DNA of 64,000 nucleotides from positions 1,920,001 to 1,984,000 of the forward strand of contig OZ253665.1 of assembly GCA_965263295.1 (NCBI GenBank), given 5' to 3'. Position numbers and translations under genes: made by a program. The notes under the pieces are model-generated. The model was not told the DNA's origin. It saw nothing but the letters and a program-made list of their open reading frames with translations, and searched no databases. This document shows, one piece after another, positions 1 through 64,000 of this stretch; within the stretch, counting starts at the first letter, position 1; each line of letters starts with the position of its first letter. Origin of the DNA: Spirochaetia bacterium (lineage in GTDB: Bacteria; Spirochaetota; Spirochaetia; SP-2023).

Positions 1-500
1 GCTGGAGTAACCGTCAGATTACCTTTATCAAAAGCAGTCTCAACTTTGCTTTTTTCATCCGTTTTAAGGTCCTTATAAGCCTGAAGCTCCTGAACTGCGG
101 CCCAAATGGCATCTTTAGTAGAATCATTCTCAGCGGGCGGTGCTGTGCCAATAGGAAGCTCTAGCGATGACAAATTATCATCAATAAATTTACCTAAGTC
201 AAAAGGCTTGCGAGCAACCGTCAGCTCAATTTTCTTGGCTGGAGTCTTAAGTGCAACACTGGCAGGATCTTGCCCTGAAGCTGGAGTAACCGTCAGATTA
301 TCTGCGGCAAACGCGGAGACAATTAGGGCCTTTTTTTCTGTACTAAGCTTTTTATATTCAGACAAAGCCTTAACTGCGTCCAAAATGGCGTTTTTGGTAT
401 TGGTATCATCTGCGATTTGTGCGCCACTAGCAAGCTCTAGCGTTGACAAATTATTATCAATAAATTTACTTACAAACTGCAAAATATCACTAGAGGGAAT
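1..500 (-). repeat. Diverged ~93-aa coding repeats in the large lipoprotein
   Basis: gctggagtaaccgtcagatta at 1 and 280; aaattat(c/t)atcaataaatttac at ~172 and ~448; peptide KFIDxNLSxLEL...NLTVTPA twice. Confidence 0.7.
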
Positions 501-2849
501 TGATTCTGGCTTAAACCCTGTCAAAGTAATTTCTTTAGGCTCTCCATGATTTTTAATGGTGACTTTTAAAGTTCCCGCATCGTCATCAGCATCGCTAAAC
601 TCAATGTCACTATCAGGCAAAGCGCTTAAACCATCAATAGCTTTAATGGCTGCTATAATTTCACTATGATCAACATCAGATGCCTTCTTAGTCGAGTCAA
701 CAGTATAACCTGCTATTGAATCTGTGGACAAATCTTGCACTACGGCTGTCAATTTTTCTTCCGAAGGAGCTTCAGGCTCAGGCTCTGCCTTTGTAGTTTG
801 GAACTTTGTCAAAGTAATTTCTTTAGGCTCTCCATGATTTTTAATGGTGACTTTTAAAGTTCCCGCATCGTCATCAGCATCGCTAAACTCAATGTCACTA
901 TCAGGCAAAGCGCTTAAACCATCAATAGCTTTAATGGCTGCTATAATTTCACTATGATCAACATCAGATGCCTTCTTAGTCGAGTCAACAGTATAACCTG
1001 CTATTGAATCTGTGGACAAATCTTGCACTACGGCTGTCAATTTTTCTTCCGAAGGAGCTTCAGGCTCAGGCTCTGCCTTTGTAGTTTGGAACTTTGTCAA
1101 AGTAATTTCTTTAGGCTCTCCATGATTTTTAATGGTGACTTTTAAAGTTCCCGCATCGTCATCAGCATCGCTAAACTCAATGTCACTATCAGGCAAAGCG
1201 CTTAAACCATCAATAGCTTTAATGGCTGCTATAATTTCACTATGATCAACATCAGATGCCTTCTTAGTCGAGTCAACAGTATAACCTGCTATTGAATCTG
1301 TGGACAAATCTTGCACTACGGCTGTCAATTTTTCTTCCGAAGGAGCTTCAGGCTCAGGCTCTGCCTTTGTAGTTTGGAACTTTGTCAAAGTAATTTCTTT
1401 AGGCTCTCCATGATTTTTAATGGTGACTTTTAAAGTTCCCGCATCGTCATCAGCATCGCTAAACTCAATGTCACTATCAGGCAAAGCGCTTAAACCATCA
1501 ATAGCTTTAATGGCTGCTATAATTTCACTATGATCAACATCAGATGCCTTCTTAGTCGAGTCAACAGTATAACCTGCTATTGAATCTGTGGACAAATCTT
1601 GCACTACGGCTGTCAATTTTTCTTCCGAAGGAGCTTCAGGCTCAGGCTCTGCCTTTGTAGTTTGGAACTTTGTCAAAGTAATTTCTTTAGGCTCTCCATG
1701 ATTTTTAATGGTGACTGTTAAAGTACCCGCCGTGTCATCGAAATTCAAATCAATATCATCATCAAGCAAATACTTTAAATCACCAAGAGCTTTAATGTCA
1801 TTTTTATCTACCGTACTTGGGAGCTTTTTCTTGTCAAGTTCCTTAAAATTCTCTAAATCCGATAAAAATGTATCATAATAGTCAGTTATTTGAACGTTGC
1901 CGTCTACTTTTAGCTTCAGCTTTAAAACAAAAGATTTTTCTGGTTTTACATCGTGCCCCGCATGAGAGAATGGGCAGTCGTGCTTCTGCTTTTCAACTTT
2001 TGCACCTTCTGCACCAAAAGATTTTCTGCCGTAAGTTTTAATGAAGCTTAACTTTCGCCTCCTAGTAAATTCCGATGACGATTCTTCCGTATTTTCCCAA
2101 AAAGCTCCTTTTTTAGTATAAGGGAATTTACCTACTAGGTTCTTCGATATGTCTAGTGTAGTAAGATTATTATTAGAGCAGTCCAGGTATGCCAGACGTC
2201 TAAAATATTGAATGCCTTCCAGCGATTTTATCTTCCTATCTGACACATCTATTTTTAATAAATTACGCACGTCGAATGTAAATGTGTTCATCTCATGCTT
2301 GTCATTAAATGTATCAGCCGGTAAGACCTCATTTTCAGTTAAATATTTATATAATTCCTCGGAAATTTTGACATAGTTTGTCAAGGGTAGTTCAAAAGAA
2401 TAATCCATAGTCAGTGTAAAAGTCTTTGGTTTCGCCCAGTCATACCCGGTCAAGGTCCTCATGTCGTGAGCGGAAATTGGGATTTCAATTTTTTGGGGTC
2501 GGGGGCCTGAGTCCTCAAAATTATAAACTGACTTTAAAATCTTCTTAAATTGTTCCTTACAAATTTCCTTATCATCAGGTGATAAAGACTTACCAGCTGG
2601 CGCTTTTTGAGCTTCCGCTTGAGCTTCCGCAAAAAATTTGTCTACAATCTTATCTATGTCAATATCGTGATCGCCAAAATGAATTGTTAAAGACTCTGGC
2701 ACACTCTCCATGAAAGTCGACCGGGCAGTCGGCTTAGGATCGTCAAAATCTTCGACCTGGCAAGAGAATATTAGCCCGGCCAGAAGAATTGATATATATA
2801 TATATATATATATATCAGTATTTAGAAAAAATTTTCTTGATAGTTTCAT
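1..2849 (-). CDS. Large surface lipoprotein (3' end outside window) with a short leucine-rich repeat and tandem 96-aa repeats resembling the Mycoplasma lipoprotein-associated domain
   Basis: Not in the ORF track because it runs off the left edge. ATG at 2849 gives MKLSRKFFLNTDIYIYIYISILLAGLIFSC (lipobox Cys30), LRR IKSLEGIQYFRRLAYLDCSNNNLTTLDISKN, then repeats ending DDDAGTLKVTIKNHGEPKEITLTKF/GF; same frame holds at position 1. Confidence 0.85.
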   Translation of the reverse strand, partial: MKLSRKFFLNTDIYIYIYISILLAGLIFSCQVEDFDDPKPTARSTFMESVPESLTIHFGDHDIDIDKIVDKFFAEAQAEAQKAPAGKSLSPDDKEICKEQFKKILKSVYNFEDSGPRPQKIEIPISAHDMRTLTGYDWAKPKTFTLTMDYSFELPLTNYVKISEELYKYLTENEVLPADTFNDKHEMNTFTFDVRNLLKIDVSDRKIKSLEGIQYFRRLAYLDCSNNNLTTLDISKNLVGKFPYTKKGAFWENTEESSSEFTRRRKLSFIKTYGRKSFGAEGAKVEKQKHDCPFSHAGHDVKPEKSFVLKLKLKVDGNVQITDYYDTFLSDLENFKELDKKKLPSTVDKNDIKALGDLKYLLDDDIDLNFDDTAGTLTVTIKNHGEPKEITLTKFQTTKAEPEPEAPSEEKLTAVVQDLSTDSIAGYTVDSTKKASDVDHSEIIAAIKAIDGLSALPDSDIEFSDADDDAGTLKVTIKNHGEPKEITLTKFQTTKAEPEPEAPSEEKLTAVVQDLSTDSIAGYTVDSTKKASDVDHSEIIAAIKAIDGLSALPDSDIEFSDADDDAGTLKVTIKNHGEPKEITLTKFQTTKAEPEPEAPSEEKLTAVVQDLSTDSIAGYTVDSTKKASDVDHSEIIAAIKAIDGLSALPDSDIEFSDADDDAGTLKVTIKNHGEPKEITLTKFQTTKAEPEPEAPSEEKLTAVVQDLSTDSIAGYTVDSTKKASDVDHSEIIAAIKAIDGLSALPDSDIEFSDADDDAGTLKVTIKNHGEPKEITLTGFKPESIPSSDILQFVSKFIDNNLSTLELASGAQIADDTNTKNAILDAVKALSEYKKLSTEKKALIVSAFAADNLTVTPASGQDPASVALKTPAKKIELTVARKPFDLGKFIDDNLSSLELPIGTAPPAENDSTKDAIWAAVQELQAYKDLKTDEKSKVETAFDKGNLTVTP
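519..1716 (-). repeat. 288-bp tandem repeat, about 4.2 apparently identical copies (coding)
   Basis: tcaaagtaatttctttaggctctccatg starts at 521, 809, 1097, 1385 and 1673. Confidence 0.95.
2792..2815. repeat. (AT)12 dinucleotide tract in the signal-peptide coding region
   Basis: 24-nt alternating AT run between the start codon (2849) and the lipobox Cys codon (2762-2760). Confidence 0.95.
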
Positions 2850-3119
2850 TGTGAAATTCCTCAAAATTAAATTAAAAAATTAATTACTTAAACGTAACAG
2901 CCTAAACGACTTCGGGCTGATTCCCAGAGTCGTTCCTAGGTGTAAAAAAAATTGCCGCTGTGGCAAACAGGTTCCCAAAATGTATTTTTAACCAATAATA
3001 ACCTCCTTGTGTCATCGCGTCAGATCGCTGCACAAAAATCTATGATACACATACAATAATTCTATTCGGTGATAAAATCAATCATCTTGAGATAAAAATG
3101 ATTAATTTTATTAGGATAA

Positions 3120-3158
3120 TTGACTCTCTGCCCTCTATGTTGTAACTTAGTAATTACA
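3120..3158 (+). promoter_or_regulatory. Putative mazEF promoter and autoregulatory operator
   Basis: TTGACT followed by imperfect palindrome TGTAACTTAGTAATTACA just upstream of the AGGAGG RBS. Confidence 0.45.
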
Positions 3159-3174
3159 TCTCAGGAGGAGCACA

Positions 3175-3423
3175 ATGAGAGCAACACTGACCAAAATAGG
3201 CAATTCCAAGGGCGTCATCATTCCGGCCCAGTTTTTGAAAGAGTGCCAGTTTGATGGCGCGGTTTTAATCGACGTACGTAACAATACCATCGTGATTTCC
3301 AAACCCGATCAGCCACGTAGCGGTTGGAGCGAGGCGTTTGCCAAAACTTCTATGAACGAGGGTGCATTGCTATTTGATGATACGTTAGCCAACGATTTTG
3401 ATGACACTGAGTGGTCGTGGTGA
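3175..3423 (+). CDS. mazE: AbrB/MazE-family antitoxin
   Basis: LTKIGNSKGVIIP AbrB motif, C-terminal PRSGW and EWSW; overlaps the toxin gene. Confidence 0.9.
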   Translation: MRATLTKIGNSKGVIIPAQFLKECQFDGAVLIDVRNNTIVISKPDQPRSGWSEAFAKTSMNEGALLFDDTLANDFDDTEWSW

Positions 3424-3737
3424 ACCGCTTTGATGTTTATCTGGTTTCGCTTGATCCGACCAAAGGTTCAGAAATCAAAAAGTCTCGTCCCTGTGTCGTC
3501 ATTTCCCCTGACGAGGTGAATCAGGTGCTCAACACGGTGATCATCGCGCCGATGACTTCCACCATTCGGCATTACCCGACGCGTGTGCAGGTCACCTTTA
3601 AAAACAAAAAGGGCGAGATTGCGCTTGATCAAATTCGCACCGTTGACAAACAACGGCTCTATAAAAAGCTTGGCAACATACACCCCAACTCAGCCTCAAA
3701 GGTTGCTAACCTCTTGACCGAGATGTTCAGCTTCTAA
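3411..3737 (+). CDS. mazF: PemK/MazF-family endoribonuclease toxin
   Basis: LDPTKGSEIKKSRPCVVISP and DQIRTVDKQRL motifs. Confidence 0.93.
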   Translation: MVVVNRFDVYLVSLDPTKGSEIKKSRPCVVISPDEVNQVLNTVIIAPMTSTIRHYPTRVQVTFKNKKGEIALDQIRTVDKQRLYKKLGNIHPNSASKVANLLTEMFSF

Positions 3738-3797
3738 AGTTGCAAAGCTCACTTCTTGATCGGCGTGATAGGTGTTTTGGCCAGTCATCTCCTGCTA

Positions 3798-4189
3798 CCC
3801 GCGGCTCCCCCGTCTAAATTTCGTGCCCTTTCGTAGACTTTCGTGTAATTTCGTGGTTACTCTTTCGTGGTCCCCCCCAAGTAACCACGAAAAACACAAA
3901 AAAAATACGAACAACACGAAAAATTCTAAAACACCGCCCCTGCTGCCTGGACGCCCTTCTTGGCTGCCGTCCCCTTATTTTAACCGTTTTCCTGCCCTCC
4001 ACAGCTCCCGTTGTCCATCCAGCCCCTATTTTAACTTTTCCCTGTCACCCACAGCTCCCCATCGTTCCACCCACGGCCCCCCTACCTAAATTTCGTGCCT
4101 TTTCGTAGATTTTCGTGCCTTTTCGTGGTTGCTATTTCGTGACATTTCGCCGTCTTCGTGCCTTTTCGTGGTCCCCCTTTCGTGGTCCC
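3798..4189 (+). repeat. Dispersed CACGAA/TTCGTG element (partial plus full copy)
   Basis: Left arm aaccacgaaaaacacaaaaaaaatacgaacaacacgaaaaattctaaaac; right arm ctaaatttcgtgccttttcg...ttcgtggtcccc. Confidence 0.85.
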
Positions 4190-4301
4190 CTGTGGAAATA
4201 TTCATGGCAAACATTTTTTATCAAAAATTCTATGGGTATATGGATATTTTTATAAAAAAAGGTATATAATTAATTTATATTTTTATGACAAGGATCATTT
4301 C

Positions 4302-5600
4302 ATGAAAAGATATTTCATTATTCTGTTGTCTGCCTCTGTGGCAATTCTGTTCCTGGCTGCTTGCAGCAAGGCAAATCAGGACAGTGGTACCGTAAGCTTA
4401 AAAGCTTACTTCCAAGGAGATCCGGCGAATCCTCAATCTAGGGGGACTAATGCGGCCATTGAAGCTTTTCTCAGTGCAAATCCACAGACAAAGCTGGATA
4501 TTGAATATGGCAGTGGCGAAGCATTCCATCAGAAATTTCAGGCGATGGCCGTTTCAAATACTATGCCGGACTTGTTCACAGTTTATATTGGCAAGCGCAG
4601 TGCTTATATTACCGAGACGGAAAAAGTCTTAGATCTGCGCCCATACCTTAGCGATGATTTCAAGCGTGGCTTCACGGAGGAAATCTGGCAAGCCCAGGGG
4701 AAAAATGGAGAGATTTATACAATTGCGCCTTCTTTAGCTGTAACGCACACCATGTTTGCCAACAAAGATCTTTTAGACGAATTGGATCTGCGTTTTCCCG
4801 CGACGTACGACGAGCTTCTGCAGCAGATTGAGACCATACGGCAGGCGGGATATTATCCCATTTCACTTGGAAATAAAGATCAATGGCCAGTTAATTCATG
4901 GTTGCTAAGTGTTTTAGTAGATCGAATCGGCGGGAAGGAATGGTTTGCCAAGGCAATGGACGGAACGGCGTCTTTTGAGGATCCGCCCTTTCTTCACGCC
5001 CTAGAAATTATTAATGAGATGGCACAGAAAAAGGCCTTTTCGCCCGGAATAAACCAAATGTCGAACAGTGAAGCCGACCAAGAATTCTACCAAAAGAAAT
5101 CCGTCTACTTAATTGATGCGGCATGGCGGGTTTCCGGGATGGTCAACTCCTTGAGTGCCGAAGACCAGGACCAGGTATCCTTGGGCGTATTTCCCGCTTT
5201 GGAAAACGAGGTTCACCCCGGCTCAAGCACGGCAGTGCCCTCTGAAGGTTATGGAATCAGTGCCAGCTTGAAAGGAACAGAGCGGGCAGATGCCGCCTGG
5301 GAATTTATTGCATTTTTTAATGGCAGGCCCGGCGCAGAGCTGCGGCTCCAGCACGGGGAGATCCCAACGTATTTAATAAATGCGGATGAAGCGGATATCC
5401 CGGAACTTCAGAAGCGTCTGGCCCATTTTATCGCCAATACGGAATACGGTTATGTCATTGATGCCAAAATGGATCCTGCTGGCATGACAAACTTTAATCG
5501 CAATTTGCAATCTATGCTTTTCGGAAATATTAGTGCCAGGGAAGTGGCCCAACAATATGAGGCGTGGGTGAGCGCAAATGATTCGAATCGAGGCAATTGA
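4302..5600 (+). CDS. Carbohydrate ABC transporter substrate-binding lipoprotein (CUT1 type)
   Basis: Signal peptide with LAAC lipobox, PATYDEL motif, followed by two permeases. Confidence 0.9.
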   Translation: MKRYFIILLSASVAILFLAACSKANQDSGTVSLKAYFQGDPANPQSRGTNAAIEAFLSANPQTKLDIEYGSGEAFHQKFQAMAVSNTMPDLFTVYIGKRSAYITETEKVLDLRPYLSDDFKRGFTEEIWQAQGKNGEIYTIAPSLAVTHTMFANKDLLDELDLRFPATYDELLQQIETIRQAGYYPISLGNKDQWPVNSWLLSVLVDRIGGKEWFAKAMDGTASFEDPPFLHALEIINEMAQKKAFSPGINQMSNSEADQEFYQKKSVYLIDAAWRVSGMVNSLSAEDQDQVSLGVFPALENEVHPGSSTAVPSEGYGISASLKGTERADAAWEFIAFFNGRPGAELRLQHGEIPTYLINADEADIPELQKRLAHFIANTEYGYVIDAKMDPAGMTNFNRNLQSMLFGNISAREVAQQYEAWVSANDSNRGN

Positions 5601-5705
5601 GAGTCATTTATTCTCCCACTTTAATTCTCCTTGTATTCTCCCCTTTTGGCAAAACAATTTAAGTGCTTACATTTTCCTACGACAAACTGCCTATAGATTA
5701 AAGAT

Positions 5706-6593
5706 ATGTATTCACACCGCGAAAAGATCACAAGTTACTACGTATTAATAGGCGTTCCCTTATTGATATACAGCTTTTTTGTCTTATTTCCAATAATTGT
5801 GAGTTTTATTTTAGGATTCTCAACATGGAGGTACCACCAGTTTCAGTCCTTTGCCGGGCTGACAAATTATTTAAAGATTGTGCAAGATCCCCAATTCTAT
5901 TGGGCGCTCTGGCACAATCTGCAAATTGCGCTGGTTTCGGTCTTCGGCCAGATTCCCCTGGCCCTCTTCCTGGCTTATAGTATTCACCGCAAAATGATCA
6001 AAGGTGGTAATTTCTTTGTCGTAATGATCTTTTTGCCCATCACCATTTCTTCCGTGGTTGTCGCACTGTTGTGGAATCGGGTTTTTTCTCCGGTCGGGAT
6101 TTTTACCGATCTCGTTCGTTCAGTCAGCAGTAATCCCGACTACGTTGTCAGGATATCCGAAAACAAGCAACTGGCTATGATACCGGTTTTATTTGTCATC
6201 CTGTGGATGCATACCAGTCTCTACTTGGTCATTTTCATTGCCAACCTTCAGAGGATACCAAATTCTTTTTTTGAGGCCGCAGTAATGGACGGCGCAACCG
6301 AACCATATATTTTTCGCAAAATTGTGGTGCCGATTTTTGCTAATACCTTATTTACCTGCTCGATATTAGCCATTGCCGGCAGCTTAAAAAGTTTTGATCT
6401 GATATTTGCCATGACAGGGGGGGGGCCGGTAGACTACACGAGTGTCCTGGCTACGTATATGTATGACAAATCCTTTACTGGTGGCGATCTAGGCCTGGGC
6501 AGCGCAATCTCGACAGTTTCGGCGCTTTTGAGCATCTTCATTATACTGGGATTACGCCATGTCTATCAGGCTTTTGCGAGAAAATACGGATAA
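5706..6593 (+). CDS. Carbohydrate ABC transporter permease
   Basis: EAAVMDGA EAA loop, FAGLTNY motif, multiple TM segments. Confidence 0.92.
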   Translation: MYSHREKITSYYVLIGVPLLIYSFFVLFPIIVSFILGFSTWRYHQFQSFAGLTNYLKIVQDPQFYWALWHNLQIALVSVFGQIPLALFLAYSIHRKMIKGGNFFVVMIFLPITISSVVVALLWNRVFSPVGIFTDLVRSVSSNPDYVVRISENKQLAMIPVLFVILWMHTSLYLVIFIANLQRIPNSFFEAAVMDGATEPYIFRKIVVPIFANTLFTCSILAIAGSLKSFDLIFAMTGGGPVDYTSVLATYMYDKSFTGGDLGLGSAISTVSALLSIFIILGLRHVYQAFARKYG

Positions 6594-6600
6594 AACTGGG

Positions 6601-7440
6601 ATGAAAAAGACTGATATCGCCACTTCATTCTGGATATACTCAGCATATATTATTTCAATATGCTTTGTCGTTATAACTGTCTTTCCCATCGCCTGGATGG
6701 TAATATCCTCTTTCAAGACGCAGTCGGAGATAATGCTCGCGCCGCTATCTCCACCCAAAAATCCTACATTCCAAAATTATTCTGCTGCTTGGGGGCTTGG
6801 AGATATGGGAAGGAAATTTTTTAACAGTATAATTTATACCGTATTTTCCACCATATTTACCGTAATATTTTCTCTATCGTCGGGCTTCGCACTGGCAAAA
6901 TTCCCCTACCGCAGTCGAAAGATATACTACGGCATGTTCACAACAGGGCTTTTAATAACAGTAAACTCCGTTGTCATTCCGTTGTTCATTATGGAAAATG
7001 CTCTAGGCTTATACAATCATTACTTGGGTGTCATTTTACCATACATAGCATTCGCGCTCCCTACATCTGTACTGATTGCCACTTCTTACCTGCGGGCCCT
7101 GCCCGACACGATTATTGAAGCTGCACGCATTGACGGCGCGGATTATCTGCAGATTTTCTTATTTATTGTAATTCCCATGTGCGTCCCCGTCATTACAACG
7201 ATAGCCATTTTATCATTCCTTCAGGACTGGAATGAATTCCTGCTGGCATTCATACTCACTACGGGAGAGTCTTTAAAAAGTCTGCCTGTGGCAGTAAATT
7301 CATTTGCCGGCAGATTAGTTGTCAATTATGGACTACAGCTTGCCGCACTGACCTTGGCGACATTGCCGATGATCATATTTTATTTATTCTTCAATAAATA
7401 TTTGATTGCGAGCTTTGCCCAAGGTGGAATAAAGGAATAG
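6601..7440 (+). CDS. Carbohydrate ABC transporter permease
   Basis: EAARIDGA EAA loop, WNEFL motif. Confidence 0.92.
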   Translation: MKKTDIATSFWIYSAYIISICFVVITVFPIAWMVISSFKTQSEIMLAPLSPPKNPTFQNYSAAWGLGDMGRKFFNSIIYTVFSTIFTVIFSLSSGFALAKFPYRSRKIYYGMFTTGLLITVNSVVIPLFIMENALGLYNHYLGVILPYIAFALPTSVLIATSYLRALPDTIIEAARIDGADYLQIFLFIVIPMCVPVITTIAILSFLQDWNEFLLAFILTTGESLKSLPVAVNSFAGRLVVNYGLQLAALTLATLPMIIFYLFFNKYLIASFAQGGIKE

Positions 7441-7447
7441 AAACCTC

Positions 7448-8929
7448 ATGAGGATAGCCATTGCCGGACTTGGCACCGAAACCAATACCTTTAACCGTTT
7501 TAGCATTGGGCGCGAAGAATTTTACGAGTATGCGGGCACGCAAATCCTCGATCTGTGGAACAAACAGAAGGCGCAGAGCTCAATCTGTGGCATCGTTGAC
7601 TTCTGCCAGCAAAATAATATCGAATTGGTGCCCTTGTATTACGCCAGAACTTTACCGGCGGGGCCGGTTCAACGAGACGCATACATCAGTATGCGCAAAG
7701 AAATCTGCTGCAGGCTGGCAAAGGAGATCCAGGCGCAACATATCGATGCAATTTGCCTTGCCATGCACGGCTCTATGCGCGTGGGACTTTTGGAGCATAA
7801 CTCTGGACAAGATTCTTATGGGCAAGGTGCTTACGACGATCCGGAAGCAGATTTAATGGCCCATATTCATGCCATCTGCCCCGAATTGCCCATCCACCTG
7901 GCCATGGACATGCACGCGACCATCAGTGACACAATGCTGTTTCACGCTGCGGCAATCAGCTTGTACAAGACCGCTCCCCATGTAGATATGCTGGAAATTG
8001 GCCGGCTGTGTGCTTCCATTGCCCAACAGAGTTACCAAAGTGCGAGGCGGACCTGCATCGCTGCGGTTCGCGTTCCCCTAATTCTCTCTGGTGAACTCTC
8101 TATGACTACGCAGCAGCCGATGCAAGGGCTCGTCGAGTATTTGCGCCATCTAGAAAATTCGCCCGAAGTGCTCTCGGCCTCTCTTGCCCTCGGATTTCCC
8201 TGGGCAGATTCTCCATATTTGGGTGCCACGGCGCTGGTGACAGCCTATGAAGAAGATCTGCTGCCAGCCCAAAAGAAATGCGGCATCTTGGCACAAAAGC
8301 TCTGGCAGCAGAGGCAGAATTTCCGCTTTGGTATGGCGATTGCCAGTGAAGCGGAAGCCATCGCGCTGATCCGTGCGAACCAAGACCCCAAACCTCTACT
8401 GCTCTCTGACGTCGGCGACAATGCGACGGCGGGAGCCTCGGAAGATACCGTGGATTTTCTGGCCAAACTGATTGCGGCAGAACTGCCCCCCTGTTTTTTT
8501 GCGCTGATTTACGACTCCGCCTCCTATGAGACAATTACACAAGCTGGCGTGGGTGGCCGTGTAGATCTAGAATTGGGGCGCTTCTTTGCGCAGCATAATG
8601 GCTTGAAACTGACGGCGAGGGTGCTGCGTTTCTTTACATACCGAGCTCGCAATGCCGCAATTGTGCGCGTTGGCCATTTCGATATCGCGGTTGGCCAACA
8701 GCGCATGCCCGTTGCCGACATCAGCATTCTGGACGCCGCCGGCATTGAGTATTCAAATTATCGCGCACTCATCATAAAATGTGGCTATCACGGCGAAGAC
8801 TTGCGTGCCATTGCTTCGCAAAATATTTTAGTTCTGAGTCGGGGAGATACCGACCCCATTCTGGAGCGCCTGCCCTACCAGCGGGTTCCCCGGCCGATGT
8901 ACCCCTTGGACAAAGATATGGTCTGGTAG
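7448..8929 (+). CDS. M81 family metallopeptidase (MlrC-like)
   Basis: ETNTF, LAMHGSM, DMHA, YKTAPHVD, DVGDNATAG motifs; C-terminal PRPMYPLD. Confidence 0.88.
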   Translation: MRIAIAGLGTETNTFNRFSIGREEFYEYAGTQILDLWNKQKAQSSICGIVDFCQQNNIELVPLYYARTLPAGPVQRDAYISMRKEICCRLAKEIQAQHIDAICLAMHGSMRVGLLEHNSGQDSYGQGAYDDPEADLMAHIHAICPELPIHLAMDMHATISDTMLFHAAAISLYKTAPHVDMLEIGRLCASIAQQSYQSARRTCIAAVRVPLILSGELSMTTQQPMQGLVEYLRHLENSPEVLSASLALGFPWADSPYLGATALVTAYEEDLLPAQKKCGILAQKLWQQRQNFRFGMAIASEAEAIALIRANQDPKPLLLSDVGDNATAGASEDTVDFLAKLIAAELPPCFFALIYDSASYETITQAGVGGRVDLELGRFFAQHNGLKLTARVLRFFTYRARNAAIVRVGHFDIAVGQQRMPVADISILDAAGIEYSNYRALIIKCGYHGEDLRAIASQNILVLSRGDTDPILERLPYQRVPRPMYPLDKDMVW

Positions 8930-9073
8930 ATATTGAGGTACAAAAAAGAATTATCAACTTTCCTTTTTTTCTTCCCAAGAATCACAGGCTTCATCTGAAC
9001 AAAATTTGTTCCCAGCCCAAAAGAAACGCGGCATCTTGGCAACAAAGCTCGGCAGCAAAGGCATGATTTCTGC

Positions 9074-9119
9074 CGGTCCGTGAGCTGCTGTCTCGCGGAC
9101 CGCCGTCTTTTTAGTTTTT
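9074..9119 (+). terminator. Putative terminator between convergent genes
   Basis: Stem cggtccgtgag / ctcgcggaccg followed by T-rich sequence. Confidence 0.45.
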
Positions 9120-9179
9120 AATTCCTTGTTTCAGTCTGTGAGCGCCTCGGCCCGACCCTTGCTGAATGTAACCCTTATA

Positions 9180-9557
9180 TCAAAGGCTAATCACATAATC
9201 CGGAGGATTGGGCGCGAGTGCTTTATACAATTGCGGGAAACAGCCAGCCTGAACACCCTCGACAGTGCCCTTGGCGGTCACTTCACCTTTGCCGCATTGT
9301 TCAAATTCTCCTTCAGCCATATTACGGCGCACGGCACACTGATCACACATCATCAGAAGGATGTTCTGTTGCTTTGCCAATGTGGCGAGTCGCTCACCGA
9401 CAGGATCGCCCTGACGCAGGCAAAATATATTATCATCAAAGAAAAACATGCCAACAACTTCGGCACCATGCCGATTTTCCTCAAGCTGTGGTAATATCAT
9501 TGTCGCAAGTTTAAATGTCGCAGACATGTTGTTTGTAAAGACATAGGCTACTTTCAT
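9180..9557 (-). CDS. DsrE/DsrF-like protein (SaoD-like)
   Basis: MILPQLE..HGAEVVGMFFFDDN, CDQCA and GCFP motifs. Confidence 0.7.
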   Translation of the reverse strand: MKVAYVFTNNMSATFKLATMILPQLEENRHGAEVVGMFFFDDNIFCLRQGDPVGERLATLAKQQNILLMMCDQCAVRRNMAEGEFEQCGKGEVTAKGTVEGVQAGCFPQLYKALAPNPPDYVISL

Positions 9558-9724
9558 CTTACTTCTCCTAAAAGTCTCGTGGACAGCTAGATAAAATTAT
9601 CAGTGCTTAATAAAACTCAATGTGCGATCTTTGTCAAGGTAATAATTGGTGGATTTAAGTTTTTTTTAATACAGATACCTAAAAAATGTATACTTATGAA
9701 ATCGTTGAGCCTTTCCCCTTTAAT

Positions 9725-9962
9725 AGTCCCTGGCCAAGTAACCACGAAGAACACAAAAAAAATACGAACGACACGAAAAATTCTAAAATACCGCGCCTCC
9801 CTCCTGAACGCCTCCCGCAGCTCCCGTCATCCTTCCGTCCCCCCTTTTCTGCTTTCCCCTGGCGCCCACAGCTCCCCGTCGTGCCACCCATGGGCTTACC
9901 TGTCTAGATTTCGTGACTTTTCGCAACCTTTCGTGTTTTTCGTGGTTCCCTTTTCGTGGTCC
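9725..9962 (+). repeat. Dispersed CACGAA/TTCGTG element (full copy)
   Basis: agtccctggccaagtaaccacgaa... to ...ttttcgtggtcc, directly abutting the stop codon at 9963. Confidence 0.88.
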
Positions 9963-10301
9963 CTAACTGGCAAAAAACTGATTTATGGCCACAACGGCAG
10001 CGATAGTCACGCCACTACAACTGATCATGGCCGTCAGCGACCATCTCATAAAACTATTTATTTGCGCTTGCACCGACTCAAAACGCTTATCCACCTGTTC
10101 AAAGCGATTATTCATATCCTTTCTAAGCGTCAATATTTCACCTCGCAGATCCTGTTCAAGATGTGTTATGTGGTTTGTCTGTGCTTTAAGCACCAAAACA
10201 ATGATCTCTTCGCTCTTTAGAGCCTCATTATTGGTTACTTTTTGCATGGCTTTTTTGGCATTTTCGTCCAGCCATTGTTCAAAACTCGAATTGTCAAACA
10301 T
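9963..10301 (-). CDS. Coiled-coil protein with C-terminal membrane anchor (DUF1640/Bdr-like)
   Basis: MNNRFEQVDKRFESV heptads and hydrophobic C-terminus; GGAGG RBS upstream of ATG 10301. Confidence 0.7.
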   Translation of the reverse strand: MFDNSSFEQWLDENAKKAMQKVTNNEALKSEEIIVLVLKAQTNHITHLEQDLRGEILTLRKDMNNRFEQVDKRFESVQAQINSFMRWSLTAMISCSGVTIAAVVAINQFFAS

Positions 10302-10371
10302 GAAAAAATACCTCCAGCCCGATTCTAAACATACCCAACATATTTTACAAGCCATATTTTGGTTCCCTCAG

Positions 10372-10524
10372 AGTCTCTGGCCAAGTAACCACGAAATACA
10401 CAAAAAAAAATACGAACAACACGAAAAATTCTAAAACGCCGCGCCTGCTGCCTCCCTGGCGCCCAAAGCTCCCCCGTTTAGATTTCGTGCCCTTTCGCTG
10501 TCTTCGTGCTCTTTCGTGGTTCCC
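10372..10524 (+). repeat. Dispersed CACGAA/TTCGTG element (internally shortened copy)
   Basis: agtctctggccaagtaaccacgaaatacac... to ...ctttcgtggttccc. Confidence 0.85.
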
Positions 10525-10705
10525 TTTCAACGTTCCCCTGTCACCCACAGCTCCCCCGTCTACATTTTGTGCCTTCTTGAAAAAAAAGACGGTCGCTTGA
10601 TTTTGTGCAGAAATGGTCTTAAAATAATTGCCAATTATATATTAATTTGCTATATTAATGTATAAATCTTTAAAATTTCGCATGGTATAAAGGAGAAAAA
10701 GAACA

Positions 10706-12359
10706 ATGAGTAGTAAACTTGCCCTTTTAAGCTACCTCAAGCTACCTCAAGCTACCTCAAGCTACCTCAAGCTACCTGGCGCTTGTAGCTTTTGCTCTCG
10801 TATTTGTGTTTTCGTCATGTGACGATCCAGTAAGCGACAAAAAGTTACCCCAAAAAAATGAATCCAGTGCCATTATGATTGCAGCGCTGAGGGATATGCT
10901 TGTTGAATTCCGCGAGCAACTTGTTGCATCGGGCCTTATGGAAAAAGAGGACGTCAATGAATTAGAGACATTAAACGGTTTAGAGTTAAAGAACAAGTTG
11001 GTTTCAACAGGCATCCTAGAAGAAACTGACGTCACCGCCCTTAACGGGTCAGGTAAAAAGGCATCCAGTAAAAAGGAATCCGGTGCAAAGGGCTCTAGTG
11101 CAAAAGGATCCAGTGCAAAGGAATCCGGTGCAGAAGGCTCCGGTGCACAGGCATCTAGTACAAAAGGCTCCGGTGCAGAGGAAAGCTCATTTGCCATTAC
11201 GCTTACAAAGCTGAAGGATATACTGGTTGAACACGATATCATAGAAAAAGATGACTTCGCTGGATTAAACGATTCAGAGTTAAAGAAAAAGTTGATTGAA
11301 AAAGAAATCCTGGAAGAAGCTGACGTCATAACCTTGCGCAATGAGCCCATTTCTCTGGATTTTTTAGAAGAGCTTAAAAAATTTGTTGAAAAAGCCTTTG
11401 CATATGCAATTTCAGATGACGAATCAAGGTCAATTTTTGCTGACGAAGATGGTAATCAAGTGACCGATTATGTTGGCAAAAATAATGATGTTGCCGCTGC
11501 AATTTTATATGACGAACATGGTAGAGGGGACATTCATCATGGTGGCAGAGGGACAGCTGAATTCGAAAAATATTATTCGAATTCAGAGGCAATTGGTGAC
11601 AGTATGAAAAAATCTATGAAAAACCTCCATGCTTATCTCCAAAAAATAGGGGAAAAGTCGGATAAATCTTCAAAATATCGACATCTTGCAGAAAATGAGG
11701 ATTTTATATTTTTAAAAGATGTAATAGATAAATTGTATATTAATATACTTAAATACGAACCGAGCACAGAAGAATATAGACAGGAAATGAAACGAGATAA
11801 GTACTTAAAAATTAGTTATCTGTATCATGAAGAGTACGAAAAAATTAGTTATCTGTATCACGAACCAAAAGAGTATGTCTATGCGGACCCGTTGGTAGGA
11901 CATGATTTATCAAACGAAAATAATGAGGATAAAGCGGTAGAAATTCTTCTCAAAGCCGCTGCAGGAGCAGGGTTTGAAATTTTGGATGGAATGTTAGAGT
12001 TTACCGAAAATAATAAATCTTTAATAAACGACCACTTATCGTATAATTTAATGACATTTAAATTGAAGAAATTTAAGAGAGTATCAGATCCTATAACAAT
12101 AGTATGTAAAAAAGATGAGGAATGTAAACCGGCAATAATAATTGAGGTAGGTGGGGAATTTAAACGGAAAACATATGTGGAAGATGAGATAGATGGGGAA
12201 CCTGAAATCAAACCGTATATGACAGATGTGGAAATTAAGAAAGCAAGGGAACTGGTGCGTTCTAACGGGGAAAAAGTAAAGGGTTTTGCGGAAGATATCC
12301 TAAATTCTTTACCAGAGGATTGGAAAAACGAATTTCGCGACAAATATGATGTGATATAA
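10706..12359 (+). CDS. Phase-variable lipoprotein, paralog 1 (currently frameshifted at the 10-bp tract)
   Basis: AGGAG RBS and ATG 10706; without the tract the N-terminus reads MSSKLALLSYLALVAFALVFVFSSC (lipobox) and joins ORF 10806..12359; with 4 units it is 1 nt out of frame. Confidence 0.85.
10729..10777 (+). repeat. 10-bp tandem repeat AAGCTACCTC x4 plus 9-nt partial
   Basis: Read directly from the sequence. Confidence 0.97.
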
Positions 12360-12398
12360 TTGGTATTTGTCCGTGGGACTCTTTAATTAATAAAGAAG

Positions 12399-12435
12399 CA
12401 CCAATAGGTAAAAGGCATTCCTTTGCCTATTGGTG
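12399..12435 (+). terminator. Hairpin downstream of lipoprotein paralog 1
   Basis: caccaatagg...cctattggtg inverted repeat followed by a T-rich run. Confidence 0.5.
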
Positions 12436-12594
12436 GAATTTTTCTGCACCAATAATCGTTTTTGGTTATATATTTTTAGTACAATGAAGACGCAGATCGG
12501 CGTCTTACATTGAACAAAAGGAAGGAACTTCAGACGATGGGAAGAAGAATACGTTTATAAAAAAGAGTCATTTCTGGCATTCTCAGGAGCCCGT

Positions 12595-12901
12595 ATAAAA
12601 AATCCTAGTTAGCGGCTTTGAGCCCTTCGGAGGTGATAAAATCAATCCTGCGCTGGAAGCGGTCAGGCTCCTGGATGGCCGTCCATTGGATGGCGGCGAG
12701 GTTGTGATCTGCCAAGTACCGGTCGTTCGTTATAAATCTGTCGAAGTGGTAAAAAGGGCAATCGAAACCGAAAAACCAGATGCCGTTATCACGGTGGGTC
12801 AGGCGACTAATGGTTCTAGCCCAAGCATGGAGTTAGAGCAGATTGTTAAGGGATTACTGATTGCCGCTCAAAGCATTATTGATAATCAAAAAGACATTTA
12901 A
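12595..12901 (+). pseudogene. pcp: Pyroglutamyl-peptidase I remnant
   Basis: [18 protein letters not shown]...[11 protein letters not shown] fused directly to C-terminal [11 protein letters not shown]; start codon destroyed (in-frame TAA at 12596) and the catalytic middle is missing. Confidence 0.8.
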
Positions 12902-12904
12902 CAA

Positions 12905-14782
12905 TTACTGGCTGCAGTATTCAACCTCGCGCACAGAATTGAGGATATCCTGCTCTAGGCGACGAATTTCCGCCTGAGCTCGCTTTGCAGCTTCAGCGAC
13001 AGACCAGAAGACTTTAGGTTCGCCTTTGGCCGCTTTTTGCGAGCGCAAGCAAAATTCAAGGCCACCATTTTCCAGAGAACGCTTGCCGATTGTCAGGCGA
13101 ATCGGAATGCCGATCAGATCGGCATCCTTAAACTTGAAACCGGGGCTTTCCTCGCGATCGTCAAAGAGCACTTCCAGCCCTGCTGCCAGAAGGCTGTGGT
13201 AGACTTGCCCGGCCACATCCAGAACCTGCGGCTCTTTTTTGCCCGCCAAAGAAAGCAAATGGACTTGGTAAGGCGCGACACTGATTGGCCAAAGCAAACC
13301 GTCGGCATCATTATGTTGCTCGGCGATACAAGCAGCCAAGCGCCCGACACCTATGCCGTAAGAACCCATAAGGACCGGTTTTGGCCTGCCACTCTGATCG
13401 GTAAAAGAGCAGCCCATGGCCTCACTATAAAAAGTCCCAAGCTGAAAAATATTGCCAATTTCGACAGCTTTCGTACTTTGCAGCGGCGCAGCACAACGCA
13501 CGCACTGATGCCCCGCCGCCGCCGCACATAAATCACCGATGTAATCGGCCTCAAAGTCCCGGCCATAATTAAGCCCGCGCAAATGATAACCCTCTTTGTT
13601 GGCTCCCACAATCCAGTTATTGCCCTGAGTAATCAATTCATCGACAACCACAATGGGGCCTTTCAAGTCCGTCGAGTTTCTCGATTTCCTTAAATTCCTC
13701 AAATTTCTCAAATTTAACGGAGAGGCATAACCAGGAACGGCGCCAACGGCGCGGATTTCTTCATCCTCCGCCGGACGAAGTTCTTTGGCCCCCAGAATAG
13801 CCGCCAGCTTGGTTTCATTTAAGGTCATATCACCGGGCAAAGCCGCCGCCACCAGTCTACAATCATCTTCAGTCACTTTGGGCTTTGCGCCTGAATCTGC
13901 GCCTGACTCCGTTTCTACGGCGGCAAAACTAGCCACGAAAAAAACCATTTTGGCACACTCGCTGGCGCTTACTCCCAGAAAGGCCGAGACTTCGGCAATC
14001 GTCTTGCAGTTGGGCGTCGCGACTTGCTCTAGTGCGGCCGGCTCAGAAGGGGTCAACACCGGTTTGCGAAACTGGGCGATCTGGCGATTGGCACTGTAGT
14101 TGCACAAGGGACAAAATAAAACCGTATCCTCGCCAACCCCGCTGGCATACATAAATTCATGGGCAATACGGCCTCCCATCACGCCAGTGTCAGCAAGCAC
14201 AGCCATGGCGGGCAAGGCACAGCGGTCAAAAATGCGGAAATAAGCCCGGTAGTGCTTCTGATACTGCTCTTCAAGGCCTTCCCAGCTAGTGTCCAGCGAA
14301 TAACTATCCTTCATTACAAATTCACGCACGCGAATCAAACCCGCGCGCGGGCGCGGGTCATCGCGCCATTTGGTTTGCAGATGATACACGAGGCGAGGCA
14401 AGTCACGGTAACTGTGAATGCACTGTCGCGCCAAGTCGGCAAGCGCTTCTTCGTGAGTCATCGCAAGCGCCATATCGTGCCCCTTGCGATCGACAAAGCG
14501 CCCCATTTCGGCGCCAATCTTGTTCCAGCGTCCGCTCTGCCGCCACAAGTCGGCCGGTTGGGCCACCGGCATGCAAACTTCCTGGGCGCCGATGGCTTCC
14601 ATTTCTTCACGCAAAATAGTCGATATTTTTTGCATCACACGCAGGCCCAATGGCAAATAGCTAAAAATACCTGCCGCAACCTGGTGGATATATCCGGCGC
14701 GCAACAATAGTTCATGGCTGCGAACGCCCGCGCCCGCAGGAACTTCCTTGCGCGTCTGGCCAATTAGTTGCGACATTTTCAT
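12905..14782 (-). CDS. proS: Proline--tRNA ligase
   Basis: THEE, KWRDDPRPRAGLIRVREFVMKDSYS, insertion editing domain, GSYGIGVGR, anticodon-binding domain. Confidence 0.97.
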   Translation of the reverse strand: MKMSQLIGQTRKEVPAGAGVRSHELLLRAGYIHQVAAGIFSYLPLGLRVMQKISTILREEMEAIGAQEVCMPVAQPADLWRQSGRWNKIGAEMGRFVDRKGHDMALAMTHEEALADLARQCIHSYRDLPRLVYHLQTKWRDDPRPRAGLIRVREFVMKDSYSLDTSWEGLEEQYQKHYRAYFRIFDRCALPAMAVLADTGVMGGRIAHEFMYASGVGEDTVLFCPLCNYSANRQIAQFRKPVLTPSEPAALEQVATPNCKTIAEVSAFLGVSASECAKMVFFVASFAAVETESGADSGAKPKVTEDDCRLVAAALPGDMTLNETKLAAILGAKELRPAEDEEIRAVGAVPGYASPLNLRNLRNLRKSRNSTDLKGPIVVVDELITQGNNWIVGANKEGYHLRGLNYGRDFEADYIGDLCAAAAGHQCVRCAAPLQSTKAVEIGNIFQLGTFYSEAMGCSFTDQSGRPKPVLMGSYGIGVGRLAACIAEQHNDADGLLWPISVAPYQVHLLSLAGKKEPQVLDVAGQVYHSLLAAGLEVLFDDREESPGFKFKDADLIGIPIRLTIGKRSLENGGLEFCLRSQKAAKGEPKVFWSVAEAAKRAQAEIRRLEQDILNSVREVEYCSQ

Positions 14783-14995
14783 GGCGCCGTATTATGCGTA
14801 TTTCAAAGCCGTGAGTAAAGGGATAAAATCAAGTTCCACAAGACTTAGGCAAACCACCCAAGTTCGCGAGTGGAAGCGAGTGCCCCGCCCGCACGCGGGC
14901 CCAAATTAAAATTTAATGGAGGAGTTAATGCACTGCCAGTCGCGCTTGAATTTAATTCTTGCCATCCTGATGGCCGTTTTCGACGCAGTTAGAGC

Positions 14996-15679
14996 TTAAC
15001 GCTGTAAAGCTTCCTGCAAGAATACGATCTCGGCCTTTTGGACGGTGGCGCTAACATCGCGCGGTGGATCCTGGGCCACATCTAAAGCTGTGCGCCCTTG
15101 CTTGTCCCGCACATTGATTTGAGCTCCGGAATCTATTAATAAGCGGCTTTGTGGCAGAGCCTCAGAGCCGGCAGCCCAATGCAACGGAGTACTACCTAAA
15201 TTGTTTGCTTTATTCACATCGGCTCCAGCGGCGAGCAAAGTACTCAAAACCCGTGCATTATTGTTAAAACCTGCGGCCATATGAATGGGACGACTGCCCA
15301 TTTGATTTTCAGACTCAAGCCCGGCTCCTTGCTGCAGCAGAAAATCCAAGACTTCGGGACGATTAAAACCCGCGGCTAAAAACAGTGGAGTGCGACCATT
15401 GCTATCGCGCACATCAATATTGCCATCGCGTTCCAGTATATGCCTAGACAAAGCCACCGAGCCCCAGCCCGCCGCGTAATGCAGGTCGCTCAAAGTATCA
15501 AATTGCAGGTAATCCTTCAGCAGGGAACGCCGGGCGGCTTGCTTGGCTCTCTCTAATTCGGCTTCCCAGTCGGGAACAGATTGAAGCTTTGTTGCACTTT
15601 CTGTCACTTTAGTACTCGCACATGAAAAAAACAACAAGAGCGTTAAGCAGCAAAGCCAGATATTTATTTTGTATTCCAA
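14996..15679 (-). CDS. Ankyrin-repeat lipoprotein
   Basis: LLFFSC lipobox; GRTPLFLAA, GSRPIHMAA, GSTPLHWAA ankyrin repeats. Confidence 0.88.
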   Translation of the reverse strand: MEYKINIWLCCLTLLLFFSCASTKVTESATKLQSVPDWEAELERAKQAARRSLLKDYLQFDTLSDLHYAAGWGSVALSRHILERDGNIDVRDSNGRTPLFLAAGFNRPEVLDFLLQQGAGLESENQMGSRPIHMAAGFNNNARVLSTLLAAGADVNKANNLGSTPLHWAAGSEALPQSRLLIDSGAQINVRDKQGRTALDVAQDPPRDVSATVQKAEIVFLQEALQR

Positions 15680-15785
15680 TATTTTGTCCTCCGATTATCC
15701 ATTTTACATTAAGCAACCACAGCTTTAGCGGGCAATTTTAACGGATAACTTGCACTTTCAACCCGGCCTTTGTACATTTCTCTCA

Positions 15786-16961
15786 ATGGCTTACAAAAGT
15801 ATCCGCTTTTACAATTTTCGCAATCTGGCCGACCGCGAGATAGAGCTCAATGGCAAGATTTTCTATCTAATCGGCGAAAATGGCGCAGGCAAAAGCTCTT
15901 TCCTGGAAGCTCTGTACTTGTTAAGCTACGGCTCCTCATTTCGCGAAAAAAACCTAGAGCACTGCTTGCGCGAAAATTCCTCACCCTTGGCCATCAGCGG
16001 CAAGCTAGAGCAGCGAGGCCAGCCATACAAAATCCAGCTGCATTATAGCAGAGAAAGCTCAAAAAAAGCACCAGGGCAGAAGCAAATTAGCCTGGACGGC
16101 AAGCGCCTACAAGATCGCAAAGAACTATTGCAGCTCGCCCCAAGCATTATATTTTCCAGCAGTGACATTACTTATATCAAGGGTAGCCCCAGAGACAAGC
16201 GCCAGTTTATCGACCAAACGATCAGCCTGATCGACCCTACATACATCGACTTGGTGCGCAACTATACGCGCAACTTATTACAGCGCAACTGGATACTCAA
16301 AGACAGGCAGCCGAACCTCTTGCCAACCTATACTCTGCAGATGGCCGAAATGGGCCTAGAGATACAACGCCGCCGCACATTGAATATAGCCCGGCTCTCG
16401 GAAATATTTTCCAAGCTTTTCCATCATGTCTCCAACTTTGATACCCCCGTAACGATAGATTACCAGCCATCGTGGCCACATTTTTTAGTCGAATTAAATG
16501 CCGATAAAGCCCTGCAACACTGCCTTGAATACATAGAGCAACGCCAGCAACGTGATATTTTATCAGGTTCAAGCCAGAATGGCCCCCATCGCGACCAAAT
16601 TCAATTTAATTTTTCCAAAGGAGATCTTGAAAATAAAACAAGAGATAACTCAACTGCCGAGTTCGCCAAAGACTTTACCAAATGGGCTTCTTCGGGCCAA
16701 CTGCGCCTGGCGGCCCTCGCTCTAAAAAGCGCTCAAGCCAATTATCTGCAACAGAATGCCGATTCTCCCGGCGTTTTGTTATTAGACGATGTCCTCCTAG
16801 AGATGGACAGTACCCGCCGCAAATTATTTCTGGCGAGCCTTCCGCCCCACCGACAGGCTTTCTTTACCTTGTTGCCCAACGAAGATTACCAAAGTTATCC
16901 CTTTTCTCAGTACCAGGTTTTCCAAATACAGAAGGGCCAAGTTAGTTCCTTTGTTACATAA
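15786..16961 (+). CDS. recF: DNA replication and repair protein RecF
   Basis: NFRNL, Walker A GENGAGKS, GPHRD, ASSGQ, LLLDDVLLEMD. Confidence 0.95.
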   Translation: MAYKSIRFYNFRNLADREIELNGKIFYLIGENGAGKSSFLEALYLLSYGSSFREKNLEHCLRENSSPLAISGKLEQRGQPYKIQLHYSRESSKKAPGQKQISLDGKRLQDRKELLQLAPSIIFSSSDITYIKGSPRDKRQFIDQTISLIDPTYIDLVRNYTRNLLQRNWILKDRQPNLLPTYTLQMAEMGLEIQRRRTLNIARLSEIFSKLFHHVSNFDTPVTIDYQPSWPHFLVELNADKALQHCLEYIEQRQQRDILSGSSQNGPHRDQIQFNFSKGDLENKTRDNSTAEFAKDFTKWASSGQLRLAALALKSAQANYLQQNADSPGVLLLDDVLLEMDSTRRKLFLASLPPHRQAFFTLLPNEDYQSYPFSQYQVFQIQKGQVSSFVT

Positions 16962-16993
16962 AAAAGGCATATAGTTATTGACTTAATTAATAT

Positions 16994-17270
16994 CACGAAA
17001 GGGGGACCACGAAAAGGCACGAAGACGGCGAAAGAGTAACCACGAAAGGGGGACCACGAAATTACACGAAAACAGCGAAATGTCACGAAAGTTAGGTAGG
17101 GGAGCCGCGGGTGGAACATGGGGAGCTTTGGGCGCCAGGGGAAAGAAGAAAATGAGGCTGGATGGATGACGGGAGGCGTGGGGGCGTCCAGGCGGATGGG
17201 CGCGGTGTTTTAGAATTTTCGTGTTGTTCGTATTTTTTTTTGGTGTTTTTCGTGGTTACTTTGCCAGAGA
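16994..17270 (-). repeat. Dispersed CACGAA/TTCGTG element (inverted copy between recF and tRNA-Pro 3' ends)
   Basis: gggaccacgaaaaggcacgaagacggcgaaa... to ...gtttttcgtggttactttgccagaga. Confidence 0.88.
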
Positions 17271-17276
17271 ATAACT

Positions 17277-17349
17277 TCGGGGTGGAGGGACTTGAACCCC
17301 CGATCTTCTGCTCCCAAAGCAGACGCCTTAGCCACTAGGCCACACCCCG
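17277..17349 (-). tRNA. tRNA-Pro (TGG)
   Basis: Minus strand CGGGGTGTGGCCTAGTGGCTAAGGCGTCTGCTTTGGGAGCAGAAGATCGGGGGTTCAAGTCCCTCCACCCCGA folds as a cloverleaf; CCA not encoded. Confidence 0.96.
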
Positions 17350-17431
17350 ATTGGCTAGGATATTAACGAATTCTGGGGCTTTGTCAATCAGAGGCGAGTT
17401 CCCTTTGCTTGTTGTCGTTAATTCAGTTTTA

Positions 17432-17460
17432 GAGTCCCTGGCCGAGTAACAACGAAGAAC
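17432..17460 (+). repeat. Truncated left end of the dispersed element
   Basis: gagtccctggccgagtaacaacgaagaac matches the element left terminus. Confidence 0.6.
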
Positions 17461-17614
17461 TCACTGGTTTTAATTATCGCAGCCGTCTTGAAAAAAGACG
17501 GGTGCTTGATTTTGTGCAGAAATGGTCTTAAAATAATTGCCAATTATATATTAATTTGCTATATTAATGTATAAATCTTTAAAATTTCGCATGGTATAAA
17601 GGAGAAAAAGAACA

Positions 17615-19257
17615 ATGAGTAGTAAACTTGCCCTTTTAAGCTACCTCAAGCTACCTCAAGCTACCTCAAGCTACCTCAAGCTACCTCAAGCTACCTCAAG
17701 CTACCTCAAGCTACCTCAAGCTACCTCAAGCTACCTCAAGCTACCTCAAGCTACCTCAAGCTACCTCAAGCTACCTCAAGCTACCTGGCGCTTGTAGCTT
17801 TTGCTCTCGTATTTGTGTTTTCGTCATGTGACGATCCAGTAAGCGACAAAAAGTTACCCCAAAAAAATGAATCCAGTGCCATTACGGTTGCAGCGCTGAG
17901 GGATATGCTTGTTGAATTCCGCGAGCAACTTGTTGCATCGAAACTTATGACAAAAGAGGACGTCAATGAATTAGAGACATTAAACGGTTTAGAGTTAAAG
18001 AACAAGTTGGTTTCAACAGGCATCCTAGAAGAAACTGACGTCACCGCCCTTAACGGGTCAGGTAAAAAGGCATCCAGTAAAAAGGAATCCGGTGCAGAAG
18101 GATCCAGTGCACAGGCATCCAGTAAAAAGGAATCCAGTAAAAAGGAATCCAGTGAGAAGGAATCCGGTGCAGAAGGCTCCGGTGCAAAAGAAAGCGCATT
18201 TGCCATTACGCTTACAAAGCTGAAGGATATACTTGTTGACAACAAGATCATAGAAGAAGCTGAAGTCGCTGGATTAGACGATTCAGGTTTAAAGGAAAAG
18301 TTGCTTGAAAAGGAAATCCTGGAAGAAGCTGACGTCATAACCTTGCGCAAGCCAGAGTCGACGAAGGAACCTATTTCTCTGGATTTTTTAGAAGAGCTTA
18401 AAAAATTTGTTGAAAAAGTCTCTGCATATTCAATTTCAGATGGCAAATCAAGGTCAATTTTCGATGACGAAGACGGTAAAGAGATATACGATTATGTAAT
18501 CGGAGAGAGAGACGTAACGCCGAAATCGCAAGCACATCTTGCCGTAAGAAGAAGAATTGTTAATGATGCTAAAAATACCATAAAGAATTCTACTACTACA
18601 TTGAAAAAAATAGATCATAAATTGGCCAATTCTCCGAAATATCAAATTTTAGCAACAGATGAAAATTTTATAGGACTGAAAGATTTAGTTGATAAAGTGT
18701 ATAGTGATATACTTAAAAGCGAAACTCAAGATCAAGAAGGTCCAACTTATCCCGATGAAGTTTTTGAACCGTATAAATATTCTGACCCCTTGATTGAATA
18801 CAATCTTTCACAAGAGGAAAATGAGGATAAAGCGGTAGAAATTCTTCTCAAAGCCACTGCAGGAGCAGGGTTTGAATTTTTGGATGAAGTGTTAGAGATT
18901 ACCGAAAATAATAAATCTTTAATAAACGACCACTTATCGTATAATTTAATGACATTTAAATTGAAGAAATTTAAGAGAGTATCAGATCCTATAACAATAG
19001 TATGTAAAAAAGATGAGGAATGTAAACCGGCAATATTAATTGAGGTAGATGGGAAATTTAAACGGAAAACATATGAGGAAGATGAGATAGATGGGGAACC
19101 TGAAATCAAACCGTATATGACAGATGTGGAAATTAAGAAAGCAAGGGAACTGGTGCGTTCTAACGGGGAAAAAGTAAAGGGTTTTGCGGAAGATATCCTA
19201 AATTCTTTACCAGAGGATTGGAAAAACGAATTTCGCGACAAATATGATGTGATATAA
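17615..19257 (+). CDS. Phase-variable lipoprotein, paralog 2 (currently frameshifted at the 10-bp tract)
   Basis: Same RBS and N-terminus as paralog 1; ATG 17615 is 200 nt from the VFSSC frame (ORF 17815..19257), so out of frame with 14 units. Confidence 0.85.
17638..17786 (+). repeat. 10-bp tandem repeat AAGCTACCTC x14 plus 9-nt partial
   Basis: Read directly from the sequence. Confidence 0.97.
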
Positions 19258-19372
19258 GCGTCGGTTCATTGAATAAAATATTGCCAGCGGGTTCGCCGGC
19301 CGATGTATGCCATTGTATCCTTTTATATCCCTTGGGCTACGGTCTGGTGAATCTGGAGACAGGAGAAGATAA

Positions 19373-20125
19373 ATGCTGATCGAAGTTTGTTGCGGGTCCG
19401 TCGATGATGCCATTTGTTCACAAGAGGCTGGCGCCCAGCGGGTTGAACTGAATTCCTCAATGTTCCTCGGTGGAATCACACCGAGCCTGGGGGCGCTCAT
19501 CGAGGCGAAGCAATCCCTGCACATTCCTGTGGTTGCAATGATACGGCCGCGGAATGGCGGATTCTGTTACACAGACAGCGAATTCAAAGTGATGCAGCAC
19601 GATGCCAAAGCTTTTATCGACGCGGGAGCCGACGGCATTATTTTTGGAATTTTAGAGCCAGATGGCGGCATAGATCGACGACGGAACCGCATTTTGGCGG
19701 AGCTTGGTCAAAAGGCTGGTATTGACGTGGCCTTTCACCGGGCATTTGATGTCGTGCCCGACTGGCGAGCGGCCCTGGAAGAGCTCATAGCGCTGGGCAT
19801 TCAGCGGATTTTGACCACGGGGCAACGCGCCCGGATTGAAGATGGCGCGCATACGGTTCGGCAAATCGTTCAGCAGGCGGACGGGCGCATTGAAATCCTG
19901 CCTGGGGGAATGCGCCCCGACAACATTTGCCCGCTTTCGACTTACATGGGCACAAATCAGGCCCATATTGCCTCTTTTACGGCTCAGCGCGATACGTCCT
20001 GCCAGCACAATCAGGAGCTGTATTTTGGCGGCGCCCTGTATCCGCCCGAAATGCGCTTTGACACAATTGATCCGGGTTTTATCGCGGCGACACTGGCCGA
20101 GCTAAAAAACTTGCAGAAAGATTGA
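19373..20125 (+). CDS. cutC: Copper homeostasis protein CutC family
   Basis: IEVCC, RVELNS, GGITPS, MIRPRNGGFCY, FHRAFD motifs. Confidence 0.93.
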   Translation: MLIEVCCGSVDDAICSQEAGAQRVELNSSMFLGGITPSLGALIEAKQSLHIPVVAMIRPRNGGFCYTDSEFKVMQHDAKAFIDAGADGIIFGILEPDGGIDRRRNRILAELGQKAGIDVAFHRAFDVVPDWRAALEELIALGIQRILTTGQRARIEDGAHTVRQIVQQADGRIEILPGGMRPDNICPLSTYMGTNQAHIASFTAQRDTSCQHNQELYFGGALYPPEMRFDTIDPGFIAATLAELKNLQKD

Positions 20126-20170
20126 CATGCCTCAACATTGCCATTTGACGGTCATTGACGGCCGTTGACA

Positions 20171-21241
20171 TTATTCCTGACATTTGGGGCAATAATATGT
20201 CGCCCGCTGACCCTGCACGACTTTGGCGATTTTCCCTGCACAGTCTGGCCTCGGGCAGGGTTCCCCTTCCTTCCCGTAGGCGTGAAGTTCCCGCTGAAAA
20301 TACCCCGGCCGGCCCTGCACGCTGCGGAAATCTTTTAGCGTGGTGCCGCCGGCGGCTATTGCCGCGCCCATTGTCTGCTTTACGGCCAGGGCCAGGCTCG
20401 CCGCCTGCAGGCGACTCAATTGGCCGCTCTCTTTAAAAGGAGACAACTTGGCCAGCCAAAGGCTTTCCGAACAATAAATATTGCCTACGCCACACACCGC
20501 CTTCCCGGCCAGCAGCCAGGGTTTTAATTGGCCGCGCAAGTTGCGCGAGGCCTGGTACAAGTGCGCGCCCAAATCCTCAACCACGGCCGCCGGCTCCAGG
20601 GCCAAGCTGAGCGGAGCCGCATATTCTGAAAGGGGTTCGGGGCCGAGCTTTGCCAAACCGGGCCTATTTTTAAAATCATCGCGTTGCCCTAGGCAGTTTT
20701 CCCAGCTCCAAAAACCAAAGCGGCGGGCGTCATTGTACAACAGGTAATAATTCTGGATATTTGCCCCTCCTTGCCCATGCCGTCGCAACTGCAAGTACAG
20801 GTGGTCGTGCTTGGCCAGCTCGCTGGGCGCGTGATTGCGGACCCGCAATATCCCGCTCATCCCTAAGTGCACAATAATGCGCGTCAAGCTCAGGGGCAGA
20901 ACCGGCTGCGGGCCGAGCTTTTTTATTTGCCGCACCCAGTAGTCCATCCTGAACCTTGGCTCGCTACCGAAGTACAGCAGCAAATACTTGCCCCGCCGTT
21001 CCACACTGAGCAAATAATGGCCTTGTAGTTTTTGCAGTTCGGCGATGGGCACAGGGTAACGCAGCTTTTTACGGCCAAAGTACCAGCCTTGCAGCCGGAG
21101 AAAAGACCGGGGCAAAGACTGAGCTAAATCTTGGGTTGAACTTTGCTCCACGGCGCTCGCCGGGCCGCCGGCATTGGGCTCGTCTGCCAGCGCGGCCAAA
21201 AGACTGCAGCGGATAGTTTCGACTTCTGGTAATTCAGGCAT
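20171..21241 (-). CDS. mutM: Formamidopyrimidine-DNA glycosylase
   Basis: MPELPEVE, RRGKYL, HLGMSG, GVGNIY, C-terminal zinc finger CPRPDC...CPKCQ. Confidence 0.96.
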   Translation of the reverse strand: MPELPEVETIRCSLLAALADEPNAGGPASAVEQSSTQDLAQSLPRSFLRLQGWYFGRKKLRYPVPIAELQKLQGHYLLSVERRGKYLLLYFGSEPRFRMDYWVRQIKKLGPQPVLPLSLTRIIVHLGMSGILRVRNHAPSELAKHDHLYLQLRRHGQGGANIQNYYLLYNDARRFGFWSWENCLGQRDDFKNRPGLAKLGPEPLSEYAAPLSLALEPAAVVEDLGAHLYQASRNLRGQLKPWLLAGKAVCGVGNIYCSESLWLAKLSPFKESGQLSRLQAASLALAVKQTMGAAIAAGGTTLKDFRSVQGRPGYFQRELHAYGKEGEPCPRPDCAGKIAKVVQGQRATYYCPKCQE

Positions 21242-21287
21242 GGGTATTCATGGGTATTGGGGGTATTTTTCGCGCGAGGTTTTTCGA

Positions 21288-22439
21288 TTACAGCTTGGTA
21301 TCCGCTAATTTGGTGCCCACTAAAATGGCGCGCGCGGCACGTTCGGCGCTCGCCTCCAATGCCTCGCGACTTTCGCGCAAGGCCGTTTCCAGCGGCATCA
21401 CCCGATCTACCGTGGGGAACAGGGCGTCAATACCGCAGTCAAAAACCGCATGGGCCTGCGCGCCCAGCTCACCGACAATCGCGACGACACTTTTATCTTG
21501 TCGCTTCGCCCATTGAGCCACGCCGACGGGAACTTTACCGTAAACCGACTGGCCATCCAAGCGGCCTTCGCCGGTGAGCACCAAATCCGCCTGAGCCACA
21601 ATCTTGTCAAACTCGATAATGCGCAGAACCGTCTCAATGCCAGAAAGCAGCTTGGCACCGCAAAAACTCAGCAGGCCAAAGCCGAGACCGCCCGCCGCTC
21701 CGGCCCCAGCTTCATTTTGGTGGTCGCAAGCCAAGTCGCGCTTCACCACAGCCGCCAGATGCGCCAGGTTGGCGTCCAGCGTTTCCACCATTTGCGGGCT
21801 AGCTCCTTTCTGCGGCCCATAAACGGCCGAGGCGCCGCGCTCGCCGAGCAGGGGGTTGCTCACGTCGCAGGCGACCAGGATCTCCGTTTCCTGCAAGCGC
21901 GGGTCCGCAGCGCTGGCGTCAATGCGGTCCAGCTCGGCGAGGCTGCCGCCACCGCCCCCGATTTCGCGCGAGTCTTTGTCCAGGAAGCGCAGCCCCAGGG
22001 CCCGCGCCATGCCGACGCCGCCATCGTTAGTGGCGCTGCCGCCGATGCCCAGCATGATTTGGCGGGCTCCCGCATCCAAGGCCGCGCGCAGCAACTCTCC
22101 CGTGCCGTAGGTGTCGGCGCGCAGCGGATCGCGCTCCGCGGCTGCGAGCAAGGGCAGGCCAGAAGCCGCCGCCATTTCGATTACGGCCTTGTCGTTTGGC
22201 AAGTGCCCCCAGAAAGCCTCAACCGCCTGGCCCAGCGGCCCGCGCACCGCCAGCTTTTGCAAGTCGCCGCCGGCGGCCTGCAGCACGGCCGCAACCGTGC
22301 CTTCTCCGCCGTCGGCCACCGCCACAATCTGATAAGTGGCCGCGGGAAAGACTTTGGTAAAACCAGATTGTATGGCCCGCCCGACTTCCCAGCTGGTATT
22401 GGTGCCTTTAAATGAATCCGCCGCGATCAGTATGTGCAT
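21288..22439 (-). CDS. garK: Glycerate kinase (GlxK/GarK family)
   Basis: ADSFKG, ADGGEGT, GGSATNDGG, GAGAAGG, TGEGRLDGQS. Confidence 0.93.
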   Translation of the reverse strand: MHILIAADSFKGTNTSWEVGRAIQSGFTKVFPAATYQIVAVADGGEGTVAAVLQAAGGDLQKLAVRGPLGQAVEAFWGHLPNDKAVIEMAAASGLPLLAAAERDPLRADTYGTGELLRAALDAGARQIMLGIGGSATNDGGVGMARALGLRFLDKDSREIGGGGGSLAELDRIDASAADPRLQETEILVACDVSNPLLGERGASAVYGPQKGASPQMVETLDANLAHLAAVVKRDLACDHQNEAGAGAAGGLGFGLLSFCGAKLLSGIETVLRIIEFDKIVAQADLVLTGEGRLDGQSVYGKVPVGVAQWAKRQDKSVVAIVGELGAQAHAVFDCGIDALFPTVDRVMPLETALRESREALEASAERAARAILVGTKLADTKL

Positions 22440-22688
22440 GTTTTTCTCCTGCCTGCCAGGCCGCAACCTTGGCCGTGTCTAGTTTATATTTAGTTTCGGC
22501 CATGATATACAAAAAGTTTTCCCATGCCTTTTTATATCGTCGTTTTTTTTGCCCGCAAAGCCACCTTTAAGGCCATTGAAGCCTCCCGCCCAAGGTTGCG
22601 GGGCAAGGTTGCGGGGCTTGGCGCTCCCTCCCGGCCCGCAAAAAAATTCCCTGTCCTCAAAATTTCCCGCCCCATTTTTAATTTTTAT

Positions 22689-22716
22689 TTGACAACTTTT
22701 AAAAATGGGTTATAAT
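22689..22716 (+). promoter_or_regulatory. Sigma70-type promoter
   Basis: TTGACA-N16-TATAAT upstream of the small secreted protein gene. Confidence 0.6.
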
Positions 22717-22849
22717 ATTAGTATGTCAATTGATTTTAAAAAATGCTGCGTTGTTCTCATTTCTTTAGATGAGCGGTGCGCGGGAAAGCTGGCTTGAAAC
22801 AAGGTCTTGCGAAAGGCGCGGCAAAATTTCAAAAAAGAAGTTCATGTTT

Positions 22850-23167
22850 ATGAGACTTGTAAAACAATTATTAATTGCCTGCCTGGTGCTCGGCATTCTG
22901 GCGGCGCCGGCCTGGGCCGAAAATAACGCCCGCAATCACTATTTTTGTCGCGATGAGTTCCCCGGTGAAGTCTGCGATGCCCAAGAGGAACCGGATGCCA
23001 GCCCCGAATGCTATAAAGCTATCGGCAAGGGCGCTTATGAGGGTGCCAAAATTGGTTCCGATGTGGGCGCCGCTGTGGGGGCCATGTCAAAGGAATGCCG
23101 CGATTGCGACGATGATGACGGCGACCCCCCTGAAGCAATCTTGATGATTGGCCGCCGGCGGAGCTAA
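22850..23167 (+). CDS. Small secreted Cys-rich glycine-zipper protein (bacteriocin-like)
   Basis: Sec signal ending APAWA; CYKAIGKGAYEGAKIGSDVGAAVGA; stop overlaps next start (TAATG). Confidence 0.6.
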   Translation: MRLVKQLLIACLVLGILAAPAWAENNARNHYFCRDEFPGEVCDAQEEPDASPECYKAIGKGAYEGAKIGSDVGAAVGAMSKECRDCDDDDGDPPEAILMIGRRRS

Positions 23168-23715
23168 TGAGGCTCTTGCCTCCCTGGTTTCGCGAGTATC
23201 GCGAGCTTAGGCAAGCGTTGTCGAAGGGGCAAAAGGTCCCTTTCGACTTTCCCGCAGCGCTTGCCTTGGCTAAATTTGCGGCTCTGGTTTGTGTGGTCTG
23301 CGACTCTATGATGTTGCTTTGGGACTTGCTTTTTCTCGGCTCGGTGCCTGCGGATATCGGGGCGGACGGGGGAGCCGGTTCCCAGCTGGAGCAATTCTTG
23401 ATCCGGTCCTTGTATGGTTTCTTGGTTGTGTATGCTTCATCGTTCTTCTTTACGTTCGTTTACCTCAGACATATTCTGGCCGCGGACGGGCGCGACTCGC
23501 CCTGGACTCTGGGGCTGCGGGCATTGGTATTTGCTTGCGATTTTACATTTTGTTTATGGCTGCTACGGCTTATATTCGGAGATACTTTTTCCATCCAAGG
23601 CGTTCTATTAGTTTTAGCCCTGTCTTTTTGGATGGGGCTAGCGATTGTCCGGCGCGTTAATGCGCTCAGATTGGAAGAGCGAGCGAAAGAAAAGTTAAAA
23701 GAGACAAACGGCTAA
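23167..23715 (+). CDS. Four-TM membrane protein, paralog A
   Basis: Hydrophobic segments; paralog of 23871..24422 (shared ILAADGRDSPWxLGLRALVFAC). Confidence 0.7.
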   Translation: MRLLPPWFREYRELRQALSKGQKVPFDFPAALALAKFAALVCVVCDSMMLLWDLLFLGSVPADIGADGGAGSQLEQFLIRSLYGFLVVYASSFFFTFVYLRHILAADGRDSPWTLGLRALVFACDFTFCLWLLRLIFGDTFSIQGVLLVLALSFWMGLAIVRRVNALRLEERAKEKLKETNG

Positions 23716-23782
23716 GTGCGCCATGTAAAAGAACGGCAAGACGGGGGCAACGAGCAATACAGGAAAAACAAGGGAAGAAGCC

Positions 23783-23848
23783 ATGGAAATCAACACCCAC
23801 GAATACATTGATCGCGCGCTTTGCGGCGAGCCCCTGAAGCAATCTTGA
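23783..23848 (+). pseudogene. Duplicated 5' fragment of the PaaI thioesterase gene
   Basis: MEINTHEYIDRALCGEP identical to the N-terminus of 24490..24912, then a stop. Confidence 0.8.
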
Positions 23849-23870
23849 TGATTGGCCGCCGACGGAGATT

Positions 23871-24422
23871 ATGAGGCTCGTGCCTCCCTCTGTTCGCAAG
23901 CGCAAGCTTGACGAGTTTTGGCAAGCGTTGAGGAAGGGGCAAAAGGTCCCTTTCAGCGTTCCCGCAGCGCTTGCCTTGGCTAGATTTGTCGCTCTGCTTG
24001 CTGTGTGCGTGCCTGTGATCAAGGGGCTTCTCTTGCTGCTTCTGGACTCGGAAACTGTGGAGATCGGAGTCAATGGAGAGCCCGACTTTCAGTTGAAGCA
24101 ATTCTTGATCCAGACTTGGTATTGCTTTTTGATTCTTTATGCTTTAGGGCTTTTTATGTTTTTCTACCTAAGGTATATTCTGGCCGCGGACGGGCGCGAC
24201 TCGCCCTGGAGCCTGGGTCTGCGGGCATTGGTATTTGCTTGCTTTACCGTATTTTGTTTATGGCTGCTTTCACTTACACACGGAAGGAATATTTTTTCCA
24301 GCCGAGATTTTCTGTTAGATCTAACGGTATGTTTTTGTGTGGGTTGCTGGTTTATCCCGCGCATTAATGCGCTCAGATTGAAAGAGCAGGCGAAAGAAAA
24401 GTCAAAAGAGACAAACGGCTAA
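23871..24422 (+). CDS. Four-TM membrane protein, paralog B
   Basis: Tandem paralog of 23167..23715. Confidence 0.7.
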   Translation: MRLVPPSVRKRKLDEFWQALRKGQKVPFSVPAALALARFVALLAVCVPVIKGLLLLLLDSETVEIGVNGEPDFQLKQFLIQTWYCFLILYALGLFMFFYLRYILAADGRDSPWSLGLRALVFACFTVFCLWLLSLTHGRNIFSSRDFLLDLTVCFCVGCWFIPRINALRLKEQAKEKSKETNG

Positions 24423-24489
24423 GTGCGTCATGTAAAAAGAACGGCAAGACGGGGCAACGAGCAATACAGGAAAAACAAGGAAGGAAGCC

Positions 24490-24912
24490 ATGGAAATCAA
24501 CACCCACGAATACATTGATCGTGCGCTCTGCGGCGAGCCGGTCATGGTTGCGCAAGGGAGCAGCGAGGTTCGCCTGGAATGCAGCCGGCGCATGGCCGCC
24601 GACGGCAGCGGCCTGGTCCACGGCGGCTTCATCTTCGGGGCGGCCGACTACGCGGCCATGCTGGCCGTCAACCAGCCCAACGTGGTGCTCGGCGCGGCGG
24701 AGACACACTTTTTGAAGCCATCCCGCATCGGGGATGTGCTGCTCGCCAGGGCGCAAGACCAGAGCCCCCAAGACCGCAAGCATCTCGTGCGGGTAGAAGT
24801 CTCGTGCGGCGAAGATGTCGTCTTTACGGGAACATTTACCTGCTTGGTCCCCAGGGAACACGTTCTGGCCAAGGTCGTGAAGCCGGTGCCCACAGAAAAA
24901 AACGGGACTTAG
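24490..24912 (+). CDS. PaaI-family (hotdog-fold) thioesterase
   Basis: GLVHGGFIFGAADYAAM motif. Confidence 0.88.
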   Translation: MEINTHEYIDRALCGEPVMVAQGSSEVRLECSRRMAADGSGLVHGGFIFGAADYAAMLAVNQPNVVLGAAETHFLKPSRIGDVLLARAQDQSPQDRKHLVRVEVSCGEDVVFTGTFTCLVPREHVLAKVVKPVPTEKNGT

Positions 24913-24989
24913 GGCGATGCCCGGCTGTGAAGCCAGACTGTGGAGCCAGACTGTGGAGAATAGCAATTTTCTTCACAGTCTAGACGGCT

Positions 24990-25508
24990 TTAAAACTCTT
25001 CTTTTAATTGTTTTACCCACTCTGTTACTCTGTGTTCTGTCTTATCCGGTTGATTGTCTTCGTCTAGTGGCAGGCCGACAAACATACCATCTATTTCCGC
25101 GGTAGATTGTGCGTAATCGTATCCCTGCTTTGGCCATTTGCCAATAAAATTCACCCCCTTGGCAGAAAGTTCATTGTAAATGATACCAATGGCATCGACA
25201 AAAGTATCCGGATAGCCGGCCTGATCGCCGGTGCCAAACAGAGCCACTTTCTTGCCGGAAAAATCCGCCTGTTTTAACTTGTCCAGAAACTCAGCCCAGT
25301 CGTCCTGAATCTCACCTTCGCCCCAGGTGGAAGAGCCCAGAAGCAAGAAATCCTTGTCATTAATTGAATCTACCGAGCTCTCCCCTACGTTATATGCGTC
25401 GACATTTTCGTCCCCGACTTCTTCCGCCACGAGCTTTTGCAGTTGCTGAGCGATGGTTTCTGTATTTCCAAGGGTTGACCCGTAGAAAATTCCAACCTTT
25501 GTAAACAT
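24990..25508 (-). CDS. fldA: Long-chain flavodoxin
   Basis: YGSTLGNTE, STWGEGE, FGTGDQAGY, GLPLDEDNQ. Confidence 0.95.
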   Translation of the reverse strand: MFTKVGIFYGSTLGNTETIAQQLQKLVAEEVGDENVDAYNVGESSVDSINDKDFLLLGSSTWGEGEIQDDWAEFLDKLKQADFSGKKVALFGTGDQAGYPDTFVDAIGIIYNELSAKGVNFIGKWPKQGYDYAQSTAEIDGMFVGLPLDEDNQPDKTEHRVTEWVKQLKEEF

Positions 25509-25568
25509 ATTTTACCTCCATTTAAAAATATTTTTTTTAAAATTTATTATTTTTCTAATCTCCATTTT

Positions 25569-25587
25569 AGAAATAATTATCATTATT
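25569..25587 (-). promoter_or_regulatory. Putative Fur box upstream of flavodoxin
   Basis: Minus strand AATAATGATAATTATTTCT, 14/19 match to GATAATGATAATCATTATC. Confidence 0.5.
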
Positions 25588-25777
25588 ATGTTAAGCATTA
25601 GCGACAAAGTCAAGACAACTGATTTAATTTTGCGTATTCCCAAGGTAAATTGGGATAAATTGGGGCAGATTTGGGTAAATTTTCACTTTCACTGCAAAGT
25701 CACAATTTTATAAATTTTTGTTGACAACCCTTATTACCCCGTGCGAAAATATTAGCTTAAACGATCAGGAGGCTCGG

Positions 25778-26455
25778 ATGAAGTATTTTTTAGATAGTGC
25801 AAAACTGGATGAAATTAAATTTGCTTATGACAACTGGGGCATTGATGGAATAACGACAAATCCCAAACATATCCAGGCCAGCGGACAACCCTTGACGAAG
25901 GTTTTGGACAGCCTCGCCAGCTGGGCGGCCAATAATAAGCTGGAAGGCTGGTCCAAGTTTCCGATTTCCATTGAAACTGATCCCCATGAAGAAAATTCAG
26001 AAAAACTGGTTTCCGCCGGCAAGGACTTGGCCAAAATCTCACCGAATTATGTGATTAAGATTGCCTGCACTGAATCGGGTCTAATCGCGGCTCGCAAGTT
26101 GGAGCAACTTGGTATTCGCACAAATGTTACTCTGGTGTTTTCTCCGTCTCAGGCGCTTATGGTCGCAAAAATAGGTGCGCTTTTCGTTTCGCCTTTTGTC
26201 GGCTGGAAAGAGGCAAATGGCGAAGATTGTGGCGATTACATCAAAAGAATTACCGACATCTATAAAAACTACAGTTTTAAAACAGAAATCATCGTTGCGG
26301 CTCTGCGCTCTGCCAAGCAGATCGCCGAAGTGGCCGGATACGGAGCGCATATCACCACTTGCGGGATGCAGGTTTATCGGGACAGTTTCTACCATCCATT
26401 TACCGATTTTGGCCTCAATGTCTTTCGCAAAGCTTGGGATGCGACAGAAAAATAG
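25778..26455 (+). CDS. sqvA: Transaldolase family protein, probable 6-deoxy-6-sulfofructose transaldolase (SqvA/SftT)
   Basis: MKYFLDSA, DGITTNP, FPISIE, TNVTLVFSPSQAL, FVSPFVGWKE, IIVAALR, FTDFGL..FRKAWD closely follow Bacillus SqvA as I recall it; cluster context. Confidence 0.8.
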   Translation: MKYFLDSAKLDEIKFAYDNWGIDGITTNPKHIQASGQPLTKVLDSLASWAANNKLEGWSKFPISIETDPHEENSEKLVSAGKDLAKISPNYVIKIACTESGLIAARKLEQLGIRTNVTLVFSPSQALMVAKIGALFVSPFVGWKEANGEDCGDYIKRITDIYKNYSFKTEIIVAALRSAKQIAEVAGYGAHITTCGMQVYRDSFYHPFTDFGLNVFRKAWDATEK

Positions 26456-26509
26456 GGCAGAGAAACAACCACGGGAAAAATATCATTGGGGTCGAAAGAG
26501 GGCAGCATC

Positions 26510-27643
26510 ATGAATATATTGCGCTATGGGATTATCGGCTGCGGCATGATGGGGCGCGAGCACATCCAGAATCTGGCTTTGATAGATAATACCGAGGTCA
26601 CGGCGCTGTATGAGCCCGACAAGGAGCAGCAGAGGCTTTCGCGGGAAATGGTGCCGAAGGCAAAGGTCCACGACAGTTTGGCGAGTATCCTCAAGGACAG
26701 CAACGTGGATGCCTTTGTCATCGCTTCTCCCAATTTTACTCATGTGGTGATTCTGCAAGAAATTATCAGGAATGATAGCCGGCCGATTCTGGTGGAAAAG
26801 CCGGTATGCACGACGGAGGCAGACTGCTTTCGGCTGCTGGAAATGTGCGCCAATTACCGCGCGCCTATATGGGTGGCGATGGAATATCGTTATATGCCGG
26901 TCTCTCAGCGCCTGCTTGCAAAGGTAGGTGAGGAGAAACTGCTCGGCAATGTCTGCTCGATTTCTATCCGGGAGCACCGTTTTCCTTTTTTAAAAAAAGT
27001 GGGGGACTGGAATCGCTTTAATGCCAATACCGGAGGCACTCTGGTAGAAAAATGCTGTCATTTTTTCGACCTGATTCGACTGCTCAGCCAGGATGAAGTG
27101 GTGCAGGTTTACGCATCGGGGGCCATGGATGTCAATTTCAAGAATGAGCGCTACGCGGGGAAAATTCCCGACATTTTGGACAATACTTTTGTCATCATGG
27201 AGCTGAAGTCTGGCCGCAGGGCTTTTCTGGATCTGTGCATGTTCTGCGACGGTTCCTATTTTCAGGAGGATATTTGCATTGTCGGCGAAAAGGGCAAACT
27301 GGAAGGGCGGATTCCGGGCCCAGAGCGGCTTTGGGCCGTCGACAGCCTGGATGAACTGGGGGCCTCAACTGGATTTGAAGGTAAAACGAGGCCTTCGGAG
27401 TTGATCTACAGTCCGCGCGCGCCAAAAGGCCCCGTCACGGAACTGATTGAAACGGACGAACGCTTGCAGCAGGCCGGCGATCATCACGGCGGCACATTTT
27501 TTCAGCACAAATATTTTTACGAGGCGGTGACCCAAGGCCGCGAGGTTGAAGTGACGCTAGAGGATGGCGTACAGGCGGTCATGATTGGTCTGGCCGCGCA
27601 GGAATCAATTGCGACGAAATCAGCGGTAACGCTGAAGTTATAA
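26510..27643 (+). CDS. Gfo/Idh/MocA oxidoreductase, probable NAD+-dependent sulfoquinovosidase (SqgA, GH188)
   Basis: GCGMMG, EKP, MEYRY, EHRFPFLKKVGDWNRF, VEKCCHFFD, DHHG motifs; directly behind sqvA. Confidence 0.72.
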   Translation: MNILRYGIIGCGMMGREHIQNLALIDNTEVTALYEPDKEQQRLSREMVPKAKVHDSLASILKDSNVDAFVIASPNFTHVVILQEIIRNDSRPILVEKPVCTTEADCFRLLEMCANYRAPIWVAMEYRYMPVSQRLLAKVGEEKLLGNVCSISIREHRFPFLKKVGDWNRFNANTGGTLVEKCCHFFDLIRLLSQDEVVQVYASGAMDVNFKNERYAGKIPDILDNTFVIMELKSGRRAFLDLCMFCDGSYFQEDICIVGEKGKLEGRIPGPERLWAVDSLDELGASTGFEGKTRPSELIYSPRAPKGPVTELIETDERLQQAGDHHGGTFFQHKYFYEAVTQGREVEVTLEDGVQAVMIGLAAQESIATKSAVTLKL

Positions 27644-27676
27644 AACAGTATGAAACGGTAAAGGAGTGCCAAGTTT

Positions 27677-28831
27677 ATGAAAACTTACTTTTTAATATTA
27701 TTATCAATACTAGTGGTCAGTTGTGGGATACAGAAAAAATCCCCGGCTGGCGCGGCAGACGCAGATGGCGCCACGACAGGTGCCCCGTCTGCAAAGAAGA
27801 GTCCGGCGGCGGCAAAAGCTTATGATTACAGCACGACGCCGGCAAATGCGGAGTACGTATTTATTGCATCGCACGATGGCAACCTGGAGGACTATAAGCA
27901 CAAGGCCTTAATTCTCCTCAAGAATACCGTAGAGGCCAATTCAAATGGCCGAATTGGCGTCAAGATTTTCCCCAACGGTCAGTTGGCCAACTCTGTAAAC
28001 GAAAGAATTGATGGACTTGTCCAAGGAAGTGTCGACATCGTCAACACAACCGGTGATGTCAGTGCGTATTGGGAGCCCCTTTCTGTCTTTGACCTGCCGT
28101 ATATGGTCACGGATGATCGGCTGGTTGAAGCGGTTTTTAACGACCCGGAATTTGTCAGCGGTCTGCGAGAAGGGGCCCTGGCCGCGATGAAAAATGCGCG
28201 TTTAATGGTCATTACCAACAGTGGACGCTGGAGAAACTTTGCGACGACCAAAAAACCGGTCAACAATGTCAATGATCTAGCCGGCCTAAAAATCCGCACG
28301 GTACCTTCCAAAGTTCAGCAGCAACTGGTCTCTGCATTGGGGGCTTCTCCGACCAGCATGAACTGGGGAGATCTCTACACGGCCCTGTCCACGGGCGTCG
28401 TTGACGGCACAAAGAATGGCATGGTGGATATTGTAAGCGCCAAGCTGAACGAGAGCCTGAAGTATATCATACTTGACGGGCATGCTTATATGTCGGGCTT
28501 CTGGTGGTTAAATAACGAGAAATTCCAATCTATGCCCACGGACTTGAAGGAGATTATGGTCGATGGCTTTGATGCGTTGAGCTGGTTCATCCGTGAATAC
28601 AATAAATACTCCGAGGCCAGCGCATTTGAAACTTTTAAGGCGACAGGTGGGACGATTTACCGCCCGACGGAAGAAGAATTAGGTCAGTTTAAGGAAAAAG
28701 CGGTCGCCGTAGAACAGTGGTTCAAGGAAAACGTAACAGAAGAGACGCTAGAATGGCTAGACCAGTACAAGGCCGAAATCGCCAGACAGCAAGAAGCTTT
28801 GGCTAGAGTCCGCAGCTTGGAGTTAAGTTAG
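27677..28831 (+). CDS. dctP: TRAP transporter substrate-binding lipoprotein, copy 1
   Basis: VVSC lipobox, FPNGQL, FDLPY, GLKIRT, LYTALSTGVVDG. Confidence 0.92.
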   Translation: MKTYFLILLSILVVSCGIQKKSPAGAADADGATTGAPSAKKSPAAAKAYDYSTTPANAEYVFIASHDGNLEDYKHKALILLKNTVEANSNGRIGVKIFPNGQLANSVNERIDGLVQGSVDIVNTTGDVSAYWEPLSVFDLPYMVTDDRLVEAVFNDPEFVSGLREGALAAMKNARLMVITNSGRWRNFATTKKPVNNVNDLAGLKIRTVPSKVQQQLVSALGASPTSMNWGDLYTALSTGVVDGTKNGMVDIVSAKLNESLKYIILDGHAYMSGFWWLNNEKFQSMPTDLKEIMVDGFDALSWFIREYNKYSEASAFETFKATGGTIYRPTEEELGQFKEKAVAVEQWFKENVTEETLEWLDQYKAEIARQQEALARVRSLELS

Positions 28832-28921
28832 GTATCTGGTTGAAATCTGTGGGAGGCCGCCAATTCTGAATTAGAGTCATAAGCCTTTTTTAGATTATTA
28901 CAGAATCGTTTGGCATAAAAA

Positions 28922-28979
28922 ATATTATTTGGCATTACCGTCTGGCCATTTTGGGCCAGACGGTAATGCCAAATAATAT
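28922..28979. repeat. Perfect 26-bp inverted repeat (6-nt loop)
   Basis: atattatttggcattaccgtctggcc-attttg-ggccagacggtaatgccaaataatat. Confidence 0.9.
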
Positions 28980-29177
28980 AGAGGTTTTTGTCTTTCAAAG
29001 TATAGATGCGATCTAAAACAGATTTAAAAATCCGCAACTTCTGCAATTCATTTACGGGGAAGCAAAATCAATGAGGTAAAAGAGCAGAAAATCGTCATAG
29101 TTTCTGATGCTGTAACGAAATCAGCGGTAACGCTGCAGTTATAAAAGCAGATAAAACTATAAAGGAATGCCAAGTTT

Positions 29178-30302
29178 GTGAAAACTTACTTTTTAATATT
29201 ATTGTCAATGCTAGCGGTCAGTTGTGGGATACAGAAAAAATCCCCGGCTGGCGAAGCAGGCGCAGATGGTGCCACGACAGGCGCCCCGTCTGCAAAGAAG
29301 AGCTCGACGCCGGCAAATGCAGAATATGTATTCATTGCATCGCACGTAGGCAACCTAGAGAACTATAATCACAAAGCCTTAATTCTCCTCAAAAATACCG
29401 TAGAGGCCAATTCAAATGGCCGAATTGGCGTCAAGATTTTTCCCAACGGTCAGTTGGCCAACTCTGTGAACGAAATAATTGATGGCCTTGTTCAAGGGAG
29501 TGTCGACATCGTCAACACAACCGGCGATGTCAGCGCGTATTGGGAGCCCCTTTCTGTCTTTGACCTGCCGTATATGGTGACAGATGATCGGCTGGTTGAA
29601 GCGGTTTTTAACGACCCGGAATTTGTCAGCGATCTGCGGGAGGGGGCCCTGGCCGCGATGAAAAATGCGCGTTTAATGGTCATTACCAACAGTGGACGCT
29701 GGAGAAACTTTGCGACGACCAAGAAACCGGTCAACAATGTCAGTGATTTAGCCGGCCTAAAAATCCGCACGGTACCTTCCAAGGTTCAGCAGCAACTGGT
29801 CTCTGCATTGGGGGCTTCTCCGACCGGCATGAACTGGGGAGACCTCTACACGGCCCTGTCCACGGGCGTCGTTGACGGCACAAAAAATGGCGTGGTGGAT
29901 ATTGTAAGCGCCAAGCTGAACGAGAGCCTGAAATATATCATACTTGACGGGCATGCTTATATGTCGGGATTTTGGTGGGTAAATAACGAGAAATTCCAAT
30001 CTATGCCCACGGACTTGAAGGAGATCATGGTCGATGGCTTTGATGCGTTTAACTGGTTTATCCGCGAATATAATAAGTACTCCGAGGCCAGCGCATTTGA
30101 AACTTTTAAGGCGACAGGTGGGACAATTTACCGCCCGACGGAAGAAGAATTAGGCCAGTTTAAGGAAAAAGCGGTCGCCGTAGAACAGTGGTTCAAGGAA
30201 AACGCGACAGCAGAGACACTGGAATGGCTAGGTAAGTACAAGGCCGAAATCGCCAAACAGCAAGAAGCTCTGGCTAGGGTCCGGAGCCTGGAGTTAAAGT
30301 AG
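29178..30302 (+). CDS. dctP: TRAP transporter substrate-binding lipoprotein, copy 2
   Basis: Close tandem paralog of 27677..28831, GTG start. Confidence 0.92.
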   Translation: MKTYFLILLSMLAVSCGIQKKSPAGEAGADGATTGAPSAKKSSTPANAEYVFIASHVGNLENYNHKALILLKNTVEANSNGRIGVKIFPNGQLANSVNEIIDGLVQGSVDIVNTTGDVSAYWEPLSVFDLPYMVTDDRLVEAVFNDPEFVSDLREGALAAMKNARLMVITNSGRWRNFATTKKPVNNVSDLAGLKIRTVPSKVQQQLVSALGASPTGMNWGDLYTALSTGVVDGTKNGVVDIVSAKLNESLKYIILDGHAYMSGFWWVNNEKFQSMPTDLKEIMVDGFDAFNWFIREYNKYSEASAFETFKATGGTIYRPTEEELGQFKEKAVAVEQWFKENATAETLEWLGKYKAEIAKQQEALARVRSLELK

Positions 30303-30440
30303 TTAGCTGGTTGAAATCCGTGGGAGGCCGCCAATTCGAAATACCATATCAGTTTTTGTCGTTTAAAGTATGAAACAGATTTAAAAATCCGCAACTTCTG
30401 CAATTCATTTACAGGAAAACAAAATCAATGAGGTAAAAGA

Positions 30441-30968
30441 GTGGAAAATCGTCATAGTTTTCTGATGCCGTTAGTCATTTTGACAAAAATTACAAATATC
30501 GCACACAGGTTCTTGAGTTTTCTGGGCTTACATCTTGGTGCAATCTTTATGATCCTGATGACAATAGCTGTATTATTTCAGGTTGTTATACGCTACGTTT
30601 TTTCGAATCCAGTCTCCTGGATTGAAGAAATGTGCATTTACTCCATGTTTTTTTTAACTTTTCTTTTGGCACCCTATATCTTGTTGAATAAGCTTCATAT
30701 CAGCATGACACTGTTATATGATCGCATCAATAAACAAGAACTGGTTTTTGTCGTCGACATATTACTAAATGCTGTAGCTATATATGGCATTTGTACTCTT
30801 ATTCCCAGTATATTTGAAGTTGTATACAACAATTTAAACGTCACCACGACTCAAATGCCATTGACAAAGGGGCAAATCTATATGATCGTGCCCATTTCAT
30901 TCATCTTGATGATAACCATACCTCTTGAGCAGATTTTACTCTGCCTAATCAAGCTTTTAAATAAATGA
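30441..30968 (+). CDS. dctQ: TRAP transporter small permease
   Basis: QVVIRYVFSNPVSWIEE motif, four TM segments. Confidence 0.9.
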   Translation: MENRHSFLMPLVILTKITNIAHRFLSFLGLHLGAIFMILMTIAVLFQVVIRYVFSNPVSWIEEMCIYSMFFLTFLLAPYILLNKLHISMTLLYDRINKQELVFVVDILLNAVAIYGICTLIPSIFEVVYNNLNVTTTQMPLTKGQIYMIVPISFILMITIPLEQILLCLIKLLNK

Positions 30969-30978
30969 GCGATCGAAA

Positions 30979-32265
30979 ATGTCATCACTTATCATATTAA
31001 TATTTATTTTGCTTATGTTCACAGGCTTACCTGTGTTCTTTTCCCTTATTGTGGCTTCAGCTGTAACGATTTTTATATCTGGTGGCGAGCAATTCTTTCC
31101 GATATTTGTCAATAAATTCATTGGTGGCTTGCAAAGTTTTACCCTCTTGGCCCTGCCATTTTTTATATTGGCGGGAAACATCATGGGGCGCGGGGGGATA
31201 ACCTCCAGGATTATTGACTTTTCCAAGTCGATGGTCGGGCATAAAAGGGGAGGTTTAGGTCACGTTGTCGTCCTGTCTTCGACGATCTATTCGGCCCTGA
31301 CAGGTTCGGCCGTTGCAGCCACCTCGGCCATCGGCAGTATGCTGATTCCCAAAATGACAGATGAAGGCTATACAAAGTCATATGCGGCTGCAATTACTTC
31401 AGCAGCGACAGTCTTGGGGCCGATAATCCCCCCTAGTGGTATTATGATCATCTATGCCTTCACAATGAATACCTCAATCGCGTCCATGTTTATTGCGGCC
31501 ATTATTCCAGGTATTTTGTTTTGCGTTTGCTTGATGATTATGAATTACGTCCAATGCCTGAAAAAGGGATTCCTTTTTACCACCCCCAAAGCCTCGAGAA
31601 AAGAACAGTTTGTCAGCTTTAAAAATGCATTTTGGGCATTATTATCTCCAATTATAATTTTAGGTGGCATCTATGGCGGCATCTTTACGCCTACGGAAGC
31701 CGCTGCGGTAGCCGCCGGTTATGCCGCTTTTTCAGCTATCATTATATACCGATCTTTGTCTTTGCAGGGCTTGATTGAAGCCATTAAAGAATCTGTAATC
31801 AGTTCTGCCGCAATTCTACTGCTGATTGCAGCTGCCTCTGGTTTTGGCAGCATGATCAGCCTTACCCCGATATCCAGCCAGATCAGCCATTTATTGTTTT
31901 ATATTACGGAAAATCCTTATGTCATGCTCGCCATTGTCAATGTTCTATTGCTCATTATTGGCATGTTTCTCGATGCCGGCCCCGCGATCTTGATATTCGC
32001 GGCAATCCTGGCCAAACCGTTGACAGACCTAGGTGTCGACCCGGTGCACTTTGGCGTGGTCATGAGTATTAATGTCACAATCGGCTTGGCAACGCCGCCG
32101 ATGGGCCTGGTGCTGTTTGTCGCTTCTAAGCTTTCTGGCGTTTCGTTTGAGAAAATCGCTTATGAAGCTCTGCCATTTATTTTGGTGGAAGTCGCTATTG
32201 TATTTTTAATTTCTTTTTTCCCGGATATTGTCATGTTTTTACCCAGGTTGTTTGGCTTTGCATAA
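30979..32265 (+). CDS. dctM: TRAP transporter large permease
   Basis: LALPFFILAG, GSAVA, IIPPS, FTPTEAA, TPPMG. Confidence 0.95.
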   Translation: MSSLIILIFILLMFTGLPVFFSLIVASAVTIFISGGEQFFPIFVNKFIGGLQSFTLLALPFFILAGNIMGRGGITSRIIDFSKSMVGHKRGGLGHVVVLSSTIYSALTGSAVAATSAIGSMLIPKMTDEGYTKSYAAAITSAATVLGPIIPPSGIMIIYAFTMNTSIASMFIAAIIPGILFCVCLMIMNYVQCLKKGFLFTTPKASRKEQFVSFKNAFWALLSPIIILGGIYGGIFTPTEAAAVAAGYAAFSAIIIYRSLSLQGLIEAIKESVISSAAILLLIAAASGFGSMISLTPISSQISHLLFYITENPYVMLAIVNVLLLIIGMFLDAGPAILIFAAILAKPLTDLGVDPVHFGVVMSINVTIGLATPPMGLVLFVASKLSGVSFEKIAYEALPFILVEVAIVFLISFFPDIVMFLPRLFGFA

Positions 32266-32301
32266 GCCGATATTTTTAAGAATGTTTTTGGAGGTTTGAT
32301 T

Positions 32302-33159
32302 ATGAAGCTTGGTTTTATTGGTTTGGGTATCATGGGAACTCCTATGAGTAAAAATATTAAGCTCAAGGGAAGCGATGTCGAACTCACTGTCTACAGCCGC
32401 AGTACCCAGAGCAAGGATGAGCTGGAGCATATCGGGGCAAAGTTTGCCCGTTCCAGCAAGGAGCTGGTCCAGAATTCAGAAATTGTCTTCACAATGGTGC
32501 CCACAGGGCAAGATGTCGCCAACCTGTACGAAGAATTCATGAGCGAAATTCGCCCCGACCAGATACTGGTGGATATGAGTACCATTGAACCATCCGTCTC
32601 TATAGATTTGGCAAAGAAGGTTCAAGCGGCTGGAGCGCTCATGCTGGATGCTCCGGTGGTAAAGTCCAAGGCGGCTGCGATTGAAGGAACTTTGGGTATT
32701 TACGTCGGCGGGGATGAGGCGGCCTACTTGAAGGTCAAGCCGCTGCTTGAATGTATGGGGAGTTCCATCATTTACATGGGGCAAAATGGCGCCGGTCTCG
32801 TCATGAAGATTTGCCACAACATGCTCGTAGGTGAAATTCAGAATGGAGTGAATGAGATGATTACTTTGGCGCAGAAGTTTGGCATTTCGGTGCCCACTTT
32901 TCGGGAGGCGATCAATGCCGGCGGCGGCAGCAACTTTTACTTGAACAGCAAGGCAGAAAACATCGCCGGCGAGAATTTCCCGACTGCGTTCTCGGTGCGC
33001 AATATGCACAAGGACGTCCACATCGCCCAGGAGTTGTCAAAATCCGTCGGCTTGGTATTGCCCGGCGCTGAAAATGTGGTAGAGGTTTACGAACGAGCTA
33101 TGGAACAGGGTCTGGGTGATTCGGACTTTTCGGCCTCATTTCTGGCCGTAAAAAAGTAG
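32302..33159 (+). CDS. 3-hydroxyisobutyrate dehydrogenase-family reductase, probable 3-sulfolactaldehyde reductase (SftR/YihU-like)
   Basis: GFIGLGIMG, DMSTI, catalytic MKICHN; DAPVVKS in place of DAPVSGG; cluster context. Confidence 0.7.
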   Translation: MKLGFIGLGIMGTPMSKNIKLKGSDVELTVYSRSTQSKDELEHIGAKFARSSKELVQNSEIVFTMVPTGQDVANLYEEFMSEIRPDQILVDMSTIEPSVSIDLAKKVQAAGALMLDAPVVKSKAAAIEGTLGIYVGGDEAAYLKVKPLLECMGSSIIYMGQNGAGLVMKICHNMLVGEIQNGVNEMITLAQKFGISVPTFREAINAGGGSNFYLNSKAENIAGENFPTAFSVRNMHKDVHIAQELSKSVGLVLPGAENVVEVYERAMEQGLGDSDFSASFLAVKK

Positions 33160-33185
33160 TTAAAGATAGTTTTGGGGATCGCGGC

Positions 33186-34253
33186 ATGAACATCACCAAA
33201 GAGCCTTACGGCAAACTGTGGAATACAGAGGCCAGCCTCTATACCTTGACAAATTATCGGGAAAATTGCCGGGAAAATCATCGCGGCATACAGCTAAAAA
33301 TTAGCGATTATGGCGGTATTATAACCCATTTTTTTGTGCCGGATCGCAATGGGGTCGCGCGCGATATCGTCCTCGGCTTCGACAGTTTTGCCGAATACCT
33401 CTCTGGCCATCCGTTTTTTGGCGCTATCGCCGGGCGGTTTGCCAACCGCATCAACGGCGGACGCTTCGCCTTGAACGGCGTTCGCTACCAACTGGCGGCC
33501 CAGTCTGGCGGCAATCACCTGCACGGCGGCGTGCGCGGTTTCGACAAATACATTTGGGACAGCCACATTGAAAATCACCGTGACCGCGTGACGCTGGTAC
33601 TCAGGCATTGTTCTGCAGATGGCGACGAAGGCTACCCAGGCAACTTGCAGGCCGAGGTTCGCTATTCATTGTGCCAAGAGAATCGCTTACAGATTGCCTA
33701 TCGGGCGACGACAGATGAGCCCACCATTGTCAACCTGACGAACCACAGCTATTTCAATCTGACGGGAGACCCGCGGCGCGGCATTGAAGATCACAAGATC
33801 ATGATCAATGCCCAGCGTTTTGTCGCAGTAGACAATGCGCAGATTCCGACCGGGGAGCTGCCCGCAGTTGGCGGGACTTATCTCGACTGCCGCGAGCCGC
33901 GCGAGATGGGGGAAATGTTTGCCGCAGCTCCGCGCGGCATTGTCGATCATTGCTATGTATTGCAGGAACGAGCAGGTTTTCAAGTCGAGGCGGCACAGGT
34001 CGAGGCGGAAAGTAGTGGCATTCGAATGCTCGTCTCAACCGATAATGTCGGAATGCAGTTTTACAATGGCAATAAACTGGGCGAGCAGAAAAAAATTGGC
34101 AAGAATCAAGTGCCATATCCGAAATATGCGGGTTTCTGCCTGGAGACCCAGTGCTGGCCAGATGCCCCCAACCACGCTGGTTTCCCTTCTTGCGTCTTGT
34201 CCCCAGGCGAGAGCTACCGGCACAATGCCGAATTTCGCTTCACAAACTTTTAA
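33186..34253 (+). CDS. galM: Aldose 1-epimerase (probable sulfoquinovose mutarotase)
   Basis: GRFANRI, NHLHGG, GYPGNL, NLTNHSYFNL, CLETQ. Confidence 0.9.
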   Translation: MNITKEPYGKLWNTEASLYTLTNYRENCRENHRGIQLKISDYGGIITHFFVPDRNGVARDIVLGFDSFAEYLSGHPFFGAIAGRFANRINGGRFALNGVRYQLAAQSGGNHLHGGVRGFDKYIWDSHIENHRDRVTLVLRHCSADGDEGYPGNLQAEVRYSLCQENRLQIAYRATTDEPTIVNLTNHSYFNLTGDPRRGIEDHKIMINAQRFVAVDNAQIPTGELPAVGGTYLDCREPREMGEMFAAAPRGIVDHCYVLQERAGFQVEAAQVEAESSGIRMLVSTDNVGMQFYNGNKLGEQKKIGKNQVPYPKYAGFCLETQCWPDAPNHAGFPSCVLSPGESYRHNAEFRFTNF

Positions 34254-34297
34254 TTAGATTTGCCGTCGAGAACTGCAGTTTACGGCGGCGACCCAAT

Positions 34298-34341
34298 ACT
34301 AAAAATGGACTAAAAATGGACCCAAAATGGACCCAAAATGG
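34298..34341 (+). repeat. 11-bp tandem repeat x4 (AC(TA/CC)AAAATGG) overlapping the isomerase RBS
   Basis: actaaaaatgg actaaaaatgg acccaaaatgg acccaaaatgg. Confidence 0.8.
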
Positions 34342-34349
34342 AGAATATA

Positions 34350-35687
34350 ATGCTTCCAAAGATTGGTATCCTGGCCTTGGCACGGGATACTTTTGATGTG
34401 CCCTTCGCGCGGGAAATACACAGTCAGTGCTTGGCGGAACTGCGAAAGCTGTCTATTGAGATTGTGGGCGGCAGCGAACTGCTGTTTGATGCCGCTGCTA
34501 CGCAGCAGGCTCTCAATGAGGTCAACGCCAGCCGGCCGGACTTGTTGGCCATATTGCAGGTGACCTTCACCGATTCAAGTATGACCTCTAAAATTGCAGA
34601 ACAGACCGAAATACCCCTGTTGCTCTGGTCTTTTCCCGAGGAGCGCACTGGCGGGCGCCTGCGGCTCAACTCGTTTTGTGGCATAAACTTGGCCGCACAT
34701 ACCCTGAGCCGCAAAGGCAGGCCGTATCACTACCTCCACGGCCTGGCGAGCGAGCCGCAAGTCCAGAATAAATTTCTCGCCTTGGTGCGGGCGGCACACG
34801 CGCGTTCAAGATTTCACAACGCGACAATGCTTGTGATAGGAGAATTTCCCGAAGGCTTTGATGCCTGTGATTATGACCCCGCAGAGGTGAAAGAGACCTT
34901 TGGCCTAGAATTTCACAATATGCCTGTCTCCCGCTTCATTCAAGAGGCGCGGCAGGTTCCCGAAGCAGTGGCTGCTGCACATCTGGAGGAGCGCAAAAAA
35001 GTTTTAGGGAAGCTGGAACAACTGGAACAGGAACCCTTGCTCAATACCATGAGGGTCTATCATAGACTGGATGAGTTAGTGAAGGAGAAAAACGCGATAG
35101 GCGCCGCCGTCCGCTGTTGGCCGCAGTTTTTTACCGAATGGGGCACGGCGGCTTGCGGGGCGCTGGCCATGATGGGTGAACAAAAAATCCCATGTGGCTG
35201 TGAAGCCGATGTGTATGGAGTTCTGACCGCCAAACTTCTGGCCTTGATTTCCGGTGGTGCGGCCGTCTTTAACACCGATCTTGTGGACTTGGATTTTGCG
35301 AGCAATACTTGCGTTTTCTGGCATTGCGGCCAAGCCCCAGTTCAGATGGCGGATCCTGAAATCCCGCCAGTTGGAACGATCCATACCAACCGCAAGCTGC
35401 CTTTGCTCAGTCAGTTTCCACTCAAGCCCGGACAAATAACCCTGGCGCGCCTGAGCCGGGGAGGGGGGGAGCTCAAGCTGGTTCTGGGACAGGCCGAAAT
35501 GTTGAAGGCCCCCTTGGCCTATGCCGGCACTTCTGGTGTCGCGCGTTTTCCGCGTCCGCTGGAGCAAGTTGTCGATACCTTGATGAATTGCGGCCTGGAA
35601 CACCATACAGCCATTGTCTACGGAGATTACTTGGCAGAATTGAAGGCTTTTGCCCAATTACTGAGTATTCAAACTGTAGAGTTGTAA
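34350..35687 (+). CDS. L-fucose/L-arabinose isomerase family, probable sulfoquinovose isomerase (SqvD/SftI)
   Basis: ARDTFD, TFTDS, GGRLRLNSFCG, AVRCWP, CEADVYG, WHCG, GLEHH. Confidence 0.78.
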   Translation: MLPKIGILALARDTFDVPFAREIHSQCLAELRKLSIEIVGGSELLFDAAATQQALNEVNASRPDLLAILQVTFTDSSMTSKIAEQTEIPLLLWSFPEERTGGRLRLNSFCGINLAAHTLSRKGRPYHYLHGLASEPQVQNKFLALVRAAHARSRFHNATMLVIGEFPEGFDACDYDPAEVKETFGLEFHNMPVSRFIQEARQVPEAVAAAHLEERKKVLGKLEQLEQEPLLNTMRVYHRLDELVKEKNAIGAAVRCWPQFFTEWGTAACGALAMMGEQKIPCGCEADVYGVLTAKLLALISGGAAVFNTDLVDLDFASNTCVFWHCGQAPVQMADPEIPPVGTIHTNRKLPLLSQFPLKPGQITLARLSRGGGELKLVLGQAEMLKAPLAYAGTSGVARFPRPLEQVVDTLMNCGLEHHTAIVYGDYLAELKAFAQLLSIQTVEL

Positions 35688-35694
35688 CGGGATT

Positions 35695-36456
35695 ATGTTC
35701 AGCTCTATACTGGCCTTTTCCGGAATATTCTTGCTGGGTAGCTTTGTCCAGAGTCTTACTGGGTTTGGCCTGTCCCTGGTCTCTGTGTCCCTGCTTTCGA
35801 TGCTGCTTGACCCTAAGCTTGCTGTCCCACTGGCGGCTGTCTACGGTTGCTTCGTCACTGTGCCGCTGGTGATACGCATGTGGCCGAATGTTCGCCACAA
35901 AGAGGCGTTATGCTTAGCCATATGTGCCCTCCCCGGTGCATATCTAGGGGCTGCCACTCTAAAAAATTTGCAATCTGCCTACATTCTGCTATTTATGGGG
36001 GCACTTCTGGTCGTCTCCAGTGTTTATTCCCTGGCATTTAAGCCGGTTCGGTTTGGCATTGACAATCCCGTTCTCAATGCCAGCGCCAATGGTGCGATCG
36101 GTTTTCTCGCGGGAGCGCTGGGAGCTGCCGTGGGAGGCTCTGGCCCCCCCGTTATCCTTTGGCTTTCCGCGCGTCCATGGCAAGCCCGAGAAATTAAGGC
36201 GACCCTGTCTTTTTTCTTTATGATGCAAGCGATTGGCGCCATTATCGTCTTTGCGTTCGACAAGCTGTTAAACATGGAGCTGCTGCGACTCGGGCTGTAT
36301 GCCCTGCCCGGCCTTGTAGTGGGAACAGTCGCCGGGATACTCACTTTTGATTATCTGCACAAGAAGAAGCTGGACTACCATAAAATTGTCCATGCATTGC
36401 TTGTCGTAATTGGCATCAGGTTGATTTGGCGCAGTGTGGTGGAAATTCAAGTCTGA
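35695..36456 (+). CDS. TauE/SafE (TSUP) sulfonate or sulfite exporter
   Basis: QSLTGFG and GGSGPP motifs, about 8 TM segments; last gene of the cluster. Confidence 0.85.
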   Translation: MFSSILAFSGIFLLGSFVQSLTGFGLSLVSVSLLSMLLDPKLAVPLAAVYGCFVTVPLVIRMWPNVRHKEALCLAICALPGAYLGAATLKNLQSAYILLFMGALLVVSSVYSLAFKPVRFGIDNPVLNASANGAIGFLAGALGAAVGGSGPPVILWLSARPWQAREIKATLSFFFMMQAIGAIIVFAFDKLLNMELLRLGLYALPGLVVGTVAGILTFDYLHKKKLDYHKIVHALLVVIGIRLIWRSVVEIQV

Positions 36457-36655
36457 AGACTCTTGTTTAAACTCTTGAAAGTCAAACCTTTCTTGCCTCC
36501 CGTTGTCCTTCCGCCCCTTTTAAATCTTTCCCCTGCCTAAATTTCGTGACTTTTCGCAGTCTTCGTGCCTTTCGTGGTTCCCTCTCATGGGTTCCCGGCC
36601 CGATAACCACGAAAAACACAAAAAAAAGCCCCTCTGTCTTGCAACAGGAGGCGGC
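36071..36655 (+). repeat. Direct repeat, copy 1 (3' half of TSUP gene plus downstream dispersed element)
   Basis: Near-identical to 37676..38247. Confidence 0.92.
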
Positions 36656-36673
36656 ATACTCAAGCTAAAATAA

Positions 36674-36887
36674 ACAAAAATTCATTGGCGAAATCCAAGT
36701 CATATTTCTTTCATAATTGTCGGTTTTAAAACGCTATATTTAACAATTGTAAGGTGCAATATTAAAAATATCGCCATTTCAATGCTTGGTTGCGGTAAAG
36801 GTGGTCTTGATTGGTCAAAAGTTCGTGAGTATACTATGGAAAGAATTTGAAAATATGGGAAATGTAAAAATTATTGTATGCGAATGA
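36674..36887 (+). pseudogene. Frameshifted C-terminal remnant of a macro-domain (DarG/Poa1-like) gene
   Basis: TKIHWRNPSHISFI / IKNIAISMLGCGKGGLDWSKVR / ILWKEFENMGNVKIIVCE across two frameshifts. Confidence 0.65.
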
Positions 36888-36946
36888 TTAAAAATTGAAA
36901 ATACGATATGAAATCTTAATATTGTTTTAATAAAGGAAAGCTTTTC

Positions 36947-37366
36947 ATGAATAAAAATGACATTATGGTTGAGAAATTTAATTCTTACAAAAAAGACAAG
37001 GAATCCAAAGAAATTCACCTTCCAAAAGTGTGGGATTCTTGGTTATTGGCTTACGATAACCGAAAAAGGTACGGTTTCATGCACAACGTTGAATTTCACA
37101 AACTCTGTCGTGAAAGTCGTCAACTTCGGATTGAAGAACTTGAAGAAATTACCGACGAATACCTGAAATCTTCACTTGAAAGTATACTGGAGACAGAAAA
37201 CAGGGTTATGGTGGAGTTAGATAGACGAAATAACGATTTCAAACAAGACTCCGAAGATTCTAAGACTTTAAACGACGAATCTTTAACGGATGATACATAT
37301 TTGGTGAAACTTTCTGAAAGTTTCTTTCACAATTACAGCGAAATTCTTTCAATGATCGATTTTTAA
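36947..37366 (+). CDS. Hypothetical protein in AT-rich insert (possibly truncated)
   Basis: 139-aa ORF with AAGGA RBS; no recognisable motif. Confidence 0.45.
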   Translation: MNKNDIMVEKFNSYKKDKESKEIHLPKVWDSWLLAYDNRKRYGFMHNVEFHKLCRESRQLRIEELEEITDEYLKSSLESILETENRVMVELDRRNNDFKQDSEDSKTLNDESLTDDTYLVKLSESFFHNYSEILSMIDF

Positions 37367-37675
37367 GTTATAAATCGATCATTTTATTGTGAATTATGAA
37401 TGAAAATATGCATTCTACAATCTTGGATATATTATGACGATATTCACGGGTCTATAAAATATTTTTAAGGGTCTTATACTATGAAGAAAGAATATTCCAA
37501 CGATAAAAATAATTTTATCAAAGGTGTATACCCACCAAGTATTGAAGATTTGGGAAAATCGAGAAACGATTAAAATATTCAAGTCATAAAGATGGTTTTT
37601 TCAATGAAAAATCGTTAAGATGGTAAAAGATATTAAATTTTAACAATACTTGACGAAATACCCACACGCATTCAA

Positions 37676-38247
37676 TTCTCAATGCCAGTGCCAATGGTGC
37701 GATCGGTTTTCTCGCGGGAGCGCTGGGAGGCTCAGGCCCCCCGTTATCCTTTGGCTTTCCGCGCGTCCATGGCAAGCCCGAGAAATTAAGGCGACCCTCT
37801 CTTTTTTCTTTATGATGCAAGCGATTGGCGCCATTATCGTCTTTGCGTTCGACAAGCTGTTAAACATGGAGCTGCTGCGACTCGGGCTGTATGCTCTGCC
37901 CGGCTTTGTCGTGGGAACAGTCGCCGGGATACTCACTTTTGATTATCTGCACAAGAAGAAGCTGGACTACCATAAAATTGTCCATGCATTGCTTGTCGTA
38001 ATTGGCATCAGGTTGATTTGGCGTAGTGTGGTGGAAATTCAGGTCTGAAGACTCTTGTTTAAACTCTTGAAAGTCAAACCTTTCTTGCCTCCCGTTGTCC
38101 TTCCGCCCCTTTTAAATCTTTCCCCTGCCTAAATTTCGTGACTTTTCGCAGTCTTCGTGCCTTTCGTGGTTCCCTCTCATGGGTTCCCGGCCCGATAACC
38201 ACGAAAAACACAAAAAAAAGCCCCTCTGTCTTGCAACAGGAGGCGGC
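37676..38247 (+). pseudogene. Direct repeat, copy 2: truncated TSUP gene 3' half plus downstream element
   Basis: Duplicate of 36071..36655, 13 bp shorter near its start; lacks the 5' half. Confidence 0.9.
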
Positions 38248-38286
38248 CGCAACCAGAGAAAGCTCAGTATCCAGCTGAATATTTAG

Positions 38287-39630
38287 TTATGGATTCTTAC
38301 ATGTATTTTTTGAATTCGGAGCATCACATGCCGTGATGGTGATTTCTTTCTTACCATAGAAATAGATATCCTTCTGCTCATTCCCCTTCCAAAGACAGAC
38401 CTCAACTTTAATCCTACCATTATCAACTTTGATATCACCACCACTAGCATCTGCAGAAACAAAATATGATAGACTTTTGTCGTTCGGCCATTGAGGGTGG
38501 TGTCCATCCTCATCCAATAATGGCATGACTATTATACCATTACTCAGGGTAGAAGGGACCGTATAACCCAATTCTTCATGGCTAAAAACTGGAATTTGTT
38601 TACCATTGCGCGTAACATGCAATGGTTGCTGATTTTTGTTAAGTTGCTCAAGTTCTGTAATGGTCTTTGATGATCGGGCATCTGTAAATTTTTCTAGATC
38701 GGGCTGAAAGTTGAAGTAATATACAAGCTCTATGTCTTTTTGTTTTGTAGCACCATCTACACTTACCGCTGCAGTTAAACAAATGTGATCTGTCCCATCG
38801 TCTCGCTGATCAAGCATAGACTTGACTGTAAAACTTAGTGTTGTTGTTGGATCAAGAGATGCTCCAGACTGTACAAAAAATATAGACTCCGGATATCCCA
38901 AGTCTGACAATGGAACAGTAGCATTTGGCTTCACAGAGCGCAAAGCGCTTGGACTTTGGTTAAGTCCTGTGTTTCCTTCAACTGTATTTTTTAGCTTGTC
39001 CAATTCACTTTGGGCTTTGGCCTCGGCTTTGGCTTTGGCCTCCGCTTTAGCTTTGGCCTCGGCTTTAGCTTTGGCCTCAGCTTTAGCTTTGGCCTCGGCT
39101 TTAGCTTTGGCCTCGGCCTTGGCTTTGGCCTCGGCTTTAGCTTTGGCCTCGGCCTTGGCTTTGGCCTCAGCTTTAGCTTTGGCCTCGGCTCTTTTTCGAA
39201 GTTCCAAAGACCCGGTCACTGTGAATCTCAAGCTGCCGCCGCTGGGACTGGTGAATACCAGCTCAATGCTTTCACCATTATCAATATTTTGATCAATACT
39301 TTCACCATTAGCCAGAATTTCACCTCTTGGGCCAACAACTGACAGTTCTGAAATTTTCGCGGTCGCGGATTCGCTCTTAAACATGTCTTTGATTGCGGAA
39401 ATCTTGGTATCGGCGCTCACTCTCGATTCAAAACCATCACTTATGGCAGTCCCACTAGGCAGAAAGGCATTGTTGGAATCGGAAAGAGTGTCTGGCAAAG
39501 CGACTTTAACTGTCGGTACCTTGGGGATATCGCCGCCATCATTGTGGGAGAAAGTCGAAAAATTAGACATCCGGCATTGGCATAATGCCAGACCCAACAA
39601 GATGAGCGACAGAGAAAGCAGTAATTTCAT
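38287..39630 (-). CDS. Putative lipoprotein with (AEAKAK)10 repeat
   Basis: Signal peptide ending LALCQC; GAGGAG RBS; central charged helical repeat. Confidence 0.8.
39010..39189 (-). repeat. 18-bp coding tandem repeat x10
   Basis: Encodes AEAKAK x9 plus AEAKAQ with synonymous variation. Confidence 0.95.
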
Positions 39631-39762
39631 AGTCTAAAGACTCCTCAATGCAAGTTCTCTAATCAATTATAGGCCAGGCGAGTGCTCAAGTACAAGCCGA
39701 AAGCGCTTCCCGTAGTTCATTTTTTGCCTTGTTTGCCCTCCGTGCCACCCGTGGTTCCCTTT

Positions 39763-39929
39763 GAGTCTCTGGCCGAGTAACCACGAAATACACAAAAAAA
39801 GTACGAAACAACACGAAAAATTCTAAAAATTCTAAAGCCCCTCTGCCTGAACGCCCCCGTCGTTTCTCCCACAGCTCCCCAGCCTAAATTTCGTGTCCTT
39901 TCGCTGTCTTCGTGGCTTTTTGTGGTTCC
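39763..39929 (+). repeat. Dispersed CACGAA/TTCGTG element
   Basis: gagtctctggccgagtaaccacgaaatacac... to ...tttgtggttcc, abutting the pepA stop codon. Confidence 0.85.
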
Positions 39930-41546
39930 TCATCCCAAACAGGCTTGCGCATACTGCCGCACGAAGCTGGCCAACAGGCGCACGCCGGCACTACGCGAGC
40001 TCTCGCCCAACGAAGGATGTTCCTCCAGGCTGGACCATCCCGCGAGATCCAGATGGACCCAAGCGTGCCGGCAAGCGTCTGTCACTTGCGCGCCGCCCTC
40101 GCCATCCTCACTTTCTGGGAAGGCAAACTTTTGCAGAAATAAGGCCGCCGTCAGGGAACCTCCACCCATGGAACTCTTGGTCGAAATATTCGACATATCG
40201 GCCAATTTGCTGTCAAGAAAGCCGGCATAAGGTTGAAACAAAGGCATGCGCCAGACCTCTTCGCCGGTATCGCGGGCGGCCTGAGCCAATAGAGAGGCCA
40301 CTTGATCGTCATTGCTGTAAAAAGCGGCGCACTGCTCTCCCAGGGCCACGATGGCCGCTCCCGTCAAGGTGGCGCAATCCAGCAACAATTTGGGTTTTTG
40401 CCGCACGGCGTGGTAGATGGCATCGGCGAGAATCAGGCGCCCTTCGGCGTCCGTGTTGTTAATCTCCACAGTCGGTCCCATGGCGGACTTAATAATGTCG
40501 CCGGTCTTGATGGCATTACAACCTATCTCATTTTCCACCAAAGGTATATATGCCTTGAGATTGGCCTTCAGGCCAGAGCTGGCCAAATAATGGAAGGCCC
40601 CATAGACAATGCCGGCCCCCATCATGTCGTATTGCATGCCTTTTAAGCCGGCACTGCTTTTTAGGTTCGTTCCACCAGTATCAAAACAAACGCCCTTGCC
40701 CACCATGGCAATGTGCTGGCTGCTGGAACTGTCGCCTCGGTAGTCCAGAAGCAGCAGGCGCGATTCGCGTGGGCTGCCACGCCCTACCGCCAAGAGCAAG
40801 TTCATGCCTTCCTTTCGCAACCGGGACTCCCCCCAAATTTCCGCGCTTACTTCTGGCAACTTGCCCGCCTCCGCGGCGGCAAAATCGCTAAAGAATTCTG
40901 GGGTACAAATATTGGCCGGACTGAGAACCAGCTTTAAGGTCTGCCGCGCCGCGGCGATCTGATGCTCCAAGTCTTTCAGCACAGTTTGCAATTCGGTCGC
41001 TTTTCCGCGTTCGGCCGCGGGGACAATAAGCTGCAGCTGAACTTCTACGGCGTCGTCTTGTGGCTTCTTCAGTTCCAAAAACTGATGAGAACCAAACCAC
41101 AAACCTTCCAAGACGAGGCGAAACTGCTCCAGGCTGAGCCCCGGAATTACGGGCAAAGCCGCCTCTTCCCAGCGCTGCTTACGGATGGCCGCCGCCAAGG
41201 ATTTGCCCCACTGCAGCAGGGCCGCGCTTTCATTGCCCAACTCTTTGGTTTTGGCGCCCAGGCGAATATTACTCAGGTGCACAGGCAAGGCGCTCTCGTT
41301 GTCCAAACCGCTGGCCAGAGCGCTCAAATCTTGCTGCTTGCCTTTCAAAGCCGTTTCTTGCTCCAGAAAATGAGCCAGCACCTGCTGTATGCCCGCCCGC
41401 CAGGGTTCCGTTCCCGCGATCCCGGCAAGATCGGGAAATTCTTGACCAGACGGCTTGGCCAAGATCAAGCCACCCTTGACTCCCTTAGTTCCCTGGGCTC
41501 TTTTGTCGGTGGCTAGCTTCAAGCTATCGTTGATAATGAAGGTCAT
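39930..41546 (-). CDS. pepA: Leucyl aminopeptidase (M17)
   Basis: VGKGVCFDTGG, DMMGA, NTDAEGRLILAD, ATLTGA, WVHLDLAG. Confidence 0.94.
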   Translation of the reverse strand: MTFIINDSLKLATDKRAQGTKGVKGGLILAKPSGQEFPDLAGIAGTEPWRAGIQQVLAHFLEQETALKGKQQDLSALASGLDNESALPVHLSNIRLGAKTKELGNESAALLQWGKSLAAAIRKQRWEEAALPVIPGLSLEQFRLVLEGLWFGSHQFLELKKPQDDAVEVQLQLIVPAAERGKATELQTVLKDLEHQIAAARQTLKLVLSPANICTPEFFSDFAAAEAGKLPEVSAEIWGESRLRKEGMNLLLAVGRGSPRESRLLLLDYRGDSSSSQHIAMVGKGVCFDTGGTNLKSSAGLKGMQYDMMGAGIVYGAFHYLASSGLKANLKAYIPLVENEIGCNAIKTGDIIKSAMGPTVEINNTDAEGRLILADAIYHAVRQKPKLLLDCATLTGAAIVALGEQCAAFYSNDDQVASLLAQAARDTGEEVWRMPLFQPYAGFLDSKLADMSNISTKSSMGGGSLTAALFLQKFAFPESEDGEGGAQVTDACRHAWVHLDLAGWSSLEEHPSLGESSRSAGVRLLASFVRQYAQACLG

Positions 41547-41594
41547 GCTTAACTCCTCGTGATTATTTTGTATTATGATAAAGAAAACAAATAC

Positions 41595-41640
41595 CGAGAG
41601 CCAATATCGAGAGCCGATATCGAGAGCCGATATCGAGAGC
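41595..41640. repeat. 13-bp tandem repeat x3.5 upstream of pepA
   Basis: cgagagcc(a/g)atat units. Confidence 0.85.
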
Positions 41641-41723
41641 TAAGCGGCGATCGCGCAAGCGCCAGCCAGAATTATTGTCGGCACGGACGGGCTCTTTTGG
41701 GTGGGTTCTATGTCATGGGTGCA

Positions 41724-41848
41724 CTGGCCCCGTAACCACGAAAAACACTAAAAAACACGAAAATGCTAAAACACCGCGCCTCCCGCTTGAACGCCTTTCA
41801 CTGCTCCCGTCATCCATTATTTTACAGGAATTTTGCGCCTAAATTTTC
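41724..41848 (+). repeat. Dispersed element, degenerate copy lacking the right arm
   Basis: ctggccccgtaaccacgaaaaacactaaaaaacacgaaaatgctaaaacaccgcgcctccc. Confidence 0.7.
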
Positions 41849-42069
41849 AGTCCTTGACTTTTTAGCGCCTTTGCAACTGAAGGCACTGGCGAGGTATAGC
41901 GACCGCTATGAAAAATACGGCATAATTCCTGGCCGCCGTACAAATGCGGTGTATGGCACTGGGCTAGCATCTCGTGGCTCCTCTATCTAAGAAAAGAGGA
42001 CGAACAATTTCTACGCATCGGCAATCCATGAATTTTCGGATATTTAATCTTGCAATTTGGGCAACTCAT

Positions 42070-43716
42070 TTACGGAGTGAACGGCTCCTTGCTTTGCAGA
42101 GTCACCAAGTCCAGCCAGACAAATTGCTGTTTGTGCTCTCCTACCAACACAAAAGCCCCGACAAACTGCGGCGCCATGTCCGGCAATAATTCTTTATTCG
42201 ATTCACTTTGCAGTTCCAGATCGAGATTAAAACGCCCCAGGTGACCATTTTTTAGGAAAGCAAACAGTTCGCCGTCGTGTTCCCACACCCCACTATCGGC
42301 ATGGATGTCGTCACGGCCCTGCAGCGTGGGTTCGAGAATTTTATCCAGCTTGAGCAGGCGGATGCGGCGGCGGTTTTCGCGACCAATTGGAGTCTCCGTA
42401 ATATCGTACTCGCCTGCCACGACAACATATCCGTTCTCATTGGCAACATACTGCCTACTGCGAACCGAGTTGACAGGCGAACGCTTACTGACATCCAGGC
42501 TGCTGCCATCTACAGCATAAAACTGGAAAAAACGATTTTTCACTGGCAAAAGTATGACTTCTGAACCCGGCGGCAGCTGTCCTGCCGGCTCTTCAGCTGC
42601 CGTGGCATCCTGCCCTTGTGGGGGTGAAGGCGGATTTTCCGCGCTCAGTGTGCGTTGTTCTTTATTCAGGGATTCCTGGCGCTGGGCAATGGTCTGTTGT
42701 TCCGCACCTAATTCATTTTGGGCCTTCTGGTTGTCCTGCAATTGTTCCTTCAGCTCCTGCTGCGCAGCTTGGGCCTCTTCCTGATCATCGGTTGTGGCCT
42801 CCGCCACCGCTTCCAAAGTCTCCTGAGTCTCGCGGTTTTCCTGCTGTAAATCTTCCTGCTTAGTTTCCAGAACTTCTTGGTCGTCATTCAGTTTTCCCTG
42901 ACGGAGCTCCAGCATGTCCTGGCGCAGGTCTTTTGCTTGCTGTTTGTCCTCTTCGCGCTCATTCAAAAACTGGGAGACAGTCTGCTGTCCTGTTTCGTCC
43001 AGATCGGGACTGGCAGGCTGATCCAGAACAGGATTGGCGCTAAGCGGAATAACAATTTGCGTATTTCCCGCCCAGTCCGCATAATTGGTACTGAGTCCGA
43101 TGATATCCGGCTGCAGCACCGCATTCACTTCCGGGCTAAATTTATTTTCAAAGTAACTGGCATCCTGGCGGTAATAAGCGTTGTAATAGGTTATAAACGT
43201 GCTGATGGTGTCGGCATCCGCCACATCATAGCGATAGCGGGCCTGTAAATAGCCGGAAATAATATGCCTCAAGTTGCGGATGTGATCGACACCTGCAGTA
43301 GGGCTAAGGCTCAGAATATCGGCATCAAAAAATGGGCTACTTTCTGCACTGCTTAAATGCTGCACAGAGTATTTGCCGGCATAATCCGAACGGCCTGTCT
43401 CAGTAAGATCGGCCAATTGAGTTCCGATGGCCATAATTTCGGCCAGACTATCGACCCGCTCATGTGGCCCGACATAATTGATAAATTCGACTGGATCGAC
43501 AGATTTTAATTCTAGGTCGGCAATATCGGGACTTGCACCCTGCTGGGCCAGCAAGCTAGCACTGGTCATGAGCAGAATCCCGACCAGGATACTTGATGAA
43601 ATCCTTGACAAAATTCCCAGAATCGCTAGCGTCGCCACCGAAAATGAAATGCGTGATGTAAAATTGCTATGTCGCACAGTGCCTACCTTCCAAACCTGCT
43701 GAAATATTAGCCTCAA
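42070..43716 (-). CDS. P83/100 family protein (spirochete antigen); true start uncertain
   Basis: EFINYVGPH, GVDHIRNLRHIISGYL, FITYYNAYYR, IGLSTNYADWAGNTQIVIPL followed by a Q/E-rich coiled coil. Confidence 0.85.
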   Translation of the reverse strand: MRLIFQQVWKVGTVRHSNFTSRISFSVATLAILGILSRISSSILVGILLMTSASLLAQQGASPDIADLELKSVDPVEFINYVGPHERVDSLAEIMAIGTQLADLTETGRSDYAGKYSVQHLSSAESSPFFDADILSLSPTAGVDHIRNLRHIISGYLQARYRYDVADADTISTFITYYNAYYRQDASYFENKFSPEVNAVLQPDIIGLSTNYADWAGNTQIVIPLSANPVLDQPASPDLDETGQQTVSQFLNEREEDKQQAKDLRQDMLELRQGKLNDDQEVLETKQEDLQQENRETQETLEAVAEATTDDQEEAQAAQQELKEQLQDNQKAQNELGAEQQTIAQRQESLNKEQRTLSAENPPSPPQGQDATAAEEPAGQLPPGSEVILLPVKNRFFQFYAVDGSSLDVSKRSPVNSVRSRQYVANENGYVVVAGEYDITETPIGRENRRRIRLLKLDKILEPTLQGRDDIHADSGVWEHDGELFAFLKNGHLGRFNLDLELQSESNKELLPDMAPQFVGAFVLVGEHKQQFVWLDLVTLQSKEPFTP

Positions 43717-43940
43717 CTTCTATCGTGCTGCCTTAATATTTTCGTGCCTTTGCCGTTATTCTTTAATACATTGCGCTGAATACAGCAGAGTCTGAACGTC
43801 ATCGCTTCTCCTCCTTGATCCACTATAATATAAATGGTGGATCAACAAAAATACAAAAAAAATGAAGGGCTCATTGACATTTTAACTTAATTCAGTATTG
43901 TTTGCCCACCTGAAGACGCTACAATTGTCAAAGGCCGTTC

Positions 43941-44014
43941 GGAGGTGTGGTGAAGCCGGTTATCACGTCGCCCTGTCAAGGCGAAGGCCGCGGGTTCGAG
44001 TCCCGTCACTTCCG
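43941..44014 (+). tRNA. tRNA-Asp (GTC)
   Basis: GGAGGTG acceptor stem, TCGCC-CTGTCAA-GGCGA anticodon arm, GGTTCGAGTCC T arm. Confidence 0.96.
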
Positions 44015-44143
44015 TTATATATTTCTATAAAGTTATCAAGACTTGGAAATGCTTGGAGTATACTTTAAGACTCCCCTGCAAAGATTGCCCCGGTAAATCA
44101 CTGGGTTTGCTTTTAGCTTGCAATCTGTTACAGGAGGCGAAGC

Positions 44144-46318
44144 TTGTCTTCAGAGAATAACAAACGGACAACTCCAGCAGAAGCAAGTCATCCCGGCGAA
44201 AGTCATGGCGTTCCTGATGCGGCATCGCCACAAGAACAACTGCCAGCCATAGAAATTGTTTCCCGTGAGAATGGCTACAGCAAGCAAAGCCGACACCAGG
44301 TCCCGTCGAACCAGACCTCAGTTTCCTGTTTAAACGAGGACCAGACGGAAACGAAAAACACGGTAAATACCCCAGAGAATAATGCAAGTCCAGAGGCTCG
44401 CAGACAGAGAGGAAAGCCAAGAGGGCGCTTTGGTTACAACCTGCGCTTCAAACGGCTAAAAAGCCTAAAAAACCTCAACAACTTATGGGCCGGTCTGGCT
44501 CTTGCCGCACTATGTTTCCTGTTGAGCTATGGCTTCGCCTCCCTGTTCTATTTAAGCCGCCAGGCCCAGGCGAGCGGCGGGCTATCTTTAAAGCTAATAG
44601 CAGAATACAGCCAGAACAATATTCTAATCCTGCTGTTTCTTGTCGCCTCAATTTCCTGCTTGATGACTTTGTTATTTTTGGCTTTGTCTGCCGCGGGACG
44701 CAAACTCTCTCTGCTGGTGCGCTCCGGTTTTTCACTGCGGAAATTCCCGACACGCCCAGAGCCGGAATCGGCGGTGCAAAACGGAGTAAATGCATGTTCT
44801 GAAATGAGATATTCTTCTGCGCCGGCAGCTGCCGCGCAAAATGCTGAGCTCGGAAGCGACGACAATCGGCTTGCTCAAGACCCGCAACCAGAGATAACAA
44901 CCAATACGGCCTGGCCCGGAATTGAGGAACTAGAGGATACCGATGTGCCATTATTCGCCCCACACTCAGGCGAGCAACTCCACAGCCAAGCAGAAGATAA
45001 TACGACGCCAGCCTCTACGGAGGACTCAACTGTTGGAGACCCAACGCTCTTGCCACCAACGCAATATTACGACATCGAAAATCGCAACGGACAGTTTTAC
45101 GCCAATTTGCACTTCCTGCTGCACAAAAAGTTCTCACTGTATGTACAAGGTTTTACTGTCGTACTTTCCAGTCTGGCCTGTGCCCTGATCACCCTCGGCT
45201 TTTTGGGGCAAGTTCCCGGCAAGCTGTTATTCTTGTTTTCTATTCTATTTCTGTTTATTGGAGCCCTATTTACGTTAATTCTGCGCAATCAGTATTCCCA
45301 AGGTATGGAAGCCCTTTACCAAAATCTACTGCAGCAAATTTATCAGCATTCCAGCCCGACGAACTCCTATAAGCAGCTGGACGCAATCAGCATGCTGTAT
45401 GGCCTAGCTTTTGTCGAAGCCCGTTATTTCCAGGCACGAGTCATCGCCGAATTCCAAAATGTGTTGAAATTAACCCGCAGCTCCTGGTATCAAGCTAGGT
45501 ACAGCCAATCACCTTCAATTCTGGTGGAAGAAGTTCTGCGCAAGCTGCTCTCTGCGGTAGACTTTTGTCACTTATTGCTTGGCGACAGAACAACACCCAA
45601 TACGGCAACATTTTGCAACACAATGCAGAACTTATTTCGAGAGTGGCTGTATCATCGCCTCTTTCTCAAGGACTTCCAGAAGTTCGGAGCCTTTCGGCAT
45701 CACGCCACAGTCGGCCTGCTTAGCCACATGGACAAACTGCGACAGGCGAGCGGAAGCCGGACCAGCCTGGACAAGCCGCCAAACGGTTTATCCCAGCCGC
45801 CGGTGCAAGATCAGAGGATATTGCCCTATTTTGTCCTAGAGAACTATTACCTGGTCGGAACCAACCTGTCTAAATTGCGGGTCACAGAGGCGCACTTCCA
45901 AAACTGTCAGCTCAGTCACAGCAATTGGTCAGGCAGCAAGCTAAGCGATTGCAGCATATCGTCTTGCCATCTAGATCAGGTTATTCTGTATCGCTCCAGC
46001 TGGCGGCGCTTTCTTTGGGCCGGCAATACAGCGCGTGAAATCGACGTTGAGCATTGCTCCTTCCTGCAAGGGAACCTTAGAGACTGCGACCTGCAAGGTA
46101 TCCAAAACCCGCTTGACAGCCACTGGCACCTGCGGCATTGCTTACTGCAGGAATGCAGGCTCGGCAATTCGACAATCAGCATTGATTGCTGGCAAAATGT
46201 CAAAGCCTCAAGCTGCGATTGGAGCTCAACCTTGCTTTCCATAGCCGGCGAGCTCTATTCGCCCGAATCTGAAGGTGAGACAGAGACTTTGAGCAAGCAT
46301 CTGGAGATTAAAGCCTAA
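44144..46318 (+). CDS. Membrane protein with C-terminal degenerate pentapeptide repeats
   Basis: GGAGG RBS and TTG start; two TM hairpins separated by an acidic disordered linker; GTNLS/EAHFQ/NCQLS/HSNWS/GSKLS pentapeptides. Confidence 0.65.
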   Translation: MSSENNKRTTPAEASHPGESHGVPDAASPQEQLPAIEIVSRENGYSKQSRHQVPSNQTSVSCLNEDQTETKNTVNTPENNASPEARRQRGKPRGRFGYNLRFKRLKSLKNLNNLWAGLALAALCFLLSYGFASLFYLSRQAQASGGLSLKLIAEYSQNNILILLFLVASISCLMTLLFLALSAAGRKLSLLVRSGFSLRKFPTRPEPESAVQNGVNACSEMRYSSAPAAAAQNAELGSDDNRLAQDPQPEITTNTAWPGIEELEDTDVPLFAPHSGEQLHSQAEDNTTPASTEDSTVGDPTLLPPTQYYDIENRNGQFYANLHFLLHKKFSLYVQGFTVVLSSLACALITLGFLGQVPGKLLFLFSILFLFIGALFTLILRNQYSQGMEALYQNLLQQIYQHSSPTNSYKQLDAISMLYGLAFVEARYFQARVIAEFQNVLKLTRSSWYQARYSQSPSILVEEVLRKLLSAVDFCHLLLGDRTTPNTATFCNTMQNLFREWLYHRLFLKDFQKFGAFRHHATVGLLSHMDKLRQASGSRTSLDKPPNGLSQPPVQDQRILPYFVLENYYLVGTNLSKLRVTEAHFQNCQLSHSNWSGSKLSDCSISSCHLDQVILYRSSWRRFLWAGNTAREIDVEHCSFLQGNLRDCDLQGIQNPLDSHWHLRHCLLQECRLGNSTISIDCWQNVKASSCDWSSTLLSIAGELYSPESEGETETLSKHLEIKA

Positions 46319-46347
46319 ACTGCCATTAACTTGCCAATGAACTTGCC

Positions 46348-47034
46348 ATGAAACGACAGACGCTATTTCAAGTCGGTCGCCTGTGTACCCGTTTTTTGCT
46401 GGCGGCCACGCTTATACCCACGCTTATACTATATGGTTTTCCTTTTATACAGGTACATGAAAACTCCATGCGCCCTACGCTAAAACCAGGCGACTTGCTA
46501 ATTTTGAGTCGCCTGGCCTATCGACTAAGAGAAATTAAGATTGGAGATATATTGGCTTTTCACCATCCGTCTGCTGCGGCTGCAGGTAACAAAGATTTAA
46601 CAGCCGCCGGCAGCCCAAAGCTCACGATGATAAAGCGTTGCGCCCTAGTGGCGGGCATGCCCCTGTCTTGGCGGGGCTCACGCCTTTACATTCCTTATTT
46701 ACAAGGTTATGTCGAGCTGGAAGGCTCAATATGCCGCAAGCTCAAAAGCCTGAGGCGCATACCCACCGGCTTTATTTTTGTACTGGGTGACAATGCTCGT
46801 CATTCCCTAGACTCACGCAACTATGGCTTAGTATCAGTTTCAGCGGTCCAGGGTAAAGTGTTATGGTTGCCATCACCATTCCGCCGCAGCGGGGAGGCTG
46901 TTTATCCTGCACCGATTAAAACTTCAGACCAGCTTGCGGTTGCATCTGCGCTGTTTTGCCACCCCTCGCGCACAGCACTGGGGCCTCACTCTGGCTGCAG
47001 CGCTCTATCTAAGACTTCTGCGGGCACGGAATAG
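46348..47034 (+). CDS. lepB: Signal peptidase I
   Basis: SMRPTL (catalytic Ser), MIKR (Lys), VLGDNARHSLDSRNYG. Confidence 0.9.
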   Translation: MKRQTLFQVGRLCTRFLLAATLIPTLILYGFPFIQVHENSMRPTLKPGDLLILSRLAYRLREIKIGDILAFHHPSAAAAGNKDLTAAGSPKLTMIKRCALVAGMPLSWRGSRLYIPYLQGYVELEGSICRKLKSLRRIPTGFIFVLGDNARHSLDSRNYGLVSVSAVQGKVLWLPSPFRRSGEAVYPAPIKTSDQLAVASALFCHPSRTALGPHSGCSALSKTSAGTE

Positions 47035-47969
47035 CCAAACTGGCGCACGACTGCCGGATCAATATAGAGCTCGCTGGCGTCAGCCCCTTCAAGAGTGTGG
47101 TCTTTCTCGGCGAAAATAGCCTGCCGGGCCTCATCATCCTGGGCTTCAAGAAATTGGATAAGCAAGTTTGCCGTTGCTTCGGCCATCTGAGCATAGTTAG
47201 GGCCGTAGGCGAGCATCACACCGGCATTGGCGGCGCTGACTGAATCGGAAGTGACAACCGGCACCAAGTTGCGATTTGCAATTTCGACAATGTTAGCGAG
47301 GTCTTTAAACAGTAAACTGCTGTTGGCCAAATACAATACATCAACCTTGTCGTCGAGGGCAACTAGCGCACTTACGGCATCGGTAATTTGAGCAATATTG
47401 CTAATTACGGTCGTCTTGGTAGAATTGATACCCGCTATTGCGGCGCGGTAGCGCACGACGCCGGTCATATATGCAGAGTTAGCCTCATTGAGAGACTCAA
47501 TCTGCCCCAGCAAACTTAAATCAGGCATGATCGCCAGGAGCTCCTTAAAGGCGTTTTCAGTCGAAACAGGGTCTTTGTAGCCAGTGATCGGGCTGCTGCT
47601 CTCCAGGAGTCCAGCGCTCTCAGGGTCGGTAACCCCGACATAAATAATCGGAGCGCCATCATCCTCGGCAAAGGCCTGGGCGATAGGGGCATCGACGGCA
47701 ACACGCAGCTTGAGTTCGGTATTGGCGGCGAACTGAGTCGAAATTTCCTCAATGCGATCAGTGTGGCCTTCCGCATTTTCTTGCGCAAAGATTACCTCTG
47801 GATGCTTTTTGTTGACGATAGCCATGATCCTTTCTGTCAGCAAATTATTACTGGGACTATCGTTATACTTGGCTAGTCCAATGTGGACGGGCTCCTTTTT
47901 ACAAGCCGTTAAGGCGACTATGACGACCAAGGCCGGCAAAATGCTGAAATAGTTCCACTTTTCGTTCAT
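46986..47969 (-). CDS. ABC transporter substrate-binding lipoprotein (orphan; ABC_sub_bind type)
   Basis: LTAC lipobox, PIIYVGVTDPESAGL, NEANS motifs. Confidence 0.8.
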   Translation of the reverse strand: MNEKWNYFSILPALVVIVALTACKKEPVHIGLAKYNDSPSNNLLTERIMAIVNKKHPEVIFAQENAEGHTDRIEEISTQFAANTELKLRVAVDAPIAQAFAEDDGAPIIYVGVTDPESAGLLESSSPITGYKDPVSTENAFKELLAIMPDLSLLGQIESLNEANSAYMTGVVRYRAAIAGINSTKTTVISNIAQITDAVSALVALDDKVDVLYLANSSLLFKDLANIVEIANRNLVPVVTSDSVSAANAGVMLAYGPNYAQMAEATANLLIQFLEAQDDEARQAIFAEKDHTLEGADASELYIDPAVVRQFGYSVPAEVLDRALQPE

Positions 47970-48230
47970 GTTATATTCCTCACAAACTTATTTGCTAGGA
48001 AATCTAGCAGTTAGGCTTAAAATTTAATGGATTCAAAGATAGGGCTCAAGTGTTTGGGCTCTTAATTACAAATATTTATGCTTGAGTTTAGGTGACGATC
48101 ATTGTATAAAATGATATCTGTTTATAATTTGCTTCCCTGCTGCGCACTTGTCGGACGCACAGCTTACAAGTAGAATGCCCCCAAAATGGAATGTCGTTTT
48201 CCACCAGTGATGACGACTTAGAAGTAGAAT

Positions 48231-49529
48231 ATGAAAACTGTATTTGTTTCAATGAGTGGGGACATTGTTCACCACGGCCACATCCGGATAATCGAAAAGG
48301 CACGCGAGTATGGCGAAGTGACGATTGGCCTGCTTACGGACAAGGCTATTGCAGATTACAAGCGTATACCTCACCTGAATTTTGCCCAGCGCAAACAAGT
48401 TTTAAAAAATATCAAAGGTGTGGCGCAGGTTGTCGCGCAAAATGAGTGGGATGACTCAATCATCGTTCGCCAGTTAAAACCGCACTTTGTCGTTCACGGC
48501 GATGACTGGAAACACCATCCGATGAACATTTTTCGCAATCGGGTCCTTCAGGCTCTGGCCGAATGGGGAGGACAGTTAATTGAAATTCCCTATACTGAGG
48601 GCATCAGCTGCAGCGACATTGTACGCAATATTTCAGGCTTGGGTATCACCCCGACCATGCGCCTGCAAAGCCTGAAACGCCTGATTGCGGCAAAAGAGAT
48701 CGTGCGCATCCTGGAGGCGCACAACGGGCTTTCAGGTCTGATCGCCGAAAATGCTCAAATAGAACGCGAGGGAAAAATCATTAGTTTCGACGGCATGTGG
48801 TCCAGTTCCCTTACCGATTCAACCAGCCGTGGTAAACCCGATATTGAAATAGTCGATACGACCTCGCGCCTGGTGACCATCAATGACATTTTTGCCGTGA
48901 CGACTAAACCGATGATTTACGATGGGGACACCGGCGGCAAATTGGAGCACTTTCCGTTTACCGTGCACAGCCTGGAATGTGTCGGCGTTTCCGCGGTAAT
49001 CATTGAGGACAAAACTGGTCTCAAAAAAAACTCGCTGCTAGGTAATGAAGTTCTGCAACAGCAAGAAAGTATTGAAGGTTTTTGCTCCAAGATCCAAGCG
49101 GGAACAAAGGCGCGGGTCAATCCGGAATTTATGATTGTCGCCCGGATTGAGAGCCTGATCCTCAATGCCGGCATGGAAGATGCCATCGCCCGCGCCGAAG
49201 CGTATATCGGTGCCGGTGTCGATGCCATTATGATCCACAGCCGCCGCGAAGATCCGTCAGAAATCTATGAGTTCTGCTCGCGTTTCCATCGCCTGGGCAA
49301 GACGGTGCCCCTGATTGTCGTGCCAACCAGCTACAACAAAGTTTACGAGCGCGAGCTGGTCGACCACGGCATTAAAATTTGTATTTACGCCAACCATATG
49401 TTGCGCTCAGCCTATCCGGCGATGTGGGATGTGGCCCACAAAATCCTGCAAAATGGCCGGTCTTACGAGGTCGATGAACAATGTCTGTCGATACAAGAAG
49501 TTCTAAAGCTGATTCCCGGAACAATTTAA
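48231..49529 (+). CDS. aepX: Phosphoenolpyruvate mutase with N-terminal cytidylyltransferase domain
   Basis: DIVHHGH (HxGH) and VHGDDW N-domain; EAHNGLSG, DGDTGG and PepM signature EDKTGLKKNS. Confidence 0.93.
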   Translation: MKTVFVSMSGDIVHHGHIRIIEKAREYGEVTIGLLTDKAIADYKRIPHLNFAQRKQVLKNIKGVAQVVAQNEWDDSIIVRQLKPHFVVHGDDWKHHPMNIFRNRVLQALAEWGGQLIEIPYTEGISCSDIVRNISGLGITPTMRLQSLKRLIAAKEIVRILEAHNGLSGLIAENAQIEREGKIISFDGMWSSSLTDSTSRGKPDIEIVDTTSRLVTINDIFAVTTKPMIYDGDTGGKLEHFPFTVHSLECVGVSAVIIEDKTGLKKNSLLGNEVLQQQESIEGFCSKIQAGTKARVNPEFMIVARIESLILNAGMEDAIARAEAYIGAGVDAIMIHSRREDPSEIYEFCSRFHRLGKTVPLIVVPTSYNKVYERELVDHGIKICIYANHMLRSAYPAMWDVAHKILQNGRSYEVDEQCLSIQEVLKLIPGTI

Positions 49530-49688
49530 AGTCATTGCCACAGGCCCTGTCTAAACGGGATGCGGGCTTTTTGCCTTCAATCTGAAAAAAATCCTTAAAA
49601 AATCTGAAAAAATCCTTGGCGCAACGGGGCTTAATTTTGTATTTTCACTCCGCGATAAGACCAGCCTGTTTATTGGAGAAATTCGGCC

Positions 49689-49937
49689 ATGCCAACTTAC
49701 GATTATCAATGCGATGCCTGTGACGCTGTGTTTGAGGCCTTTCAATCCATTCACGACGATGCCTTAAAGAACTGTCCATACTGCCAGCAAGCAAAATTGC
49801 GCCGCCTGATTTCTGGTGCCGGCATCATCTTCAAGGGCAGTGGTTTCTACGTCAATGACAGTAAGAAAAAAAACGATCGGCCGCCTGCGGCTTCTGCTGG
49901 AGACACTCCAAAATCTTCAACAGCCGCCTCAAACTAG
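49689..49937 (+). CDS. FmdB-family zinc-ribbon protein
   Basis: MPTYDYQCDAC...CPYC...FKGSGFYVND. Confidence 0.92.
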   Translation: MPTYDYQCDACDAVFEAFQSIHDDALKNCPYCQQAKLRRLISGAGIIFKGSGFYVNDSKKKNDRPPAASAGDTPKSSTAASN

Positions 49938-49990
49938 TCTTAATTTATTTCGCCCTCCCCTCAAAAAAAGGCAGAAAAAAGGACGCGACG

Positions 49991-50146
49991 GGGACCACGA
50001 ATTGCACGAAAGACGGCGAAAAGTCACGAAAGTTAGGCGGGGGAGCCGCGGGGGAAACGATGGACGACGGGAGGCGCGGGGGCGTTTTAGAATTTTCGTG
50101 TTGTTCGTACTTTTTTGGTGCTTTTCGTGGTTCCTCAGCCAGGGTC
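49991..50146 (-). repeat. Dispersed CACGAA/TTCGTG element (inverted, shortened)
   Basis: gggaccacgaattgcacgaaagacggcgaaaagtcacgaaagttagg...tttcgtggttcctcagccaggg. Confidence 0.85.
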
Positions 50147-50407
50147 TCTCCTCTCAGCTCCGAACCAAGAGGCCCCAAAAGCAACAGGTTGACTGCGAAC
50201 AGTCGTTTAATTAGGGACGACATGAAATAAAAATAAGTTAAATATATTATTCATAGACATGTAATGAATGCTTGTCTGAGGAACTGACTATTACGTTTTA
50301 ATATAAGACTCCAAATAATCTTCTCAAGTATTTGCAGGAAATTTTCAACTAACTGGCCAAAAGTAAATTACAATGCCATGCTTTTCCCTTATCCTATTGT
50401 CAGTATA

Positions 50408-50426
50408 AATAATAATTATTATTATC
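50408..50426. promoter_or_regulatory. Putative Fur box upstream of the ABC/ECF operon
   Basis: Reverse complement GATAATAATAATTATTATT, 16/19 match to the Fur consensus. Confidence 0.6.
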
Positions 50427-50518
50427 ATAATCATAAATTCGGACGAGCAACACTGGTAATGATAAAGAACACGCAGTCGTTATATTTCATTGCCGCATTA
50501 CCTGGGAGAGTTGCTGCC

Positions 50519-52321
50519 ATGCTGAAATCCAAGTTGAAGTCAAAGCTGAAGTCCAAGTTGAAATCAAAGTTGAAATCGAGGCTGAATCCAAACACTGATT
50601 CTTTGCTGATGGTTTTGAGGCCGGTAATGCTGCCAGCGCTGATTGCCGTCGTGATTCAAATCGTTGCCAGCCTGAGTAGCTGGCTTGTCTATCAGTCTCT
50701 GGCCGATATTACTCAGGGACTGGTGGGGGGACTACCTGCGGAGTCCGTGTATCTGGCGCTATGGTGGTTTTTGACCGGGCTCGGTTTGCAGTCCGGTCTG
50801 GGTGCGGTTGCCCTGGCGATTACCCATTTTGCAGATGCCAACCTGCAGCGCCACCTGCGTATGCGGCTTGTCGACAAGCTGGGCAGACTGCCCGCCATGT
50901 GGTTCAGCGAACGGCCCGCCGGCGATACCCGGCAGCTTATTCAGAATAACGTAGAGGCGCTGCATCAATTAGTGGCGCACAGTCTGGTAGAAGGGGTGGC
51001 CTTTGTGGTGACCCCCTTGGTAGGTCTCTGCTTCTGCCTTGCTCTCAACTGGCGGCTGGGACTCGCGGCCTGTGCGCCAATCGCGCTCTACTTCCTGCTG
51101 CTGACGTCTCTGTCGCGCGGCAGCATGCGGGACATCATGGCGCAAATCTCCACCCAGTTGGCCGGAATCAGCGGCGTCATTGTCGACTATGTTCGCGGTG
51201 TTGCCGTGCTCAAGGTATTTGGTCGCGCAGGCGAGGGTTACCAGCGATTTACCGATGCTTCACGCCGTTTTCACGACGACTTTAGCAGCCTGGTACGCCC
51301 GGCGATGAAGGCTCAGTCTGTCGCCATTATCGCCATCTCTTCCCCCGTTGTGGCGTTGCTAATGATGTTGACGGGAATCTGGGGAGTGGAAAGCGGCACG
51401 ATGAGGGCCACAGAAATCATGGTCGCTACGCTGGTGGCGATGCTGCTGCCTGCCTCAATTATGACGGTGGCGCTGGCCAAGCAGTTGCTGAATACCGCCC
51501 TTGTGGCGGCAACCGATATGCAGACATTCCTCAATCAGGAGGAGCTCCCTAGCTTTACAGAGCCGGTTTCGCTGGGAGGAGGAGAGCTAAGCCTGCGGGA
51601 TGTGGGATTTTTCTATGGTGAGAAGGCGATTCTGCGAGAGATCAATCTGACTCTTCCCGCTGGCAGCTTTACGGCATTAGTCGGGCCTTCTGCAGCGGGA
51701 AAGACTACGCTGGCGCGCTTGCTCGCTCGCCAGCAGGATGTGACCAGTGGGCAAATTTGCATCGACGGACACGACATTCGACAGATACCCCTGCCCCAGC
51801 TCTATGAGATGGTGGGCGTTCTTGAACAAACGCCTTCGCTGCCGGCTATTTCCCTGGCGCAAAATATCGCGCTGGGAATGGAAGAGGTGCCGCTGGCGGC
51901 GATCCGCCAGGCGGCGCGGGCGGCTCTGATTGATGAACGGATTATGGCGCTACCGCGCGGGTATGAAGCCGTACCGGGGATTGATGTGCATCTTTCAGTT
52001 GGGGAAGCGCAGCGGGTGGCGATCGCCAGGCTGATCCTTGCTGCCCGCCCAATCTTAATCATGGACGAGGCCACTTCTGCCATTGATCCGGACTCTGAAA
52101 CCGAGATCCGTCAGGCCATTGCCAATCTCGCTCGTGGACGGACAACGCTGGCGATTGCGCACCGGCTGTCGACGATTCAGGATGCGGATCAAATCGTGGT
52201 CCTCGATAAAGGTCAGTTACAAGAGCGGGGCAAGCATGAGTCGCTCTTGGCTGACGACGAGCTATACGCCCGCTTGTGGCGCGAGTTTACTGCCGAACGG
52301 CAGACGGAGGGGCTGACATGA
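50519..52321 (+). CDS. ABC transporter permease/ATP-binding protein (YbtP/IrtA-like)
   Basis: TMD plus NBD (GPSAAGKTT, LSVGEAQR, MDEATS); N-terminal KSKL repeats. Confidence 0.9.
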   Translation: MLKSKLKSKLKSKLKSKLKSRLNPNTDSLLMVLRPVMLPALIAVVIQIVASLSSWLVYQSLADITQGLVGGLPAESVYLALWWFLTGLGLQSGLGAVALAITHFADANLQRHLRMRLVDKLGRLPAMWFSERPAGDTRQLIQNNVEALHQLVAHSLVEGVAFVVTPLVGLCFCLALNWRLGLAACAPIALYFLLLTSLSRGSMRDIMAQISTQLAGISGVIVDYVRGVAVLKVFGRAGEGYQRFTDASRRFHDDFSSLVRPAMKAQSVAIIAISSPVVALLMMLTGIWGVESGTMRATEIMVATLVAMLLPASIMTVALAKQLLNTALVAATDMQTFLNQEELPSFTEPVSLGGGELSLRDVGFFYGEKAILREINLTLPAGSFTALVGPSAAGKTTLARLLARQQDVTSGQICIDGHDIRQIPLPQLYEMVGVLEQTPSLPAISLAQNIALGMEEVPLAAIRQAARAALIDERIMALPRGYEAVPGIDVHLSVGEAQRVAIARLILAARPILIMDEATSAIDPDSETEIRQAIANLARGRTTLAIAHRLSTIQDADQIVVLDKGQLQERGKHESLLADDELYARLWREFTAERQTEGLT

Positions 52322-54060
52322 TCGCAACATTATTACAGTTGGACGAGCGTGCGGCAGGGGCGAAATTCTGGCGATTTATCGTCTGCGTTGCGTTGGTTGG
52401 CGTTTTTCAGGGACTGGTTCTCGGTAGTTTTATTGCCGTTGTCTATGCGCTTTTCAGCGCCGACATGCACGCCGCGCTTATCGGCTGTTTGTGCCTTCTG
52501 TTGGGTTCGTCAGTTAACGGTATGCTGCAGGCCTGGGTGACTATGTGTGGCTTTAATGAGGCGATGCGCATCATCGTGGTGATGCATCATCGCCTGGGGG
52601 AACAACTGGTGGCTTTGCCACTCGGCTGGTTTACCTCCCGCGCCACGGGCTTCGCCAGCGGCGTGGCTGTTCGAGGAACGCTGTTCGTGGCGCAGACGGT
52701 AATGGACTTGCTGGTGCCGCTGATTATTAACAGCGCCACGCCGCTGACGATCGCGCTGATGAGTTTCGCGCTCGACTGGCGGATCGGGGGCATTTTGCTC
52801 GTGAGCGCACCGCTGATCTGGCTGGCGGCCCGCTGGGAGACCCGACTCAATGCGGCGGTACAAGAGCAGGTCCATGCCACGTTCCAGAAGACGGATGAAC
52901 GACTGTTGGAGTTTATTGATCATCAGATGCTGCTGCGTCAGGCTGGACTGAGCGGGCCGGGCAGTCAAGGTTACCGTCCCTTAACCGAAGCCGTTGACCA
53001 CCAGTGGCAGGCTACGGTGAAGGCTTTATGGTCCTCGGTGCGTGGGATGATTACCCAATCTACAGTGGTGCAATGCATCTATGCCTTGGTGCTAGGCGTG
53101 ACCGTGTGGCTGACGCTGAAGTCGGAACTTGAGCCAGTGTGGGCGGTTGTCCTGATCGGACTGGGCGTTCAGTTTATCGGGCCGCTGAAAATCCTCTCTG
53201 AGTTGGGCATCGCATTTAAGCGTGCGCAAATTGAGCTTAATGACGTGGTTCGGCTGATAGCGCTCCCGGCGCTGCCCGAAGCGGAGGCGCCGCATTCAAT
53301 GCCTGCCCGTTATGGCCTCTCTTTTGAACACGTTGCCTTCCGCTATGACGAAAAATCTCCCTGGCTTTTTCAGGACTTCAATCTGGAAATTGCCCCCGGC
53401 TCTCTGACGGCGCTGGTGGGGCCTTCCGGGTGCGGCAAAACCACCCTCACGCGGCTGGCCGCTCGCTTTTGGGATGTCGATCAAGGCCAAATCACGCTTG
53501 GTGGGGAGGACATTCGCCAACTGCGCCATGCCGAACTGATGAGCGCCGTCTCTTTGGTTTTTCAGGACGTGTACTTGTTTGACGATACGCTAGAGGCCAA
53601 TGCCCGTATGGGGAATCCTGATGCCAGTGAGGCGCAGTTGACGGCGGCAGCGGAGCTGGCCTGCGTAACGGATATCGTCAAGCGGCTGCCGCAGGGATGG
53701 CAAAGCCCAGTAGGGGAAGGGGGGCAACGGCTCTCTGGCGGTGAGCGCCAGCGAGTCTCCATTGCCCGCGCGTTATTAAAGGATGCGCCCGTATTGCTGC
53801 TGGACGAAGCCACCGCCGCGCAGGATCCGCTGACGGGAATGGCGATTGCCCGCGCCATCAATGCCTTGAAGGAACGTGCCACAGTCATCGTCATTGCCCA
53901 TCAACTAAATACGGTGAAAACGGCCGACCAGATTGTGTTCATTGATGGCGGACAAGTCCGCGAGCAGGGGACGCATCAGGCGTTAATCACCCGAAAAGGA
54001 CGCTATGCCCACTTCTGGCATAGCCATATTAATATCACACCGGCCACGACGGCCACATAA
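52318..54060 (+). CDS. ABC transporter permease/ATP-binding protein (YbtQ/IrtB-like)
   Basis: GPSGCGKTT, LSGGERQR, LDEATA; ATGA overlap with the previous gene. Confidence 0.9.
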   Translation: MIATLLQLDERAAGAKFWRFIVCVALVGVFQGLVLGSFIAVVYALFSADMHAALIGCLCLLLGSSVNGMLQAWVTMCGFNEAMRIIVVMHHRLGEQLVALPLGWFTSRATGFASGVAVRGTLFVAQTVMDLLVPLIINSATPLTIALMSFALDWRIGGILLVSAPLIWLAARWETRLNAAVQEQVHATFQKTDERLLEFIDHQMLLRQAGLSGPGSQGYRPLTEAVDHQWQATVKALWSSVRGMITQSTVVQCIYALVLGVTVWLTLKSELEPVWAVVLIGLGVQFIGPLKILSELGIAFKRAQIELNDVVRLIALPALPEAEAPHSMPARYGLSFEHVAFRYDEKSPWLFQDFNLEIAPGSLTALVGPSGCGKTTLTRLAARFWDVDQGQITLGGEDIRQLRHAELMSAVSLVFQDVYLFDDTLEANARMGNPDASEAQLTAAAELACVTDIVKRLPQGWQSPVGEGGQRLSGGERQRVSIARALLKDAPVLLLDEATAAQDPLTGMAIARAINALKERATVIVIAHQLNTVKTADQIVFIDGGQVREQGTHQALITRKGRYAHFWHSHINITPATTAT

Positions 54061-54075
54061 AGGAGAGTTTTTCCA

Positions 54076-54669
54076 ATGAAAATTCAAACGAAGGAGCTGA
54101 TTACGCTGGGTATTTTCTCGGTGATTATCATCAGCATCAACATCGTGATTGGCTTGCCGACGATGTTTTCACCCATTCTGATCCCGATTGCCCGATGTCT
54201 GTGCTGTTTGATCACGGGTATCCCTTTCATGCTCTATCTGACGCGAGCGAAGCAGGGGGAATTGATTTGGCTGATGGGGCTGATCATGGGCGTAATAATG
54301 GTGCTTTTCGGGGACTACGTACTGACCCTGGCCACGGGGCTGTTGGCAGGCGTGATTGCCGACCTTATATGCCGAGCGGCGAGAAAAAACCAGAGCCGCG
54401 CTCTGGTTGTCCTCGGCTACGGCGTTTTCAATCTCTGGACTGTCGGCGGGTTACTGCCGCTGCTGTTTATGCGCGAGGAAATTGAGGCTCAGACTGCGCG
54501 ACAACTGGGGGCGGAGTATGCCCACCGTCTTATTGAACTATTTTCCGTGTCAATGGTGTGTTGGACGCTGGTGGGGATTTTTGTCTCCGGCTTGCTGGGC
54601 GGGGTAATCGGTTTGAGGATGCTCAATAAGCATTTTGTGAAGGCCGGGCTTGTCCAGAAACATGGCTGA
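54076..54669 (+). CDS. ECF transporter S component (MptD family)
   Basis: KELITLGIFS, GIPFMLYL, LNKHFVKAG motifs. Confidence 0.85.
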   Translation: MKIQTKELITLGIFSVIIISINIVIGLPTMFSPILIPIARCLCCLITGIPFMLYLTRAKQGELIWLMGLIMGVIMVLFGDYVLTLATGLLAGVIADLICRAARKNQSRALVVLGYGVFNLWTVGGLLPLLFMREEIEAQTARQLGAEYAHRLIELFSVSMVCWTLVGIFVSGLLGGVIGLRMLNKHFVKAGLVQKHG

Positions 54670-55384
54670 TAAGACTTTGCTGGCGCAGCGGGCCGGCGTC
54701 GTCGATGTACGCACCAATATGCTTGGGCTGCTGCTTATCAATACGTTGGTTATGACCGGCAAGGGCGGCGTTTTCCAGATGGCATGCGTTGCGGTGGTTT
54801 GTGGATTGCTGTTGCAGCAGCGTCGCTGGCGTGCCGCTGCGATACTGGCGTTCTGTATTGGCGCATTGGTGATGCTTCCGGTAATTGCCACGCTGGACGG
54901 TATGCCCGCCAGCGTGACGATGCTGCTGACGGCGCTGATGTTTACCCGTCCTTATCTGATCGCGGGTTTTATGGGGTATTACTTTATCTGCGCTACGTCG
55001 CCCAGTCTGTTGATTGCCGGAATGAATCGCCTGCGGGTGCCGCAGATGGTGATTATTCCGCTCGCCGTTATGCTGCGTTTTTTCCCGGTCATATGGGAAG
55101 AGCAGCAGGCGATTCGTGGCGCTATGCGCATGCGCGGGTTGCCGGGCCGCGGCGGCGTTCTGCTGCATCCCTGGCGTACGCTGGAGTACATTTTGATCCC
55201 GCTTATCGGTGCGGCCATACGATCCGGCGAAGCGATGTCTGCTTCTGCGCTGAGCCGTGGCTTGGGCAATCCCGTTACGCCGTCTTCGATTGTGCCGCTG
55301 AGATTCGGCGGAGCGGACCTGTTGCTGTGTCTTTTGTACGGCGGGCTGGTGGTGCTGTTTTTTTACTGCGGAAGTGTATGGTAG
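54662..55384 (+). CDS. ECF transporter T component
   Basis: IPLAVMLRFFP, AMRMRG, SALSRG. Confidence 0.88.
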   Translation: MADKTLLAQRAGVVDVRTNMLGLLLINTLVMTGKGGVFQMACVAVVCGLLLQQRRWRAAAILAFCIGALVMLPVIATLDGMPASVTMLLTALMFTRPYLIAGFMGYYFICATSPSLLIAGMNRLRVPQMVIIPLAVMLRFFPVIWEEQQAIRGAMRMRGLPGRGGVLLHPWRTLEYILIPLIGAAIRSGEAMSASALSRGLGNPVTPSSIVPLRFGGADLLLCLLYGGLVVLFFYCGSVW

Positions 55385-56748
55385 ACGGCATTGTTCTCAA
55401 TCAGGTCAGCATTACGTTTCCGACTTCCGCTAGTCCGGCGCTAGATAAGGTCAGCCTCTCGATCGATCGGGGGGAGTGCGTGCTGTTAATCGGGCAATGC
55501 GGCTGTGGCAAATCTAGCCTGCTGAATCTGATTAACGGGATCGTGCCGCATGTTATTCCCGCTGAGATTACCGGTCGTATCAACATTGACGGCAGCGTAC
55601 CGATGCAGGAAAAACTCTGGCAACTGGGTCGCAAAGTTGCCACGGTCTATCAAAATCCACGTCGCCAATTTTTCTGCGCCGATCCGCTGGGAGAACTGGC
55701 ATTCGGCAGTGAGCATGCGGGACAAGACCCTGACGAGATTCTGGCGAGGGCTGCCGGTGTAGCCGAGCATCTGGGGATCACTCACTTACTGACGCGCAAT
55801 ATGTTTGCCCTCTCCGTCGGGGAGCTGCAGCGGATAGCGATAGGAGCGGGGCTGATGGACCGGCCTTCTTTTTTGCTGCTGGATGAACCAACTTCGAATC
55901 TTGATGCAAAAAGTATGGATGCGTTGATCCGGATATTGCAAATCCTGCGGGCTGGCGGTATGACTATCATGATTGCCGAGCATCGACTCTGGTTTTTGCG
56001 TGATGTGGCTGACCGCGTCATTCGCCTCTATCGCGGAAAAATCGTTGAGGATTTACCCGCCAGCCAGTTCTGGTTGCGCGATGACGCTCTACGTCATCAA
56101 CAGGGGCTGCGGGTGCTATCGAGGCCCGGAACGACCCTGTTGCCTGAGCCGCGCGCCGAAACTGAGGGGATTAGCTATTGCCATCCAGGAGAAAGAACTC
56201 TACATTTCGCGCGCGGGCACATTACGGCGCTGTGTGGTGAAAATGGGGTGGGGAAAAGTACGTTGGCCAGCAGATTGGCAGGGCTGGAAAGCACTCGCGA
56301 TAAGATACTGCTCGATGGAAAACCGTTTCCATTGCGAGAACGTTTGCGACGCGCATTTCTGGTAATGCAGGATGTGAATCGTCAACTTTTTGGCGCCAGC
56401 GTGGCGCAGGAACTGCGGATGGGACGGCATGCCGCGACCACTCTGTCTCTGGACAGAGCGATTCACGATATGGGGCTGAACGAACTCCTGGAGCTGCACC
56501 CTATGGCGCTCTCTGGCGGTCAGCAGCAGCGGGTTGTGGTGACTCTTGCGCTGCTGGAGCAGCGAGAGGTGTTTATCTTCGATGAGCCTACTTCCGGGTT
56601 AGATTATGAAGGGCTGCTGCAGGTGGTGGCACGACTGAAGCAGCTGGCGAGCACCGGCGCAGTGATGATTCTGATTACACATGATGAGGAGCTCCTCGCA
56701 CTTTGTGCGGACTATCAGATTGTGATACCGCCCGCGAACTCAGCTTAG
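55378..56748 (+). CDS. ECF transporter double ATPase
   Basis: Two NBDs: GQCGCGKS...DEPTSNLD and GENGVGKS...LSGGQQQR...DEPTSGLD. Confidence 0.9.
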   Translation: MVDGIVLNQVSITFPTSASPALDKVSLSIDRGECVLLIGQCGCGKSSLLNLINGIVPHVIPAEITGRINIDGSVPMQEKLWQLGRKVATVYQNPRRQFFCADPLGELAFGSEHAGQDPDEILARAAGVAEHLGITHLLTRNMFALSVGELQRIAIGAGLMDRPSFLLLDEPTSNLDAKSMDALIRILQILRAGGMTIMIAEHRLWFLRDVADRVIRLYRGKIVEDLPASQFWLRDDALRHQQGLRVLSRPGTTLLPEPRAETEGISYCHPGERTLHFARGHITALCGENGVGKSTLASRLAGLESTRDKILLDGKPFPLRERLRRAFLVMQDVNRQLFGASVAQELRMGRHAATTLSLDRAIHDMGLNELLELHPMALSGGQQQRVVVTLALLEQREVFIFDEPTSGLDYEGLLQVVARLKQLASTGAVMILITHDEELLALCADYQIVIPPANSA

Positions 56749-56784
56749 GTGTGGAGAAGATAAAAAATGAAAGGTTGCGAAAGA

Positions 56785-57008
56785 GGAACCACGAAAGTGC
56801 ACGAAGACAGCGAAAGGTCACGAAAGTTAGGTAGGGGGGCCGCGGGGACGACGACGGGGAGCTGCGGGTGACAGGGAAAAGTTAAAATAGGGGCTGGATG
56901 GAGAACGGGAGCTGTGGGGGGCGTCGAGGCGGGAGGGGCGGTTTTTTAGAATTTTTCGTGTGGTTTCGTACTTTTTTGGTGTTTTTCGTGGTTAGCGGGC
57001 CAGGGACT
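56785..57008 (-). repeat. Dispersed CACGAA/TTCGTG element (inverted, full)
   Basis: ggaaccacgaaagtgcacgaagacagcgaaaggtcacgaaagttagg...gtttttcgtggttagcgggccagggact. Confidence 0.88.
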
Positions 57009-57077
57009 TTGAGGCGTGCCACAGGCACAGCCCCAAAGATCAAGCAAGAACTATCAGAGAGTTTTGGCCACTCTTCT

Positions 57078-58904
57078 CTATTTTGATTTTGATTCCTCCA
57101 AGATAACTTTATCTTTGAATTCATGTGTACCAAAGTCTTTATAGAACCAGAAGCTCATTGGATCTTGACAAGTTTTTGGCAATGGGCCCTCGGCCTCTAA
57201 AACTAATTTGCCTTTTTCCGTTTCGCTCCATTTGAGATACCCACTCAGTTCAAACTGTTCATAATTTTTCATCCAGTTCAAGTTTTCATCTTCTTTAATG
57301 CGATGCCTCTTATCATTTTGATTATTAATCTTAATGAATATAAAAGCTTTCATGGTAATGATTTCTAACAGGCCATTCTCTGGATTAAATTTCCATTCCA
57401 TATCCTGATGCACTTTATAATTTTTATTATTATGAGTCCGCTCATACTGCCATTGCGCATCCTTTCCTTCTTTACGGTTCATATTCGGTGGAAATTTGAG
57501 AAAGCGATGAATTTTATCATTTGCATCTTCTTCAGTTCCTTTGATTAAATCATTGTTACAGAATCTCTTGCCCTGCAGATCATTTACCGTTACCGGGCGC
57601 GATTGCGGGGCAATGAATGCCGACAATTTTTTCCCTCCTTTGGTCGATGTAAAAGTGACTTTGTTGTCTATTTTTTCCACGCGGTAAGTTTTATCCGTGA
57701 AAAAGCTTTTTAACCCGTCTATTTTATCTATGTCCTTCACGCGCAGGACAAGTTTTTCAGGATCTTGCTTTCCCAGGGAGATGTAAAAATTGGATTGCGT
57801 ACTCTTGATTTTCTGAAACATGCCATTGGCTTTGCTTTTCCACAGTATGGTTTTCAAAAACAAGTGCTTAAATTTATTGACTTGTGAAGAATCAATGCTG
57901 TCGAAAGACAGGGCATACAAGACATCATCACCCTGTTCTTCCGCTTTTGTGCCCAGGGACAGGACTTGGTTTTCCTTTTCATAATATTTGCTAAAAGTTT
58001 CTTTGAATTTAGATTTCAACGTATTTTCATATTGAGCAAGCTTTGATGAAACAGAAGGAACAGTAGCAGTTTCAGTAGATTCAACTTCAGTAGTAGTAAT
58101 AGTAGTTGTTATCTCCTTAGCTACTGTTCCTTCTGTTTCGGCTTCCTCTAATACTTCAGACTCTCCTTCCTCAGTCACAGTAGTAGTGGAGGTAGCGCTT
58201 GATTCTCCTGTGGTTCCCATCCGTCCTTTTTGGCCTTTATCATCACCTTTATCTGTGGCTTCTACCCCTGACCCTTTACTGCTAGAAGTCTCAGTTTGGG
58301 TCTTGCTTTTTTGGCCTTTATCTACATCATCACCTTTTTTACTTTCTGCCTTTAAAGTTTCCCCAATTAGTTTTTGAGCAATTTCATCGGGTAGCAAATT
58401 CTCATCAGTTTTGTCGTTTACAATTGAGGTACCATCAGGCAAAATCAATTGGGCGCTGATTTCTATGCCTGATATCTTTTGGAGGTTCAGTTCTTCTACC
58501 GGGAAGCCTGACGGCATTGTCTTCGACAGAGTAAATTCGGCTTTATTCTCTTCTGTAACTTGCTCTTTGTCACACGTGTATATTTTTGACGTGCCTTTTT
58601 TGCGCAGGCCCCACTCAATTTTGCACCCATCCCAGATCTTTTGGTTGACGATGCGCTTATCTTCAGGTTGATGGCTATCGTAGACAAGCTCGCCGTCTTT
58701 CTCAAATTTGTCGACAATGTAGACTATCGACTGCTCTGATGCATTAGTAAAAGCCTGGCTTTCGATATCTTTTTGTTTAATGTGAAAAACACTCTTGGGG
58801 ATTCCTTTGTGTTTTGCAGTGTCATCACAGCCTGCAAGTAGCAGGAGAGTCAGCATATATATGCTGAACTTTCTTGTTTTCCCCCAAATGTTTTTGGTCG
58901 ACAT
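57078..58904 (-). CDS. Lipoprotein of unknown function with Thr/Ser/Glu-rich linker
   Basis: LLLLAGC lipobox; low-complexity central segment; AAGGGGG RBS. Confidence 0.8.
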   Translation of the reverse strand: MSTKNIWGKTRKFSIYMLTLLLLAGCDDTAKHKGIPKSVFHIKQKDIESQAFTNASEQSIVYIVDKFEKDGELVYDSHQPEDKRIVNQKIWDGCKIEWGLRKKGTSKIYTCDKEQVTEENKAEFTLSKTMPSGFPVEELNLQKISGIEISAQLILPDGTSIVNDKTDENLLPDEIAQKLIGETLKAESKKGDDVDKGQKSKTQTETSSSKGSGVEATDKGDDKGQKGRMGTTGESSATSTTTVTEEGESEVLEEAETEGTVAKEITTTITTTEVESTETATVPSVSSKLAQYENTLKSKFKETFSKYYEKENQVLSLGTKAEEQGDDVLYALSFDSIDSSQVNKFKHLFLKTILWKSKANGMFQKIKSTQSNFYISLGKQDPEKLVLRVKDIDKIDGLKSFFTDKTYRVEKIDNKVTFTSTKGGKKLSAFIAPQSRPVTVNDLQGKRFCNNDLIKGTEEDANDKIHRFLKFPPNMNRKEGKDAQWQYERTHNNKNYKVHQDMEWKFNPENGLLEIITMKAFIFIKINNQNDKRHRIKEDENLNWMKNYEQFELSGYLKWSETEKGKLVLEAEGPLPKTCQDPMSFWFYKDFGTHEFKDKVILEESKSK

Positions 58905-59578
58905 AAGCTTGCCCCCTTAAATTCAAAATAGATATCCCCGAAGTAGATATCCCAAAGGGCAAAAATCCGACGCAAAAACCGGGCAGGCAAAATACCAACG
59001 ATATTTATTCCACATTGTTTGCAATGCATTTTGAGTTTCGATTTTCGATGAAATACCATTTTGAATTGTCATTTGAAATTTGCTTGTGGTATTAACCACT
59101 GATAAGTATAATTTACTAAAAATCTATATTTTAATCAATATTTTTTTAAATAAAAATTGTTATTTTTCATTATTTTCTATTTATAACCGGCTTAAAATAT
59201 CCATTCATGCAGACTGCGATAATCCGGCTCAGCGTGTTGTTGTAATGCTTAGCAGCTTGAGTCAATCAGGAAGAAATAGAATTTTTGTCATCGCCGACGT
59301 GGAATCTTCAAAGTCTGTGTTGCCTCGGTTTGCCTTGCTGCGTGGGCGGCAAGCGGTTATGATACCGAGGCTATGAGCTAGTGGCTTCAGTTTGCTAGCC
59401 GGCAGACTGGCAGATTTAAATAAAGAAACGGGACAAAGGGCGCTGCGGGGAGCAGCTGGCAGTGAATAACCGGAATAAACAAGAATGTGCGGCTATTACG
59501 GGCTCTTTGTGCCGGAGGATGAAGGAGTTCTCCATATGGACAATTTGGACAGTGGCATTCTGGTGGCCCAATGTTAAA

Positions 59579-60931
59579 ATGAATACGCAAGCTAATAAAA
59601 TAGAATTTAAAAAGTTTCCTCAAACAAAGGGAAATGTGAAATTTAGGGAATCGTTGTTACGTGAATTATTTTATGTCGCAAAGTTAGAAACGATATTATT
59701 AGTACTTTTAAATTTGATTTCATTTTTTTCCCCTCTAATTTTTATATATGTGATATCTCAAATCATCCAAGGTAATATTTATTATCGTAATAACGATTCA
59801 GCCATAATATTTGCTATTTTATGTGTGTTATTTAAGTATCTTTCTAGTATGGCCAGTTTGTTTACAGAGATAAAAATATCAAAGCTTATATGCTTTAAAT
59901 ATATGGGTATGATTTTAAATAGTCAAAACTCAGTTTCTATTGATAAAAAGCTAAAAGTATCTTCTTTTGATCTTAATATAATTTTAGACAATTTGAGTCG
60001 AGCTATACAGTTTTATACTTCCCCTCTGCTTATACTGTTTATATCTATTTACTTCTTTTTATCAGAAGGATTGCTTGGTTTATTTATTATTATATTAGTA
60101 TTCATATTCATACCTATCACGCTATTATTATCAAAAAAATCAAATCAAAACTATCAACGAGTGATGGACTTGACTTCTACTCGGATTGAAAATTTTAAAT
60201 CTTGGCTTCGTTATGCTCCATACAAATTACAGTTAGGTATGGTAGATACTGAGTTAAAGGAACATTCTGAAATAGCAAAAAGAGAAGTTAAATGGAGAAA
60301 CTTTGACACTATCATAAGAGGAATCGATGGATATATCATTGCTTTTGGGAGAATTATTCCTTTCGCTATCTTGATGTTTCTCGACTACATTCATCCAAAT
60401 TCAGGAGTGTATACATCATTTATATGGTTTTCCATACCAATATTACAAGTTATATTGTCCATTCCAAGCTCATATACATACAATAAAGCAGCTAATAAAT
60501 CTATTCAAGAGATAAATATTGTTTTACGTCAAGCTTATATAGATAAAGTTGGGGCAAATAATAACGAAAGTTTGGTTCTCGATGTCGATTGGCCAATATG
60601 GCGTGGTCAATTAAAAGCACTAGTGCCTGACTTAGAGCATGTAGAGAAAAGCTTTCTGATAGATTTATTATCAGCAGCTAGACTAATTCCTGAATTTGGA
60701 GAAAGTATAGATGCGGCATTAGAAAAAATTATTGACCTAGATGGAAAAAATATATCCAAAGGTCAACTTTTAAGATTGCAGATATTCAGGGGATGTGTAT
60801 TGGCTTATTTAAATAATCAAAAGCTCTATATTGATAATCAATTTTTTAGTTTAGATATGATGGTAAAAGAAAATCTATTAGAATTTTTAAATAACAATAA
60901 ATATATTAAAATATCAATCACTAAAAATTGA
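59579..60931 (+). CDS. ABC exporter-like membrane protein with degenerate NBD
   Basis: Multiple TM segments; GKNISKGQLLRL signature-like and LYIDNQFFSLD Walker B/D-loop-like; no Walker A seen. Confidence 0.6.
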   Translation: MNTQANKIEFKKFPQTKGNVKFRESLLRELFYVAKLETILLVLLNLISFFSPLIFIYVISQIIQGNIYYRNNDSAIIFAILCVLFKYLSSMASLFTEIKISKLICFKYMGMILNSQNSVSIDKKLKVSSFDLNIILDNLSRAIQFYTSPLLILFISIYFFLSEGLLGLFIIILVFIFIPITLLLSKKSNQNYQRVMDLTSTRIENFKSWLRYAPYKLQLGMVDTELKEHSEIAKREVKWRNFDTIIRGIDGYIIAFGRIIPFAILMFLDYIHPNSGVYTSFIWFSIPILQVILSIPSSYTYNKAANKSIQEINIVLRQAYIDKVGANNNESLVLDVDWPIWRGQLKALVPDLEHVEKSFLIDLLSAARLIPEFGESIDAALEKIIDLDGKNISKGQLLRLQIFRGCVLAYLNNQKLYIDNQFFSLDMMVKENLLEFLNNNKYIKISITKN

Positions 60932-60946
60932 TTTTGTAGGCCTCAA

Positions 60947-62365
60947 ATGGATTACTCAAGGAAAAAATATTTCGATATTTGGTCACTAGCAAAGCTCGTA
61001 TGGAAAGGCATTGTTATAATGTTTTTACCGGCAATAATGGTTTCTTACTCCGCAAATCTATTAGATTTAGAAATTATGAATACCCCGGCTATGTTATTGT
61101 CTTTCGCTATCTCAGGAGTGTTATTAGGCATGCTTGGTGGGTTAATGATTGAGTCAAAAGTTAGGAAGGTATATACTTATAAGTGGATCTTAGCCATTAA
61201 AAATATTAAAGAAAACATCGATATTAATTACATCCAACTCTGTTCGAGAGATTTAACTACGATATATGAAAGAATTAGCTGGTATGCCCAAGACATATTT
61301 TGGGTTTGTAGTTTATTGCTGATTCTATTAGTCGGCTTGTTTTGGACATATACTTACGTAGGGCTAATCATTTCTTTCGGGTTCTGTCTCCTATTGTTTA
61401 TTTTATACTGTGGGACTATTGATTGGCTTATAACCACAAGAAAGAATTCCATTACAGGTTTCGATAAACTATTAGAGGCTACGCAAAATGCGCACAATTT
61501 GAATAAAATGAGTAGCTACATCAAAGATAATTTTTTTAAAAAAATTATAAATGAAAATAAGTATACTTGTATTTATGAGCCCGTAATGCATTTCTATAAA
61601 TCTAGATCAAGTATGCTGATATCAAAATCTATTGTTGGTATACACTGTTTGCTATTATGCGATATTATAATATTAACTTCACTTTTTTGGGGCATTAGTC
61701 AGCAAGAAAAATCGGAAAACATAGTTTTAATAATAACTATCTTGTTGCTAATTAAAGGTTATTTAGTAAATACATTTTTTGCTGTAACCGGATTTAAATC
61801 TCATGCTATCTCGGTCGATAGGCTTGAAATATCTTCTCAAAAGCATCAGTGTGTCAGAGCATTAGCTCATAAAAATGAATTTATGATTCCGGCTTTTAGT
61901 AGCATAATTGATTTCAAAAATTTGTCACTTAAAAAAGGGCATATATACCATCTTAGCGCAGACTCAGGTAGTGGTAAAACGACATACATGAAATGCGTAT
62001 CCAATATTATGCGTGTCAATTATTCAGATGTTTTTACACAGCACAAATATCAAGATGTTAAGATTGTTTACATCGACTCAGGGTGGGAAAAATATGTACC
62101 GGCTAAGTTTTCATCTATGGAAACGAAAGATACTCAAATCCAGATTCTCTTTAATTTAGTCAAGAAAATAATAGAGGAACACAAAAGACCTATAATTATT
62201 TGTTTAGATGAGATATTGAACGGTTTCGGAGAACAAGAGAAAGAATATTTTCTAAATAATATTACAAAGTTTATTAAAAATACTGAAGTCTCCGTTATTA
62301 TTTCTGATCATTCAGTGGCAGGGATACGCACGATAAAATTATTAGATTTGATAGAAACTAGGTAA
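60947..62365 (+). CDS. ABC exporter-like membrane protein with shortened NBD
   Basis: TM segments; ADSGSGKTT Walker A, IICLDE Walker B, IISDH switch; no LSGGQ seen. Confidence 0.62.
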   Translation: MDYSRKKYFDIWSLAKLVWKGIVIMFLPAIMVSYSANLLDLEIMNTPAMLLSFAISGVLLGMLGGLMIESKVRKVYTYKWILAIKNIKENIDINYIQLCSRDLTTIYERISWYAQDIFWVCSLLLILLVGLFWTYTYVGLIISFGFCLLLFILYCGTIDWLITTRKNSITGFDKLLEATQNAHNLNKMSSYIKDNFFKKIINENKYTCIYEPVMHFYKSRSSMLISKSIVGIHCLLLCDIIILTSLFWGISQQEKSENIVLIITILLLIKGYLVNTFFAVTGFKSHAISVDRLEISSQKHQCVRALAHKNEFMIPAFSSIIDFKNLSLKKGHIYHLSADSGSGKTTYMKCVSNIMRVNYSDVFTQHKYQDVKIVYIDSGWEKYVPAKFSSMETKDTQIQILFNLVKKIIEEHKRPIIICLDEILNGFGEQEKEYFLNNITKFIKNTEVSVIISDHSVAGIRTIKLLDLIETR

Positions 62366-62485
62366 GAATGCATAAAAATTTATTTTTGGGAGATAAGGCT
62401 TTTTTGCTCCGATATAATACCAAGTTAAATGATGTCGAGTCAGAGAAATTATACCTGACTGAAATCGAATTAATTATGAACATCC

Positions 62486-63169
62486 TTATTTAGATATCTC
62501 GTCCCTGATAGCATTCAAAAAAGAACCTATGATAGCTCCGCTAAAAAACAAGTGATCATATACAACAAATAATTCTTTTCTTGTATACACAAAGGTCAGT
62601 GGTGGCCCCACAGACGCTTCCATAAGTGGCAAGAATCCACTGTCGACTCCAATACTATGCCAGTCTGTTATGGCTAAAGTAGGGAAATACTTTTCTCCCT
62701 TTTCCTGTAGCTTTTCATGATCTTTTATGTATAGCCACTGTTCTTCATGTGTCTTACAATATAAAATACATTTTTTAATATAATCATTGATCTCGTCGAT
62801 AGTTAACCTGTTGACAAACGGCACCATCGACAAATGACCTTCCCTGGTCTGGATGGAAAAACAGAAATGATGGTTGTCGTTAACAAACATCACATCCTGA
62901 CCGCCATGTCTGCCGATAATGCCGTTCAGGCCCTTGAATTCTTCTCTTGAAAGAACGTTGGAAATTGCTTTTAGGTTATGAGCAAGAAAATGCTTCTTTC
63001 TCTCAAGATTTATGTTAACTGAATGCTTCACACTTATGGGTTTGCTCTTTCGTCTTCTCCATATGTTATTTCTAATATTTGAAAAAGACATTTCAAAAAA
63101 TGGGTTGTTTTTATCTCTTTTCCCCAGCAGACCTCTGCCTACAATGTCCATCTCTCTTATTGTTATCAT
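62486..63169 (-). CDS. Stand-alone 2-oxoacid dehydrogenase E2/CAT-fold acyltransferase-like protein
   Basis: GGAGG RBS; PTLAITDWHSIG and YDHLFFSGAIIGSFL resemble GTFTISNLG and DHRxxDGAxxxxFL. Confidence 0.55.
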   Translation of the reverse strand: MITIREMDIVGRGLLGKRDKNNPFFEMSFSNIRNNIWRRRKSKPISVKHSVNINLERKKHFLAHNLKAISNVLSREEFKGLNGIIGRHGGQDVMFVNDNHHFCFSIQTREGHLSMVPFVNRLTIDEINDYIKKCILYCKTHEEQWLYIKDHEKLQEKGEKYFPTLAITDWHSIGVDSGFLPLMEASVGPPLTFVYTRKELFVVYDHLFFSGAIIGSFLNAIRDEISK

Positions 63170-63263
63170 TTTGCACCTCCATGAAAGAACCGTGTCAGAT
63201 GTGTAATTAGGAACGCCGATCGCATTCTTATAAAAGTAGTATAATAAAAAAGCGATGTGAAAA

Positions 63264-63500
63264 CTATATGAATGGATTTCCCGTCGCCAACTGCGCACCT
63301 CTAAAAATCTGGAGGTGACCTTGAAGCGCTGTGTGCCATGTGGGTTCACTCGCGTTATACAACTCGGTGGGAATGAAGTCCGGTTCTATGAGGACGACTT
63401 CAATTCCTGGGAAGCAATAGATCATCTCTCTGCGCAGGGCATCGGCCAACGCTTCGACAGCATGTTTTGTCGACGGATACCAGCCCATCCCAGGTGGCGA
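63264..63500 (-). pseudogene. Short-chain dehydrogenase fragment
   Basis: YPSTKHAVEALADALRREM (YxxxK) and VVLIEPDFIPT; no N-terminal Rossmann part in frame. Confidence 0.7.
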
Positions 63501-63764
63501 TATATATACTGGCTGGATGAATTCTTCTGCTTGAACAGAGTATCGATTATGTTTTTAATCATGTTGGAGCCGATGGGGCAATTTTAGGTACGGGCAATTC
63601 TGAGCATTTGAAAAGTTTCGTTGACAATGCTGCTTCGATAGGGGTTTTTAGTGACAAAAATATTGATGCGACATAATAGGTTTGAAGGTCGCTCTTTGGA
63701 TGATTCCTTAAAATTTTTAAAAAATGCTTAGCTCTGGGGTAAAGCCTGGATATGACAAGCGGCG

Positions 63765-63812
63765 AAAGCGAGTAGCCCCCCGATTAGCCCTTGGGGGTTA
63801 CTCGCTTTTTTC
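63765..63812 (+). terminator. Hairpin with T tract, abutting a fragment of the dispersed element
   Basis: aaagcgagtagccccc / gggggttactcgcttt then tttt; followed by ggttacttggccaggaact. Confidence 0.5.
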
Positions 63813-63943
63813 ATGGTTACTTGGCCAGGAACTGTGAAAGGGGGGGCTAGTCAACTTGAAATACTATCTATAGTATATATTTGTAATTTTATAGGATATA
63901 TAACCTATATATAGTGTATGCAATCGGGAGTGGAGCCATACCT

Positions 63944-64000
63944 ATGAAGCAAGTTGAAGTGTTAAATCCGAAATCGACGCGTGGTTGGGTTGATAGCCGT
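63944..64000 (+). CDS. Start of an unidentified gene running off the window
   Basis: GGAG RBS, ATG, open to the edge; TATAGG-N8-CCTATA palindrome at 63890-63909. Confidence 0.4.
   Translation, partial: MKQVEVLNPKSTRGWVDSR

What the first reader, a model, noticed from the sequence alone, without database searches (positions are those of the whole stretch)
10706..19257. 10-bp repeat switch inside the signal peptide of two paralogous lipoproteins, both currently OFF
Seen: both genes share promoter region, RBS and ATG, then carry (AAGCTACCTC)n with n=4 (10729-10777) and n=14 (17638-17786). The ATG-to-VFSSC distance is 60+10n nt, so only n divisible by 3 restores the frame; n=0 gives the clean signal peptide MSSKLALLSYLALVAFALVFVFSSC. 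The tract has no stop in any frame and adds LKLPQATSSY blocks ahead of the hydrophobic core. Known: slipped-strand phase variation of surface proteins normally uses 1-7-nt units. Inference: a decanucleotide ON/OFF switch on a lipoprotein family, with tract length also tuning the switching rate. Gene callers will mis-start these genes and miss the lipobox.
Basis: partly seen in the sequence, partly recalled or inferred. Interest (0 to 1): 0.85.

Follow-up and report, generated by a model that had tools for sequence, protein, structure and literature searches.

The report
Ten-base repeat switch in spirochaete lipoproteins
Two sister lipoprotein genes of a spirochaete are knocked out of frame by a perfect 10-base repeat inside their export signal, and other samples carry other repeat counts, including a repeat-free in-frame version, so this is likely a random on/off switch for predicted surface proteins, with a longer repeat unit than any such switch I found in print.

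Summary
Confirmed. Both genes carry a perfect AAGCTACCTC tract (n=4 and n=14, plus 9 nt) between an SD-backed ATG and the lipobox. Both are out of frame; the downstream ORFs are intact. The tract is in read-derived contigs of 3 of the 4 samples laid, from 2 studies, so it is not an assembly artefact. Copy number varies: an in-frame n=0 allele beside tract-bearing ones in one sample, n=2 in two others. A relative from another assembly is in frame from the same ATG. Nine (AT)9-14 tracts sit in other signal peptides of this genome (5 in frame, 4 out). Two of three genus-mates carry 7-bp tracts at the same spot in 24 and 110 genes per 800 kb. Best reading: Opa-type frameshift phase variation with a 10-bp unit; the longest unit I saw reported for such a switch is 8. 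Not shown: reversible switching in a clone, expression, lipidation, function. The scan noted this kind of switch before on other DNA, with 1-7 bp units. New variant of a known kind.

The parts
10628..10656 (+). Gene A: best sigma-70-like promoter (TTGCCA-17-TATATT, TG before -10), upstream of SD and ATG; two weaker sites at 10597-10625 and 10647-10676
   Evidence: consensus match only (10 sites found in the region, 6.0 expected)
10690..10695 (+). Gene A Shine-Dalgarno-like AAGGAG, 10 nt before ATG
   Evidence: sequence
10706..12359 (+). Gene A: predicted lipoprotein, out of frame at n=4 (38-aa peptide ending at TGA 10820-10822); 537 aa if n=0
10729..10777 (+). Gene A tract (AAGCTACCTC)4 + AAGCTACCT
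   Evidence: seen as entry, cycle and exit pieces in contigs of runs X1 and X2, and as entry and cycle pieces in X4
10776..10820 (+). Gene A hydrophobic core LALVAFALVFVF and lipobox-like VFSSC (Cys codon 10818-10820)
   Evidence: Kyte-Doolittle 11-mer maximum 3.18; no SignalP available
11053..11183 (+). Gene A in-frame 15-bp low-complexity S/G/A/K/E linker repeats, between two predicted small helical domains
   Evidence: pLDDT about 70 on the two small domains only
11451..11930 (+). Gene A variable central region (58% nucleotide identity to B over 118 aligned codons; flanking blocks 97-98%)
17537..17565 (+). Gene B: same promoter-like site as gene A
   Evidence: consensus match only
17599..17604 (+). 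Gene B Shine-Dalgarno-like AAGGAG
   Evidence: sequence
17615..19257 (+). Gene B: predicted lipoprotein paralogue, out of frame at n=14 (60-aa peptide ending at TAG 17795-17797)
17638..17786 (+). Gene B tract (AAGCTACCTC)14 + AAGCTACCT
17785..17829 (+). Gene B hydrophobic core and lipobox-like VFSSC (Cys codon 17827-17829)
18062..18165 (+). Gene B in-frame 15-bp low-complexity linker repeats

Best explanation
A perfect 10-bp tract between the start codon and the hydrophobic core puts two paralogous predicted lipoprotein genes out of frame, its copy number varies between samples, and it likely acts as a slipped-strand on/off switch (Opa-type translational phase variation). Shown: the layout; both genes out of frame as assembled; intact downstream ORFs; the tract in read-derived contigs; alleles with n=0 (in frame) and n=2; a further relative in frame from the same ATG. 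Inferred: replication slippage adds or removes whole units; counts divisible by three make a full pre-lipoprotein, the others a 20-68 aa junk peptide. In-frame tract alleles would lengthen the polar n-region by 10 aa per three units (Cys at 35, 45 ... 75). Gene A would be one step from ON (n=3), and gene B one step from an ON form with a very long leader (n=15). Also inferred: n=0 is a locked-ON end state, because the junction C exists only between units, and it could regain a tract only by gene conversion from the paralogue. The near-identical ends and divergent middle suggest that the pair are alternative surface variants that exchange DNA.
For:: layout, frame arithmetic, far beyond chance; run X4 (sample S3) has a contig that skips exactly 40 nt (10728 to 10769, n=0), branching from the same node as a contig entering at least 3 units (depth 110); the tract cycle has depth 368 (mean n about 5.4). 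Runs X1 (S1) and X2 (S2, another study) show entry, cycle and exit pieces and a branch that fits only n=2 (depth 2 listed in X2; depth 12 against 130 in X1, derived from bin sums for the one unlisted record). P0005, from a separate 42-kb contig, starts MSSKLALSATSSYLALVAFALVFVFASC, in frame with an intact lipobox. AT runs in the genome are 8-10 nt (58) or 18-28 nt (10), none between; 9 of those 10 lie in signal peptides, 5 in frame and 4 out; 11 of 33 perfect non-triplet tracts with units of 2 nt or more lie in signal-peptide DNA (one further hit, in a dispersed repeat, dropped as spurious); P about 7e-23, or 3e-9 if paralogues count as 5 families; genus-mates G001 and G002 have 24 of 25 and 110 of 113 heptamer tracts (800 kb each) within 60 nt of an ATG that one frame joins to a long ORF; in-frame members have Cys at 54-76, so long leaders exist in this genus. 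A and B ORFs are open for 517 and 480 codons, their three indels are whole codons, and the middle has dN 0.54 against dS 0.97; three of five tested tract-bearing genes have surface-type repeat domains (Lipoprotein_17; Chlam_PMP; DUF285 with Flg_new).
Against: No clone-level or time-course data. X1 and X2 hold a minor strain (depth about 16 and 2), so n=2 may be a strain difference, not slippage within one strain. In X4 I cannot tell whether n=0 and the tract sit in different paralogues, strains or cells; no tract-exit contig was laid there, and the n=0 contig has one further unlisted difference. No in-frame tract allele (n=3, 6, 12, 15) could be seen, because short-word contigs collapse them. 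P0005 has no perfect tract and leaves the frame after about 99 residues, so it may be a broken or mis-assembled copy. Genus-mate G003 had 0 heptamer tracts and no comparable signal-peptide tracts in 800 kb. The tracts of G001 and G002 start at a promoter-like site, so they may not work in the same way. Lipidation, export and function were not tested.
Confidence: 0.8

Rival explanations
1. Recent inactivation: a tandem duplication knocked out one dispensable gene, was copied into its paralogue by gene conversion and now drifts in length, with no selected switching. n=0 and P0005 are simply ancestral alleles.
For: Both copies are out of frame in the assembly. The genes are species-specific (1 of 41 genomes; absent beside proS-ank-recF in the G001 stretch). 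The homologues P0004 and P0005 from other assemblies look frameshifted elsewhere. The tract pattern was in 1 of 21 genomes.
Against: The ORFs are intact with in-frame indels only. The tract sits where 9 AT tracts of this genome and over 130 heptamer tracts of two genus-mates sit. Expansion to 14 pure copies is not needed for inactivation.
Confidence: 0.12
2. The tract is a real switch, but only short in-frame alleles (n=0 or 3) work. Long tracts such as n=14 are effectively silent donor copies, because a 65-75 residue leader is not exported, and switching at gene B happens mainly by recombination with gene A.
For: Cys would be at 65 or 75 for n=12 or 15. The A and B ends are 97-98% identical and P0003 mixes a B-type insertion with an A-type middle.
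Against: In-frame genes of G001 and G002 have Cys at 54-76, so such leaders may be tolerated; this is predicted, not shown.
Confidence: 0.05
3. Assembly or sequencing error: the true counts are in frame and the genes are constitutive.
For: Exact counts cannot be read from short-word contigs; X1 depth ratios give mean n 7.2-7.4 against 8.1-8.5 expected. X1 may be the source sample and so not independent.
Against: Tract pieces are in contigs of three samples and two studies. The n=2 allele is itself out of frame. Whole-unit errors would have to hit both genes, and gene A's 49-nt tract is short.
Confidence: 0.02
4. The tract acts on transcription or mRNA structure, or ribosomes bypass it, and the protein is made from a downstream start whatever n is.
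For: A weak terminator-like hairpin overlaps the tract end in both genes. Internal ATGs exist downstream of the lipobox.
Against: The hairpin is within chance (2 found against 1.4 expected) and the folding z-score is -0.99. No promoter-like site ends at the A or B tract. No SD-like sequence lies between tract and hydrophobic core. Downstream starts lose the signal peptide.
Confidence: 0.01

Closest known systems
Neisseria opa (P.II) genes: CTCTT pentamer repeats in the signal-peptide coding region (passage read in PMC3899988)
   Same: Non-triplet pure repeat in signal-peptide DNA of a paralogous surface-protein family; frame decides ON or OFF; conserved ends with a variable middle (the last point for opa is recalled).
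   Different: Unit of 10 bp, not 5; lipoprotein, not a beta-barrel (recalled); the repeat encodes a polar n-region extension ahead of the hydrophobic core; two genes; switching not yet measured.
Haemophilus influenzae losA octanucleotide tract (cited title and one sentence in PMC6156194; the primary paper was not held)
   Same: Long-unit intragenic repeat whose copy number sets the reading frame.
   Different: 8 bp against 10 bp; a LOS biosynthesis gene, not a signal peptide.
Treponema pallidum poly-G phase variation (tprL, tprE/G/J, tp0126; passages in PMC7864442)
   Same: Spirochaete surface proteins varied by repeat length.
   Different: Homopolymers in promoters acting on transcription; here a 10-bp unit in the coding region acts on the frame.
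Heptamer intragenic tracts, such as H. influenzae AACAACC in an HI1369 homologue and AATTTTG in hmw1a (passages in PMC2651432)
   Same: Long-unit frameshifting tracts in surface-protein genes.
   Different: 7 bp; not described there as lying in a lipoprotein signal peptide. The same paper says units above 7 nt are infrequent.

Membership tests
SSR contingency locus (translational phase variation, Opa type) | Pure tandem repeat, unit not divisible by 3, inside the 5' coding region | tested here: met
SSR contingency locus (translational phase variation, Opa type) | Intact ORF downstream, joined to the true start in one of three phases | tested here: met
   in-frame natural forms
SSR contingency locus (translational phase variation, Opa type) | Copy number varies in whole units among strains or samples | tested here: met
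   n=0, 2, 4, 14 and a mean of about 5.4
SSR contingency locus (translational phase variation, Opa type) | High-frequency variation within one strain | tested here: inconclusive
   mixed alleles in X1, X2 and X4, but paralogues and minor strains cannot be separated
SSR contingency locus (translational phase variation, Opa type) | Reversible ON/OFF change of the protein | not testable with these tools
   needs clones, proteomics or a reporter
SSR contingency locus (translational phase variation, Opa type) | Gene product is surface-related | tested here: inconclusive
   predicted lipoprotein; outer-surface location not shown; no family match
Spirochaetal lipoprotein (signal peptidase II substrate) | Basic n-region, uncharged hydrophobic core, lipobox ending in Cys (rule recalled) | tested here: met
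   K4, LALVAFALVFVF, VFSSC at n=0; hydropathy 3.18; kept in P0005 as VFASC
Spirochaetal lipoprotein (signal peptidase II substrate) | Lipidation and cleavage at Cys | not testable with these tools
   no SignalP or experiment available
Any described protein family for the mature part | Profile or fold match | tested here: inconclusive
   Pfam only DUF1631 and PIN_9, both below cut-off; NCBIfam none; model pLDDT 40.6

The most novel reading that the evidence does not exclude
This spirochaete genus has repeatedly invented repeat switches in lipoprotein leaders with 2-, 7- and 10-bp units. The 10-bp version is the longest-unit frameshift switch I could find, is invisible to phasome searches limited to 1-9 nt, and has a third, locked-ON state (n=0) that only gene conversion from the paralogue can reset. 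In genus-mate G002 the same principle runs a library of hundreds of lipoprotein genes of which about 95% are OFF (105 of 110 sampled), each with a promoter-like site embedded at the tract start: a mass antigenic-variation system not found in my literature searches.
Probability: 0.4. Interest if true: 0.82.

Novelty: new variant of a known kind. Interest (0 to 1): 0.62.

Why it matters
It would extend frameshift phase variation to a 10-bp unit, at the border between micro- and minisatellites (border as defined in PMC3899988). One survey I read searched units of 1-9 nt (PMC5909438), so switches like this one would be missed, and the genes are mis-started by gene callers. It adds a coding-region switch to spirochaetes, where the paper I read describes promoter poly-G tracts. 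It also points to a much larger, apparently undescribed repertoire in genus-mates, which makes questions about surface variation in these bacteria testable from long reads alone.

Tried and rejected
Function of the mature protein: Pfam, NCBIfam (88), ESM Atlas whole and N-terminal part (43, 99), AlphaFold on a 4-sequence alignment (pLDDT 40.6), Foldseek (no E below 1) and VIA-align (best Z 7.4, generic helices) gave nothing usable. Homologues: only P0001-P0006. JGI metagenome scans found 0 loci by pattern and 2 by protein, both matching only the out-of-frame tail of P0005 with no hit to A or B. The GTDB pattern scan gave 6 short matches in unrelated contexts, none with A or B homology. A weak in-genome hit at G000 974655 is a 26-aa remnant among stop codons. 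No RNA holder was listed; run X6 laid nothing. A hairpin at the tract end is not above chance. (AT)9 tracts were in 0 of 5 relatives. Mature parts of the G001 and G002 repertoire show no BLAST similarity to A or B. Literature: 10 searches. '10-bp tandem repeat' with phase variation and frameshift gave 0. '10-bp repeat' with phase variation gave 1, on the in-frame EcoR124I spacer. A six-term variant gave 2, neither a case. Two spirochaete searches gave 2 and 1 papers, none on this. A recalled genus name gave only a names list and settled nothing. I read passages only, of PMC2651432, PMC5231331, PMC11868660, PMC3899988, PMC3315296, PMC4692102, PMC7383803, PMC6156194, PMC5909438, PMC3077401 and PMC7864442; no supplements. 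Most subscription papers are not in the library, so an earlier report of a 10-bp switch is not excluded.
Full report
Observation. The two genes start at ATG 10706 (A) and 17615 (B), each 10 nt after AAGGAG, and carry perfect AAGCTACCTC tracts of 4.9 and 14.9 copies. The block from promoter region to early mature protein is identical at 241 of 242 nt outside the tract. Of n=0 to 15, only multiples of three join the ATG to the long ORF; as assembled the products are 38 and 60 aa. The genome has no other array of this unit, and shuffled genomes reach only 19-22 nt at period 10. Database gene calls start downstream of the lipobox. The host is a spirochaete: three FlaA matches over the cut-off, none in 14 control genomes, agreeing with earlier notes on this genome.

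Is it real, and does it vary? Seven runs were listed, none on record as RNA. I laid five of them, as contigs, on gene A; both paralogues fall on this stretch. The pieces behave as a 31-mer graph (my inference from their lengths). Runs X1 (sample S1, possibly the source) and X2 (S2, another study) show tract entry, cycle and exit pieces. The depth ratios give mean n 7.2-7.4 in X1, against 8.1-8.5 expected from the assembly, and about 8.7-10 in the shallow X2. Both also branch one base early on each side of the tract, which only an n=2 allele explains: depth 2 in X2 (listed) and 12 in X1 (derived from bin sums for the one unlisted record). Run X4 (S3, with its own substitutions) has a contig that skips exactly 40 nt, the repeat-free in-frame allele, branching from the same node as a contig entering at least three units at depth 110. 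Its cycle depth gives mean n about 5.4, and the n=0 contig's mean depth (152.3) fits about one third n=0 (152.7 computed, assuming flank depth 160). X3, same sample as X1, was laid only; X6 laid nothing. Limits: X1 and X2 contain a minor strain, paralogues cannot be separated, X4 shows no exit piece, and in-frame tract alleles would be hidden in the cycle. So length variation among samples is shown; slippage within a clone is not.

Relatives of the protein. Only six sequences exist in the searches. P0003 and P0004 come from one 550-kb contig. P0003 is called from the internal ATG and mixes a B-type insertion with an A-type middle; P0004 is a C-terminal piece. P0005, from a 42-kb contig, begins at the same Met, has three residues more than the n=0 form, keeps the lipobox, and leaves the frame after about 99 residues; I could not see its DNA. 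No homologue was found in 40 other genomes, and G001 keeps proS-ank-recF without these genes in the 20 kb read. A and B are 97-98% identical at both ends and 58% in the middle, all three indels are whole codons, the middle has dN 0.54 against dS 0.97, and the near-identical ends differ almost only at replacement sites (about 16 against 0.3). This fits paralogues under gene conversion with a variable centre (inference). Function is unknown in the sense that no family or fold matched; my working reading is a surface antigen or host-contact protein.

Genomic context. AT runs in this genome are either 8-10 nt (58) or 18-28 nt (10). Nine of the ten long ones lie 7-41 nt after an ATG inside signal peptides, 5 in frame and 4 out; the tenth lies next to a TTGACA-like site upstream of a gene. 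With A and B, 11 of 33 perfect non-triplet tracts with units of 2 nt or more lie in signal-peptide DNA; one more hit in a dispersed repeat was dropped. The target size used a rough lipoprotein census (63 in frame plus 6), and the genes fall into about five families, for which P is still 3e-9.

Genus context. I read 800 kb each of G001 (3.5 Mb), G002 (3.3 Mb) and G003 (2.7 Mb). G001 has 25 heptamer tracts, 24 of them just after an ATG that one frame joins to a long ORF, 9 in frame. G002 has 113, 110 so placed, 5 in frame (P 2e-13 against one third, though paralogues are not independent). G003 has none. Whole-genome patterns gave 132 and 482 overlapping matches, which overcount genes. In-frame members have Cys at 54-76, so long repeat-encoded leaders occur here. 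Their mature parts are unrelated to A and B. A caution: a sigma-70-like pair ends at the tract start in 21 of 24 and 88 of 111 genes, or 22 and 102 with a looser pattern chosen after seeing the data, against 0 in six control windows per gene. An SD-backed start lies upstream in 24 of 24 and 110 of 111, and no SD-backed in-frame ATG, GTG or TTG lies between tract and core. I cannot explain this double layout. A, B and the AT-tract genes do not have it.

Mechanism. Shown: layout, frame rule, intact ORFs, tract in read data, whole-unit allelic series with an in-frame member. Inferred from known contingency loci (PMC3899988 passages): slippage changes n by whole units, and longer, purer tracts change faster. 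Inferred from the sequence: the C that joins units is absent from the n=0 form, so n=0 cannot regenerate the tract by slippage and would stay ON until gene conversion restores it. Rivals are recent inactivation with drift (0.12), a switch where only short alleles work (0.05), assembly error (0.02) and a non-frame mechanism (0.01).

Comparison. It works like Neisseria opa. It meets the sequence and between-strain criteria of an SSR contingency locus; within-clone reversibility and protein output are untested. The unit is longer than those I found reported for frameshift switches (7 nt in PMC2651432; 8 nt for losA). A Type III mod survey searched 1-9 nt, a meningococcal study searched to 10 nt, and PMC4692102 calls work on 5-9 nt units rare. 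N-terminal enrichment of such repeats is known (PMC3315296). Four searches aimed at a 10-bp switch found no case. Earlier notes of this scan describe the same kind of switch with 1-7 bp units in other genomes; none matched this protein or a spirochaete heptamer repertoire.

Verdict. Real, very likely a phase-variation switch, a new variant of a known kind. Interest 0.62: the mechanism is textbook, but the unit length, the natural allelic series and the large repertoire in genus-mates are not.

Noticed in passing
G002:C1:1-800000 (L110-L149); also genome-wide: 110 lipoprotein-like genes per 800 kb, largely in tandem arrays, each with a 7-bp tract (mostly CAATATC, 4-6 copies) about 46 nt after an SD-backed ATG; only 5 in frame. 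A sigma-70-like promoter ends at the tract start in 88-102 of 111. Probably several hundred genes genome-wide. Deserves its own study.
   Followed up: partly
G001:C4:1-760000 and 780001-820000 (L070-L109); genome-wide: 24 dispersed lipoprotein-like genes with (TCGCTCA), (TCGCACA) or (CCGCACA) x5-7 about 23 nt after the ATG, 9 in frame; same embedded promoter-like site; one member has Chlamydia Pmp-type repeats.
   Followed up: partly
window 2792-2815 (minus strand; ATG at 2849): (AT)12 tract inside the signal peptide of an in-frame 975-aa lipoprotein with Lipoprotein_17 repeats; one of nine such AT-tract genes in the genome.
   Followed up: partly
G000:C1:694411-694830: (CTGCT)84, 420 bp and pure, in the middle of a glycosyltransferase-like gene (label from my reading of the sequence, no library call); its two halves are in different frames.
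   Followed up: partly
G000:C1:2401241-2401289, 462476, 1690739: Three paralogous lipoprotein genes (MLMSKQK...) have an 11-bp repeat TTTAATGTTTA directly before the RBS, 4.5 copies in one and about 2.5 in the others: a possible promoter or 5' UTR length switch.
   Followed up: no
G000:C1:96351-96376: The tenth long AT tract is not in a signal peptide; it follows a TTGACA site upstream of a membrane-protein gene and may vary a promoter.
   Followed up: no
window about 10350-10560 and 17200-17270: A dispersed repeat with many copies genome-wide precedes both genes; the 129-aa ORF at 9963-10355 has several paralogues clustered at G000 1907000-1913000.
   Followed up: no
P0005, residues 99-101: This relative leaves the frame at a PPP stretch, which may be a poly-C run: either a second slippery site or a sequencing error; DNA not available.
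   Followed up: no
G003:C5 (L042, L049, L057, L067): Perfect 23-bp tandem arrays of 3-8 copies with related units, not tied to a start codon in my test.
   Followed up: no
window 17276-17350: tRNA-Pro lies just upstream of gene B on the opposite strand, a possible integration site.
   Followed up: no

Follow-up and report, generated by a model that had tools for sequence, protein, structure and literature searches.

A predicted sulfo-transaldolase gene cluster with an SqgA-type sulfoquinovosidase and duplicated TRAP receptor genes in a Spirochaetia bacterium

Sulfoquinovose (SQ) is the sulfosugar found in the membranes of plants and algae. The reductive sulfo-SFT/TAL pathway has been described for Eubacterium rectale and Clostridium symbiosum, with the components SftI, SftT, SftR and SftE (Frommeyer et al. 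2020, PMC7491151), and the Pfam families PF00923, PF02952, PF03446 and PF14833 have been used as the sulfo-SFT neighbourhood signature (PMC11968277). The NAD+-dependent sulfoquinovosidases of family GH188, named SqgA, were reported by Kaur et al. 2023 (PMC10755693), and RdSqgA is described in PMC12780224. TRAP transporters are known to accompany SQ clusters, namely SqoKLM of Marinomonas (PMC10507154) and the TRAP system with RdDctP of Roseobacter denitrificans (PMC12780224). Earlier publications also describe SqgA within sulfo-SFT clusters, and both GH188 members and sft clusters from Spirochaetes.

The window analysed here, a stretch of 64,000 nucleotides, carries ten open reading frames at 25778-36456, all on the + strand. 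Each belongs to the family originally predicted and scores above the Pfam cut-off, and all four signature families are present. Eight of the nine intergenic gaps are 7-138 nt long while the ninth, 346 nt long, separates the two copies of dctP, and the ten genes apparently form one operon. A consensus scan placed the best sigma-70-like promoter match of the region at 25721-25750 on the + strand (TTGACA, 18 nt, extended -10 TG-GAAAAT; 10 of 12 consensus positions), which as a consensus match only is regarded as a promoter-like site. An AGGAGG ribosome-binding site lies between it and the ATG at 25778. No regulator gene was found within the ten-gene cluster.

The two enzymes at the head of the cluster carry most of the evidence. 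The 225-residue product of 25778-26455 (+; TAL_FSA) was compared with solved TAL/FSA chains and gave 296.8 bits to the sulfofructose (SF) transaldolase BmSF-TAL (8bc3/8bc4), against at most 135.7 bits for the ordinary transaldolases, of which that of T. maritima (1vpx) was the best; clustering with the non-sulfo transaldolases was therefore not observed. Residues D6, E66, K94, N116, S138 and W143 align with D6, E61, K89, N111, S133 and W138 of BmSF-TAL, the residues listed in PMC11659671. W143 lies in the motif SPFVGW, and 1vpx has an arginine at the equivalent position. Judged from its sequence, the protein is an SF-transaldolase-type enzyme (SftT/SqvA type) in which the catalytic and sulfonate-contact residues known from the literature are conserved. 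The adjacent Gfo/Idh/MocA protein (26510-27643, +; 377 aa, a start backed by database gene calls) matched the solved SqgA chains 8zn9 (385.5 bits), 8qc3 (ArSqgA, 349.3 bits) and 8qc2 (FlSqgA, 341.7 bits), whereas the next-best solved dehydrogenase chain reached only 72.8 bits, so that solved SqgA enzymes are far closer to it than inositol dehydrogenases. In the numbering of the 385-residue ORF, K105, Y134, E163, R165, L169, K171, E188, H192 and H333 align with ArSqgA K107, Y136, E163/164, R166, L170, K172, E189, H193 and H321, which conserves all nine active-site residues listed for ArSqgA (PMC10755693). No signal peptide was detected on this protein. As it keeps the catalytic and sulfonate-contact residues described for such enzymes, it is assigned to the NAD+-dependent sulfoquinovosidases of the SqgA (GH188) type.

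The transporter genes follow on the + strand. They encode the TRAP solute-binding lipoproteins DctP1 (27677-28831; 384 aa; PF03480 194.4 bits; lipobox LVVSC) and DctP2 (29178-30302; 374 aa), the small membrane subunit DctQ (30441-30968; PF04290 74.9 bits) and the large membrane subunit DctM (30979-32265; PF06808 357.2 bits; TIGR00786 398.7 bits, cut-off 268.45). The two receptor genes lie in a tandemly duplicated segment of roughly 1.5 kb (27614-29103 and 29115-30460; repeat families D3, D4 and D5, 89-94% nucleotide identity). DctP2 differs from DctP1 by 22 substitutions and a 10-residue linker indel. At the codon level, 43 differences are synonymous and 22 non-synonymous. The related genomes G001, G003 and G004 have a single dctP copy each. 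The spacer between the copies holds a perfect hairpin with a 20-bp stem at 28927-28974, found in a scan for terminator-like structures, with its T tail on the - strand. The best solved relative, searched with DctP2, was the DctP 8t9t, which binds the sulfonate isethionate. The gene context suggests DctP1 as a receptor for SQ or its glycerol glycoside (SQGro).

Among the downstream genes, also on the + strand, the aldose 1-epimerase at 33186-34253 (Aldose_epim, PF01263, 282.6 bits) is a predicted SQ mutarotase. It gave 254 bits to 1snz and showed 23% identity to E. coli YihR (E 1e-5), which makes it far more GalM-like than YihR-like; the gene lies inside the cluster in G001 and G003 as well. 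The fucose-isomerase-superfamily protein at 34338-35687 (Fucose_iso_C; start at 34350 in the database gene calls) is an SftI-like sulfoquinovose-sulfofructose isomerase candidate. Its sole NCBIfam match was NF048012 (SftI), over the full length (E 6.7e-86, 288.7 bits), below the cut-off of 700 bits, and this model also matches weakly in two control genomes. No solved relative of the isomerase was found at E 0.001 or better. The last gene encodes a TauE/SafE-family protein (35695-36456; PF01925 104.2 bits, profile positions 4-237 of 237), a predicted SftE-like DHPS exporter. A search for DUF4867 (SftX) gave no match in the genome, a result of little weight since it matched in no control genome either.

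The ten genes are best read as a sulfo-TAL/SFT pathway, predicted to convert SQGro to fructose-6-phosphate and likely excreted DHPS, and a probability of roughly 0.8 is given to this reading. Periplasmic capture of SQGro (and SQ) would fall to the two lipoprotein receptors, with import through DctQM. The cytoplasmic SqgA-type enzyme, lacking a signal peptide, would cleave SQGro to SQ and glycerol through transient C3 oxidation, and the mutarotase and SftI-like isomerase would convert SQ to sulfofructose. The transaldolase would transfer the C1-C3 unit of sulfofructose to glyceraldehyde-3-phosphate, yielding fructose-6-phosphate and leaving sulfolactaldehyde (SLA), which the HIBADH-type enzyme may reduce with NAD(P)H to DHPS for export by the TauE protein. 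Half of the carbon would be used and the rest likely excreted as DHPS.

The beta-hydroxyacid dehydrogenase of the HIBADH family (32302-33159, +; NAD_binding_2, PF03446, and NAD_binding_11, PF14833) is predicted from its gene context to be the SLA reductase that forms DHPS, and the main competing explanation concerns this step. An unlikely alternative is that the sulfo-TAL pathway operates while this enzyme acts on another three-carbon aldehyde such as tartronate semialdehyde. In that case SLA would be exported, be oxidised to sulfolactate elsewhere or be reduced by an enzyme encoded outside the cluster. The best solved match was the tartronate-semialdehyde reductase 1vpd (150.6 bits), with 106 bits and 30% identity to E. 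coli YihU, so that the protein is no nearer to YihU than to tartronate-semialdehyde and hydroxyisobutyrate dehydrogenases; the NCBIfam scores have the same order (TIGR01505 206.3 bits; NF012005, YihU, 142.9 bits). The catalytic Lys171 is retained, while Asn174 and Ser178 of the YihU sulfonate pocket are replaced by His and Val, which are invariant in all five cluster-linked spirochaete orthologues. The gene is absent from the fetched stretch in three of seven spirochaete loci (L015, L017 and L018), and 3.3 kb upstream, on the - strand, there is a gene for a glycerate kinase (21288-22466). Reduction of SLA is favoured, however, by the position of the gene within the operon, 30 nt past dctM and 26 nt ahead of the mutarotase gene, and by its retention in the clusters of G001, G003, G004 and L016 at 52-63% identity. 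PF03446 and PF14833 belong to the published sulfo-SFT signature, SftR of the anaerobic Firmicutes is also a YihU-family homologue (PMC7491151), and the only strong aldehyde dehydrogenase of the genome is part of an iol operon.

A cluster for some other sugar glycoside, anionic or modified at position 6, would also agree with the scores: against SQ-named models, the isomerase, mutarotase, reductase and DctP stay short of the equivalog cut-offs. The resemblance to SQ enzymes would then reflect family membership without a shared substrate. This is improbable, since the SqgA-type protein keeps the Arg and Lys that contact the sulfonate and the transaldolase keeps the Trp that SF transaldolases have in place of the phosphate-binding Arg, FlSqgA has been reported inactive on glucosides and a glucuronide (PMC10755693), and the operon ends with a TauE-family gene. 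An ordinary pentose-phosphate or inositol neighbourhood, made up of a housekeeping transaldolase, a dehydrogenase for inositol and a TRAP system for dicarboxylates, would fit the generic public names and the TIGR04380 (iolG) match, although its 123.3 bits lie below the cut-off of 355. It is very improbable, as the genome encodes a TalB-type transaldolase elsewhere (1746804-1747697; 300.6 bits to PF00923) and, in a distinct iol operon, further Gfo/Idh/MocA genes (inositol dehydrogenases) alongside IolB, IolD-like, IolE-like and Aldedh, and the bit-score gap in favour of the SQ enzymes is more than 2-fold for the transaldolase and more than 4-fold for the Gfo/Idh/MocA protein.

The sulfo-TAL reading was also compared with the host genome, a single contig of 2.41 Mb that is 92.6% complete by markers. 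The lack of GH31 noted for the stretch holds genome-wide: PF01055 had no match in the whole 2.41 Mb, while the control was positive in 6 of 14 genomes. No PFL-like glycyl-radical enzyme and no COX1 were found in the genome. Together with the location of the lone strong aldehyde dehydrogenase in the iol operon, these results fit a DHPS-excreting, non-respiring lifestyle, and the host may ferment the sugar and excrete DHPS. Logan contigs from runs of three studies contain the stretch.

Past the end of tauE there is an AT-rich insert at 36656-37675 (30.2% G+C), bordered on either side by a copy of a direct repeat roughly 585 bp long (36071-36655 and 37676-38248; families D2, D6, D7 and D8, 98-100% identity). 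In the second copy, part of the 3' end of tauE recurs as a remnant (37650-38048). The insert holds an ORF at 36947-37366 (139 aa, no known family), and a junction is spanned by contigs from runs X1 and X4.

The cluster was found in two of three congeners (G001 and G003) and in one genome of another family (same order). Both congeners are Spirochaetia MAGs, in accordance with the suspected spirochaete origin. In all seven spirochaete loci, which were found via DctP, DctP homologues adjoin SqgA-like and SF-TAL-like genes, and in one gammaproteobacterial locus a DctP homologue lies next to SqgA-like and isomerase-like genes. SqgA-like genes occurred in 5 of 401 genomes of the Spirochaetota sample, the other four matches being 33-37% identical; the close SqgA type within the sampled phylum was confined to own-genus genomes and a few MAGs. 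The nearest named relatives outside the spirochaetes were from Desulfofustis MAGs (58-62% identity). Close relatives carry the public names 'Gfo/Idh/MocA family oxidoreductase', 'myo-inositol 2-dehydrogenase' and 'L-fucose isomerase-like protein', which bears out the expectation that generic annotation hides the cluster. The original prediction also called the combination unusual; this is only partly right, for the arrangement is rare in the phylum sample, but SqgA has already been published together with sulfo-SFT genes and with TRAP systems, and Spirochaetes with GH188 members and with sft clusters are likewise in print. The novelty is therefore modest, and since all the parts belong to known types the result is a useful annotation and not a new system.

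The closest known systems are the sulfo-SFT pathways of E. rectale and C. symbiosum, which share the core chemistry and Pfam set: a fucose-isomerase-type SQ isomerase, an SF transaldolase, a YihU-family reductase, a TauE-type exporter and DHPS as predicted product. The present cluster differs in its glycosidase (GH188 SqgA instead of GH31 SftG), its GalM-type mutarotase, the lack of a regulator gene and the spirochaete host, and its TRAP importer has two lipoprotein receptors, where the B. aryabhattai cluster has a predicted sugar:cation symporter (PMC7491151). The E. coli sulfo-EMP cluster yihO-yihW (YihU, YihR, YihS, YihQ) likewise provides a glycosidase, mutarotase, isomerase, C-C cleavage, SLA reductase and exporter. 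There, cleavage takes a kinase and an aldolase in place of a transaldolase, the isomerase YihS is of another fold family than the SftI type, and neither the mutarotase nor the reductase, which lacks the pocket side chains of YihU, is closely similar. The SqgA-type protein resembles characterised SqgA over its full length, and its presence in a GH31-free SQ cluster matches the complementary distribution described in PMC10755693. Compared by description, the SqoKLM and RdDctP systems also have DctPQM beside an SqgA-containing, GH31-free SQ cluster with proposed SQ/SQGro import; those systems feed the oxygen-dependent, desulfonating sulfo-SDO and sulfo-SMO pathways, whereas the receptor here is a lipoprotein, duplicated in tandem, and would serve a sulfo-TAL pathway.

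The ten genes of the cluster were located on the + strand at 25778-36456. Eight of the nine intergenic gaps measured 7-138 nt and the remaining one, of 346 nt, separates the two dctP copies. The Pfam profiles, each matched above its cut-off, gave the order TAL_FSA, GFO_IDH_MocA, two DctP, DctQ, DctM, NAD_binding_2 with NAD_binding_11 (HIBADH type), Aldose_epim, Fucose_iso_C and TauE, which is in accordance with the gene families named in the original prediction. The best promoter-like site of the region was found by a consensus scan at 25721-25750 (TTGACA, 18 nt, TG-GAAAAT). The longest first ORF opens with a TTG at 25718 which is really the -35 hexamer of this site; the transaldolase gene starts at ATG 25778, which is preceded by AGGAGG and coincides with the beginning of the alignment to the solved transaldolases. 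The start of sqgA is most likely ATG 26510, because the database gene calls are 377 aa long. No regulator gene was detected within or beside the cluster by Pfam or NCBIfam. A flavodoxin gene lies upstream (24990-25508, - strand), and 3.3 kb upstream of the cluster a glycerate kinase gene was observed (21288-22466, - strand, PF02595 477.7 bits), with the flavodoxin gene and small family-less ORFs in between. Horizontal transfer was considered from composition, and no signal was obtained as the G+C content of the cluster (48.8%) is nearly equal to that of the genome (49.4%).

The transaldolase was compared with solved chains. The sulfofructose (SF) transaldolase of Priestia megaterium, BmSF-TAL (8bc3/8bc4), scored 296.8 bits, against 135.7 bits for the best ordinary transaldolase (1vpx) and lower values for all other solved chains; E. 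coli FSA reached about 55 bits. The alignment revealed that the catalytic triad D6, E61 and K89 of BmSF-TAL corresponds to D6, E66 and K94 of the window protein, the sugar-orienting N111 and S133 to N116 and S138, and the sulfonate-orienting W138 to W143. The T. maritima enzyme has Arg at this Trp position (SPFVG-R/W), and the AALR stretch is kept in both BmSF-TAL and the window transaldolase. The available text of PMC11659671, citing Snow et al. 2023, lists the roles of these residues and names W138 as the first residue of the 'WAR' motif. The scores and the kept residues thus set the protein apart from the non-sulfo transaldolases, and the genome has its own separate TalB-type transaldolase.

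The Gfo/Idh/MocA protein aligned over its full length with SqgA-type chains, at 385.5 bits to 8zn9, 349.3 bits to 8qc3 (ArSqgA) and 341.7 bits to 8qc2 (FlSqgA). The next solved chain scored 72.8 bits and the inositol dehydrogenases at most 48 bits, so that clustering with the latter is contradicted. The chain 8zn9 is likely RdSqgA; a crystal structure of RdSqgA is reported in the available text of PMC12780224, where the code occurs once. For residue matching, the positions in chain 8qc3_A were corrected for its 13-residue tag, and the window protein was numbered along its 385-aa ORF. Every ArSqgA residue listed by Kaur et al. has a counterpart. The catalytic Lys107, Tyr136, His193, His321 and Glu189 (PMC10755693) correspond to K105, Y134, H192, H333 and E188, the sulfonate triad of Arg166, Lys172 and the Leu170 backbone to R165, K171 and L169, and Glu163/164 to E163. 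The protein is predicted to be an NAD+-dependent hydrolase of sulfoquinovose (SQ) glycosides. It is cytoplasmic, because it opens directly with the Rossmann motif, and therefore the imported substrate should be the glycoside.

The remaining enzymes gave less specific matches. For the isomerase the sole NCBIfam match was the SftI model NF048012 (E 6.7e-86, profile positions 7-441 of 443), at 288.7 bits against the equivalog cut-off of 700 bits; this model also matches weakly in two control genomes, and no solved relative was found at E 0.001 or better. The protein is SftI-like, short of a proven SftI or an equivalog member. Among solved chains the reductase scored 150.6 bits to tartronate-semialdehyde reductase versus 106 bits to YihU, with which it shares 30% identity, and it falls under the cut-off of the YihU-type model NF012005 (142.9 versus 348 bits). 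The catalytic Lys171 and the Asn175 of YihU are kept. The sulfonate pocket of YihU is formed by the Asn174 and Ser178 side chains and the backbone amide of residue 123 (PMC8006165); the window protein has His for Asn174 and Val for Ser178, both invariant in all five aligned cluster-linked spirochaete orthologues. The protein is a generic beta-hydroxyacid dehydrogenase. Its role as sulfolactaldehyde (SLA) reductase is predicted because the gene lies inside the operon and is retained in four related clusters, and it agrees with the sulfo-SFT signature in print, which consists of the Pfam families PF00923, PF02952, PF03446 and PF14833 (PMC11968277, section 6). The mutarotase is GalM-like (254 bits to 1snz); it passes the GalM subfamily model NF008277 (288.8 bits, cut-off 240) and fails the YihR-type NF011719 (28.4 bits, cut-off 251), with 23% identity to YihR. 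The TauE/SafE exporter covers profile positions 4-237 of 237 at 104.2 bits (Pfam cut-off 32.6).

The sulfo-transaldolase reading was therefore supported mainly by its first two genes, since the transaldolase and SqgA side with the SF-TAL and SqgA enzymes in both bits and residues, and a probability of about 0.8 was assigned to the cluster being a sulfo-TAL pathway. The least certain part of this reading is its last step, the formation of DHPS. Family searches across the whole genome, which is 92.6% complete by marker genes, found no GH31. No PFL-like glycyl-radical enzyme was found genome-wide, therefore DHPS cleavage of the HpsG/HpfG type is not expected, and COX1 was likewise absent from the genome. 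The single strong aldehyde dehydrogenase of the genome is part of an iol operon. This content, judged from family presence and absence, would fit a DHPS-excreting fermenter. An FGGY kinase (279.6 bits) could be a glycerol kinase. The search for DUF4867/SftX gave no match in the genome and equally none in any control genome.

A second sulfosugar cluster had been considered at about 2.33 Mb, where TAL_FSA, Aldedh and Gfo/Idh/MocA genes occur together. The Pfam families revealed an inositol (iol) operon at 2324000-2343900 of contig C1 of the window's own genome (locus L033), with IolB-like, TPP-enzyme IolD-like, IolE-like, Aldedh and three Gfo/Idh/MocA genes. An aldolase might have been anticipated in this operon; in its place stands a gene of the TAL_FSA family encoding 359 aa (L033 11179-12258, - strand).

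All components of the TRAP transporter are present and adjacent, and exceed the Pfam cut-offs (PF03480 194.4 and 195.4 bits, PF04290 74.9 bits, PF06808 357.2 bits). DctP1 and DctP2 are lipoproteins with an LVVSC lipobox, and among solved structures a DctP that binds isethionate is closest to them (119.4 bits). The gene context suggests SQ or its glycerol glycoside (SQGro) as the putative ligand; the DctP clade is linked to SqgA-like genes in all seven spirochaete loci and in one gammaproteobacterial locus. The two dctP genes result from a tandem duplication of about 1.5 kb (27614-29103 versus 29115-30460, 89-94% identity), whose unit runs from the final 30 nt of sqgA through the complete dctP gene and its spacer into the very start of dctQ. 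The remnant of the dctQ start sits after dctP copy 1, and the spacer there also carries a hairpin with a perfect 20-bp stem (28927-28974). Between DctP1 and DctP2 there are 22 substitutions and an indel of 10 aa in the linker. The codon differences are 43 synonymous and 22 non-synonymous, which suggests that both copies are under purifying selection. At the four N-lobe positions D67V, D72N, K74N and R110I, copy 1 has the orthologue consensus and copy 2 is changed. The relatives have a single dctP copy.

The duplication was checked in four sequencing runs, all searched as Logan contigs. None of the contig pieces listed crosses the repeat at 29045-29535; unique pieces cover 28704-29045 (runs X1 and X4) and 29535-30204 and 30175-30402 (X4). 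The tandem order of the copies thus rests on the single-contig assembly together with these unique pieces. In run X5, whose depth of about 2 is too low to use, two bins at 28920-29687 were uncovered, and with an insertion of 11 nt at 30370 the spacer sequence of copy 1 is restored, a pattern that might reflect a strain with one dctP. The eight runs returned for the stretch included no RNA run.

A further direct repeat was found at the end of the cluster. The 3' part of tauE with downstream DNA (36071-36655) recurs at 37676-38248, over about 585 bp at 98-100% identity, and contigs from runs of two studies (X1 and X4) reach across one or both junctions of the repeat and insert. The 1020-bp insert between the copies has 30.2% G+C versus 49.4% for the genome, and its 139-aa ORF (36947-37366) matches no Pfam or NCBIfam model. 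A tauE remnant ORF is left by the second copy at 37650-38048. Two short stretches of the duplicated downstream DNA occur a third time, in more diverged form, at 39762-39800 and 39876-39919. On the - strand at 38287-39630 lies a gene for a predicted 447-aa lipoprotein with a long KAEA-type repeat run, encoded by tandem 18-nt units (38978-39226) and having no Pfam family.

The host genome is a single contig of 2.41 Mb. The cluster was found in two of the three same-genus genomes, with identities of 72-74% for SqgA, 79% for the transaldolase, 70% for the isomerase and 63% for the reductase; a genome of another family of the same order has a rearranged cluster with a more distant SqgA-like (35%) and isomerase-like (22%) protein. 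A pattern scan with the DctP alignment, on one genome per species, gave eight loci, seven in Spirochaetia/Spirochaetales MAGs (three being the two congeners and the other-family genome) and one in a Woeseiaceae MAG. SqgA-like and SF-TAL-like genes occurred within the fetched stretch at all seven spirochaete loci, the reductase and the isomerase homologues each at four, and the mutarotase and TauE each at two, one TauE match being partial. At the Woeseiaceae locus an SqgA-like gene and an isomerase-like gene were present.

An even sample of 401 genomes of the phylum, own genome included, was surveyed. SqgA-like genes (E 1e-40 or better) were present in 5 of 401 genomes, other matches having 33-37% identity, and SF-TAL-like genes (E 1e-55 or better) in 15 of 401 genomes and 11 of 153 genera, with the identity of 51-62% seen among the spirochaete homologues. 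Judged from their coordinates, the two genes lie side by side in two surveyed genomes (G065 and G395), as in the window's own. The nearest named relatives outside the spirochaetes are Desulfofustis/Desulfocapsaceae MAGs (SqgA 58-62%, isomerase 50-51%), and all these relatives are generically named, thereby bearing out the expectation that generic annotation hides such clusters. Isomerase and SqgA relatives apparently come from the same genomes in the protein pairs P0043/P0162, P0008/P0156, P0066/P0154 and P0041/P0142, as the longest contig has the same length for both members of a pair (73710, 106316, 844995 and 24403); one of the pairs is named Desulfofustis sp. The relatives suggest that the SqgA and SftI-like pairing also exists in Desulfobacterota.

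The analysis gives a confident, residue-level annotation to genes publicly called 'oxidoreductase', 'inositol dehydrogenase' and 'fucose isomerase-like', and adds an uncultured genus of Spirochaetia to the organisms that likely degrade SQ with production of DHPS. Candidates are thereby offered for two poorly characterised steps, namely an SQ/SQGro TRAP receptor pair and an SLA reductase that differs from YihU and has an invariant His where YihU has Asn174. A wider proposal, held to be speculative and rather unlikely, is that of a distinct sulfo-TAL cassette common to anaerobic Spirochaetia of marine type and perhaps also to Desulfobacterota, for example Desulfofustis. In this cassette SQGro would enter via TRAP and be cleaved by a GH188 glycosidase, and the SLA reductase would represent a separate His174-type branch among the beta-hydroxyacid dehydrogenases, binding the sulfonate unlike YihU; in the window's own genome the duplicated DctPs would be beginning to specialise for different sulfoquinovosyl ligands, e.g. 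SQ versus SQGro.

Parts of the system have published counterparts. SqgA genes were described in GH31-free sulfo-SFT clusters by Kaur et al. 2023 (PMC10755693), whose supplementary list holds four Spirochaetes GH188 entries. As far as the available texts go, the TRAP transporter SqoKLM stands beside an SqgA-containing cluster in Marinomonas (PMC10507154), and in Roseobacter denitrificans a TRAP transporter is likewise placed, with RdDctP binding measured by SPR (PMC12780224). Individual Spirochaetes genomes carry sft clusters according to the accessible part of Frommeyer et al. 2020 (PMC7491151), and in the part available of a 2026 description Sphaerochaetaceae have a sulfo-TK pathway with YihQ and SqgA. 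The table of a 2026 review, in its accessible portion, lists sulfo-TAL for Firmicutes, Thermotogae and Chloroflexi only. No published description of sulfo-TAL, GH188 and TRAP together in Spirochaetia was found, and supplementary genome lists may contain it. The cluster reveals no new pathway or mechanism, the sulfo-TAL kind being already known, and its variant features, the His174-type reductase and the duplicated lipoprotein receptor, are small.
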